A DNA stretch of 64,000 nucleotides. Origin: Squalus acanthias. Taxonomy: Eukaryota. A program made the translations under genes and the position numbers. The notes below the pieces were generated by a model. That model was not told the origin of the DNA, did not search any database, and worked only from the letters and a program-made list of their open reading frames with translations. Location of the stretch: positions 2,916,001-2,980,000 of the forward strand of contig JASTWF010000033.1 in NCBI GenBank assembly GCA_030390025.1, read 5' to 3'. Below, in pieces: positions 1 to 64,000 of this stretch (position 1 is its first letter; each line of letters opens with the position of its first letter).

Positions 1-440
1 TGGTGGGGGAGTCCAGAACCAGGGGTCACAATCTAAGGATAAGGGGTAAGCCATTTAGGTTTGAGATGAGGAGGAATTTCTTCACCCAGAGAGTGGTGAA
101 CCTGTGGAATTCTCTACCACAGAAGACAGTTGATACCAATTCATTAAATATATTCAAGAAGGAGTTAGTTATATTTCTTAAGGCTAAGGTGATCAAGGGA
201 TATGGGGAGAAAGCAGGGACAGGGTACTGAATTTGGATGATCAGCCATGATCGCATTGAATGGCGGAGCAGGCTCGAGGGGCCGAATGCCTACTCCTGCT
301 CCTATTTTCTATGTTTCTATCCCAGTGGCAGGAAACGGCTATTGAGGTCGATGATCAGCCATGATTTTATTGAATGGCGGAGCTGGTTCGAGGGGCCGAA
401 TGGGCTACTCCTGCTCCTATTTCTTATGTTCTTATGTTCA
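1..440 (+). mobile_element. CR1 LINE 3' end (end of ORF2 plus two tandem 3'-UTR hairpins)
   Basis: ORF 3..230 ends RRNFFTQRVVNLWNSLP (CR1 ORF2 C-terminus). The motif GATCAGCCATGAT..GAATGGCGGAGC..GGCC..CTCCTGCTCC occurs twice, followed by a TTCTTATG tail. Confidence 0.93.
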
Positions 441-689
441 TATATAAGTTGAAATGCATTGATAATGCTTTGTTTCCCACTGAACTGCAATAACAGAAAC
501 AGATGTTAACTAATTACTGACAAGTAAACTGCAGGACAGCAGTGTTACAGTATTCAAATCCTCTCTATATTGACTTATTCTTACTCTAAGTAGAGTTATT
601 GTAAATACTTTAATTGTTTTGGTGCTGATTAATCACCTTCCCCCAACACCGCACTTAGAATCTGTGGTTCATGAGCACTGAAATTCATT

Positions 690-2213
690 ATGTTACATAG
701 AAGTATCGAAGATAGGAGCAGGAGTAGGCCAATCGGCCTCTCGAGCCTGCGCTGCCATTTAATGAGATCATGGCTGATCATCCAAATTTAGTACCCTGAC
801 CCTGCTTTCTCCCCATATCCCTTGATCCCTTAGCCTTAAGAAATATATCTATCTCCTTCTTGAATATATTTGAAGAATTGGCCTCAATTGCCTTATGTGG
901 TAGAGAATTCCATAGGTTCACCACTCTCTGGGTGAAGAAATTCCTCCTCATCTCAGTTCTAAATGGCTTACCCCTTATGCTTAGACGGTGACCCCTGGTT
1001 CTGGACTCCCCCGCCATCGGGAACATCCTTCCTGCATCTAGACAGTCTAGTCCTGTTAGAATTTTATAAGTTTCAATGAGATCCCCTCTCATTCTTCGAA
1101 ACTCTAGCGAATATAAGCCTAATCGACCCAATTTCTCTTCATACTTCATTCCTGCCATCCCAGGTATCAGTCTGGTAAATCTTCGCTGCACTCGCTCCAT
1201 GGCAAGAACATTCTTCCTCATATAAGGCGACCATAACTGCACACAACACTCAAGGTGTGACTCACCAACTTGTACAACTGCAGCAAGACATCCGTGCTCC
1301 TGTCCTCGAATGCTCTCGCTATGAAAGCCAACATACCATTTGCCTTCTTATCCGCCTGCTGCACCTGCATGCTTACCTTCAGCGACTGGTGCACAAGGAC
1401 TCCCAGATAACGTTGCACTTCCCCTTTTCCCAATCTATTGCCGTTCAGATAATAATCTGTCTTCCTGTTTTTGCAACCAAAGTGGATAACCTCGCATTTA
1501 TCCACGTTAAACAGCATTTGCCATGCATCTGCCTAATCACCCAAACTGTCCAAAACATACTGGAGTTTCTCTGCATCCTCCTCACAGCACACACGCCCTC
1601 CCAGCTTTGTGTCGTCTGCAAACTTAGAGATATTACATCTAGTTCCCTCGTCTAGATCATTAATATATACTGTGAATAGCTGGGGTCCTAGCACCGATCC
1701 CTGTGGTACTCCACTAGTCTCTGCCTGCCACTCGGCAAAAGACCTGTTTATTCCAACTCTTTGCTTCCTGTCTGTCAACCAGTTCTCTATCCAAATCAGT
1801 ACCTTACCCCCAATCGCATGTGCTTTAACTTTGCACGCTAATCTCTTATGCGGGACCTTATCGAAAGCCTTCTGAAAGTCCAAGTAAACCACATCCTGCA
1901 TTTCTCCATTATCTATTCTACCAGTTACATCCTCAAAAAATTCCAGTAGATTAGTCAGGCATGATTTTCCTTTTGTAAATCCATGTTGACTTTGTCCGAT
2001 CCTGTCACTGTTTTCCAAGTGCTCTGCTATTATATCTTTTATAATGGACTCTAGCATTTTGCCCACTACCGATGTCAGTCTTACCGGTCTATAGTTCCCC
2101 GTTTTTTCTCTACCACCTTCTTTAAATAGTGGGGTTACATTAGCTAAACTCCAATCCATGGGAACTGTTGCAGAATCTCTAGAATTTTGAAAGATGAAAG
2201 CAATGCATCTACT
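690..2213 (-). mobile_element. CR1 LINE, 5'-truncated RT region; interrupted, resumes at ~8615-8735
   Basis: Minus-strand ORFs with [25 protein letters not shown]. The 3' hairpin is at ~715-780. Confidence 0.93.
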
Positions 2214-2763
2214 GAGTGCAAGTCAGCAGAGAGTGCTGAGTTTGGGTAAGTGTGAGTAGTTCTTTAATTGTTAGTTCTCTTTAAATCATTCTTGATAAGA
2301 GTACTTAAGCAGTTTAAGTGAAGGGGAAAAGTTAACTATTTCGGATTCTGTTTGTTTAAGAAGTGTAAAACAAGGTTGCACTGCAGTCGGAGTAAATTGG
2401 CACAGCAGGCAGTGGAAACCAGTTTTCTAATCAATCAGCAGTGGTGACTCATTTGGCTGTAAACAAACAAACAGTAGAAAAAGACCAGTGCTAGTGAGAG
2501 CAAGCACTGAGTGCAAGTCAGCAGAGAGTGCTGAGTTTGGGTAAGGGTGTTTTGGGTGAAGGGTGCTCTTTTCAAACTTTAACTCTGGGTTGTAGTTAAT
2601 AAGGCCTTTCTGGTGCAGAGTGACTGTTGGTAAATCATTTAACTGGAGTAATTTAGAGGGATTGATTTAATTTAAATCCAATTAATTAGAGGGGATACTA
2701 GCAGCTATAATCGGGCAGAGAGTTTCCATAACGAAGAATAAAAAAAATAATTAATTACCTATA

Positions 2764-3719
2764 ATGGAGCAGGTGATGTGTTACTGTTGCAAGATGTGGG
2801 AGCCGGTGGACCCCATTGAGGCTCACAGAGATTACATCTGTGACAAGTGTCTGCTGCTACAGGAACTCCAGCTCCGTGTTGATGAGCTGGAGTCTGAGCT
2901 TCAGACACTGCGACACATTAGGGAGGGTGAGAAGTACCTGGACTTTGTGTTTCAGGAGGTGGTCACACCTATGAAGTTAATTAATTCTGATGCAGCCCAT
3001 GGTCAGGGACAGTACGGTGTGACTACGAGTGAGGCAGGTACGGGGATCCAGGAGGTAGTGTTGGAGGAGCCGCAGCCCTTGCTCTTGTCCAACAGGTTCG
3101 AGGTTCTTGCTCCCTGTGGGGACGGGAGCAGGGAATTGCAGGGAGGATGAGCTACCTGGCCACAGCACCGTGGAACGGGGGGCCATTCAAGAGGGGGGAG
3201 TAAATAGAAATGTTGTAGTGGTAGGGGATAGTATTATTAGGGGGATAGATAGAGTTCTCTGCAGCCAAGAGCAAGAATCCCGTAGGCTGTGTTGCCTGCC
3301 CGGTGCCAGGTTTAAGGACATCTCCTCTGGGCTGGAAAGAAACTTGCAGTGGCAGGGGGTGGATCCAGTTGTCGTTGTCCATGTTGGTACAAACGACGTA
3401 GATAGGACAAGGAAGCCGGTTATTTTAAAGGAGTATGAGCAGCTAGGGGTCAAATTAAAAAAACAGAACCTCAAGGGTAATAATCTCTGGATTATTACCT
3501 GAGCCACCAGCGAATTTGGCTAGGACAAATAAAATTAGAGATGTAAATGAGTGGCTCAAAGACTGGTGTGGGAGAAATGGGTTTTGCTTCCTGGGACACT
3601 GGCACCAGTACTGGGGCAGGAGGGAGCTGTTCCGTTGGGATGGGCTTCACTTGGCCAGTGCTGGGACTCGCGTCCTGGCGGATCATATGACTAGGGCTGT
3701 AGAGAGGGCTTTAAACTAA
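2764..3719 (+). pseudogene. CR1 ORF1 (zinc finger/leucine zipper + SGNH esterase), frameshifted
   Basis: CxxC..CxxC, coiled coil, GDSIIR, VHVGTND and DGLH motifs split over three ORFs. Confidence 0.88.
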
Positions 3720-3759
3720 CTAGTGGGGGGGGGAGGTTCCTAGAGAGCAAATAATAAAA

Positions 3760-6710
3760 ATGACAACAGAGAAGGTCATAGACTTAGGTAGCATTGGGAA
3801 AATTAAAAACCAGACTGTGTCAGGAAGGGGCAAAAGGTATGGAGTAAAAGGTAAAGTAATAAAAAGGGCAAAAGCAGGAAGTAAGTGTCACAAAACATAT
3901 TTGAAAGTTCTCTATCTGAATGCACGTAGCATGTGTAACAAAATAGACGAGTTAATGGCACAAATAACTACATATGGGTATGATCTTGTGGCCATTACAG
4001 AAACATGGCTGCAGGGTGACAATGCCTGGGAATGAAACATACCAGGTTATTTAACGATCAGGAAGGACAGGCAGGAAGGAAGGGGAGGTGGGGTGGCTAT
4101 GTTAATAAAGGAAGGAATCACTGTAATACAGAGCAATGATATTGGGTCAAAAGATCAGGATAATGAAACAGTTTGGGTGGAGATAAGGAATAATAAGGGA
4201 AAAACACTAGAGGGCGTAGTCAATAGGCCTCCGAATATTTGCAACTTTGTTGGATGGAGTATCAATCAGGAAATAGTTGAGGCTTGTAATAAGGGAACAT
4301 CTATAATTATGGGGGATTTTAACTATCATATTAATTGGACAAATCAAATTGGGCAGGGCTGCCTTGAGAATGGGTTCATTGAGTGTATTAGGGATGGGTT
4401 TCTTGAGCAGTATGTAACTGAACCGACCAGGTGGCAAGCAACCTTAGATCTGGTCCTGAGTAACGAGACAGGATTAATTAAAAATGTCATATTAAAGGAT
4501 CCCCTTGGAATGAGTGACCATAACATTGTTGAATTCCATATTCAATTAGAGGGTGAGAAGGTCGGTCTCAAACAAGCGTGCTAAGCTTGAATAAAGGAGA
4601 CTATGAAGGTATGCGAGCGGAATTGAGTGGAGTGGATTGGGAAAATAGATTCAAGGGTAAGACGACACATGATCAGTGGTGTACATTTAAGGAGTTATTT
4701 TACAACTTCCAAAAAATATATATTCCACTGAGAAGAAAAGGGTGTAAAAGAAAATACAATCATCCGTGGCAAAGTAAAGAAACTAAGGATAGTATTCGAC
4801 TAAAAACAAGGGCTTATAAGGTAGCCAAATCTCGTGGGAGGGTAGAGGATTGGGAAAACTTTAAAAGACAGCAAAAAATAACAAAAAGATTGATTAAGAA
4901 AGGGAAGATAGATTATGAAAGTAAATTAGCAAAAAATATAAAAACAGATAGTAAGAGTTTTTATATTTATATAAAAAGAAAAAGGGTGGCTAAAGTAAAT
5001 GTTGGTCTCTTAGAGGATGAGACCGGGAAATTAATGCTGGGAAATATGGAGATGGCAAATACACTGAATGAATATTTTGTATCAGTCTTTACAGTAGAGG
5101 ACACTAAGAATATCCCAACACTGGACAAACAGGGGGCTATAGGGGGGGAGGAGCTAAACACGATCAAAATCACTAAGGAAGTGGTACTCGGTAAAATAAT
5201 GGGACTCAAGGCGGATAAATCACCTGGACCTGATGGCTTACATCCTAGAGTCTTGAAGGAAGTGGCGCTAGGGATTGTGGATGCATTGGTAATAATTTTC
5301 CAAAACTCCCTGGACTCAGCAAAGATCCCGGCAGACTGGAAAACTGCTGATGTAACACCCTTATTTAAAAAGGGCAGTAGACAGAAGGCTGGAAACTATA
5401 GACTGGTTAGCCTAACATCTGTGGTAGGTAAAATTTTGGAGTCCATTATTAAGGAGACAGTAACGGGATATTTGGATAATCATAATTTAATAGGACAAAG
5501 TCAGCGTGGTTTTATGAAGGGGAAGTCATGTTTGACAAATTTGCTGGAGTTCTATGAGGAAGTAACACACAGGGAGGATAAAGGGGAACCAGTGGATGTG
5601 GTGTATTTAGACTTCCAGAAGGCATTTGACAAGGTGCCACACAAAAGATTATTGCTGAAGATAAAAAAAAATCACTGGATTGGGGGTAATATTCTGGCAT
5701 GGATAGAGGATTGGCTATCTAACAGAAGGCAGAGAGTTGGGATAAATGGTTCCTTCTCGGACTGGCAACCAGTAGCCAGTGGTGTTCCGCAGGGGTCGGT
5801 GCTGTGTCCCCAACTCTTTACAATCTATATTAACGATTTGGAGGAGGGGACCGAGCGTAACATATCAAAGTTTGCAGATGATACTAAGATGGGAGGGAAA
5901 GTAGTGAGTGAGGAGGACATAAACAATCTGCAAGGGGACATAGACAGGCTAAGTAAGTGGGCAGAGATTTGGCAGATGGAATACAATACTGGAAAGTGTG
6001 AGGTTATGCACTTTGGCAGGAAAAATAGTACAGCAAGTTATTATCTAAATGGCAAGAAACTGGAAAGTACTGAAGTACAAAGGGATCTGGGGGTCCTGGT
6101 GCACGAAACTCAAAAGGTTAGTATGCAGGTGGAGCAAGTGATTAAGAAGGCCAATGGAATGTTGGCTTTCATTGCTAAGGGGATAGAATATATAAATAGG
6201 GAGGTATTGCTTCAGTTGTACAAGGTATTGGTGAGACCGCACCTGGAATACTGCATACAGTTCTGGTGTCCATACTTATGAAAAGACATACTTGCTCTCG
6301 AGTCAGTACAAAGAAGGTTCACTCGGTTAATCCTGGGGATAAGGGGATGGACATATGAGGAGAGGTTGGGTAGATTGGGACTCTACTCATTGGAGTTCAG
6401 AAGAATCAGAGGCGATCTTATTGAAACATATAAGATTGTGAAGGGGTTGGATCGGGTGGATGCGGGGAGGATGTTCCCGATGATGGGTGAAACTCGAACT
6501 AGGTGGCATAGTCTTAGAATGAGGGGCTGCTCTTTCAAAACTGATATGAGAAGGAACTACTTCACTCAGAGGGTGGTAGGTCCATGGAATATGCTGCCCC
6601 TAAAAGCTGTAGAAGCTACATCATTACATAAATTTAAAACAGAAATAGACAGTTTCCTAGAAGTAAAGGGAATTAAGGGTTACAGGGAGCGGGCAGGAAT
6701 TTGGACATGA
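3760..6710 (+). pseudogene. CR1 ORF2 (APE endonuclease + reverse transcriptase), disrupted
   Basis: YLNARS, ITETW, GDFN, SDH (APE) and DFQKAFD, PQGS, FADD (RT). Several stops and frameshifts. Confidence 0.93.
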
Positions 6711-6839
6711 GTCTAGGTTCGGATCGGTCATGGCCCTGTGGGTAGCGTAGCGGGCCCAGGGGCCATGTAGCCTGATCCTGCTTCTATTTCGTGTGTCCAA
6801 TTCTGTTAGGTTCAGGAGATGGTTCTGTGATAGTAGATT

Positions 6840-8507
6840 TGTAAGGGGGCGTGTCTCAGACGGTGCTGGTGCGAGGTTAGGCCTTCGTTGCCTAATACTA
6901 TTGCGTGCTCTGGTCTCCGGCCAGCCTTTTTGCAATAAGCACCTGTGAGTGGTTCGACCCACTCACCCTTACGGTTCTAACACTGGACTTAGGTGCAAGG
7001 ATTTGTAATGCAGATAAAACTCAAATAGACCCTGTTGAATAGTTCGAAATGGAAATCTTTATTGCATGGCGTCTAAAATCATGAAGTGCATGTCATAGGC
7101 ACAAATCAACGAGAGTACAAGTATACATACATTCATAAAGCTTGGTCTATGGAAATGAAAAACACACAGCACATCGTAAAAAGGGGAACATATTATACCT
7201 TAACCTTATTAAAAACCACCCTCCCTTAACAATGCCTACACTACGTCTAGATTTGTAGGATCGGAAAACATGCTCACCACTCGTGTTACTTCGGAGATTT
7301 TTAAAGTGAGGCACTCAGCTCGTTTCGCTGCAGCGCCTGACTGTCACGTGTTTGGAAGGGTCTCTGCACCCCACTTGTTTACTTTCGCTGCTGCGAAAAG
7401 CAGGCCAGACTCTCTGTTGTCATGAAGAACTCGGCAGAACTCGGAACGTTTGTAAAATTCAAAGAAGAGTCTTCCTGTGCTCGATACAGGTTGTCGTCGG
7501 TAGAATTCAAAGAAAAGTTCTTTATTCATATTTTCGGGCGCGGTCGGGGTTTACTAACCGTGGCGGCACGTGGATTCTTCTCGTCTTCTTCTCGTCTCAT
7601 CTCTTCGGGCCTCCGGGTCCAGACATCATTTACCGACACTCGGGATGGTGTACCCTGTTACTTGCCCTTGTCGGGGCGGCTCGTTCCGATTGAGCTCCAC
7701 CCAACATTCGAATAAACGACCAGTACGGCTAAGAGTCAAGAGTCAACAAAGTCCAGAGAAACACAAAGTCCAGCCCTAAGGAAGAGCTTCAGCAAGGGTC
7801 CGCCGAGAGATAAGATCCAGCCGGGAGAATAAGAGTACAGCAGTCAGCAGCGAGATAAGAGACCGATGGACATTTGTTCTCTGTAGTTATAGTGATGTGT
7901 CCCCTTATCTCCCGCTCAAATCTTAATGTTTGTCCTTTGTGTAATATTGGCGCACAAAACTCCCAGCATGGGGTGATTCTTTTCTTTAATGGGTTTCGGT
8001 AGCACCTGAAACTGGCCAACTATCCGTTAATGTCTTCCCCATTGTTGAATCAGCCAGGATGTGTATGAATCGTCTCCCTGACTGGTTTTGGGGCCTCCCC
8101 GAATACTGACTTAATCACCCGTCAATGTCTCTCTCATTGTAGAGCCGTGGGGGTATTTGTGTATTGATGTGTCTGGATGGGCCTTCAATTGCCCAGTACA
8201 ATGGTCCTTACTGTGCATAGGAAAACGATTCCAGCACTTATATCTTTGCTATTGTTCCAAATGCAAACGGGTTGCATCCTGTCTTTATCAGTGTTTACCG
8301 AGTATGATCCAATCTTATACTGAATGTTTATTCTACGCCATCTTGTCTGCCCACTGTATTTCTGGAAGCTTCTGCCACGATGCGCGGCGGCCATTTTACA
8401 GGCTTCTGTGTCCTTTATTATGAGGACAGCATTTCGTTTAATAAAACTGATCAACGAATCTGCTTCTCTATTGTTATTTTGAATCGCGATAATTGCGAAA
8501 CTTTACA
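6840..8507 (-). mobile_element. Solo LTR-like insertion (1668 bp)
   Basis: Termini TGTAA...TTACA, 4-bp TSD GATT (6836-6839 and 8508-8511). Minus-strand AATAAA at 7058-7063 suggests the orientation. Confidence 0.8.
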
Positions 8508-9099
8508 GATTGGCGGTTAGGATCAGATCAGCCATGATCTTATTGAATGGCAGAGCAGGCTCGAGGGGCCAATTGGCCGACTCCTGCTCCTATTTCTTAT
8601 GTTCTTATGTTCTTACTATTTCTACGGCCACTTCCTAAAGTACCCTAGGATGTAGATTATCAGGCCTTGGGGATTTATCGGCCTTCAATCCCGTCAATAT
8701 CCCTACAATTGGTTTCATTCAATTCCTCCCTCTCATTAGACAGGATGAATATTGGGCTGTGGTTATTGATTATTCCACTTCTGTAACTGATTAAGGTTTG
8801 ACGAACCAGTTCTTACCTCTGATTCAGAGTCTCTGCACAGGTAACCTGCAACGATCTCTGGCCTTAGCTCAGTGAGGTGTGTCCCTGCGAGGAGAGACAT
8901 GCATAACTGAAGAACATGTATATCAGGTTTTCATAATACACATATCAGTCCCGAGGGCAGTAAATAATAGCATTAATAAATTGATAATAATGTAATATAT
9001 AGGGCAATGCTTCAATAAATAAAACATTTCAATATCCGCAATGATTAAATGAACAGATCAATGTGATTAATTTGTACTCAAGTTACGGAGAACTCCTTA

Positions 9100-10320
9100 G
9101 AATTTACAGCACAAAACAGGCCATTCGGCCACACTAGGTTATGCCAGTGTTTATGCTCCACAGGAGCCTCCTCCCACCCCTCTTCATCTCACCCGATCAG
9201 CATAACCTTCTACTGCTTTCTACCTCGTGTACTTCTCTCGCTTCCCCTTAAATGCATCTCTGCTATTCGCCTCAAGTACTCCAAGTTGTAGCGAGTTCCA
9301 CATTCTAACCAATCTATGAGTAAAGACATTTCTCCTCAATTCCGTATTGGATTTATTAGTGACTCTCTTGTATCGATAATCTCCAATTTTGCACTCACGT
9401 CACGAGTATAAACATCTACCTTATGTTACCCCTTCAAAATTTAAAGGCCTCTATTAGGCCACCCCTCAGCTTTCTCTTTTGTAAAGAAAGGAGCCCCAGC
9501 CTGTTCAATCTTTCCTGATGCTTATAATGTCTCAGTTCTGGTGTCATCCTTGTAAAAATATTACACTTTCTCCAGAGCCTTAATATCCTTTATGTAATAT
9601 GGAGATCAGAACTGCACACAGTACGCTCAGTGTGGTATAACCAAGGTTCAATATAAGTTTAAGCTAACCTCTTTGCTTTACGATTCTATTCTTCTAGAAA
9701 TGAACCCCAGTGCTTTGTTTCCATGTTTATGGTCATGTTAACATGCGTTGCTACTTTGAATGATTTGTTAATCGGTGCCCCTCTACCCCATTCCCACTCT
9801 GATTTCCAAGGAGTATTTGGGAAACTTATTCTTCCTACCAAAATGCAGTACCTCTCACTTAGCTATACTGACATTAATTTGCCATTTAAACGCCCTTTTT
9901 GCAAGTTTATTAATGTCTGCAGGTATTGTGTTGCATTCTTCCTCTGTATTAACTGTACTTCCAATTTGGATTTATCTGCAAATTTTGAATTTATTCTTCT
10001 GCTTTCCGATTCAATATCGTTTATGTAAATGGTGAACAACAATGATTGCAACGCCGATCCTTGTGGAACATCACTTCTCACCATCCACCTATCTGAGTAA
10101 ATAGCTTTATCCACTACTCCCTATGTTCTGTTCTTGCAGCCATCTTGCTATCCATTCTGCTGCTTGTCTCCTAACTCCACTTGCTCTGTGATTCAGTCTG
10201 CTATGTGGTACCTTATCGAATGGCTTTAAAAAATCAAATATATCTCCTGCATAACCCTTATCTAATCTTTCTGATACTTATTCAAATAATTCACTAAGGT
10301 TACTCAAGCAAGACATTCCA
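9100..10320 (-). mobile_element. Old degraded CR1 fragment
   Basis: Minus [27 protein letters not shown]. Degenerate 3' end near 9100-9200. Confidence 0.8.
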
Positions 10321-10742
10321 AAGTGGGTGCAGGAACAGATGGACCCGGGGGTACATGTACCAAAATCATTGAAGGTGGCAGGGCAGGTTGAGAAAGCGGT
10401 TAAAAATGCTTACTGGAATCTTAGGTTTATAAATAGAGGCATAGATTACAAAAGCAAAGAAGTTATGATAAACATTTATGAAACATTGGTTCGGCCACAA
10501 CTGGAGTATTGTGTCCAATTCTGGGCACCGCATTTTAGGAAAGGGCATGAAGGCTTTAGAGAGGGTGCAGAAAAGATTCACACGAATGTTTCCAGGGATG
10601 AGGGACTTCAGTTATGTAGATATACTCGAGAAGCTGGGGTTGTTCTCAGCAGAACAGAGAAGATTGAGAGGAGATTTGATAGAGGTGATCAAAATCATTA
10701 GGGTTCTAGTCAGAGTAGACAGAGCATATAGATAGAAGCTGT

Positions 10743-11984
10743 AATAACAACAGAAAACGCTGGAAAAACTCAGCAGGCCAGGCAGCATCCGTGGAGAGAG
10801 AAAGAGAGTTAACGTTTCAGGTCGATGACCTTTCGTCAGAACTGTGAAGAGCCGGAAATCAAATAGATTTAAGGCCAGAGTAAAGCTGGGAAAAGGGGGA
10901 GGGGATAAAAGAACAAAGGGGGAGATGAAGAGACATTAAGAGACATTAAGAGATATGCAAAGCTAGAGGTGGTGTTAATGTGACAGATTAAGGCTGAAAG
11001 AAGTGTGAAATCCACTGGCAGAATGAAGGACAGCTGCCAGCTTCTAGGAGGAAAAAAAAGGTGGTGGGTGGCAAATAAAAGGGTGGAAAAAATAAAATAT
11101 AAATGTGATTGGAGCTGAGGTTATGATCTAAAATTGTTGAACTCGATATTGAGTCCAGAGGGCTGTAGCGTGCCTAAACGAAAGATGAGGTGCTGTTCCT
11201 CGAGCTTACGCTGCGCTTCCGTGGAACAGTGTAATAGGCCGAGGACGGTGAGGTCAGAGTGGGAGTGAAGCGGTGAATTAAAGTGACAGGACACCGGGAG
11301 CTCGGGGTCCACCTTACGGACTGAACGGAGGTGTTCCGCAAAGCGGTCACCCAATCTGCGTTTGGTCTCCCCAATGTAGAGGAGACCACATCGTGAGCAG
11401 CGAATACAGTATACTAAATTGCAGGAAGTACAAGTAAATCGCTGTTTCACCTGGAAGGGGTGTTTGGGGCCCTGGACAGTGGGAAGAGGGGAGGTATAAG
11501 GGCATGTGTTGCATCTCCTGCGCGTGCACGGGAAGGTGCCGGGCGAAGGGGAAGGGGTGCTGGGGGTGGTAGAGGAGTGGACTAGGGTGTCGCGGAGGGA
11601 GCGGTCCCTGCGGAATGCTGAAAGGGGAGGTGAGGGGAAGATGTGTTTGGTGGTGGGATCACGCTGGAGGTGGCGGAAATGGCGGAGGATGATCCGTTGA
11701 ATGTGCAGGCTGGTGGGGTGAAAGGTGAGGACAAGGGGAACCCTATCGTGGTTCCGGAAGGGAGGGGCAGGGGTGAGGGCAGAAGTGCGGGAGATAGAAC
11801 GGACACGGTCGAGGGCCGTGTCGATCACGGCAGAGGGGAATCCTCGGTTGAGGAAAAAGGAAGATATGTCGGAAGCACTGGTATGGAAGGTGGCATCATC
11901 AGAGCAGATGCGGCGGAGACGGAGAAACTGGGAGAATGGAATAGAGTCCTTACAGGAGGCGGGGTGGGAGGAAGTGTAGTCCAT
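10743..11984 (-). mobile_element. Penelope-like element, 5'-truncated (RT thumb/linker + GIY-YIG endonuclease + pLTR); left arm of inverted pair
   Basis: Open frame DYTSSHP..SQFLRLRRICS..CxxxxCxxC..NLVYCIRCSRCGLLYIGET..RFAEH..GLN, ending at 11121. Confidence 0.92.
10807..10843 (-). ncRNA. Minimal type I hammerhead ribozyme motif (PLE)
   Basis: Reverse complement reads AGTT-CTGACGA-A-AGGTC-ATC-GACCT-GAAACGTT-AACT. Confidence 0.75.
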
Positions 11985-13164
11985 CTTCCATAGCAGTGCT
12001 TCCAACATGTCTTCCTTTTTCCTCAACCGAGGATTCCCCTCTACCGTGGTCGACTCAGCCCTCGACCATGTCCGTTCTATCTCGCGCACTTCTGCCCTCA
12101 CCCCTGCCCCTCCCTCCCGGAACCACGATAGGGTTCCGCTTGTCCTCAACTTTCACCCCACCAGCCTGCACATTCAACGGATCATCCTCCGCCATTTCCG
12201 CCACCTCCAGCGTGATCCCACCACCAAACACATCTTCCCCTCACCTCCCCTTTCAGCATTCCGCAGGGACCGCTCCCTGCGCGACACCCTAGTCCACTCC
12301 TCTACCACCCCCAGCACCCCTTCCCCTTCGCCCGGCACCTTCCCGTGCACGCGCAGGAGATGCAACACATGCCCTTACACCTCCCCTCTTCCCACTGTCC
12401 AGGGCCCCAAACACCCCTTCCAGGTGAAACAGCGATTTACTTGTACTTCCTGCAATTTAGTATACTGTATTCGCTGCTCACGATGTGGTCTCCTCTGCAT
12501 TGGGGAGACCAAACGCAGATTGGGGGACCGCTTTGCGGAACACCTCCGTTCAGTCCGTAAGGGGGACCCCGAGCTCCCGGTGGCCTGTCACTTTAATTCA
12601 CCGCTTCACTCCCACTCTGACCTCACCGTCCTCGGCCTATTACACTGTTCCACGGAAGCGCAGCGTAAGCTCGAGGAACAGCACCTCATCTTTCGTTTAG
12701 GCACGCTACAGCCCTCTGGACTCAATATCGAGTTCAACAATTTTAGATCATAACCTCAGCTCCAATCACATTTATATTTTATTTTTTCCTCCCTTTTATT
12801 TGCCCCCCCCACCTTTTTTTTCCTCCTAGAAGCTGGCAGCTGTCCTTCATTCTGCCAGTGGATTTCACACTTCTTTCAGCCTTAATCTGTCACATTAACA
12901 CCACCTCTAGCCTTGCATATCTCTTAATGTCTCTTAATGTCTCTTCATCTCCCCCTTTGTTCTTTTATCCCCTCCCCCTTTTCCCAGCTTTACTCTGGCC
13001 TTAAATCTTTTTGATTTCCGGCTCTTCACAGTTCTGACGAAAGGTCATCGACCTGAAACGTTAACTCTCTTTCTCTCTCCACGGATGCTGCCTGGCCTGC
13101 TGAGTTTTTCCAGCGTTTTCTGTTGTTATTTCAGATTTCCAGCATCCGCAGTATTTTGCTATCG
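11981..13164 (+). mobile_element. Penelope-like element, 5'-truncated; right arm of inverted pair
   Basis: ORF 12007..12753 is nearly identical to the left arm (YIG changed to CIG). Same 3' region. Confidence 0.92.
13030..13066 (+). ncRNA. Minimal type I hammerhead ribozyme motif (PLE)
   Basis: AGTT/AACT helix I, CUGACGA core, AGGTC/GACCT helix II, GAAA, palindromic ACGT in place of helix III. Confidence 0.75.
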
Positions 13165-13689
13165 TAGAGAGAAGCTGTTCCCATTGGTAGATAGGTCAAG
13201 AACCAGAGGGCACAGGTTTTAGGTGATGTGCTGAAGATCCAAAGGTGACATGAGGAAAAACTTTTTAAGGCAATTTTGGGTTATGATCTGTAATGCACTG
13301 CCTGAAAGAGTGGTGCAAGCCGATTTAATCGTGGCTTTCAAAAGGAAATGGGATAATTACCTAAAGGGAAATAATTGCAGGGCTACGGTGAAAGGGCGGG
13401 GATTGGGATTAGCAGCAGTGCATGTGCAGAGAGTGAGCACGGGCTCGACAGGCCGAATGGCCTCCTTCTGTGCTATAACCATTCTATGATTTCCTGTTGG
13501 AAAACCTGCTGACTACTCGTTATTATATTTTGTGTTTCTAGATGTTTTTCTGTTACATCTTTGAGTAAGGAATCCATTAACTTTCCTAACATCGACGTTA
13601 TGCTAACTGGTCTGTAGATCCATGGAATTGTTCTATCGTCCATTTTAAATACAGGAATAACATTTAAATGGTGAACCACAGTGATCTTC

Positions 13690-15070
13690 CATTCCCTTCC
13701 TCGACTTCCCAATCTTCATTTCAGGGTCTAGGCCTTCCACTAATATCTACTATAATCCCACCAACTCCCACAGGAATCTTGAGTAGACTTCCTTCCACCC
13801 GGCTTCCTGGAAGGTCTCTATTCTATTCTCAAAGTTTCTCCGCCACCGTTGCATATGTTCTGACGATGCCACCTTTCACACCAGTGCTTCCGAAATGTCT
13901 TCATATTTCCTCAGCCGAGTACTCACCTCCATTGTGAATGACAGGGCCCTCGACCGTGTCAATCTGCATTGCTCCCATCACCCCTTGTCCTCAGCTTCCA
14001 CTGCACCAGCCTTCACATTCAACGGATCATCCTCTGCCATTTCCATCATGTCCAGCTAAGGCCAACAACAAACATATCTTCCCCTGCACTCCCATCCCCC
14101 CGGCCCTCGCAACACCCTGGTGCACTCTTCCATCACCACTAACATCTGCTACCCTTCCCCGGCACCTTCCTATGCAAGCACAGGAGATGGAACAGCTGCC
14201 CTTTCCCATCTTTCCATCCCACCAGCCAAGGCCCCATACATTCCATCCACGTGAAAGACTAATTTACTTGTACTTCCACCAACTTAGTAAATCATACTCG
14301 ATGCCCACGATCCATTCACCTGTACATTGGGTGGACTAAGCACAAATTGGGTGATTGCTTTGCTGAACGCCTCCGTTCAGTCCACAAGTGTGATCCAGAG
14401 CTTCAGTTCACTTCCCACTTTAATTCTACATCCCACTCTCACTCTGAACTCTCTGTTCTCGGCCTCCTGCACTGTTTCCATTTTAAACTCAATGAGGAAC
14501 AGCACTTTATTTTTCGATTCGGCATTTTATTGCCTGCCGGATTGAACACTAAGTTTAAAAACTTCAGATCCTATCCTCCACTCCCGTTTTCTCGGACGTC
14601 ATGTGCTGGTAATGGAGGATGGCTCGACCAGAGCCACTGGGAGTGGAGGAGTTTTGGGCTGGGGCTTGGGGTGGCGATCCCGGTACACGGTCAGCGGGCT
14701 GGCCCAAACACCTGGGGTCTACCCAACTTTCTCTGCCACATGTGCCCTACTAACCCTCCCCCTTGTTATTCTGCTGTAACCATTTACACCTCCTCTAGAC
14801 CCATCTTCTGTTTCTTTAATTCTCCCATTCTCCTTGCAGCATCATCCCTTTAGTCATTGAATCACTCCTGCCCTCCAACAAATCACAGAGATTCATATTT
14901 TTTCTATCCTTATGCTAAAGCACTTTTCTGTGACTCTATCATTGCTTTAATACTGATAATATCTGGAATCGTCCAGTTCTGATGTTTGGTCATGGACCTG
15001 AAATGTTAACTCTGTTTCTCTCTGCACAGATGCTGCCTGACCCGCTGAGTGTTTTCAGCATTGTGTTTTT
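13690..15070 (+). mobile_element. Older degraded Penelope-like element 3' part, with decayed hammerhead at ~14975-15011
   Basis: GDCFAERLRSV..HFNS..EEQHFIFRFG..GLN. pLTR CTGATG..GGTCATGGACCTGAAATGTTAACTCTG. Confidence 0.82.
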
Positions 15071-15074
15071 TAAT

Positions 15075-17092
15075 ACATTAAAGCTAGTATTAAGTAAAAG
15101 GAGGAAGCTTATAAAGTTGCCAGAAAACACAGTCAGCCTGAGGATTGGGATCTTTTAGAAATCAGCAAAGGGGGACCAAGAAATGGATAAAGAAAGGGAA
15201 AATGGAATATGAGCACAAATTAGCGAAAAATATAAAAACGGATTGTAAAACTTCTATAGGTATGTGAAAAGGAAAAGACTGGTGAAGGTAAATGTAGGTC
15301 CTTTACACTCAGAGATAGGATCATTTATAATGGGGAATGAGGAAATGTCCGAGAAATTAAATAAATACTTTGTTTCTGTCTTCACGGAGGAAGACACAAA
15401 AAACCTCCCAGAAATACAAGAAAACCAAGGATGTGGCGAGAATGAAGAACATAATGAAATTATTATTAGTAAAAAAAAACAGTACGAGCAAAATTAATGG
15501 GACTAAAAGTCGATAATCTCAAGGACCGGATGACCAACATCCTCGCGTGTTGTAAGAGGTAGCCATTGGGATAGTGGACGCATTAGTTGTCATCTTCCAA
15601 AATTCTATAGATTCTGGAATAGTTCCTGCAGATTGGAGGATAGCAAATGTAACCCAGTTTTTAAGAAAGGAGGGAAAGAGAAAAGGGGAACTACAGACCT
15701 GATGGTCTCACATCAGTCGTTGGGAAAATGCTGGAATCTATTATAAAGGATGCAAGAACTGGGCTCTTAGAAACTAATAGTATGATTGGGCAGAGTCAAC
15801 ATGGATTTATGAGAGGGAAGTCCTGCTTGACAAACCTATTGGAGTTCTTTGAGGATGTAACTATTGGAGTAGACAAAGGGGTACCGGTAGATGTGGTGCA
15901 TTTGGATTTTCAGAAGGACTTCGATAAGGTCCCAAACAAGAGGTTGGTGAAACAAATTAGGGCACTTGGAATTTGGGGTAATATACTAGCATTGATTTAG
16001 AATTGGTTAACAGACAGGAAACAGAGTAGGGATAAATTAGTCTTTTTCAGGATGGCAGGCTGTGACTAGTGGGGTACCGCAAGGATCGGTGCTTGTGCCC
16101 CAGCTATTCACAATCTATATCAATGATTTGGATGTTGTGACTAAATGTAACATTTCCAAATTTACTGATGACACAAAGCTAGGTGGCAGTGTCAGTTGCG
16201 AAGAGGATCTGAAGAGGCTTCAAGGGGATGTCGACAGGCTCAGTGAATGGGCGAGAACTTAGCAGATGGATTATAATGAGGATAAATGTGAAGTTATCCA
16301 CTTTGGTGGAAAAAACGGAAAGGCAGAGTATTTCCTAAATGGTGAAAATTGGGGAATGCAGATGCTCAAAGGTACCTGTGTGTTCTTGTACATGAGTCAC
16401 TGAAAGTGAATGTGCAGGTGCAGCAAGCCATTAGGAAGGCAAATGGTATGCTGGCCTTCATTACAAGAGGATACTTGCGTACAGGAGTAAAGAAGTCTTC
16501 CTCCAATTCTATAGGGCCTTGGTGAGACCACACCTGGAGTACTGTGTACAATTGTGCTCTCCTTATGGAAAGATATACTTGCCATAGAGGGAGTGCAACG
16601 AAGGTTCACGAGATTTATTCCTGGGATGACGGATCTGTCGTATGAGAAGAGATTGAGTAAACTAGGCCTGTATTCTCTTGAATTCAGAAGAATGAGAGGG
16701 GTTCTCATTGAAGCATACAACATTATTACAGGGCTTGATAGGGTGGGTGCTGGGAGAATGTTTCCCTTGGCTGGGGAGACTAGAACCGGGGGCCACAGCC
16801 TTTGGATAAAGGGTAGGCCATTCAGGACAAGGATAAGAAGACATTTCTTCACACAGAGGGTGGTAAATCTTTCGAATTCTCTACCCCAGAGGGCTGTGGA
16901 TGCTCAGTCATTGGGTATATTCAAAACAGGTCGATAGATTTCTGACTAGTAAGGCTATCAAGGGATATGGCGATAAGGCCGGAGAATGGAATTGAGGCAG
17001 AAGATCAGCCATGATCTCATTGAATGGCGGAGCAGGCTCGAAGGGCCAAATGGCCGACTCCTGCTCCTGTTTCTTATGTTCTTATGTTCTTA
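15075..17092 (+). mobile_element. CR1 LINE, 5'-truncated
   Basis: RT fragments (SCLTNLLEFFED, GVPQGSV, KFTDD), 3' hairpin and TTCTTATG tail. Confidence 0.92.
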
Positions 17093-17437
17093 TCAGAATT
17101 AAAGCAGTCTCCGTATTTTGCATTTGCTCATATACTTCCACCTGGATATTAAGAGAGGCGGGTTATGTACGATGGCCGGAGGGTACGGTGTGGATGTGGA
17201 ATATCAGACAGAATACCAGGAAGTCCAGCTATTCCCGGATGTTGGGGTGTCTTAACTCCACAGCATACGTCCTGTCTCCTTGACTGGTTCCCACCCCGGA
17301 AGTCAGCCTGATTGACGGTCGGGTTTCCAGTCGGACGGGGTGGGGGGACTCCGGAGCAGGACCAGGTAGGTCGGATGGATGAAACTGGGTTGGATGGGGC
17401 GTCTGATCCCGCGATGTGTCCGATCATGGACCAGTGG

Positions 17438-20365
17438 ATTTGACCGGTCCCGGGGGTTTGACCGGTCCCAGGGGTATGACTGGTCCCGGGAGTTTGACCG
17501 GTCCCGGGGGTTTGACCGGTCCCAGGGGTGTGACCGGTCCCGGGGGTGTGACCGGTCCCGGGGGTTTGATTGGTACCGGGGATTTGACCGGTCCTGGGAG
17601 TTTTACCCGTCCCAGGGGTTTGACCGGTCCCAGGGGTGTGACCGGACCCGGGGGTGTGACCGGTCCCGGGGGTTTGAACGATCCCGGGGGTTTGACTGGT
17701 CCCGGGGTTTGACTGGTTCCGGGTGGTTGACCGGTCCCGGGGTTTCACCGGTCCCGGGGGTTTGACCGGTCCCAGGGGTGTGACCGGTCCCGGGAGTTTG
17801 ACCGGTCCCGGGGGTGTGACCGGTCCCGGGGGTTTGATCGGTACCGGGGATTTGACCGGTCCCGGGAGTTTGACCCGTCCCGGGGGTTTGACCGGTCCCA
17901 GGGGTGTGACCGGACCTGGGGGTGTGACCGGTCCCGGGGGTTTGAACGATCCCGGTGGTTTGACTGGTCCCGGGGTTTGACTGGTTCCGGGTGGTTGACC
18001 AGTCCCGGGGTTTCACCAGTCCCGGGGGTTTGACCGGTCCCAGGGGTGTGACCGGTCCCGGGAGTTTGACCGGTCCCGGGGGTTTGACCGGTCCCAGGGG
18101 TGTGACCGGTCCCGGGGGTGTGACCGGTCCCGGGGGTTTGACTGATCCCGGGGGTTTGACTAGTTCCAGTTGGTTGACCAGTCCCGGGGGTTTCACCGGT
18201 CCCGGGGGTGTGACCGGTCCCAGGGGTGTGACCAATCCCCGGGGGTTTGAACGTTTCCGGGATTTTGACTGGTCCCGGGGGATTGACCGGTCCCGGGGGT
18301 TTGACCAGTCCCGGGGGTTTGATCGGTCCTGGGGGTTTGACCGGTCCCGGGGGTTTGACTGGTACCGGGTGGTTGACCGGTCCCGGGGGTTTGACCAGTC
18401 CCGGGGGTTTGACCAGTCCTGGGGGTTTGACCGGTCACGGGGGTTTCACCGGTCCCGGGAGTTTGACCGGTCCCGGGGTTTGACCCGTCCCGGGGTTTGA
18501 CCGGTCCCGGGGTTTGACTGTTCCAGGGGGTATGACTGGTCCAGGGGGTGTGACTGGTCCCGGGGGTGCAAACAGTCCCGGGGGTGTAACCGGTCCTGGT
18601 GGTTTGACCAGTCCCGGGGGAATGACCAGTCCCGGGGGTTTGACCGGTACCCAGGGTTTGACCAGTCCCGGGGGTTTGACCAGTCCCGGGGGTTTGAACG
18701 ATCCCGGGGGTTGACTGGTCCCGGGGGTGTGACCAGTCCCGGGGGTTTGACCAGTCCCGGGGGTTTGACTGGTCCCGGGGGTGTGACCAGTCCCGGGGTT
18801 TGACAGGTCCCGGGGGTTTGACCAGTCCCGGGGGTTTGACCGGTCCTGGGGGTTTGACCAGTCCCGGGGGTTTGACCAGACCCGGGGGTTTGACCAGTCT
18901 CGGGGGTGTTACCTGTCGTGGGGGTGTGACCGGTCCCAGGGGTGTGACCGGTCCCTGGGGTTTGACTGGTCCCGGGGCTGTGACCGGTCCCGGGGGCTTG
19001 ACCGGTCCCGGGGGTTTGACCAGTCCCGGGGGTGTTACCTGTCGTGGGGGTGTGACCGGTTCCGGGGTTGTGACCGGTCCCTGGGGTTTGGCTGGTCCCA
19101 GGGCTGTGACCGGTCCCGGGGGCTTGACCGGTCCCGGGGTATTACCAGTCCCGGGGTTTGACAGGTCCAGGGGATTGACCAGTACCGGGGGTTTGACCGG
19201 ACATGGGGTATTGACCGGTCCCTGGGGTGTGACCGGTACCGGGGATGTGACCAGTCCCGGGGGTGTGACCGGTCCCGGGGGTTTGACCAGTCCCGGGGGG
19301 TGTGACCGGTCCCGGGGGTTTGACCGGTCCCGGGGGTATGACCGGTCCCGGGGGTTTGACCGGTCCCGGGGGTTTGACCGGTCCCGGGGGTTTGACCGGT
19401 CCCGGGGGTTTGACCGGTCCCGGGGGTTTGACCAGTCCCGAGGGGTTTGACCGGTCCCGGGAGTTTGACCCATCCCTTTGTTTTGACCTGTCCCGGCGTT
19501 TGACCGGTCCCGGGAGTTTGACCAGTCCCGGGGTTTGTCCGGTCCCAGGGTGTGACCGGTCCAGTGGGTGTAAACAGTCCCGGGGGTGTGACCAGTCCCA
19601 GTTGTTTGACCTGTCCCGGGGGATTGACCAGTCCCAGTTGTTTGACCGGTCCCGGTGGTTTGACCAGTCCCGGGGGTTTGACCAGTACCGGGGGTTTGAC
19701 CTGTCCCCGGGGGTTGGACTGGTTCCGGGGGTTTGACCTGTCCTGGGTGTTTGACCGGCCCCGGGGATTTGACCGGTCCCGGGGGTTTGACCGGTCCCAG
19801 GGGTTTGACCGCTCCCAGGGGTTTGACCGGTCCCGGGGGTTTGACCAGTCCCGGGGGTTTGACCAGTCCCGGGGGTGTGACCGGTCCCGGGGGTCTGACC
19901 AGTCCGGGGGTTTGACCTGTCCCGGGGGGGTTTGACCAGTCCTGGGGGTTTGACCGTTCCCGGGTATTTGACCGGTCCACGGGGATTTGACCAATCCCGG
20001 GTGTTTGACCAGTCCCGGGGATTTGACCAGTCCCGGGGGTTTGACCAGTCCTGGGGGTGTGACCTGTCACGGTGGTTTGACCAGGCCAGGGGGTTTGACC
20101 GGGCCCTGGGGGTTGTCCGGTTCCGGGGCTTTGACCGGTCCTGGGGTGTGTTGCCGCACCCGGGGGTTTGATCTGTCACGGGGGTTTGACCAGGCCAGGG
20201 GGTTTGACCGGGCCCTGGGGGTTGTCCGGTTCCCGGGCTTTGTCCGGTCCTGGGTTGTGTGGCCGCACCCGGGGGTTTCACCGGTCCCAGGGGTTTGACT
20301 GGTCCCGGAGGGTTGACCGGTCCCGGGAGTGTGCCCGGTCCCGGGGGTTTGACAGGTCTCGGGGG
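17438..20365. repeat. GC-rich 18-bp minisatellite array, consensus TTGACCGGTCCCGGGGGT
   Basis: About 160 degenerate units with internal palindromes GACCGGTC and CCCGGG. A ~270-bp higher-order block recurs at ~17450, ~17760 and ~18030. Confidence 0.95.
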
Positions 20366-20409
20366 CGTGTCCAATCCCCAGTCTTGGAGATGTCCGATCC
20401 GGACACAGT

Positions 20410-21620
20410 AACATAGAAACATAGAAGATAGGAGCAGGAGTAGGCCATTCAGCCCCTCGAGCCTGCTCCGCCATCCGATGAGTTCATGGCTAATCATCCA
20501 AACTCAATTCCCAGTACCTGCCTTCTCCCCATATCCCTTGTTAACTTTAGCTGTAAGAAATATATCTAACTCATTCTTTAATATATTTAATGACTTGGCC
20601 TCAACTACCTTCTGTGGTAAAGAATTCCACAGGTTCACCCCTCTCTGGGTGAAGAAATTCTTCATCATTTCTGTCCTAAATGGCTTACCCCTTATGCTTA
20701 GATTATGACCACTGGTTCTGGACTTTCCGACCATCGGGAACATTCTTCCTGCATCTAGTTTGACCAGACCTGTCAGAATTTTATATGTTTCGATGAGATC
20801 CCCTCTCATTCTTCTATACTCCAGCGATTATAAGCCCAATCGACCCAATCTCTCCTCATATGTCATTCCTGCCATCCCAGGTATCAGCCTTGTGAATCTT
20901 TGCTGAACTCCTTCCATGGCAAGAACATCCTTCCTCAGAGAAGGCGACCAAAACTGCACACAGTACTCAAGGTGTTGTCTCACCAAGGCACTGTACAACT
21001 GCAGCAGGACATCCCTGTTCCTATACTCAAACCTTTTCGCTATGAAGGCCAACATACCATTTGACTTCTTCACCGCCTGCTGCACCTGCATGCTCACCTT
21101 CAGCGACTGGTGCGCAAGGACACCCAGGCCTCGTTGCACTTCCCCTTCCCCCAATCTATTGCCATTCAGATAATAGTCTGCCTTTCTGTTTTTGACACCA
21201 AAATGGATAACCTCGCCTTTATCCATGTTATGTTGCATCTGCCACGCTTCTGCCCACTCACCCAACCTGTCCAAATCATCCTGGTGTTTCTCAGTATCCT
21301 CCTCGGAGCACACACGCCCATCCAGTTTTGTGTCATCTGCAAACTTGGAGGTATTAGATTTAGTTCCCTTATCCAGATCATTAATGTATATTGTGAATAG
21401 CTGGGTTCCAAGGACCGATCACTGCGGCACCCCACTCGTCACTGCCTGCCACTCGGAAAAAGACCCATTAATTCCTACTCTCTGCTTTCTGTCGCCCAAC
21501 CAATTCTCTATCCAAGTCAATACCTTGCCCCCAATCCCATGTGCCTTAACTTTACACGCTAATCTCTTATGCGGGACCTTATCGAAAGCCTTTTGAAATT
21601 CCAAATACACCACATCCACT
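20410..21620 (-). mobile_element. CR1 LINE, 5'-truncated
   Basis: Minus ORFs with [14 protein letters not shown] and LEYCVQFWSP. 3' hairpin at ~20430-20500. Confidence 0.92.
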
Positions 21621-21948
21621 TGACCCCAGGTTTCGATCCATGGGGGGTTTCGGGCGATGGGTAGAGTTTGGGGGGTGGGGGGGCAAAATCATTCCCGAGG
21701 CCCAGGAAGCCCGGCCAGCCGTAGTTAAACCTGTAAAACAGGTTAAATCAGAGGCTGCCCGGCTCATTAATATATTTTACTTGCCAACCCGCCTCCTGGG
21801 AGCGGTTCGCTGCCCGCTCTCTGTCCCATCTCAGTTAAACTCGGAAGCGGGCGGGTTGGAGGCTGGTTGGGTTCGGAAGAATATAATTCAATTTTCACCT
21901 CTTACCCGACCCCAATCCGCCGGTTTTTGGGATGTTAAAATCCAGCCC
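21621..21948. mobile_element. Partial MITE-like/palindromic repeat
   Basis: GC-rich island with internal inverted AACCCGCC..GGCGGGTT and a TIR-like end AAAATCCAGCCC. The other end is not visible. Confidence 0.4.
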
Positions 21949-22022
21949 TTACTGTTTGGTCTCAGACACGGAGAATGTGTGATCAGTAATTTCCAGTCTC
22001 TTTTCCCTTCTGTGTTTTACAG

Positions 22023-22930
22023 TGAATTTGCTGGCGATTGTGATCCTGTCCCGGGGAAAGTGCGGGCTCTCCACCTGCACCACTCGCTACCTGGTGGCCA
22101 TGGCAGCGGCGGATCTCCTGCTCATTGTCACTGAGGTCATACTGGGGCGGATCAGATGGTTTTATTTCCCAGTGTCTTTCCTGGACATCACCCCTGTGTG
22201 TAGTGTTCGCACTGTCCTGTCTCGTGCAGCCACAAACTGTTCTGTCTGGTTCACCGTCACTTTCACCTTTGATCGATTTGTGGCCATTTGTTGCCAGAAG
22301 CTGAAAACAAAATATTGCACCAAGAAAACAGCAGCTGTGGTTCTGGGAACAAGCTGCATTCTGCTCTGTTTAAAAAACGTTCCCCACTACTTTACAATTC
22401 AACCCAGGGTGATAATCGGCAATGTGCCGTGGTTCTGTGCTACAATCCCAAACTATTTTACGGAGCCCGGGTGGTTGGGATTGAACTGGTTTGATAAGTT
22501 TTTAACCCCATTGCTGCCATTCGCTTTAATTCTGTTGCTCAACGCTCTGACAGTCAGACACATTTTAGTGGCCAGTCGGGTCCGTAAGGGACTGAGGGGT
22601 GAGAGCAAGGGAGAGAATGGCAGAGACCCAGAGATGGAGAGCAGAAGGAAGTCTATGATTTTACTCTTCACCATATCCGGCAGCTTCATACTGCTGTGGC
22701 TGCCCTATGTTATATATTTCTTATTTTATAATATTACAGGAACCAATCCCCGCTATTACACTGGTTCTTTATATATCTTTTCACAAGTCGGTTTTATGCT
22801 GCGGAATTTAAGTTGCTGCACAAACACATTTATTTATGGGGTGACCCAGTCCAAGTTCAGAGAGCAGGTGAAGAAGGCGGTGAAATTTCCGCTTAACTCA
22901 ATTATTCAATTAATTAATAATCAGAAATAA
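22023..22930 (+). CDS. Main coding exon of a class A (rhodopsin-like) GPCR, GPR139/GPR142-like family
   Basis: Uninterrupted frame to TAA, with TM1(part)-TM7, AAADLL, FTFDRFVAIC, LLWLPY and CCTNTFIY. Preceded by a polypyrimidine tract and TACAG acceptor (phase 1). The N-terminal exon was not found. Confidence 0.9.
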
Positions 22931-23477
22931 CTGAGCGCAGCCCAGAGGCGGCTCCCAGTGTTTCCAGCCCAGGAATATAAGATTCAGCCCCACACTGCCA
23001 TCCACTGAATTACACCAGCAATCGCTGGAGATCTGAAGATACAGCCAGCGGCGGGGCGAGCACGGTGTTTAGGACTCGGCACTGTTTCTGACTGTCATTT
23101 CTCACATTGTCTTTCGGGACAGGACCACTAGTTTGCTGCTTTCACTCTGAGCTCTTCTGTAAAGTGTCCCTTCAGCGATTGAGGACAGCAATTAATTTGC
23201 TGCTTCCAGAGTAAGAGCCTGGTCAATAGGTAGGCAGACAGAGCGGAGCTGAGCTGCAGTTCAGAGGATTATATTACCTGGAATATACAGCACACAAACA
23301 GGCCATTCGGCCAAGTCAGTCGGTGCTGATGTTTATCCTCCATATCAATCTCCTCTCATTGCATCTACCTCATCTCAGTCTCTCAGAATATCTTTCTATT
23401 CCACTTTCTTGCATTTACTGGTTTAGTTTCATTCTGAAATAATCGAAACTATTTTCCTCAAGCACTTCCTGTGGTAG

Positions 23478-24965
23478 TAACATAGAAGATAGGAGCAGGA
23501 GTAGGCCATTCGGCCCCTCGAGCCTGCTCCGCCATTCGATGAGATAATGGCTGATCATCCAAACTCAGTACCCTGTACCTGCCTTCTCCCCATATCGCTT
23601 GATACCTTTAGCTTTAAGAAATATATCTATCTCATTCTTCAATATATTTAATGACTTGGCCTCAACTACCTTCTGTGGTAGAGAATTCCACAGGTTCACC
23701 ACTCTCTGGGTGAAGAAATTCCTCCTCATTTCTGTCCTAAATGGCTTACCCGTTATCCTCAGATTATGAACCCTGGTTCTGGACTCTCCGACCATCGGGA
23801 ACATTCTTCCTACATCTAGTTTGTCCAGACCTGTCAGAGTTTTATATGTTTCGATGAGATCCCCTCTCATTCTTCTATACTCCAGCGAGTATAGGCCCAA
23901 TCGACCCAATCTCTCCTCATATATCATTCCTGCCATCCCAGGTATCAGCCTTGTGAATCTTCGCTGAACTCCTTCCATGGCAAGAACATCCTTCCTCAAA
24001 TAAGGCGACCAAAACTGCACACAGTACTCAAGGTGTGGTCTCACCAAGGCCCTGTACAACTGCAGCAGGACATTCCTGTTCCTATACTCAAACCCTTTCG
24101 CTATGAAGGCCAACATTCCATTTGCCTTCTTCACCGCCTGCTGCACCTGCATACTAACTTTCAGCGACTGGTGCACAAGGACACCCAGGTCTCGTTGCAC
24201 TTCCCTGTCTCCTAATCTATTGCCATTCAGATAATAGGCTGCCTTTCTGTTTTTGACACCAAAGTGGATAACCTCACTCTTATCCACGTTATATTGCAAC
24301 TGCCTCGCTTCTGCCCACTCACCCAACCTGTCCAAATCATCCTGGTGTTTCTCGGTATCCTCCTCGCAGCACACACTCCAACCCAGCTTTGTGTCATCTG
24401 CAAACTTGGACATATTACATTTAGTTCCCTTATCGAGACCATTAATGTATATTATGAATAGGTGGGGTCCAAGGACCGATCCCTACGGTACCCCACTAGT
24501 CACTGCTTGCCACTCAGAAAAAGACCCATTAATTCCTACTCTCTGCTTTCTGTCTGCCAACCAGTTCTCTATCCAAGTCAATACCTTGCCCCCAATCCCA
24601 TGTGCCTTAATTTTACACGCTAATCTCTTATGCGGGACCTTATCGAAAGCCTTTTGAAAGTCCAAATACACCACCTCTACTGGTTCTCCCCTATCTATTT
24701 TCCCAGTTACATCCTCAAAAAATTCCAGTAGATTAGTCAAGCACGATTTACCTTTTGTAAATCCATGTTGACTTTGTCCGATCCTGTCACTGTTTTTCAA
24801 GTGCTCAGCTATTACATCCTTTATGATGGACTCTAGCATTTTCCTTAATACCGATGTCAGGCTTACCGGTCTGTAATTCCCTGCTTTCTCTCTGCCACCC
24901 TTTTTGAATAGTTGGGTAACATTAGCTACCCTCCAATCCATGGGTACCGTTCCAGATTCCATCGA
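23478..24965 (-). mobile_element. CR1 LINE, 5'-truncated, inserted into an older CR1 3' fragment (~23280-23478 and ~24965-25240)
   Basis: ORFs 23565..24413 and 24483..24992 are CR1 RT. Confidence 0.93.
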
Positions 24966-25259
24966 ATGTAGTGAGGTCCACATTCTAGCCACTCTGAGTA
25001 CAGAAATTGCTCTTTATTTCCAATTGAATTTATTAGTAAATATCTTGTATTTATGACCCCAAGTGTTGCATTCTCCCACAAGTGTAAACATTCTCTCCAC
25101 ATCTACCCTGTCCAACCCATTCATAATTTTCAAGATCTCTATCAGGCCTCAGCAAAGTCCTCTCTCTTCTATAGCAGAAAGGCCCAACCTGTTCAATCTT
25201 TCCCGATAGTTGCAATCTTTCAGTTCTGGTGCCATCCACCTAATTATTTGTAAGAACGA

Positions 25260-26068
25260 AGCTATTGGCCCACTTCACGAGCTCCATTGCCTAAACAACG
25301 ACTCCATTCCTCTCCTTAGCACCAAAAAATGCTGTTTGCAACCTTGGTGTCGTATTTGACCACGGGATGATCTTCCGACCGGATATTCACTCCATCACCA
25401 GGACGGCTTACTTCCACCTCGGTAACATCGCCGAACTGCGCCCCTGCCTCAGCTCATCTGCTGCTCAAACCATCATCTATGCCTTTGCTAGCTCTAGACT
25501 TGATAACACCAACTCTCTCCTGGCTGGCTTACCAACACCCACCCTCCATAACTTGAGCTCATCCAAAGCTGTGCTGCCCGTAACCTTACCCACACCAAAT
25601 CCCGGTAAACCACCACCCCTTTGATCGCTGACCTACAGTGACTCCCGTTCCGGCAATGCCTCCATTTTAAAATGATCATCCTTGCTTTCAAATCATTCCA
25701 TGACCTCGCCCTCCCGACCTCTGCAAGCTCCACCAGCCCCACAACACTCCCGAGATCTCTGTCTTCCTCTAATTCTGGCCTCTTTCACATCCCCGATTGT
25801 AACCGCTCCACCATTGGCGGCTGTGCTTTCAGCTGCCTGCGCCCTAAGCTCAGGAAGCCCCTCCCTAAACCTCTCTGCTTCTCTAAATCTCCCTCCTCCT
25901 TTAAGATGCTGCTTAAAACTTACCTCTTTGACTAAGCTTTTGGTCATCTTTCCAGATATCTTCTTATGTGGCTCAGGGTCAGGTGTTGTTCAATGTCGCT
26001 CCCGTGAATCGCTTGGGTCATTTTACTATGTTAAAGGCGCTATATAAATACAAGTTGTTGTTATTGTA
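25260..26068 (+). mobile_element. L2-like LINE 3' fragment
   Basis: AYFHLGNIAELRP..IIYAFASSRLD..NSLLAGLP. Tail AAAGGCGCTATATAAATACAAGTTGTTG. Confidence 0.78.
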
Positions 26069-26069
26069 A

Positions 26070-27186
26070 GTATTTTTTGCACTTTCTCCAGTTCTTCTAT
26101 GTCCTTTTTATATTATGGAGACCATAACTCTGCACAGTTCTCTAAGTGTGACGTGACCCGGGTCCTATACATGTTTAATACAATTTACAAAGTATTTACA
26201 GGTCAGAGACAGGCCATTCGACTCAAAATGTCCATGTTGGTGTCCATGCTCCACACGACCCTCCACCCACCCTCCTTCATCTAACCCAGTAAAAATATCA
26301 TTCTATTCCTTTCCCCCTTTAAATGTGTCTGTGCTATTCGCATCAACTACTCCTTGTGGTAGCGAGTTCCACATTCTGACCACTCATTCGGTAAAAAGTT
26401 TTCTCGTGAATTCCCTAATAGATTTATTAATGACTATCTTAAATCTATGGCCCCGAGTTCTAGTCTCTCCTGAAAGTGGAAACACCTTCTCTAATCTACC
26501 CTATGAAACCCTTTCATAATCTCAAAGAACTCTATCTGATCATCCCTCAGTCTTCACTTTCCTAAAGAAAAGAGCCCCAGCCTGTTCAGTCTTTCCTGAC
26601 AGGTATAACCTCTCAGTTGTGGTATCATTGTAGTAAATACTGTTTGTACTTTCGCCAGTCCCTCTATGTCCTTTTTATAAGATGGAGACCATGTTCGCAG
26701 TACACCAAGTGTGGTCTAACCAAGGTTCCATACAAGTTTAACATAACTTCTATTCTTTACAATTCTATCCCTCTAGAAATGAACCCCAGTGATTTCTTTG
26801 TTTTTATGGCCTTATCAACCTGCATTGCAACTTTTAGTGATTTATGTAACTGTATCCTCACATCGCTCTGTCCCTCAACCCCGTTCAGAACTTATTCTCC
26901 AAGGAGTCTGTGACCTCCGTATTCTTCCTATTAAAATGCACTACCTCGCATTTCTCTATATTGAGGTTAATTTGCCAGTTACACACCCATTCTGCAAGTT
27001 TATTAACGTCCTCCTATATTTTGTCACAGTCCTCCTCTATATTAAGTATAAACTCCCATTTGGGTGGCATCCGCAATGTTTGAAATTGCACTTCCGATTC
27101 CTGAGTCCTAATTGTTGAAGTAAATGGTGAACAAAAGTGTTGCCAGCACCGATCCTTGTGAAACACCACTTCCCACCACTGGCCAA
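26070..27186 (-). mobile_element. Old CR1 fragments (ERV target site)
   Basis: SGVSQGSVLATLLFTIYFNN on the minus strand and a degenerate CR1 3' end. Confidence 0.75.
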
Positions 27187-27760
27187 TGTTGGAGTAAAAG
27201 TGAGATGGTTACCTGAAACAAAATGGACTCTGTGGAACAAAATGGACTCTGTGGAACAAAATGGACTCTGTGGAACAAAGGGACTCTGTGAAACAAAATG
27301 GACTCTGTGGAACAAAATGGACTCTGTGGAACAAAATGGACTCTGTGGAACAAAATGGACTCTGTGGAACAAAATGGACTCTGTGGAACAAAGGGACTCT
27401 GTGGAACAAAGGGACTCTGTGAAAATACATTAAAATGTGCTGACTAACCTTGAGCTACATCCTGTCATTGCATGAAACTACAGAACAGACAAAAGCCAGA
27501 CCACCAAGGTCCAGATAACGGTTGTTCTTAAAGGAATGTAATTGGAGGTCATTGTTGCTAGGGGGGAATAATTGGCTAAAGTGTAACTAACCAAGACTGC
27601 TGTGCTTGTGGAATGTATAAAAAGAAGCACAACAGCCATTTTAAAATTGAGAAGGTGACTGCGTGCACTGCGGAGTGCCAAGCACTTCTCCCAAAGCTTT
27701 GTTCAATAAACTGCATGTTGAATCTTTAAGTCTGACTCCGAGTGGTGATTTCCCACAACA
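27187..27760 (+). repeat. 5' LTR (574 bp)
   Basis: TGTTG..CAACA. 11 copies of a 19/18-bp U3 repeat, TATAAAA 27616-27622, AATAAA 27705-27710. Confidence 0.95.
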
Positions 27761-27763
27761 AAT

Positions 27764-27781
27764 TGGCGCTGCGAGCAGGGT
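27764..27781 (+). promoter_or_regulatory. Primer-binding site, probably tRNA-Ser
   Basis: TGGCGCTGCGAGCAGGGT, 3 nt after the LTR. From memory it is complementary to vertebrate tRNA-Ser (TGA/CGA) 3' ends with about one mismatch. Confidence 0.75.
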
Positions 27782-28311
27782 CTCACTGCTGGTGAGTTGA
27801 TCGGTTGGCCTCGATCGGCGAACTGGAGTAGAGACTATTGAACTGTGGAAGTCAGACTGAGCCAACAATGCAGTTAAAAACGGGTGAAAATTAGGGGAAT
27901 TTATGGGACTATCGGATAGAAACAGGAATTGATTGCTTGTGCTGATCGACTAAGGACAAGGAGGTGCCTGTCTCAAACGCGCAGCCTTAGACCGGTTGTT
28001 AAGAGGGGAAATCCCCCACGCGATGGTCAGGACCATAAAGTGGGCGTAGAGACACCAACGCACTTAGGACGGTGAAGCACAAGTAGTAAGGACCATTCGG
28101 CATCAAACTTTGTAGTGGCGAACAAACGCAGAGGTACATAAAGTATAAGAATTCGCGAGTGTGTACTGTCTGTAGTTTTAAGCGGTGCGGTAAGGAGCTG
28201 ATCACCCTGACCTAGAGACGGACTCCGGTGGAGGAAAGACGTTGCTGAGACGGTAATCGTGGCCGTGAGTATAAACAGAAACCCCAACGAGGGGGTTTAA
28301 AAGCCAGACAG

Positions 28312-28598
28312 ATGGGGAAACTAAGTGGGGACCTGCGGGTTCCCTTATTGATAAATATATGAAAGACAGACACTCGTTGATTAAGAAGATGCAAAAGGAT
28401 GGCTGGGATGTTTCCCAGACATTAGAACAACAGAGAAAGTGGGTAGATGGGGAAAAGAAAGACAAAACAAAAAAAGCAGGGGTATTATTAGTACATCAAT
28501 TAGCTGGACTAATGGGACAAGTAGCCGGTTCCACTAAAAAGTGGAACGAAGACAAGCACAACATTAAGAAATTAGAATCTAGGGTAAAGGAATCTTAA
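28312..28598 (+). pseudogene. Possible gag N-terminal remnant
   Basis: Position ~550 bp after the PBS. An ATG-GGG start, then a frameshifted Lys-rich ORF 28359..28598. No diagnostic motif. Confidence 0.4.
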
Positions 28599-30392
28599 AA
28601 GGAATGCTGGGATCTAAGTTTGGGTGGTAGTTTTCCTGACTGTGAATGTTTAAGGAGTTGCAGTATTTCTTTTGTCTGAAAGTCTGTCTTTAAAAAAGTA
28701 TCTGTCATTTATGTTTTAACTCCACCCACTCTTTAGTACAGAGAGCTAAAAGCTGTTTAACCCTTTGAAGACTTGTTTTGAATGACGGACAAGTGTGTTG
28801 TTTTAAGTTTGTTAATTGTTTTACAAAAGATAAGCTTCAGCCTTGAAGTCACAGTTTGCCAATGTGCCTGGAAGAAAATGAATTTGAATGTTTACAAGGC
28901 ATGGGTAATTGTTTCTTTGTTAGTGTGTTTTTTTTTCTTTTCCAAGCGATACTGGTTAGTTTAAAAAAAAACTGATCGAGATTGAATTGGAGTTATTGAG
29001 GTTAATTAACCTATTAAAACCAGACTTTTATTGTGCACGGTGAAATTCTGGTTGGTGTAAATTTGTGTAGACCACATTGAATAAGATATTTAATGGTCTG
29101 AAACCAGACTTTAAAATATTTACAGTCTTGGATACAGAACGGGTTCTGGTCCATACCATTGGCAGAGGAATCACAGGGGAAATTCGCCTTTACTGTCAGG
29201 GATAGACAGGAATTTTATATCAGACTTTGCAGGGAAAGCAGAGCCGATTCAACAGTTAGTTAAAGAGGTGTTTGGCTGCAATAGATTGTGCCACAAGAAT
29301 TGAAAAAAAAACTTTGAACTACAATTTAAGTTAAGCTGCTGTGTAAAACTTAGAAGAACAAAAAGTTTGTTTAACAAAAGATTAAGTTTCGGTCTAAGAT
29401 TTAACCTTGGAGTCGCGGTTGCTATGGTGAAATCTTCCAAAGCAGTTTGATTTGATTTGCTTAAATGTGAAAAACTAATTTTTCTCCAGTTATATTCAAT
29501 GTTTTTGCAGTATTTTGGAAAGGCATCTGAAGAAAGGACAATAAGAAATATGATGTAATTTATGGCTTTCTACAAGCATGTACTAGTTTGTTTTGTTTTA
29601 TCTGTTCATGTTCAGTTACGTGAAATGATGCAATTGCGTGCGTCTGACAATGTTTCGCTCCACCTTCTTAAAAAAAAAACCTGCAAAGGAGTTAACCCTT
29701 TCCACGGACAGCTGTTTAAGTTTTAAAAATGAAATTGATCATTGACAAAACCTGTCAGTTCAACAGTACTGCTGTTTGGATTTCGGGATAATTTTGAAAT
29801 GACAAAATGGACTCAGGCACTATATATTGGGTTACTTTTGGGAAAAATAAAAGATCCTCTAAAATAATGATAAATAAAAAGTGTTAATAACTTGGACCAA
29901 GTGAGAATGTTTGATCTATGTTTTCAATCTTAAATATTGTACTGGACAGTAAAGTTCCTCCAGGGCTCATGAATGAGATATGAATGGTAATTAGTAGGAT
30001 GTGTAAAATGGAGAATGGAAGTGATTGAGGGTGAGATAGAAACAGGAGAATTACACCACCAATTGAGAATTTTCCAAACTTCTCAGTGAATAGAGTTGAA
30101 CACACTGGTACCTGTTAGAGGGATTGAAATTGAAGTTGAAGTGGAGAGTTACATGGAATCTGGATTGGGACAATTGAGGGCTAAGGAGAAATCATGTTTA
30201 GTAAGAATTATCCACAAGATGGATATGAGTAAAAGAGAGATCTGGAGAATTTTTTAAGTCCATGATTTGTTGACTAGATGTTAAATTGTAATGTCGCTTG
30301 TAATGATTGTAAGACTGAATTTAACTGTGACTGTAATAATTGTGTTTTGTAGGTAACAGAGCGTGGGGAAAACCAGTACGAATCCAGTATGA

Positions 30393-30790
30393 GGTGATTT
30401 TGGTGGTGCCTCCTGTGTCACCACTACCGCAATTACCATGCTTTATGGGTCTAACAGGACCTGTCCCATCAACCAACACGTTTTTAAGTATGAGCTACAC
30501 AATTATGTGGCACAATTCGGATACCACATTCCCCTGTCGTCTAAGGGTACCAGTGAGCTCATGATGCGACTGAACTCCTCCCTAAAGCATTGTTATGTTT
30601 TGGAGGAAGACAACTCGAGAATAGATATTGAAATTGACAGCATAGAGGACAACTCACACTGGTGGGATATTGGGCTTAATATATCAGCACACCCTTAGAT
30701 CTGTATTATTTCACACGCTCTGGTAGTTCTCCAACTTGTAATGATAGTGTATTTGATATATGTAACCAATGTAGTAAGATACATAAGCCA
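30393..30790 (+). pseudogene. Env-like membrane glycoprotein C-terminal remnant upstream of the integrase
   Basis: GDFGGASCVTT..NRTC..NSS..HWWDIGLNIS, one TAG, then hydrophobic ICIISHALVVLQLVMIVYLIYV. Three N-glycosylation sequons. Confidence 0.55.
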
Positions 30791-31595
30791 ATTAAAAGAT
30801 TACACAAGGACACCCCGCCTGGAGAAAAGCAGGGCTGGTATCGTGTAGGAGGCAGAGAAGATGACGAAGGGATTTGCGGAAAAACGGGAAAGTAATAGCC
30901 CCCGTTTTCATTCGGCAAACGCTCTTGAACTTACACCACGGCAGTGACCACACTGGAAGGGGGGCAATGATTCATTTAATAGAACAAGAATGGTGGTGGC
31001 CAGGTGTAGGGAGGGATGTAGCAAAATACTGTCAGAGGTGCCTAACGTGTGCACAATATAATCCAGGACGGCCGGTAAAAATACAGATGGCCCATCAGCC
31101 AAGACCAAGGGGTGCCTGGGAAAAGATACAAATAGACTTTACGGGACCCCTACCAATGCCCGCAGTCCTGATGCAATTAAGAGCTATCCCTAATCAAACG
31201 ACAGGCTTATCTCCCTATGAATTAATGACAGGGCGAGCAATGCAACTCCCTTATGGAATTATAACAGGAGGAGAGGAACTAGAACCCTTACAGGACAGGA
31301 TCCTCCGGTATGTCCTTGAATTAAGCAAGCAGTTAAAAGAAATGAGACAGCAGGTTAGAGAAAGACAAGAAGAAAAGGATAAAAATTTAGACTTGACTGC
31401 GTTAACAAACGTTCCCTCTTCAGGAACGAAAGTAATGGTTAAGGTCCTGCCGCAAAGCAGGGGTTTGCCCCAAGGTGGTCCGGTCCTTATCAAGCCCTTA
31501 TCAGTGGAGACACGTGTGCCTGTATTGATATAAAGGGAATGGGAAGGTGGAAACACTGGACCTAGCTAAAGACCTATAACCCTTCACCAGTGTAG
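30791..31595 (+). pseudogene. Integrase remnant with deleted catalytic core
   Basis: HHGSDH..CQRCLTC zinc domain. WEKIQIDFTGPLP is joined directly to LMQLR..TGLSPYELMTGR. The shifted-frame C-terminus has PRWSGPYQ..WKHWT. Confidence 0.88.
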
Positions 31596-31836
31596 AAATG
31601 GACGCAACAAAACAAATACTGGGTATAAGGAGTGAGGAAGAGTGGATACCGTATACAGAATGGGAATGGCCCCATGTAAGGGGATTGGTCTGGGCATTAA
31701 TTAAAGGTGACCAGGAGTGGGTACGGTGGTGCAACCTTCGCGTATGGGACGTGGAACCTCGGTACAATTCCAAACATGACCAGTGGGGGGCCATGGTAGG
31801 GTAAAATCATGATAATGAATAACATATGGAGTAGGT

Positions 31837-32510
31837 TTGAAGCCTATAATAACACTTACTTCATTGGGGTATGTCGTACCCTTTGTACATCACTGCCTAA
31901 ACCTCAAGGAACACCCAGCCTATCGTTATAAACGAGAGATTGCTGAGGCTGTAAGATACTTCACGATCTATCTACCCCCATACGGAGTCACGAGAGCTAT
32001 TAAAGAGATACGGTTGATGGCAGAGGTTTTAGAACAGGTTGGGAATGATACAGCAGAAGCTCTAATAGACATTAACGCCGAGATGGTAGCGATAAGGACA
32101 GTGACGCTACAGAACCGAATGGCACTTGATTACCTCCTCGCAGAAAAAGGGGTACATGTGCATTGATTGGGACAGAGTGCTGTACATACATTCCTGACAG
32201 TTCAGAAAATATAATTGATTTGGCTGAGCACATACAGAGGGAAGTTCGGAAGTTACACGAAACCGCAGGGGCAAACTGGTGGGAATGGTTGTTTGGGGGA
32301 TCATGGGGTTCTTCTTTAATGCATGGACTAATTATTCTTGTTGTGATAATAATTGCTTGTTGCTTGATTATCGGATGTTTTAATATCTGCTGTAAAGTCA
32401 TGATCGCTCGGATTGTGCCAGGGGCCAGCGTGGTCACCGAGGAAGAACATCTAATGGGAACACCCGAAGACGCCAAGGAAGGAGAGGGCGACCTAGACAG
32501 GTACCTGTGA
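31837..32510 (+). pseudogene. env: Gamma-type env TM subunit remnant
   Basis: Furin site RYKR, ISD LQNRMALDYLLAEKG, CX6CC (C-ALIGTE-CC across a frameshift), transmembrane segment. SU is almost entirely missing. Confidence 0.9.
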
Positions 32511-32631
32511 AGAGTGACTTGGAGTTATATGTGTGGAACACCAGGGAGGTGGATTCCCCAAAGGCTGTATATATATATATACACATAGAGGTCGTTTGGT
32601 CATCTGGATTTCGTGAACATCCTCCAGGACC

Positions 32632-32642
32632 AAAAGGGGGAA
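32632..32642 (+). promoter_or_regulatory. Polypurine tract
   Basis: AAAAGGGGGAA immediately before the 3' LTR. Confidence 0.85.
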
Positions 32643-32643
32643 T

Positions 32644-33106
32644 TGTTGGAATAAAAGTGAGATGGTTACCTGAAACAAAATGGACTCTGTGGAATAAAAT
32701 GGACTCTGTGGAAAAAAATGGACTCTGTGGAACAAAATGGACTCTGTGGAACAAAATGGACTCTGTGAAAAGACATTAAAATGTGCTGACTAACCTTGAG
32801 CTACATCCTGTCATTGCATGAAACTACAGAACAGACAAAAGCCAGACCACCAAGGTCCAGATAACAGTTGTTCTTAAAGGAATGTAATTGGAGGTCATTG
32901 TTGCTAGGGGGGAATACTTGGCTAAAGTGTAACTAACCAAGACTGCTGTGCTTGTGGAATGTATAAAAAGAAGCACAACAGCCATTTTAAAATTGAGAAG
33001 GTGACTGCGTGCACTGCGGAGTGCCAAGCACTTCTCCCAAAGCTTTATTCAATAAACTGCATGTTGAATCTTTAAGTCTGACTCCGAGTGGTGATTTCCC
33101 ACAACA
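32644..33106 (+). repeat. 3' LTR (463 bp)
   Basis: Matches the 5' LTR except that it has 5 rather than 11 U3 repeats and a few substitutions. Confidence 0.95.
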
Positions 33107-33282
33107 CCAACTGCACTTCTTTTGAATTCTATTGCCTTAGAAATAAACCCCAATTCATTGTTAACATTTTAATTGCTTTGCTGTCCAGTGATACTGCTAT
33201 TAATTATTTGTTCACCTTTATCCCGAGAGCCCTTTTCTCTTCTGCCACGTTCAGTTTCTTATTTTCTAAGGTATCGGTGATT

Positions 33283-34090
33283 ATAGAATCATGGAATGAT
33301 ACAGCACAGAAGGATGCCATTCGGCCCACCGTACCTGTGCCGGCTCTTTGGTACAGCTGTCCAATTAATTCCACTCCTCTGCTCTTTCCACAGTATTTTA
33401 TTTTATCTCAAGTATTTTTTCCAAATCCCCCTTGAAAGTTACTATTGAATCTGCTTCCACCGCCCTTTCAGGCAGCAGATTCCAGATCACAACAACTTGC
33501 TGTGTAAAACAAAAGCTTCCTCATGTTGTCTCGGGTTCTTTTGCCAATCACATTAAATCTGTGTCATCTGGTTACCGACCCCACTTCCACTGGAAACAGT
33601 TGCTCCTTAATTACTCTATTAAATCTATGTAGTCTTTAGAACACCTCTATCAAATCTCCTCTTAACCTTCTCTGCTCTAATCAGAACAACCCCAGCTTCT
33701 CCAGTCTCTCCACATAACTGAAGTCCCTTGTCCCTGGTACCATTCTAGTAAATCTCTTCTGCACACGCTCCAAGGCCTTGACATTTTCCTAAAGTGTGGT
33801 GTCCAGAATTGGACACAATGCTCCAGCTGAAGCCTAATCAGTGCTTTATAATGTTTTCGCATAACTTCATTGCTTTTGTGCTCCACTGCTGATTAATAAA
33901 GCGAATGATCCCGTATGCTTTATTAACATACTTCTCAAATTGCCCGGCCGCATTCAAAGATTAGTGTACATACATGCCAAGGTCCCTCTGTTCCTGCACT
34001 CCCTTTATAGTTACACCATTGAGATCACATTGCCTCTTCTCATTTTTCACTTCACAATTCTCTGTGATCAATAGAATCTGCCCAGTGTCT
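33283..34090 (-). mobile_element. Old CR1 3' fragment
   Basis: YKALIRLQLEHCVQFWTPHFRK on the minus strand. Confidence 0.8.
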
Positions 34091-34399
34091 GCTTGATTGA
34101 ATCAGAGTTCGGGTTATGCTGTAAGCAAAGGGATTGGATTCGGAAAGAAACGCCATCAGAGAAGTGTAGGATCATGCCAGGGACTAATCTGAAGCTCTCA
34201 ATCCCTCCAGCCTGAGGAACAGTTTATAAGGGTAAAGACCCAGCCAAATGTTCTTGGCATTTAGTGTCTTGATTTCGGCTCCAATTATATTTTATTCCGC
34301 TAATGGAAAATATGCCAGTAAACTGAGTAAGGAGATAACTTTATATGCAGGAATGAGCGTCAGTTAGAAGGTGTTGCATGAATGACTTTTTAACCGAAG

Positions 34400-34860
34400 G
34401 TCAGCCAGGAGCGTATTGAATGGTGGAGTAGGCTTGAAGGGCCGAATGGCCAACTCCTGCTCCTATTGCTTATGTTCTCTTGTTGACCAGTCCGTCTACG
34501 TCCTCCTGAAGTCTGTTACTATCCTCCTCATTGTGTGCTACATTTCAGAGTTTTGATGCCCACTATACCCAACTCTAGGTCATTAAAATATATCAAAGAG
34601 AGCACTGGTCCTAATAGCGACCCCTGGGGAACACCTCTGTATAATTCCCTCCAGACTGAAAAACAACCGGCCACCACTACTCTCTGCTTTCTGACCCTTA
34701 GCCAATTTGGTATCCATGCTGCCCTGTCCTATTAATCGCATGGACTAAAATTTTATGAACAGTTATGTCATGTGGTACTTTGTCAAACGCCTTTTGAAAG
34801 TCCATATACACAACCAAAACCGCACTACCCTCATGATGTTATATTTTCCTACCAAAGTGC
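34400..34860. mobile_element. Short CR1 pieces (plus-strand 3' hairpin ~34400-34480, then minus-strand RT fragment)
   Basis: TCAGCCAGG..GAATGG..CTCCTGCTCC, and GACCCCTGGGGAACACC (reverse of GVPQG). Confidence 0.7.
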
Positions 34861-35227
34861 ATCACCTCGCGTTCATCTCTGTTAATGGTCACTTGTCACT
34901 TAACTGCGCAGTCTGTATGTTTTCTAAAGTCTATTGTGAGATGTCATGTAGAGAAATGTCTTTTAAATTTTGGAAGCAAAGCATCCGTGTATTGAATAAA
35001 AAACAACAATAATTAATAAAGGCAGCCATCTAAAACTGTGTGTGGTTTTGCAATTTTATAATAAAATCTGAGGATTTATTGCAAAGTAAACTCTTGGCTT
35101 CTCACATTGCACCACTGCTTTTCGAAGAAGTTGCTGAAGATATTATTTATTTCAAATAACAGAACTGCTCTCCTGTTTGCTTTAGGCTCCCTTAGTGACT
35201 TCCGATATATGCATCGAACATCGTAAA

Positions 35228-38200
35228 CTCCTCCCCACCCCATCTAATATCCTCAGCTCCTCTCCACCCAACCTAATATCCTCAGCTCCTCCCAAACCCA
35301 CCTAATATGCTCAGCTCCTCCTGAACCCACCTGATATCATCAGCTCCTCCCAACCCCACCTAATATCCTCAGCTCCTCCCCACCCCACCTAATGTCCTCA
35401 GCTCCTCCCCACCACATCTAACATCCTCAGCTTCACCAAACTCCACCTAATATCCTCAGCTCCACCCCACCCCACCTAATATCCTCAGCTCCTCCCCACC
35501 ACACCTAATATCCTCAGCTCCGCCCGACCCCACCTAATATCCTCAGCTCCTCCCCACCCCACCTAATACCCTCAGCTCCTCCCCACCCCACCTAATATCC
35601 TCAGCTCCTCCTCACCTCACCTAATATCCTCAGCTCCTCCCCACCCCACCTAATATCCTCAGATCCACCCCACCCCACCTAATATCCTCAGCTCCTCCCC
35701 ACCCCACCTAATATCATCAGCTCCTCCCCACCACACCTAATATCCTCAGCTCCTCCCCACTCCACCTAATATCCACAGCTCCTCCCCACCCCGCCTAATA
35801 TCCTCAGCTCCCCCCCACCCCACCTAATATCCTCAGCTCCGCCCCACCTATTATCGTCAGCTCCTCCCCGCCAAACCTAATATCCTGAGCTCCACCCCAC
35901 CCCAACTAATATCCTCAGCTCCCCCCAATCCACCTAACATCCTCAGCTCCTCCCCACCCCATCTAATATCCTCCGCACCTCCACTCCACACCTAATATCC
36001 TCAGCACCTCCTCACAACACCATATATCCTCAGCTCCTCCCCAACCCACCTAATATCTCATCTTCTTTCCACCCCAAATAATATCACCAGCTCCGCCCCA
36101 ACCCAACTAATATCCTCAGCTCCTCCCCACCCCACCTAATATCCTCAGCTCCACCCCACCCCACCTAATATCCTCAGCTCCTCCCCACCCCACCTAACAT
36201 CCTCAGCTCCTCCACACCCCACCTAATATCCTGCGCTCCTACCCACCCCACCAAATATCCTCAGCTTCTCTCCACGCCACCTAATATCCTCAGCTCCTCC
36301 ACACCCCACCTAATATCCTCAGCTCCTCCCCATCACAGCCAATATCCTCAGCTCCTCCCCACCCCACCTAATATCCTCAGCTCCTCCCCACCCCACCAAA
36401 TATCCTCAGCTCCTCCCCACCCCACCTAATATCCTCAGCTCCTCCCCACCCCACCTAATATCCTCAGCTCCTCCCCAACCCACCTAATATCCTCAGCTCC
36501 TTCCCACCCCACCTAATATCCTCAGCTCCTCCCCACCCCACCTAATACCCTCAGCTCCTCCTGAACCCACCTAATATCCTCAGCTCCTCCCCAACTCACC
36601 TGATAGTCTCAGCTCCTCTCCATCCCACCTAATATCCTCAGCTCCTCCTGAACCCACCAAATATCATCAGCTCCTCCCCACCACAACTAATATCCTCAGC
36701 TCCTCCCCACCCCACCTTATATCCTCAGCTCCTCCACACCCCACCTAATATCCTCCGCACCTCCACTCCCCACCTAATATCCTCAGCACCTCCCCACAAC
36801 ACCATAAATCCTCAGCTCCTCCCCAACCCACCTATCATCCTCAGCTCCTCCCCAACCCCCCTAATATCCTCAGCTCCTTCTCACCCCACCTAATATATCA
36901 TCTCCTTCCCACCCCAACTAATATCCTCAGCTCCGCCCCACACCACCTAATATTCTCAGCTCCTCCAAACCCCACCTAATATCCTCAGCTCCTCCCCAAC
37001 CCACCTAATATCCTCAGCTCCTCCCCACCCCACCTAATATCCTCAGCTCCTCCCAACCCACCTAATATCCTCAGCTCCTCCCCACCCCACCCCACCTAAT
37101 ATCTTCAGCTCCTCCCCACCCCACCTAATATTCTCAGCTCCTTCCCACCCGACCTAATATCCTCAGCTCCTCCCCACCCCACCTAATATCCTCAGCTCCT
37201 CCCCACTCCACCTAATATCCTCTCCTCCTCCCCACCCCACCTAATATCCTCAGCTCCTCCCCACCCCACCTAACGTCCTCAGCTTCTCCCCACCCCAACT
37301 AATATCCTCAGCTCCTCCCCCCCCACCTTCTATCCTCAGCTCCTCCCCATAACACCTAATATCCTCAGCTCCTCCCCAACACACATAATATCCTCAGCTC
37401 CTCCCCATCCCACCTAATATCCACAGCTCCTCCCCACTCCACCTAATATCCTCTCCTCCTCCCCACCCCACCTAATATCCTCAGCTCCTCCCCACCCCAC
37501 CTAACGTCCTCAGCTTCTCCCCACCCCAACTAATATCCTCAGCTCCTCCCCCCCACCTTCTATCCTCAGCTCCTCCCCATAACACCTAATATCCTCAGCT
37601 CCTCCACACCCCACCTAATATCCTCAGCTCCTCCCCACCCAACCTAATATCCTCAGCTCCTCCCCACCCCACCTAATATCCTCAGCTCGTCCCCACCCCA
37701 CCTAATATCCTCAGCTCCTCCCCACCCCACCAAATGTCCTCAGCTCCTCCCCACCCCACCTAATATCCTCAGCTCCTCCCCACCCCACCTAATATCCTCA
37801 GCTCCTGCCCGCTCCACCTAATATAATCAGCTCCTCCCCACCCTACCTAATATCCTCAGCGCCTCCCCACTCCACCTAATATCCTCAGCTCCTCCCCACC
37901 CCACCTAATATCCTCAGCTCTCCCCCACCCCACCGAATATCCTCAGCTCCTCCCCACCCCACCTAATAGCCTCTGCACCTCCCCTCCCCACCTAATATCC
38001 TCAGCTCCGCCCCACATAATATCATCAGTTCATCCCCGCCAAACCTAATATCCTCAGCTCCACCCCACCTCAACTAATATCCTCAGCTCCCCCCAACGCA
38101 CCTAACATCCTCAGCTCCTCCACACCCCACCTAATATCCTCAGCTCCTCCACACCCTACCTAATATCCTCCACACCTCCACTCCACACCTAATATCCTCA

Positions 38201-41200
38201 GCACCTCCCCACAACACCATATATCCTCAGCTCCTCCCCACCCCACCTAACATCCTCAGCTCCTCTCCACCCCACCTAATATCTCATCTCCTTTCCACGC
38301 CAACTAATATCACCAGCTACGCCGCAACCCACCTAATATCCTCAGCTCCTCCTCACACACCTAATATCCTCAGCTCCTCCCCACCCCACCTTATATCCTC
38401 AGCTCCTCCCCACCACACCTAATATCCTCAGCTCCGCCCCACCCCACCTAATATCCTCAGCTCCTCCCCACCTCACCTAATATCCTCAGCTCCTCCACAC
38501 CCCACCTAATATCCTCAGATCCTCCACACCCCACCGAATATCCTCAGCTCCTCCCCACCACACCTAACATCCTCAGCACCGGCCCACCCTACCTAATATC
38601 CGCAGCTCCTCCCCACCCTACCTAATATCCTCAACTCCTCCACACCTCACCTAATATCCTCAGCTCCTCCCCACCTCACCTAAAATCCTCAGCTCCTCCC
38701 CACCCCACCTAATATCCTCAGCTGCTCCCCACCCCAACTAATATCCTCAGCTCCTTCCCATCCCACCTAATATACTCAGCTCCTCCCCACCCCACCTAAT
38801 AACCTCAGCTACACCCCACCAAACCTATTATCCTCAGCTCACCCCCACCCAACCGAATATCCTCAGCTCCTCCCCAGCACACCTAATATCCTCCGCACCA
38901 CCCCTCCCCACCTAATATCCTCAGCACCTCCCTAAACACCATATATCCTCAGCTCCTCCCCACCCCACCTAACATCCTCAGCTCCTCCCCACCCCACCTA
39001 ATATCCTCAGCTGCTCCCCACCCCAACTAATATCCTCAGCTCCTCCCCACCCCACCTAACATCCTCAGCTCCTCCACACCTAACCTAATATCCTCAGCTC
39101 CTCCACACCCCACCTAATATCCTCCGCACCTCCACTCCCCACCTTATATCCTCAGCACCTCCCCACAACACCATAAATCCTCAGCTCCTCCCCAACCCAC
39201 CTAACATCCTCAGCTCCTCCCCAACCCACCTAATATCCTCAGCTCCTTCTCACCCCACCTAATATCCTCAGCTCCTCCCCAACCCACCTAATATCCTCAG
39301 CTCCTCCCCACCCCACCTTACATCCTCAGCTCCTCCCCACCCCACCTAATATCCTCTGCTCCTCCTGAACCCACCTAATATCCTCAGCTCCTCCTGAACC
39401 AACCTAATATCCACAGCTCCTCCCCACCCCACCTAATATCCTCAGCTCCTCCACACCCCACCTAATATCCTCAGATCCTCCACACCCCACCTAATATCCT
39501 CAGCTCCTCCCCACCACACCTAATATCCTCAGCTCCTCCACACCCCACCTAATATCCACAGCTCCTCCCCACTCCACCTAATATCCTCTCCTCCTCCCCA
39601 CCCCACCTTATATCCTCAGCTCCTCCCCACCCCACCTAACGTCCTCAGCTTCTCCCCACCCCAACTAATATCCTCAGCTCCTCCCCCCCCACCTTCTATC
39701 CTCAGCTCCTCCCCATAACACCTAATATCCTCAGCTCCTCCACACCCCACCTAATATCCTCAGCTCCTCCCCACCCAACCTAATATCCTCAGCTCATCCC
39801 CACCCCACCTAATATCCTCAGCTCGTCCCCACCCCACCTAATATCCTCAGCTCCTCCCCACCCCACCAAATGTCCTCAGCTCCTCCCCACCCCACCTAAT
39901 ATCCTCAGCTCCTCCCCACCCCACCTAATATCCTCAGCTCCTCCCCGCTCCACCTAATATACTCAGCTCCTCCCCACCCCACCTAATATCCTCAGCGCCT
40001 CCCCACTCCACCTAATATCCTCAGCTCCTCCCCACCCCACCTAATATCCTCAGCTCTCCCCCACCCCACCGAATATCCTCAGCTCCTCCCCACCCCACCT
40101 AATATCCTCTGCACCTCCCCTCCCCACCTAATATCCTCAGCTCCGCCCCACATAATATCATCAGTTCATCCCCGCCAAACCTAATATCCTCAGCTCCACC
40201 CCACCTCAACTAATATCCTCAGCTCCCCCCAACGCACCTAACATCCTCAGCTCCTCCACACCCCACCTAATATCCTCAGCTCCTCCACACCCCACCTAAT
40301 ATCCTCAGCTCCTCCCCAGCACACCTAATATCCTCCGCACCACCCTTACCCACCTAATATCCTCAGCACCTCCCTAAACACCATATATCCTCAGCTCCTC
40401 CCCACCCCACCTAACATCCTCAGCTCCTCCGCACCCAACCTAATATCCTCAGCTCCTCCACACCCCACCTAATATCCTCCGCACCTCCACTCCCCACCTT
40501 ATATCCTCAGCACCTCCCCACAACACCATAAATCCTCAGCTCCTCCCCAACCCACCTAACATCCTCAGCTCCTCCCCAACCCACCTAATATCCTCAGCTC
40601 CTTCTCACCCCACCTAATATCTCATCTCCTTCCCACCCCAACTAATTTCCTCAGCTCCGCCCCACCCCACCTAATATTCTCAGCTCCTCCAAACCCCACC
40701 TAATATCCTCCGCTCCTCCCCACCCCACCTAATATCCTCAGCTCCTCCCCAACCCACCTAATATCCTCAGCTCCTCCCCACCCCACCTAATATCCTCAGC
40801 TCCTCCCCAACCCACCTAATATCCTCAGCTCCACCCCACCCCACCTTACATCCTCAGCTCCTCCCCACCCCACCTAATATCCTCTGCTCCTCCTGAACCC
40901 ACCTAATATCCTCAGCTCCTCCTGCACCAACCTAATATCCACAGCTCCTCCCCACCCCACCTAATATCCTCAGCTCCTCCACACCCCACCTAATATCCTC
41001 AGATCCTCCACACCCCACCTAATATCCTCAGCTCCTCCCCACCACACCTAATATCCTCAGCACCGGCCCACCCCACCTAATATCCGCAGCTCCTCCCCAC
41101 CCTACCTAATATCCTCAACTCCTCCACACCCCACCTAATATCCTCAGCTCCTCCCCACCTCACCTAAAATCGTCAGCTCCTCCCCACCCCACCTAATATC

Positions 41201-44200
41201 CTCAGCTGCTCCCCACCCCAACTAATATCCTCAGCTCCTTCCCATCCCACCTAATATACTCAGCTCCTCCCCACCCCACCTAATAACCTCAGCTACACCC
41301 CACCAAACCTATTATCCTCAGCTCACCCCCACCCAACCTAACATCCTCAGCTCCTCCCCAACCCACCTAATATCCTCAGCTCCTTCTCACCCCACCTAAT
41401 ATCTCATCTCCTTCCCACCCCAACTAATATCCTCAGCTCCGCACCACCCCACCTAATATTCTCAGCTCCTCCAAACCCAACCTAATATCCTCCGCTCCTC
41501 CCCACCCCACCTAATATCCTCAGCTCCTCCCCAACCCACCTAATATCCTCAGCTCCTCCCCACCCCACCTAATATCCTCAGCTCCTCCCCAACCCACCTA
41601 ATATCCTCAGCTCCTCCCCACCCCACCCCACCTAATATCTTCAGCTCCTCCCCACCCCACCTAATATCCTCAGCTCCTTCCCACCCGAACTAATATCCTC
41701 AGCTCCTCCCCACCTCACCTAATATCCTCAGCTCCTCCCCACCCCAACTAATATCCTCAGCTCCTCCCCACCCGACCTAATATCCTCAGCTCCTCCCCAT
41801 CCCACATAATATCCGCAGCTCCTCCCCATCCCACCTAATATCCTCAGCTCCTCCCCACCCCACCTAATATCCTCTCCTCCTCCCCACCCCACCTAATATC
41901 CTCAGCTCCTCCCCACCCCACCTAACGTCCTCAGCTTCTCCCCACCCCAACTAATATCCTCAGCTCCTCCCCACCCCACCTAATATCCTCAGCTCCTCCC
42001 CATAACATCTAATATCCTCAGCTCCTTCCCACCCCACCTAATATCCTCAGCTCCTCCCCACCCAACCTAATATCCTCAGCTCCTCCCCACCCCACCTAAT
42101 ATCCTCAGCTCCTCCACACCCCACCTAATATCCTCAGCTCCTCCCCACCTGACATAATATCCTCAACATCTCCCCAACCCACCTAATATCCTCAGCTCCT
42201 CCCCACCCCATCTAATATCCTCAACTCCTCCCCACCCCATCTAATATCCTCAACTCCTCCACACCCCACCTAATATCCTCCACACCTCCACTCCACACCT
42301 AATATCCTCAGCTCCTCCCCACAACACCATATATCCTCAGCTCCTCCCCACCCCACCTAACATCCTCAGCTCCTCTCCACCCCACCTAATATCTCATCTC
42401 CTTTCCACGCCAACTAATATCACCAGCTCCGCCGCAACCCACCTAATATCCTCAGCTCCTCCTCACACACCTAATATCCTCAGCTCCTCCCCACCCCACC
42501 TTATATCCTCAGCTCCTCCCCACCACACCTAATATCCTCAGCTCCGCCCCACCCCACCTAATATCCTCAGCTCCTCCCCACCCCACCTAATATCCTCAGC
42601 TCCTCCACACCCCACCTAATATCCTCAGATCCTCCACACCCCACCTAATATCCTCAGCTCCTCCCCACCACACCTAATATCCTCAGCACCGGCCCACCCC
42701 ACCTAATATCCGCAGCTCCTCCCCACCCTACCTAATATCCTCAACTCCTCCACACCTCACCTAATATCCTCAGCTCCTCCCCACCTCACCTAAAATCCTC
42801 AGCTCCTCCCCACCCCACCTAATATCCTCAGCTGCTCCCCACCCCAACTAATATCCTCAGCTCTTTCCCATCCCACCTAATATACTCAGCTCCTCCCCAC
42901 CCCACCTAATATCCTCAGCTACACCCCACCAAACCTATTATCCTCAGCTCACCCCCACCCAACCGAATATCCTCAGCTCCTCCCCAGCACACCTAATATC
43001 CTCCGCACCACCCCTCCCCACCTAATATCCTCAGCACCTCCCTAAACACCATATATCCTCAGCTCCTCCCCACCCCACCTAACATCCTCAGCTCCTCCAC
43101 ACCCAACCTAATATCCTCAGCTCCTCCACACCCCACCTAATATCCTCCGCACCTCCACTCCCCACCTTATATCCTCAGCACCTCCCCACAACACCATAAA
43201 TCCTCAGCTCATCCCCAACCCACCTAACATCCTCAGCTCCTCCCCAACCCACCTAATATCCTCAGCTCCTTCTCACCCCACCTAATATCTCATCTCCTTC
43301 CCACCCCAACTAATATCCTCAGCTCCGCCCCATCCCACCTAATATTCTCAGCTCCTCCAAACCCCACCTAATATCCTCCGCTCCTCCCCACCCCACCTAA
43401 TATCCTCAGCTCCTCCCCAACCCACCTAATATCCTCAGCTCCTCCCCATCCCACCTAATATCCTCAGCTCCTCCCCAACCCACCTAATATCCTCAGCTCC
43501 TCCCCACCCCACCTTACATCCTCAGCTCCTCCCCACCCCACCTAATATCCTCTGCTCCTCCTGAACCCACCTAATATCCTCAGCTCCTCCTGAACCAACC
43601 TAATATCCACAGCTCCTCCCCACCCCACCTAATATCCTCAGCTCCTCCACACCCCACCTAATATCCTCAGATCCTCCACACCCCACCTAATATCCGCAGC
43701 TCCTCCCCACCCTACCTAATATCCTCAACTCCTCCACACCCCACCTAATATCCTCAGCTCCTCCCCACCTCACCTAAAATCCTCAGCTCCTCCCCACCCC
43801 ACCTAATATCCTCAGCTGCTCCCCACCCCAACTAATATCCTCAGCTCCTTCCCATCCCACCTAATATACTCAGCTCCTCCCCACCCCACCTAATAACCTC
43901 AGCTACACCCCACCAAACCTATTATCCTCAGCTCACCCCCAACCAATCTAACATCCTCAGCTACTCCCCAACCCACCTAATATCTCATCTCCTTCCCACC
44001 CCAACTAATATCCTCAGCTCCGCACCACCCCACCTAATATTCTCAGCTCCTCCAAACCCCACCTAATATCCTCCGCTCCTCCCCACCCCACCTAATATCC
44101 TCAGCTCCTCCCCAACCCACCTACATCCTCAGCTCCTCCCCAACCCACCTAATATCCTCAGCTCCTTCTCACCCCACCTAATATCTCATCTCCTTCCCAC

Positions 44201-46373
44201 CCCAACTAATATCCTCAGCTCCGCCCCATCCCACCTAATATTCTCAGCTCCTCCAAACCCCACCTAATATCCTCCGCTCCTCCCCACCCCACCTAATATC
44301 CTCAGCTCCTCCCCAACCCACCTAATATCCTCAGCTCCTCCCCATCCCACCTAATATCCTCAGCTCCTCCCCAACCCACCTAATATCCTCAGCTCCTCCC
44401 CACCCCACCTTACATCCTCAGCTCCTCCCCACCCCAACTAATATCCTCAGCTCCTTCCCATCCCACCTAATATCCTCAGCTCCTCCACACCCCACCTAAT
44501 ATCCTCAGCTCCTCCCCACCTCACCTAAAATCCTCAGCTCCTCCCCACCCCACCTAATATCCTCAGCTGCTCCCCACCCCAACTAATATCCTCAGCTCCT
44601 TCCCATCCCACCTAATATACTCAGCTCCTCCCCACCCCACCTAATAACCTCAGCTACACCCCACCAAACCTATTATCCTCAGCTCACCCCCAACCAACCT
44701 AACATCCTCAGCTCCTCCCCAACCCACCTAATATCTCATCTGCTTCCCACCCCAACTAATATCCTCAGCTCCGCACCACCCCACCTAATATTCTCAGCTC
44801 CTCCAAACCCCACCTAATATCCTCCGCTCCTCCCCACCCCACCTAATATCCTCAGCTCCTCCCCAACCCACCTAATATCCTCAGCTCCTCCCCACCCCAC
44901 CTAATATCCTCAGCTCCTCCCCTCCCCACCTAATATCCTCAGCTCCTCCCCACCCCACCCCACCTAATATCTTCAGCTCCTCCCCACCCCACCTAATATC
45001 CTCAGCTCCTCCCCACCTCACCTAATATCCTCAGCTCCTCCCCACCCCAACTAATATCCTCAGCTCCTCCCCACCCGACCTAATATCCTCAGCTCCTCCC
45101 CATCCCACATAATATCCGCAGCTCCTCCCCATCCCACCTAATATCCTCAGCTCCGCCCCACCCCACCTAATATCCTCTCCTCCTCCCCACCCCACCTAAT
45201 ATCCTCAGCTCCTCCCCACCCCACCTAACGTCCTCAGCTTCTCCCCACCCCAACTAATATCCTCAGCTCCTCCCCACCCCACCTAATATCCTCAGCTCCT
45301 CCCCATAACATCTAATATCCTCAGCTCCTCCCCACCCCACCTAATATCCTCAGCTCCTCCCCACCCAACCTAATATCCTCAGCTCCTCCCCACCCCACCT
45401 AATATCCTCAGCTCCTCCACACCCCACCTAATATCCTCAGCTCCTCCCCACCTGACATAATATCCTCAACATCTCCCCAACCCACCTAATATCCTCAGCT
45501 CCTCCCCACCCCATCTAATATCCTCAACTCCTCCCCACCCCACCTGATATCCTCAGCTCCTCCACACCCCACCTAATATCCTCAGCTCCTCCCCACCCCA
45601 CCTAATATCCTCAGCTCCTTCCCACCCCACCTAATATCCTCAGCTCCTCCCCACCTCACCTAATATCCTCAGTTCCTCCTCACCCTAACTAATATCCTCA
45701 GCTGCTCCCCACCCCACCTAATATCCTCAACTCCTCCCCAACCCACCTAATATCCTCAGCTCCACCCCACCCCAACTAATATCCTCAGCTCCTCCCCACC
45801 ACACCTAATATCCTCAGCTCCTCCTGAATCCACCTAATATCCTCAGCTCCTCCCCACCCCATCTAATATCCTCAGCTCCTCCCCACACCACCTAATATCC
45901 TCAGCTCCTCCCCACCCCACCTTACATCCTCAGCTCCTCCCCACCCCACCTAATATCCTCTGCTCCTCCTGAACCCACCTAATATCCTCAGCTCCTCCTG
46001 AACCAACCTAATATCCTCAGCTTCTCCCCACCCCACCTAATATCCTCAGCTCCTCCCCACCCCACCTAATATCCTCAGCTCCTCCCCACTCCACCTAATG
46101 TCCTCAGCTCCTCCTGAACCCACCTAATATCATCAGCTCCTCCCCACCCCACCTAATATCCTCAACTCCTCCCCACCCCACCTAATATCCTCAGCTCCTC
46201 CTGAACCCACCTAATATCCTCAGCTCCTCCTGAACCCACCTAATAACCTCAGCTCCTCCCCACCCCACTAATATCCTCAGCTCCTCCCCACCCCACCTAC
46301 AATCCTCAGCTCCCCCCCACCCCATCTAATATCCTCAGCTCCACCCCACCTAATATCCTCAGCTCCTCCCCAC
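35228..46373. repeat. 29-bp satellite array (~11.1 kb), consensus CCTAATATCCTCAGCTCCTCCCCACCCCA
   Basis: About 380 units with extreme C/G strand asymmetry and recurrent variant blocks. Confidence 0.98.
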
Positions 46374-46589
46374 CGATGTTTCCTCGAATTTTTTTGCACT
46401 GAGCGGCCATGAACTCCTTTGTGCGACCTTTTCGTCCGTCGGCAAATTTTACAACAACAAATTTTAGAACAACTTTTAGAAAAGCAAGTTTTACAACAGC
46501 GACAACAACAACAACCAGTTAAAATTATATATACAGTAATGAGATATTGTAACCCCATCATCTCAAATCAATGGACAATCAGACAAGAT

Positions 46590-46870
46590 TCTGCAAGTTT
46601 AACATAACTTCCCTTCTTTTGAAATCTATTCCTCTAGAAATGAACCCGTGCTTTATTTCCACTTTTATGGCATTTTAACCGGCGTTGCTACTTCTGATGA
46701 TTCATGAATCTATACCCCGAGATCCCTTTGCACCTCTGCCCCATTTAGACTCTTATTTTGCAAGGAATAGCTGGGGTCCTTTTTCCTGCTAACAAAATGC
46801 ACCACCTCACACGTACCCATATTGAAATTAATTTGTCATTTAAATGCCCATTCTGCAAGTTTGATTACGG
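46590..46870 (-). mobile_element. Old CR1 fragment
   Basis: Similar to 9650-9910 and 26730-27005 (CTCTAGAAATGAACCC..CCCATTCTGCAAGTTT). Confidence 0.65.
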
Positions 46871-47437
46871 TAGAATTCATTAAAAGCTTTTAGTTCGTCA
46901 TGTACAAACTCTATTTAAACAAATCCTTGTCAGAAATGAATAGGATATAAAAGAACTGCAGAATAATAAATTAACACTTCAGAAACGTCACTCAGTTACA
47001 CATCGACAAATAATCCAAAAGCCCAAGGTGATCTGAATGAGGCAGATCTATTCGTGGAATTTGTATTAATTTTAAGGTTTTCAACGTATTAGCAAATCTC
47101 TCATGTCACTATAGCAATGGCAGCTCAAGCAGCAGGAGCAGCGGCTTTCCTATGGCGCTGACGTGCTGTACGTCCAGATATGTAATCAGAATATTAATCA
47201 CAATGTAACCAGACAAACAACAAATATAAAGTGCTGAAGTTCTTTAGTTCACAGTATTAAAAAGAATTGAACAAAAACGGGTATCCGTATTTCCAACTTC
47301 AATCACTTCCATTAATAACCGTGGTCTTATTGAACCAGAACACCCTCCATGTAACATGTCAGAAATGCAGCACTTATTCACAAGTGCAGAAAAACACACA
47401 CACAATTTCCGTCATTGAATTAAATCAAAAAGCAGGA

Positions 47438-47620
47438 AGTCATTAAATATATTCAAGGATGAGTTAGATATATTTCTTAAAGCTAAAGGTATCGAGGGAT
47501 ATGGGGAAAATGCAGGTACAGGGTACTGAGTTTAGATGATCAGCCATGATCTCATCGAATGGCGGAGCAGGCTCGAGGGGCCGAATGGCCTACTCCTGCT
47601 CCTATCTTCTATGTTTCTAT
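47438..47620 (+). mobile_element. CR1 extreme 3' end
   Basis: Nearly identical to 140-320, including the hairpin. Confidence 0.88.
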
Positions 47621-48838
47621 GGACCATGTGAAGGTGAGGGATGGGTGGAAATTGGACGCAAAGTGTATGAAATTTTCTAGTTCAGGGCGAGAGCAGGAAC
47701 CAGCACTGATACACTCATTAATGCTCCGGAAAAGGAGGTGAGGGAGGGGACCTGAGTAGGACTGGAACAAAGAATGTTCCATATATCCCAGAAAAGGTAA
47801 GCATAGCTAGGACCCTTGCGGGTACCCATAGCAACACCTTGATTTGGAGGAAATGAGTGGATCAAAGGAGAAGTTGTTCAATGTGAGAACAAGTTCAGCC
47901 AGGCGGAGGAGGGTGGCGGTGGATGGGGACTGGTTGTGCCTTTTTTCAAGGAAGAAGCGGAGCGCCCTCAGGCCATCCTGGTGGGGGATGGAGGTGTAGA
48001 GGGATTGTACATCCATGGTGAAAAGGAAGCGGTTGGGGCCAGGAAACTGGAAACTGTTAAAGTGGCGAGGGCGTCAGAGGAATTGCGGATGTAGGTGGGA
48101 AGAGACTGGACAAGGGGAGAAAAAATAGAGTCGAGATAGGAAGAGATAAGTTCCATGGGGCAAGAACAGGCTGAAAAGATGGGTCTACCAGGGCAGTCCT
48201 GTTTGTGGGTCTTGGGAAGGAGGTAGAAGCGGGCTGTGCGGGGTTGGGGAACTATGAGGTTGGCGGCCATAGGGGGAAGATCCCCAGAGGAGATGAGGTC
48301 AGTGACCGTCTTGGAAACGGTGGCTTGAAGTTCGGTAGTGGGGTCATGGTCTAGGTGGAGGTAGGAGGAGGTGTCGGAGAGTTGGCGTTCAGCTTCTGCT
48401 AGGTAGAGGTCGGTTCGCCAAACAACAACAGCGCCACCCTTGTCAGCAGGTTTAATGACAATGTCGGGGTTGGATCGGAGAGAATGGAGTGCTGCAAGTT
48501 CAGAGGGAGGTAGGTTGGAGTGAGTGAGGGGAGCAGAGAAATTGAGATGGCCGATGTCACGGCGGCAGTTAACAATGAAAAGATCTGGAGAGGGTGAGAG
48601 GCCAGAGGGAGGGGTCCAGGTGGAACGAGAAATCTGAAAGCGGGAGAAAGGGTCAGCCGTGCGGGGGGAAGTCTCCTGGCCAAAGAAGTGGGCACGGAGA
48701 CGAAGGCGGCGGAAAAAGAGCTCAGCATCGCGCCGAGCTCGAAATTCATTGAGGTGGGGGCGTAAGGGGATGAAGCTCAGGCCTTTGCTGAGGACTGATC
48801 GTTCGGGGTCAGAGAGGGGAAGGTCAGAGGGGATGTCT
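47621..48838 (-). mobile_element. Penelope-like element N-terminal/RT fragment
   Basis: LSKGLSF, IKPADKGGAVVV, FYLLPKTHK..PGRPI, MDVQSLYT, QGVAMGT. Confidence 0.9.
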
Positions 48839-49066
48839 CTACTTACCATAGACCACCCCTTTTGTTCTGTTATTCCTCCCCCCAGCCTCCCCCTTGCTTT
48901 TTTATCTGTTTCATTTCCTGCTTTTTTCTCAGTTCTGACGAAGGGTTTCGACGTGAAACATTAACTCTGTTTCTCTCTCCACGGATGTTGCCTGGCCTGC
49001 TGAGTTTTTCCAGCGTTTTTTGTTGTTGTTTCAATTTTCCAGCATCCGCAGTATTTTGCTATCGTA
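48839..49066 (+). mobile_element. Inverted PLE pLTR with decayed hammerhead (~48931-48966)
   Basis: AGTTCTGACGAAGGGTTTCGACGTGAAACATTAACT. The 3' end matches 13080-13165. Confidence 0.85.
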
Positions 49067-49094
49067 CATGAATGTTGGAATTGGCTAAGTGCGG

Positions 49095-50058
49095 AATAAC
49101 CTCCTCCTGTTCCTATATAACAGGCTCGAGGGGCTGAATGACCGCCTCCTGTTCCTGTGTAACAGGCTCGATGGCCTGAATGATCGCCTCCTGTTCCTAT
49201 GTAACAGGCTCGAGGGGCTGAATGACCGCCTCCTGTTCCTATGTAACAGGCTCGAGGGGCTGAATGGGCCTCTTCCTGTTCCTATATAACAGGCTCGATG
49301 GCCTGAATGATCACCTCCTGTTCCTATGTAACAGGCTCGAGGGGCTGAATGGCCTCCTCCTGTTCCTATGTAACATGCTCGAGGGGCTGAATGGCCTCCT
49401 CCTGTTCCTATATAATAGGCTCGATGGCCTTTTGACTTCCTCCTGTTCCTATGTAAGAGCTTCGATGGCCTGAATGCCCGCCACCTGTTGTTATGTAACA
49501 GGCTTAATGGACTGAATGGCCTACTCCCTTTTCTATATACCTGTCTTTAGGGTCTTCATGAACTACTTATTATCCTACGTAGCAGGCTTGTGGGGTTTAA
49601 TGGCTTTGTCCGATGTAACAACCTCGAGGGGTTTAATGGCCTACTCCTGTGCCTATGTAACTCGCTCAAGATTCTGAATTGCCTATTTCATTACGTATAT
49701 AACAGGTTTGAGGGACTGAATGTCCAATCAATTTTCATATGTAACAGGTTCGATGGGTTGAATGGCCTACTCCTGTTTCTAAGTAACAGACTCGATGAAA
49801 TGACTACCCTACCCCTGTTCATATGTAGCAGGCTAGAGCGGCTGAATGGCCTAAAAATATTCCAAGAATGATTCCAGGGATGAAAATTTCTCTACAACAG
49901 GATCGATGGATTCAATGGTCTACAAATATTCCGGTTCAGCAGGCTCGAGGGGTTGAATGGTCTACTCCAGTTCCTGTGTAGCAGGCTCGAGGAGCTAAAT
50001 GGCTTTCTTCTGTTCCTATATAACAAGCTCGAGACGCTGAACGGCCTACCCTTGTTCA
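49095..50058 (+). repeat. 42-bp tandem array, consensus AACAGGCTCGAGGGGCTGAATGGCCTCCTCCTGTTCCTATGT
   Basis: About 23 units matching the CR1 3'-terminal hairpin. Confidence 0.92.
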
Positions 50059-52140
50059 TAGAATCATAGAACAACAGAACGGTCACAGCACGGAAGAAGG
50101 CCATTCAGCCCGTCGAGCCCGTGCCGGCTCTCTGCAAGAGCAGCTCATCTAGTCCTACTCCCCCGCCCTTTCCTCGTAGCCCGGCAAATGTTTCTTTTGC
50201 TTTCAGGTACTTATCCAACTCCCATTTGGAAAGCCGTGATTGAGTCTGCCTCCACCATACTTTCAGGCAGTGCATTCCAGATCCTAGCCAGTCGCTGCGT
50301 AAAAAAGTTTTCCTCATGTCGCTGTAGGGGGTGGTGGTGTGTGTCAGCTTCACCTCTGACTTCTGAGCAGTTCGAATCGCTCCATTACCCTTGGTTCTAG
50401 ACCTTGGACTTATTTGGGGGTTGTGACAAAAAGAGTTTTGGTGCAAGAACTTTTGATTTTTATTCAAGAGGGTAAAATACAACACAACAATTTTAACACT
50501 CTAATAAAATGGGGGAACACTTCGGTACATACGAGGGAAATTACATTAGAAGAATAACTAACCCCTCCCAATCCCACTTTACCAGCTAAAGTGGACTCTA
50601 GAGGACCAGGGATGATACTCACCAAACTTATCCTTGACAGTTGAGCTGGTTCGCGGTTTTGGGGTTCGCTGTATATGTTGGTTGGTGTCTGCTGTACCCC
50701 GGACGCGGTAGAGGACTTCAGCTGCGTAGCTGGTCAGTCTTCGCGAGTCCGCTGATGCGGTAGGGTACGTATTGGATCTATCAGGTGAGTACCCACTTTT
50801 CTTTGGTTAGAGGTAGGGTTTAGAGTCTTTTGGGTAAAATCTTACCATGGGGTAAGTCAGGAACAGATTGTAGAGTGGAAACTTTGCCGATCTTCGGTTT
50901 TTCTCCGAGTTGGTTTTCTTTGGTCGCAGTGGCCCAATATTGGTGGTAATGTTCGGTTGGTTGTTTCATGAGGCCCTTGTTGCCGCGAGGTGTCCGATGG
51001 TCACTGAGGCGGTCGCTCTGGTTTCTTCCACTTGTCGGCCTACTTCTGGAGCTATTGGCCTCCTTTGTTGAATGATCTTGTTTTCCAGCTGTCGACCTGT
51101 TGGCTAGACACGTAACGTTGAACGGTGGTACTGGAGAACTATGTTGCGGTGAATGCGCCCATGAAAGCTTCTTTCGGTTAAGAACGGGCCTTCAATTATA
51201 CTAATTGAAGCTTCCTTATCTGCGCGCCAAATCAAATCCCGGTCGTTGTAAGATTTTGGCGGGCTCGTCAATAGTAACTTGCTTGTTAACGTGTGAAGTA
51301 GTTTCAGGATGGCTCCATCCTGTCGATCTGCTGCTTGATTGTAATTGGTTGTTCTCAGGTTTTGAGTTTCTTGACTGGGCCTGGGATTTCTATAGAGTGG
51401 GACTCGGTGATCTATTTTATGCATGTTTTGATGGGTCCTGTAATTTGGGTGGAAACTGCTCTTCCTCGGGTTTATTGTTAGGATGTTAATGTCTGATGGG
51501 GGCCGATTAACTCGAAGTGAGGTCATGCGGTTCCCCAAACAGTTTGCATTAACTCCAATATCCAATATCCAAACTGTTAACCCAACTTCCTTTACAACCT
51601 TTTCTCCCTTCCAAGTCCAGACATATCTTTCAAAATACCAAGTCTTGTTTTTTCCTCTAAAATGTCCTTCGGTTAGGCCCAATGCACTTCACCAGCCTGA
51701 AATAGTTAGAAAAGCGTCCAAAGTCCTTTTCCTTAGGGTTTGTCTTCGAGTTTTGGGGGATCTGTGAATTTTGAGAATCTTACAGTATCTTCGCTTATTT
51801 TGCCAATCACCTTAACGCTGTGCCCTCTGGTCTCGACCCTTCTGCCAATGGAAACAGTTTGACTCTCTCTACTCTGTCAAGACCCTTCATGATTTTCAAC
51901 ATCTCTATCAAATTTCCTCTCAAACTTCTCTGCTCTAAGGAGAACAACCCCAGCTTTCCAGTCTATCCACGTAAATGAAGTCCCTAATCCCTGGAATTAT
52001 TCTCGTAATATTGTTCTGCATCCTCTCAAGGGCCTTCACATCCTTCCGAAAGAGTGGTGACCAAAACTGGACGCAATATTCCAGTTGTGGCCTAACCAGC
52101 GCTTTATAAAGGTTCAGCATAATTTCTCTACTGTTGTACG
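50059..52140 (-). mobile_element. CR1 3' fragment split by an LTR-like insert (50059-50322 and ~51791-52140)
   Basis: YKALVRPQLEYCVQFWSP on the minus strand. 3' end near 50060-50130. Confidence 0.85.
50323..51784 (-). mobile_element. Solo LTR-like insertion (1462 bp)
   Basis: TGTA..TACA termini, interrupts a CR1, minus-strand AATAAA at 50459-50464. Layout resembles 6840-8507. The TSD is irregular. Confidence 0.6.
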
Positions 52141-52917
52141 CACGGATGAGGGAAGATCGGGCCCGATAGGAGGAAAGGAAGAGCAAGAGTAAAATTAGTA
52201 TTGCAGCAGGTGGGAGGGGAGGGGGAATGAATAATGGGTTAGGGGAGAGTTAGGGTGGAGGAAGGTTGTAGAGTTGGAAACAGTTACAGATGCGGGGGGA
52301 CATTCAGCCATGTAACAGCTGGGTGGGAAAGTGCATCTGATAATGGAAGACACTACAGAATCTGACATAGAGCTGATAGGAATGGAAACACGGGGAGAAA
52401 CAGATATGGAACCGGTGGGGGAGGGAAGCAAACATTAAAGACCGGGCACAGCACAGGTGGGGGAAGCAGACAGGTAAAAGGCAGGGGTTTCAGACACGGA
52501 GCAGGGGGGAGCTGTAAACAGACTGGGAGCGGCAGCACAGAGAAGCAGGAAGGGGAATGAGACACGGAGCAGTCGCAAGAGCTAGCCTGAACTTTTAATA
52601 TTTATATTAAAAACAAATACTAATTAGATTATCAAATAATGTTCAGAGTTTCCCAGTCTCATAGTTAATTGAATCCGTTCCCAATCTGTTAAAATAAAGA
52701 ATATATGAAAATGTGCAATTAAATCGCGATCACTAAAAGTTAACAGGCCGGTGAAGTGATTTTCACTTGTTTACCGCACAAATTTAAAGATTCAGTTCCA
52801 GTTATTGAAACCCGGAGCCAGATCAAGGCCGAGACTGTTACTCATTAACTAGAGGGTATTAGCTGGAGATTATTATCAGCGAACGTTATCACTTGCCGTT
52901 TCTGTCCGATAATAAAG

Positions 52918-53060
52918 AGAGAAGTCGCACAACACCAGGTTATAGTCCAACAGCTTTATTTGAAATCACAAGCTTTCGGAGCGCTGCTCCTTCGTCAGGT
53001 GAAGTGAAGAAATACATATGGGCACAGCATAAATAGTCAGAGAAAAATGCCAGACGACTA
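52918..53060 (-). mobile_element. Short pLTR fragment of a second PLE-type family
   Basis: Hammerhead motif followed on the minus strand by AATAAAGCTGTTGGACTATAACCTGGTG. Confidence 0.6.
52966..53002 (-). ncRNA. Minimal type I hammerhead ribozyme motif
   Basis: Reverse complement reads TCAC-CTGACGA-A-GGAGC-AGC-GCTCC-GAAAGCTT-GTGA, with perfect helices I and II and palindromic AGCT. Confidence 0.8.
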
Positions 53061-53442
53061 CAGTTAATCTTTCTAACTGCCCTTATAATAAATAAGTTTT
53101 ATGGTGAATAATGAAATCTAATTGAAGATCAGAAACTGATTCCCGCTACAGGACACGGTTTGACTGCGGGGTCTTCTGAACCGCAGATGGAAGAGCTGTG
53201 GGGATGTGGTCATTGTTACCACACAGAGGATTAATGACTCTGGGGCAAAGGTCAGCAATTTATCAGAACAATTCAAGCTGAATGAGCCCGTGTGTGATTC
53301 TGATCGAGCCCTGCTCCAGAGAACAGGGCGGGGGGAGGGATTGTACTGATCAGGCTGAAGGTGGTGTTTATAACTGTGAGGTGTAACTGATCTTTACCCA
53401 GGGTGTGTTCATTAACCCGCAGAACTCACAGCACCAACTTAC

Positions 53443-53520
53443 CCGGACTCTCTGGAACCAGAATAAGGAGCAGCAGCACAAGATAAGGACCCGGAATATA
53501 CTGAGGACCATTATTGTCAT
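53443..53520 (-). CDS. Candidate signal-peptide/leader exon
   Basis: ATG..MTIMVLSIFRVLILCCCSLFWFQRVR, followed by a consensus donor GG|GTAAGT, in non-repeat DNA. Confidence 0.3.
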
Positions 53521-53764
53521 TTAATTTACAGAAATTAATATTTATTTGTGCAGTAGTTCAAAGATACTGGCAAGTTAACATAACAATAAAGGACAAGTAA
53601 CAAAATATTTTTTTTCAGAAATAGATTTATTGGGAGTTGCGTCATTTAACGGAATTAAACTTCCAAATACAACTTCACACTCGAACATTCTGCTGCTGTA
53701 AATAATATTCCAGTTTATATATCGTTTATTACACGTTTCGGAACAAAGAGTAAGGGGTCGCTAT

Positions 53765-54358
53765 CATAGAGTCATCCAGCAGAGAAGGGGGCCATTCGGC
53801 CTATCGAGCCTGGACCGGCACTTTGAAAGAACAATCCAATTAGTCCCACACCCCCGGTCTTCCCCCTGAGCCCCACATTTTCTGCCCTTCAAGTATTTAT
53901 CCAATTCCCTTTTAAAAGTTGCTATTGCTTCTGCTTCTACCCTTTCAGGCAGCGTATCCCAGATCATAATTACTTGATACCTAAAAACATCTCTCCTCAT
54001 CTCACCTCTAGCTCTTTTGCCAATTATATTAAATCTGTGTCCTCTGTTTACCGACCCTTCTGCCAGTGGAAACAGTTTCTCCTCTTTTACTCCGTCAAAA
54101 AAGCTTCATAATTTTTAACACCTCTATTAAATTTCCCCTCAAACCTCTCTGCTTCAAGGAGAACGATTCCAGCTCCTCTGGGCTCTCCCTGAAACTGAAG
54201 TTCCTCATCCTTGTTACCATTTCAGTAAATGTCCTCTGCATCCTCTCCAAGGCCTTGACAGCCTTCTTCAAGTGCGGCGATAGAATTGGATACAATACAC
54301 CAGCTGACGCCAGTGACTGATGAAGGTTGAGCCTAACTCCCTTGATTTTGCACTCTCT
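53765..54358 (-). mobile_element. Old CR1 3' fragment
   Basis: ALERMQRTFT..RGLRGNLIEV on the minus strand. Confidence 0.8.
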
Positions 54359-54359
54359 G

Positions 54360-55195
54360 GGCAAAACTCTGGCAGATGGAGATCAAAGTGGGAAAGTGTG
54401 AGCTCATTCACTTTGGACCTGGAAAAGAGAGATCAGAGTATTTTCTAAATGGTGAGAAGCTCGGAACTGTAGATGACTCGAGAGAGTTAGGGCTCCGAGT
54501 ACGGCAATCACTAAATGATAGTCAATCGGTGCAAAAAATAAGTCAACAGTGAAATGGAATGTTGGGCTTTATCTCGTGGGCTGGAATACAAACAGCGAGA
54601 AGTTCTGCTGCACCTGTACAGAGCTCTGGTTAGACCCCATTGTGATTTCGGTGTCAAGTTCTGGGCACTGGAGCTCAGGAAGGATATAATGGCCTTGCAG
54701 AAGTTGCAGCTGAGATTCACCATAATGACACAAGGGCTAAAATTATTAAGTTATGAGGACTGAATGCATAGACAACTTTTGTATTCCCTTGTGTATATAC
54801 ACGATTAAGGTGGAATAAATTGAGGTGCTTAAGATAATCAAAGGAATTGATAGGATTGAAAGAGACAATCTATTTCCTCTGGTGCAGGAATCCAGAAGAA
54901 TGGGGTTAACCTCAAAGCACAGCTAAGCCGTTCAGGGATGATGTTAGAAAGCATTTCTTCACACAAATGGTAGTGGAAATCTGGAACACTCGCCCTCAAA
55001 AATCTGTTGAGGTTTCGGTCAATTGAAAATTTCAAAACTGAGATTGATAGATTGTTAGGGAAGGGTATTTAGGATTACGGAACCAAGGTGGGTAGATGGA
55101 GTTGAGATACAGATCCACCATGAGCTAATTGAATGTCAGAACAGGCTCCAGGAGATGAATGGCCTACTCCTGTTCCTGGGTTCCTATATTCCTCT
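54360..55195 (+). mobile_element. Old CR1 3' fragment
   Basis: GLEYKQREVLLHLYRALVRPH and a degenerate hairpin at ~55110-55190. Confidence 0.8.
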
Positions 55196-55595
55196 GCTTC
55201 TATTTAACAAGCACAAAACCCTGAATACTTTCTGAAAAACTAGTCCTGCCACCTTTAAAGATTTATGTACGTATACCCTTCTGTTTTACTGTGCCTGCAC
55301 CCACTATAAAATTGTACCATATAGTTTATATAGCATCTCCCAATTCTTTTTTCCAAAATGCATCGATTCACACTTCTCTGCGTTACATTTCATCTCCCAT
55401 GTGTCTGCGTATTGCACTAGTCTGTCTCTGTCCTCCTGAATTCTAATACTAACCTCCTCAATATTTACCACTTTTATGATTTTCTTGTCATCTTCAAGCT
55501 TTGAAATTATGCACTGTATACCCAAGTCCAAGTGATTAATATATATACCGACCCCTGGGGTCACAAGTGCACACTTCTCTCCAGTGAGAAAAACA
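55195..55595 (-). mobile_element. Old CR1 RT fragment
   Basis: IYINHLDLG..ISKLEDD..WEMKCNAEKC on the minus strand. Confidence 0.7.
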
Positions 55596-56321
55596 TTGGC
55601 CCTGAATTTCCGATCAGAGGCTTCCTGCGGGAAGATGCCTTTGATCGGACAAAAATCTACAAACCTACCTGCTGGTCCCATCGATCCCGAGGCTTCTGAT
55701 CCTGGCACACGTTCGCACAGGCATCTTCCACCCTTTCAAATGAACTTCGGGACCTGGAACGTCAGGACCCTCATGGCTCGCATTGGACTCATCAGTCACC
55801 TTGAGAACTCATTTTTAATGTGGAAGCAAGTCATCCTCGGTTCCGAGGGACTGCCTAAGAAGAGAAGACTCTCCTGTTGGAAATGCGCAGAGGCCCAGGT
55901 ATCCCAGGGGCGCATGCGGTTTGCAAGCATCCCTGGGATCACGTGGGCAGGTGAACCAATCAAAGAAGGGAATCCCATTCATCCTTTTGAGAGTTCTGTA
56001 CGCACAGAACTGTCAAAACTATGAATCGTGATCACAGTTAAAAACAGATTAAAACATTAAATACATTTTTAAAAATACATTACTTAATTAAAATTAATTC
56101 AAATTCAATTTAATTAAATATTTATTACAAACATTTTATTTTTTTGAAAAAAAAATTTCTTTACGGGGCTGAAAATAAACTTCCCTTTTTGAAGAGTATT
56201 TTAAATTTATAAATGAGTTATCAAATTGAATTTTTCTATTCTTCAACACACTTAAGCTGGTAAAATCAGGCCTTAATTCATCAAACACTCAATCAGAACA
56301 CTCTTCAGAAATTCTTCCCCT

Positions 56322-59300
56322 TCCTATGTCCCTGACGACCATGTGTGCGGGAAGTGTATCCAGCTGCATCTACTGACAGACCGCATTGCGGCGCTGGAGC
56401 TGCGGCTGGATGCATATTGGAGCATTCGCGATGCTGAGAACCTCGTGGATAGCACGTTTAGAGAGTTGGTCACACCGCAGGTGAAGGGTTTACAGGCAGG
56501 AAGGGAATGGGTGACCACCAGGCAGAGTAGGAGGTGCAGACAGGTAGTGCAGGGGACCCCTGTGGCCATCCCCCTCTCAAACAGATATACCGCTTTAGAG
56601 ACTGTTGGGGGTGATGGACTTAGCAGGGGAAGGCAGCAGCAGCCAACTTCCTGGCACCATGGGCGGCTCTGCTGCACAGGCTGGGAGGAAAAAGAGTGGA
56701 AGAGCTATAGTGATAGGTGACTCAATTGTAAGGGGAATAGATAGGCGTTTCTGTGGCCGCAAACGAAACTCCAGGATGGTGTGTTGCCTCCCTGGTGCAA
56801 GGGTCAAGGACGTCTCGGAGCGGCTACAGAACATTTTGGAGGGGGAGGGCGAACAGCGAGCTGTCGTGGTGCACATAGGCACCAACGATATAGGTAAAAA
56901 ACGGGATTAGGTCATAAAAGCAGAATATAGGGAGTTAGGAGGTAAATTAAAAAATAGGACCTCAAAGGTAGTAATCTCAGGATTGCTACCAGTGCCACGT
57001 GCTAGTCAGAGTAGATATAGGAGGATATTTCAAATGAATAAGTGGATAGAGGAATGGAGAAAGGGGGAGGGATTCAAATTCCTGGGACATTGTAACCGGT
57101 TCTGGGGGAGGTGGGACCAGTACAAACCGGACGGTCTGCACCTGGACAGGGCCGGGACCGCTGTCCTAGGGGGAGTGTTTGCTAGTGCTTTTGGGGAGGA
57201 TTTAAACTAATGTGGCAGGGGGTTGTGAACCTGAGCAGGGACACAGAGGAAAGCATGTCAGGAAGGGACAGAAGGTATGGAGTAAAAGGTAAAGTGTTAA
57301 ATAAGGAAAAAGCAGGAAGTAAGTGTCACAAAACAAATTTGAAAGTTCTTTATCTGAATGCACGTAGCATTCGTAACAAAATGGACGAGTTAACAGCACA
57401 AAAAACTATGTATGGGTATGATCTTGTGGCCATTACAGAAACATGGCTGCAGGGTGACAACGTCTGGGAAAGAAATATGCCAGGGTATTTATCAATCAGG
57501 AGGGACAGGCAGGAAGGAAGGGGAGGGGGGGGGGGTGGCTATGTTAATAAAGGAAGGAATCAGTGTAATACAGAGAAATTATATTGGGTAAAAAGATCAG
57601 GATAATGAAACAGTTTGGGTAGAGATAAGGAATAATAAGGGGAAAAATAAACTGGTGGGCGTAGTATATAGGCCTCTTAATTGTTGCAACTCTGTTGGAA
57701 GAAGTATTAATCAGGAAATAGTTGGGGCATGTAATAAGGGAACAGCTATAATTATGGGGAATTTTAACTATCATATTAACTGGACAAATCAATTTGGGCA
57801 GGGCAGCCTTGAAGAGTTTATTGAGTGTCTTAGGGATGGATTTCTTGAGCAATATGTAACTGATCCTACAAGGGGGCAAGCAACCTTGGACCTGGTCCTG
57901 TGTAATGAGTCAGGATTAATTAATAATGTCCTAGTTAAGGATCCCCTTGGAATGAGTGACCATAACAGGGTTGAATTCCATATCCAATTAGAGGGTGAGA
58001 AGGTTGGTTCTCAAACAAGCCTACTGAGATTGAATAAAGGAGACTATGATGGTATGAGAGCAAAATTGATTAAAGTGGACTGGGAAAATAGATTAAAGGG
58101 TAAGAGGGTACATTGGCAGTGGTGTTCATTCAAGGAGTTATTTTACAACTTTCAAAATAAATATATTCCACTGAGGAAAAAAGGGTGTAAAAGAAATGAC
58201 AGCCATCCCATGGCTAAGTAAAGAAATTAAAGAAAGTATCCAACTAAAAACAAGGACATATAAGGTAGCCAAAGTTAGTGGGAGGATAGAAGATTGGGAA
58301 GTCTTCAAAAGACAACAAAAAGTAACTAAAGGATTGATTAAGAAAGGGAAAATAGACTATGTAAGTAAATTAGCAAAAAATATAAAAACAGACAGCAAGA
58401 GTTTCTATAGTTATATAAAATGAAAAAGGGTGGTTAAGGCAAACGTAGGTCCCTTAGAGGATGAGATCGGGAAATTAATGGTGGGAAACATGGAGATGGC
58501 AAAAATGCTGAACAAATATATTGTTTCAGTCTTTACGGTAGAGGACACTAAGAATATCCCAACACTGGACAAACAGGAGGCTCTAGTGGGGGAGGAGCTA
58601 AATACGATTAAAATCACTAAGGAATTGATACTCAGTAAAATAATGGGACTCAAGATGGATAAATCCCCTGGACCGGATGGCTTATATCCTAGGGTCTTGA
58701 GGGAAGTGGCAGCAGGAATTGTGGATGCTTTGGTAATAATTTTCCAAAACTCCCTGAACTCAGCAAAGGTCCCGGCAGATTGGAAAACTGCCTTATTTAA
58801 AAACTGTTGTAGGCAGAAGGCTGAAAATTATAGACCAGTAAGCCTAACATCTGTGGTGGGTAAAATTTTGGAGTCTATTATTAAGGAGACAGTAACGGAA
58901 CATTTAGATAAACATAATTTAATAGGACAAAGTCAGCATGGCTTTATGAATGGGAAGTCATGTCTGACAAATTTGCTTGAGTTCTTTGAGGACATAACGT
59001 ACAGGGTGGATAAAGGGGAACCAGTGGATGTAGTGCATTTAGACTTCCAGAAGGCATTCGACAAGGTGCCACATACAAGATTATTACTCAAAATAAAATA
59101 CACTGGATTGGGGGTAATATTCTGGCATGGGTGGAGGATTGGTTATCTAACAGGAAGCAGAGAGTTGGGATAAATTGTTCATTCTCGGACTGGCAACCAG
59201 TTGCCAGTGGTGTTCCGCAGGGTTCGGTGCTGGGTCCCCAACTCTTTACAATCTATATTAACGATTTGGAGTAGGGGACCGAGTGTAACATATCAAAGTT

Positions 59301-60348
59301 TGCAGATGATACAAAGATGGGAGGGAAATTAGAGAGTGAGGAGCACATAAAAAACCTACAAGGGGATATAGACAGGCTGGGTGAGTGGGCAGAGATTTGG
59401 CAGATGCAATACAATATTGGAAAATCTGAGGTTATACACATTGGCAGGAAAAATCAGAGAGCAAGTCCTTATCTTAATGGCGAGAAACTGGAAAGTACTG
59501 CAGTACAAAGGGATCTGGGGGTCTTGGTGCAAGAAAATCAAAAAGTGAGTCTGCAGGTGCAGCAGGTGATCAAGAAAGCCAATGGAATGTTGGCTTTTAT
59601 TGCTAGGGGATAGAATATAAAAACAGGGAGGTATTGCTGCAGTTGTATTGTATAGGGTATTGGTGAGACCGCACCTCTAGTACTGCATACAGTTTTGGTG
59701 TCCATACTTAAGAAAAGACATACTTGCTCTCGAGGCAGTACAAAGAAGGTTCACTCGGTTAATTCCTGGGATGAGGGGGTGTACATACGAGGAGAGGTTG
59801 AGTAGATTGGGACTCTACTCATTGGAGTTCAGAAGAATGAGAGGCGATCTTATTGAAACATATAAGATTGTGAAGGGGCTTGATCGGGTGGACGCGGTTA
59901 GCATGTTCCCAATGATGGGTGAAACTAGAATGAGGGGACATAATCTTAGAATAAGGGGCTGCTTTTTCAAAACTGAGATGAGGAGAAACTTCTTCACTCA
60001 GAGGGTAGTGGGTCTGTGGAATTTGCTACCCCAGGAAGCTGTGGAAGCTACTTCATTAAATAAATTTAAAACAGAAATAGACCATTTCCTAGAAGTAAAG
60101 GGAATTAGGGGTTACGGGGAGCGAGCTGGAAATTGGACATGAGTTTGAGTTCGGATCGGTCAAGGCCCTGTGGGTGGCGGAGCGGGTCCAGGGGCCGAGT
60201 GGCCTGGTCCTGCTCCTGCTTCTTGTGTTCTTTAGAGTTGAGGTTGGATGAGATCAGCCATGATCTCATTGAATGGCGGAGCAGGCTCGAGGGGACTATT
60301 GGTCTACTCCTGCTCCTATTTCTTATGTTATGTTCTTATGTTCTTATG
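56322..60348 (+). mobile_element. Near full-length CR1 LINE (ORF1 5'-truncated, ORF2 disrupted)
   Basis: ORF1 CGKC..GDSIVR..VHIGTND..DGLH, APE and RT motifs, double 3' hairpin, (TTCTTATG)n tail. Confidence 0.93.
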
Positions 60349-63300
60349 ACAGAACCTTGCCAGAATCTGACAAAAGGTAATCAAGCCGAAACATTAACTC
60401 TGTTTCTCTCTCTTTCCACCAATGCTGCCTTACCTGCTGAGTATTTCCAGCATTTTCTCTTTTGATTTCAGATTACCTACATCCACAGCATTTGGTTTTG
60501 ATGCAGAATAGAAAGCCTGTTGCTGTCGGCCTCAAACTGAAAAGATAAAATACTGAAAACTGTCTGTTTGCTTTTAAAGTGCCAAACATAGCAGAACAAT
60601 AATAGAAATCAACTTTCTTTCATTGCTGACAGTAATTTGTGACGATTTTGCAGGCTGGCTGTGTGAGAGAGAGAGACAGAGCAAAATCTGGTGTGTATGC
60701 AGGGCTTGTCTGTGTTCAAGTTATCTGACGTGTTCATTGATAATGCATCTCATGTCTGAAAAAAACAAAGTTTACTCCATTTTATCATATTGATTTAATT
60801 CCAGACTGCACTGTTGTGGGATCTTACTTTGCCTTTCTTTCAAGAATTTTGTAAAAAGCAAATCTACATATTTACATCAAGCCATTTGATATTTTTCTGG
60901 ACTGGGCTTTATTGGGGAATGTTTGTGGAGTGTTTCATGGCACATCCTGCTGGGGGATCTTGCTCTCCCCTTCATCCCAACTCAAACAAGACAAGACATT
61001 TAAAAAAAAAAGTATATATTATACTTTTTAAATTATTTTCAGAATAATCCATTTGATTTTTTTCTGGACTGGGTTTATCGGGGAATGTGCTTGGGAATTT
61101 TTCTGAGCAAAACTTGCTGTGCGATCTTTCCATTCATTTTATTACACTCCAGGCAAACCACAGACAGGCAGACATTTAGTGAACAGAAGTAAAGTATATA
61201 TATTATTATTTATTCCTGACTGTATTTACTTCTTTTCACCCTCCCAGGCCTTCATTTCCTCTCGGGGGCACGGATTTCTTGGGTCTCGGTTTCACTTCTT
61301 CCTGTTCGATTGCCCTCATCAAACATGGTAGCACAACCAGGAAGGGACATCATCAAAAATTGACACTCCCAGGCTCCGAATTTTTCAAAATAATTGTGTG
61401 ATTGTGTGTGAGTTTCTGCAAATTGCAGAGTCTGTGAGTGTGTATGTATGTGCGTGGGTATCTGTGTGTCTGCCAATTGCAGAGTCTGTGTGAGCGTGTT
61501 AATGTAAATTTTAGTTCAATGTGGTTGGGAGGGAGACTGTGAGAGTGGCAGACAGACAGTCAGTGAGAGAGAGAGAGACATGAAATCAAAAGGCAAGTAG
61601 CAGAATAGAAAGCCTGTTTCTGTAGGCCACAAATTGAAAAGATAAGATACTGAAAAGTGTCTTTTTGGTTTTAATCTTCCAACACGGCAGTCATCCCTCT
61701 GCAGGCTGTCCAGGCTGAGTGTGTGTGAGAGAGAGAGAGAGGTCAAAAGCTGGTGTTTGTGTGAGATGTGGTCTGCTGTCTTATTACCTGGTGTTGTTGT
61801 ATTAAACCCTGTTGATTTCATTCTGGCATGGTCCACATGTAATGCTGTTATGTATCACTTTATTGCACTTTATTTAATTTCACTTCACTTCAAGTCGGAC
61901 AGTCAGTGAGATGCCGAAAAATGTCTTTGTGGACTATCTGACAATAAAAGCTGCCCTGGGATCTTTGCATTCTTTTTATTCCACTCTACTCAAATCAAGA
62001 CAAGGCTGGCAGGCAGTGAGAGAGACATGAAATCAAGACAACATGCAGAATCGAAATAAAAAAAGAAAATGCTGGAAATACTCCGTAGGTTAGGCAGCAT
62101 CAGTGGAGATACAGAGAAACAGAGTAAATGTTTCAGCTCGATGACCTTTCGTCAGAACCTTCCCAGAAACTGACAAAAGGTAATCGAGCTGAAACATTAA
62201 CTCTGTTTCTCTCTCTCTCCACAGATGCTGCCTTACCTGCTGAGTATTTCCAGCATTTTCTGTTTTCATTTCAGATTTCCCACATCCAATGGATTTGCTT
62301 TTGATGAAGAATAGAAAGCCTGTTTCGGTAGGCCGCAAAATGTAAAAATTAAATACTGAAAACTGTCTGTTTGCTTTTAAACTGCCAAACATAGCAGACT
62401 GTGATTTGTTGCAATTTTGCAGGCTGGCTGTGTGTGTGTGTGTGTGTGACAGAGAGAGAGACAGACAGCAAAAGCTGGTGTGTATGCAGGGCTTGTCTGT
62501 GTTCAAGTTATCTGCTGTGTGCATTGGTACTGCATCTCATGTCTGAAAGAAACAGAAAGTTTACTCCATTTGATCATATTGATTTAATTCCAGACTGCAC
62601 TGTTGTGGTATCTTACTTTGCCTTTTTTCAAGTATTTTGTAAAAAAGCAATTCTACATATATACATCAAGCCATGTGATATTTTTCTGGACTGGACTTTA
62701 TAGGGGAATGTTTGTGGAGTGTTTCATGGCACATCCTGCTGTGGGATCTTACTCTCCCCTTCAGAACAACCCAAACAAGACAAGACATTTGTTATAGCAA
62801 AAGTATATATTATATTTTTTGATTGTTTTCAAATAATCCATTTGATTTTTTTCTGGACTTGTCTTTATTGGGGAATGTGCTTGGGATGTTTTCAGGGCAA
62901 AAGCTGCTGTGGGATCTTTCCATTAATTGTATTACACTCCAAGCAAACCACAGACAGGCAGACATTTAATTAACAGAAGTAAAGTATATATTTTATTTAA
63001 TCCTGATTGTATTTACTTCTTTTCACCCTCCCGGGCTTTCATTTCCTCTCGGGGACCCGGATTTCTGGGGCCTCGGCTTCACTTCTTCCTGTTGGATTGT
63101 CCTCATCAAACATGGCCACTCAACCAGGAAGGGTATTCATCAAAAATAGACACTCCAGGCTGTACCCTTTCAAAATACATGTGTGTGTGTGAGTTTTTGC
63201 AAGTTACAGAGTCTGTGTGAGTGTATTTGTATGTAAGTGGGTGTCTGTGTGTCTGCAAATTGCAGAATCTGTGTGTGTCTGTGTGTCATGTCACAGTAAG

Positions 63301-64000
63301 TTTTAGTTCACTCTGGATGGGAGGGAGAGTGTGTGAGTGAGAGACAGACAGACAGATAGCCAGTGAGAGAGCGAGACATGAAATCAAAAGGCAAGATGCA
63401 GAATAGAAAGCCTGTTTCTATAGGCCACAAAGTGAAAAGATAAGATACAGAAAAGTGTATTTTTGGTTTTAATTTTACAACATGGCAGTCATCATTCTGC
63501 AGGCTGGTCAGGCTGTGAGAGTCTCTCTGTGTGTGTTTGTGTGTGACAGAGAGAGAGAGACAGAGAGAGGGCAAAATCTGGTGTTTGTGTGAGATGTGGT
63601 CTGCTGTCTTATTACCTGCTGTTGTTGTATTAAACCCTATTGATTTCATTCTGGCCTGGTCCACATGTAATGCTGTTGTGTATCACTTAATTGCACTTTA
63701 TTTCATTTCACATCGCTTCAAGACAGACAGTCAGTCAGTCAGATACTGAAAAATGTCTATGTGGACTGTCTGACAATAAAAGCTGCTCTGGGCTATTTGC
63801 ATTCTTTTTATTCCACACTACTAAATTCAAGACAAGGCAGACAGGCTGGCTGGCAGTGAGAGACACACATGAAATCAAGACAACATGCAGAATAGAAATA
63901 AAAACAGAAAATGCTGGAAATACTCAGCAGCTCAGGCGGCATCTGTGGAGAGCCAGAATCTGACAAAATGTAATCGAGCTGAAATATTAACTCTGTTCCT
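60349..64000. repeat. ~1.8-kb tandem macrorepeat (two units and the start of a third)
   Basis: 60350-62152 aligns with 62153-63953 (for example TTTACTTCTTTTCACCCTCCC near 61225 and 63012). Each junction holds an inverted PLE pLTR pair. Confidence 0.9.

Follow-up and report, generated by a model that had tools for sequence, protein, structure and literature searches.

Mosaic endogenous retroviruses (ERVs) are already known. Among human ERVs (HERVs), recombination and secondary integration are described as common, with few cases that cross classes, and defective recombinants are reported to reintegrate with the aid of helpers (Vargiu et al. 2016, PMC4724089). Template switching, in the form of copy choice between co-packaged RNAs, underlies env recombination in MuLV, FeLV and MMTV (PMC10536682), and in anamniotes, where ERVs with a gamma-type Env occur in cartilaginous fish among others, recombination between Env and Pol is described as frequent (Chen et al., bioRxiv 10.1101/2021.11.23.469661). 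Envelopes of the F type are widespread among invertebrate gypsy elements (PMC13524379). The lokiretroviruses, defined by a reverse transcriptase (RT) that is sister to those of the sampled retroviruses, have the order gag–pol–env, and the accessible text of Wang and Han (PMC7947760) lists five vertebrate classes, cartilaginous fish not being among them. A mosaic that unites two Env classes was not found in print: the literature searched, at the level of main texts, held no provirus that combines an F-like env with a gamma-type one, and the accessible text of PMC8672886 yielded no two-envelope element.

The provirus described here lies in a 64,000-nucleotide stretch of Squalus acanthias DNA (contig JASTWF010000033.1, positions 2,916,001–2,980,000), which we call the window and in whose coordinates all features are given. 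A sequence-only reading had proposed that an ERV at this place holds remnants of two unrelated envelope genes, one (envA) upstream of integrase and the other (envB) in the normal 3′ position, and that the order points to a dual-envelope or recombinant lineage. The provirus is young and bounded, spanning 5.9 kb between two copies of a 4-bp target duplication, CCAA, at 27183–27186 and 33107–33110 (no strand assigned). Its LTRs, each of the form TG...CA, occupy 27187–27760 and 32644–33106 on the plus strand, as do the internal features given below. They are about 99% alike and differ at just 4 of the 367 bases outside a 19-bp tandem array, from which we conclude that the insertion is young. The array itself has 10.9 copies of its unit in the 5′ LTR (27217–27421) and 4.9 in the 3′ LTR (32674–32767); its copy number was altered during or after integration. 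Downstream of the 5′ LTR are a primer-binding site beginning TGG (27764–27779), which we take to resemble the 3′ end of tRNA-Ser, and a leader (27780–28305) assigned by contig depth to a low-depth family; a polypurine tract lies at 32632–32642. The interior reads, in order, gag start, AT-rich stretch, envA remnant, integrase remnant and gamma-type envB remnant. RT is absent, and both envelope genes are broken remnants, neither of which is able to yield a fusogen or other working protein. The closest named relatives of the encoded proteins come from two sharks, Pristiophorus japonicus and Heptranchias perlo.

The provirus seems to sit inside a LINE-like remnant, presumably CR1/L2, whose decayed RT frames (RVT_1) are seen on the minus strand at 23565–25013, with similar frames at 20504–21688 and around the provirus. 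About 4 kb upstream, at 21983–22930 on the plus strand, is a single-frame gene for a seven-transmembrane receptor (Pfam 7tm_1, E 3e-21). Elsewhere in the window are a satellite of about 11 kb with a 29-bp period and an extreme GC skew of −0.85 (approximately 35100–46500), a GC-rich tandem array of 163 copies of an 18-bp unit that is the source of long Pro/Gly open frames (17439–20365), and a large near-perfect inverted duplication (10736–13137) whose arms, 841 nt (97%) and 361 nt (96%), enclose an 87-nt spacer.

What the sequence-only reading had marked as a doubtful gag is indeed gag. The remnant, at 28308–28598 with its stop at 28596–28598, is 64–71% identical to the gag proteins P0011 and P0012, and the homology ends at 28592, which corresponds to residue 120 of the 454-residue CCHC gag P0012. 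In public-run contigs from relatives (see below), leader contigs exit the window sequence at 28305 and gag contigs enter it at 28307, which indicates that this copy has a gap at the start of gag. The homology gives way to an AT-rich, non-coding part (28593–30392) recognised by its composition, depth and homology. Its GC content is 0.346 against 0.46 in the flanks; taken between the two joins described below, the figure is 0.36, with 0.46 outside on both sides. The AT-rich part holds no LTR copy, no purine tract of at least 11 bases and no Rfam match. Over 28593–30790, the search for an LTR-size internal repeat or a purine tract was likewise negative, an unrelated decayed LTR being of a kind that could escape detection. 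Two short frames, at 29991–30254 and 31580–31801, have no Pfam match, and a 17-bp repeat at 28393 and 28597 is taken as chance.

At 30340–30352 there is a putative splice-acceptor-like site, TTGTGTTTTGTAG, and beyond it lies envA (30393–30790), identified from protein homology and contigs. The frame is open over 30393–30698, its last codon being an in-frame stop (30696–30698), and comprises a Cys-containing strand region, a heptad region, a Trp motif (HWWD, 30657–30668) and, past the stop, a hydrophobic membrane helix of 22 residues (30699–30764; best Kyte–Doolittle 19-mer 2.49). The tests applied to the translation thus found a membrane-proximal heptad region, a Trp motif and a membrane anchor, and neither an ISD nor a CX6CC motif. 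The lesions are a gap, in frame and about 31 residues long, near 30484–30491, the one stop, and a tail cut at about 30790; the last 20 or so codons of the frame (30791–30848) are pol read out of frame. Every feature described by the sequence-only reading, from the acceptor-like site to the motifs of envB, is at the place it gave. Its three sequons do start at 30453, 30573 and 30678, but none is kept in any of the five relatives that could be aligned; since they are not diagnostic, we have dropped them as evidence.

Searches with 30393–30790 as query, X replacing the stop at 30696–30698, retrieved seven relatives at E≤0.001 among 1.84 billion representative sequences, the best at 3.8e-13. Six of these relatives scored 31–61 bits, whereas the best of 1000 shuffles (578–822 of which scored per query) reached 6.9 bits, so that none equalled the real score. 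We conclude from the relatives and the shuffles that envA is more than chance. A pairwise E of 0.38 between envA and envB shows the two to be unrelated, and the proposal of a viral-type, non-gamma envelope remnant distinct from envB is borne out. The suggested comparison of the read-through translation with viral glycoproteins had a divided outcome. Direct searches of Pfam, PDB sequences and the Atlas gave no match to a viral family, bacterial porin-like Atlas rows (0.87–0.90, low recognition) being taken as chance; the connection to F proteins comes instead through the relatives P0007 and P0006.

EnvA aligns with the C-terminal quarter of P0007, a protein of 739 residues in which long helices accompany a basic cleavage site and a membrane anchor. 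When P0007 and a second relative, P0004, were compared with the window by tblastn, the only matches lay at 30405–30815. The remnant therefore represents some 130 of about 740 residues, and the signal peptide, cleavage site and fusion peptide are gone. Residues 200–739 of P0007 score 0.95 against a Fusion_gly/Baculo_F cluster, with 218 of 256 features shared, on a tool whose calibration for parts of proteins was not measured, and all ten of the best named cluster matches of P0007 fall in the Fusion_gly/Baculo_F clan. P0006 matches Baculo_F with an E of 0.0011, below the cut-off, over the very stretch that matches envA. The AlphaFold models of P0007, with pLDDT values of 34 and 43, are too poor for use; Foldseek searches with them gave nothing at E≤0.001, and the non-significant rows of foamy virus and walleye-virus Env and of F proteins are not taken as evidence. 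Nor did a profile of envA find an F protein in the PDB. EnvA is, on the basis of its sequence, the C-terminal piece of a non-gamma glycoprotein. Its assignment to the F-like class of paramyxoviruses and baculoviruses is well supported but indirect, because the structure models are unusable. Two features of the relatives may be recorded alongside. Residues 70–145 or so of P0007 show a weak resemblance to the V domains of antibody heavy chains (E 0.05–0.9). In the gene models P0003, P0006, P0009 and P0010, an F-like env tail is fused to cadherin, F-box, zinc-finger or emp24 domains; these fusions are probably ERV remnants mis-annotated as exons.

The pol remnant (30791–31533), defined by protein homology and contigs, consists of the linker between RNase H and integrase, a frame change near 30865–30895, the integrase zinc finger and the C-terminal part; the catalytic core is missing near 31137–31157. 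The integrase remnant (30865–31533) matches Pfam Integrase_H2C2 with an E of 1.8e-14. Homology begins at 30791, within the linker of P0008 between RNase H and the zinc finger; the linker match, 34 residues long, stands at 26% and is in register with the next match, at 59%. EnvB (31580–32510, its membrane helix and tail running to the end) is a gamma-type remnant with the furin-type cleavage site RYKR before TM (31924–31935), an ISD (32107–32151) and, in another frame, CX6CC (32157–32183), a frame change lying between the last two. Most of SU is missing, and what remains is short and interrupted. The best PDB matches are syncytin-1 (E 0.018), GP2 ectodomains and the TM of ASLV, each weak alone but agreeing as a set; in Pfam, Ebola-like_HR1-HR2 is found at E 0.088 and TLV_coat at E 0.0021, the latter below the cut-off.

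Contigs of public runs were examined over 27760–32645 at 85% likeness, in 4 of the 20 runs listed (X1, X3, X8 and X11). These runs represent relatives rather than the window's own genome, as the best of them contains 0.43 of its words. Depth here means the summed depth of contigs, from which rare forms are lost; it should not be read as a number of copies. With two boundary bins set aside, the median over the 12 inner bins is higher than that over the 16 flank bins by factors of 34, 16, 28 and 9 in X1, X3, X8 and X11, respectively, and in all four runs the lowest inner bin lies above the highest flank bin. In all four runs, coverage of the segment from 28.6 to 30.8 kb thus exceeds that of leader, gag, pol and envB by a factor of 9–34, and leader and envB resemble each other in depth within each run. 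The left edge of the deep segment is uncertain and falls within about 28588–28660.

The right edge is sharper. At 30791–30793, contigs of the envA family stop and those of pol start, with an overlap of 3 bases. Behind 30793 all four runs have loose ends, of 9–21 bases only. Position 30835 is covered by a single contig in each of X3 and X8, and both of these come in at 30791 from unlike sequence, 674 bases of it in X3 and 73 in X8; X1, which has three contigs over the position, and X11 do not show such an entry either way. Among the pieces listed for the four runs, none spans the right join. Further loose ends at 30484, in three of the four runs among those listed, coincide with the gap in envA, and contig breaks at 31136–31157 coincide with the missing integrase core. 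Two contigs (X11#12 and X8#29) run without interruption from the AT-rich stretch through the acceptor-like site to the start of envA. As they join the acceptor region to a C-terminal env piece, the abundant family already carried envA in the form of a remnant.

The left join may be spanned by contig 18 of X3. This sole gag contig of the run is gap-free to 28618, 26 bases beyond the end of gag homology and 31 bases beyond the end of the gag contig of X8, and its depth of 33.9 is about two-thirds of that of the leader (52.8); as a bridge it is borderline under a 31-letter rule. If it does cross the join, the latter would be common in the organism of that run and would predate the present copy; a mosaic sub-lineage that has been amplified would fit, and so would a nested insertion of long standing. 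Some other contigs share only the primer-site region (27764–27781) and a short gag motif (28389–28426) with the window. These contigs, from X3 and X11, probably belong to another, diverged family whose primer site and type of gag are the same, and we read the joint 27781–28389 (side 21) as such a relative rather than as a splice. In X11, which is guessed to be RNA, the leader (27760–28305) has a depth of 95.7 and envB (31699–32525) of 78.8, but gag (28412–28574) only 2; leader and envB without gag is the pattern expected of a spliced env RNA of the gamma-Env family, seen in the contigs of this one run.

Set beside the systems described above, the provirus is closest in form to the mosaic HERVs of Vargiu et al. 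(PMC4724089). Like mosaics such as Harlequin, which are reintegrated with 'midwife' help, it has the LTRs and backbone of one family around an inner piece of another, and it is defective yet apparently copied. Two of the marks by which that account recognises a reintegrated mosaic are present, namely the same LTR at both ends without a third inside, and an inner piece from a different family; on a further mark, recurrence of one mosaic at several loci with different flanks, the contigs offer one possible bridge of the left join and, among those listed, none of the right. The HERV mosaics mostly stay within one ERV class, whereas here the inner piece bears an unrelated class of env and lies upstream of integrase. 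The Env of lokiretroviruses (PMC7947760), set beside the relatives of envA by description, is similarly a retroelement glycoprotein resembling the F protein of paramyxoviruses and pneumoviruses, with a cleavage site, coiled coils and a membrane anchor. In lokiretroviruses, however, the F-like env stands at the 3′ end; in the shark provirus the 3′ env is gamma-type, the F-like piece precedes integrase and RT is missing. By gene order, then, the provirus is not a lokiretrovirus. EnvB shares its ISD, CX6CC motif and membrane region with the gamma-type Env of anamniote ERVs (bioRxiv 10.1101/2021.11.23.469661), but the env replacement described for those elements is at the normal place, and here a second env remnant lies upstream of pol. 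The exchanges in MuLV, FeLV and MMTV (PMC10536682) differ again in being homologous, confined to env and productive of working viruses, whereas the swap in the shark provirus is non-homologous and gag and pol are destroyed.

The anatomy, the two joins, the step in depth and the protein homologies are observed directly. As to the history of the element, we think it probable that a defective provirus arose from the backbone of a low-copy family, B, by replacement of the middle from gag to RNase H with 2.2 kb of a high-copy family with an F-like Env, A, and was then copied in trans. Family B, a shark ERV, would have contributed LTRs, primer site, leader, gag start, pol end and gamma-type env, and would have lost the stretch from about gag residue 120 to the end of RNase H. 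The donor from family A, much more abundant and already deleted, would have brought in the AT-rich stretch and the F-like env tail. The swap may have come about while co-packaged RNAs of A and B were being reverse-transcribed, through two changes of template, as suggested by the 3-base overlap at the right join and by a segment with neither an LTR nor a target duplication around it. The element was presumably broken already at integration and copied in trans by the enzymes of a helper, since the coding lesions, some eight in all, are more numerous than LTRs with a difference of only about 1% would allow. The lesions are the gap at the gag start, the loss from gag to RNase H, the gap and the stop in envA, the frame change in pol, the gap in the integrase core, the loss of SU and the frame change in envB.

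The chief rival would also produce a mosaic, but one formed in chromosomal DNA: a family A element would have inserted into gag of a family B provirus, deletions would later have removed the ends of A and the gag-to-RNase H stretch of B, and the product would have been recopied in trans. The depth step and the joins are equally expected on this account, other deletions are present in the provirus copy, ERV mosaics have been described as arising by secondary integration (PMC4724089), and contig 18 of X3 suggests a left join older than this copy. Two further deletions would be required, however, the segment has the same orientation as the backbone, and the segment and its surroundings showed no trace of an LTR, of a purine tract or of a target duplication. 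With the sequence behind the loose ends unseen, template switching and nested insertion with deletion are indistinguishable by the joins; on the whole we regard the insertion as rather unlikely. An assembly artefact, in which two repeat families were mis-joined in the window, would explain why no listed contig spans the right join and why the share of the words found in a run is 0.43 at most, but the LTRs match, the target duplication is correct, the joins fall at short overlaps and contig 18 of X3 carries window-like sequence past the end of gag, so that an error of this kind is very improbable. Still more remote is an origin of envA from captured host sequence or from a frame open by chance. 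The host-domain names that several relatives bear as gene models, and the lack of a direct match between envA and a viral family in Pfam, PDB or the Atlas, would suit it; against this stand the seven relatives, the shuffle control, a full-length relative that has a basic cleavage site, long helices and an anchor in the membrane and scores with fusion-protein clusters, and the position of the host domains outside the matched stretch.

It is improbable, too, that the layout is ancestral, family B having the order gag, F-like env, pol, gamma-type env, with each env expressed from its own spliced RNA, the abundant family A being a deletion derivative and the present copy having lost the stretch from the envA tail to integrase. 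On that account it would be odd that the start of foreign-looking AT-rich DNA coincides exactly with the cut in gag, at residue 120 of about 454, that envA is already a remnant in family A according to the relatives' contigs, and that no such retrovirus was found in the literature searched. The gene model P0010 from the sevengill shark H. perlo has the normal order, integrase core first and then an F-like env piece; it is an automatic model, 25–40% identical, and represents a distant family rather than the same one. Scans of viral and metagenome contigs yielded no full-length relatives. The main reason for giving the layout any weight is that the left join is possibly bridged at family depth in X3; in addition, all parts lie on the same strand inside one LTR pair, the putative acceptor precedes envA, and the loose ends at 30793 are so short (9–21 bases) that what follows envA in relatives is unseen. 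Of the two alternatives in the sequence-only reading, the recombinant one is thus probably right. The dual-envelope lineage is unsupported: the 2.2-kb piece that bears envA, which behaves as part of a far more abundant family, is joined to the cut end of gag and to the linker between RNase H and integrase.

Were the two-envelope layout true as an autonomous genome, it would be an unreported retroviral arrangement and a direct intermediate in the swapping of envelopes between two structural classes, and both this copy and the abundant AT-rich element would be deletion products of such a lineage. If instead, as we think probable, the provirus is a mosaic, it offers a warning that gene order read from a single defective copy can mislead. 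It would also be modest but real evidence of exchange between ERV families with F-like and gamma-type envelopes in one shark germ line, and such cross-family exchange is the raw step behind the discordance between Env and Pol reported for the retroviruses of fish and amphibians.
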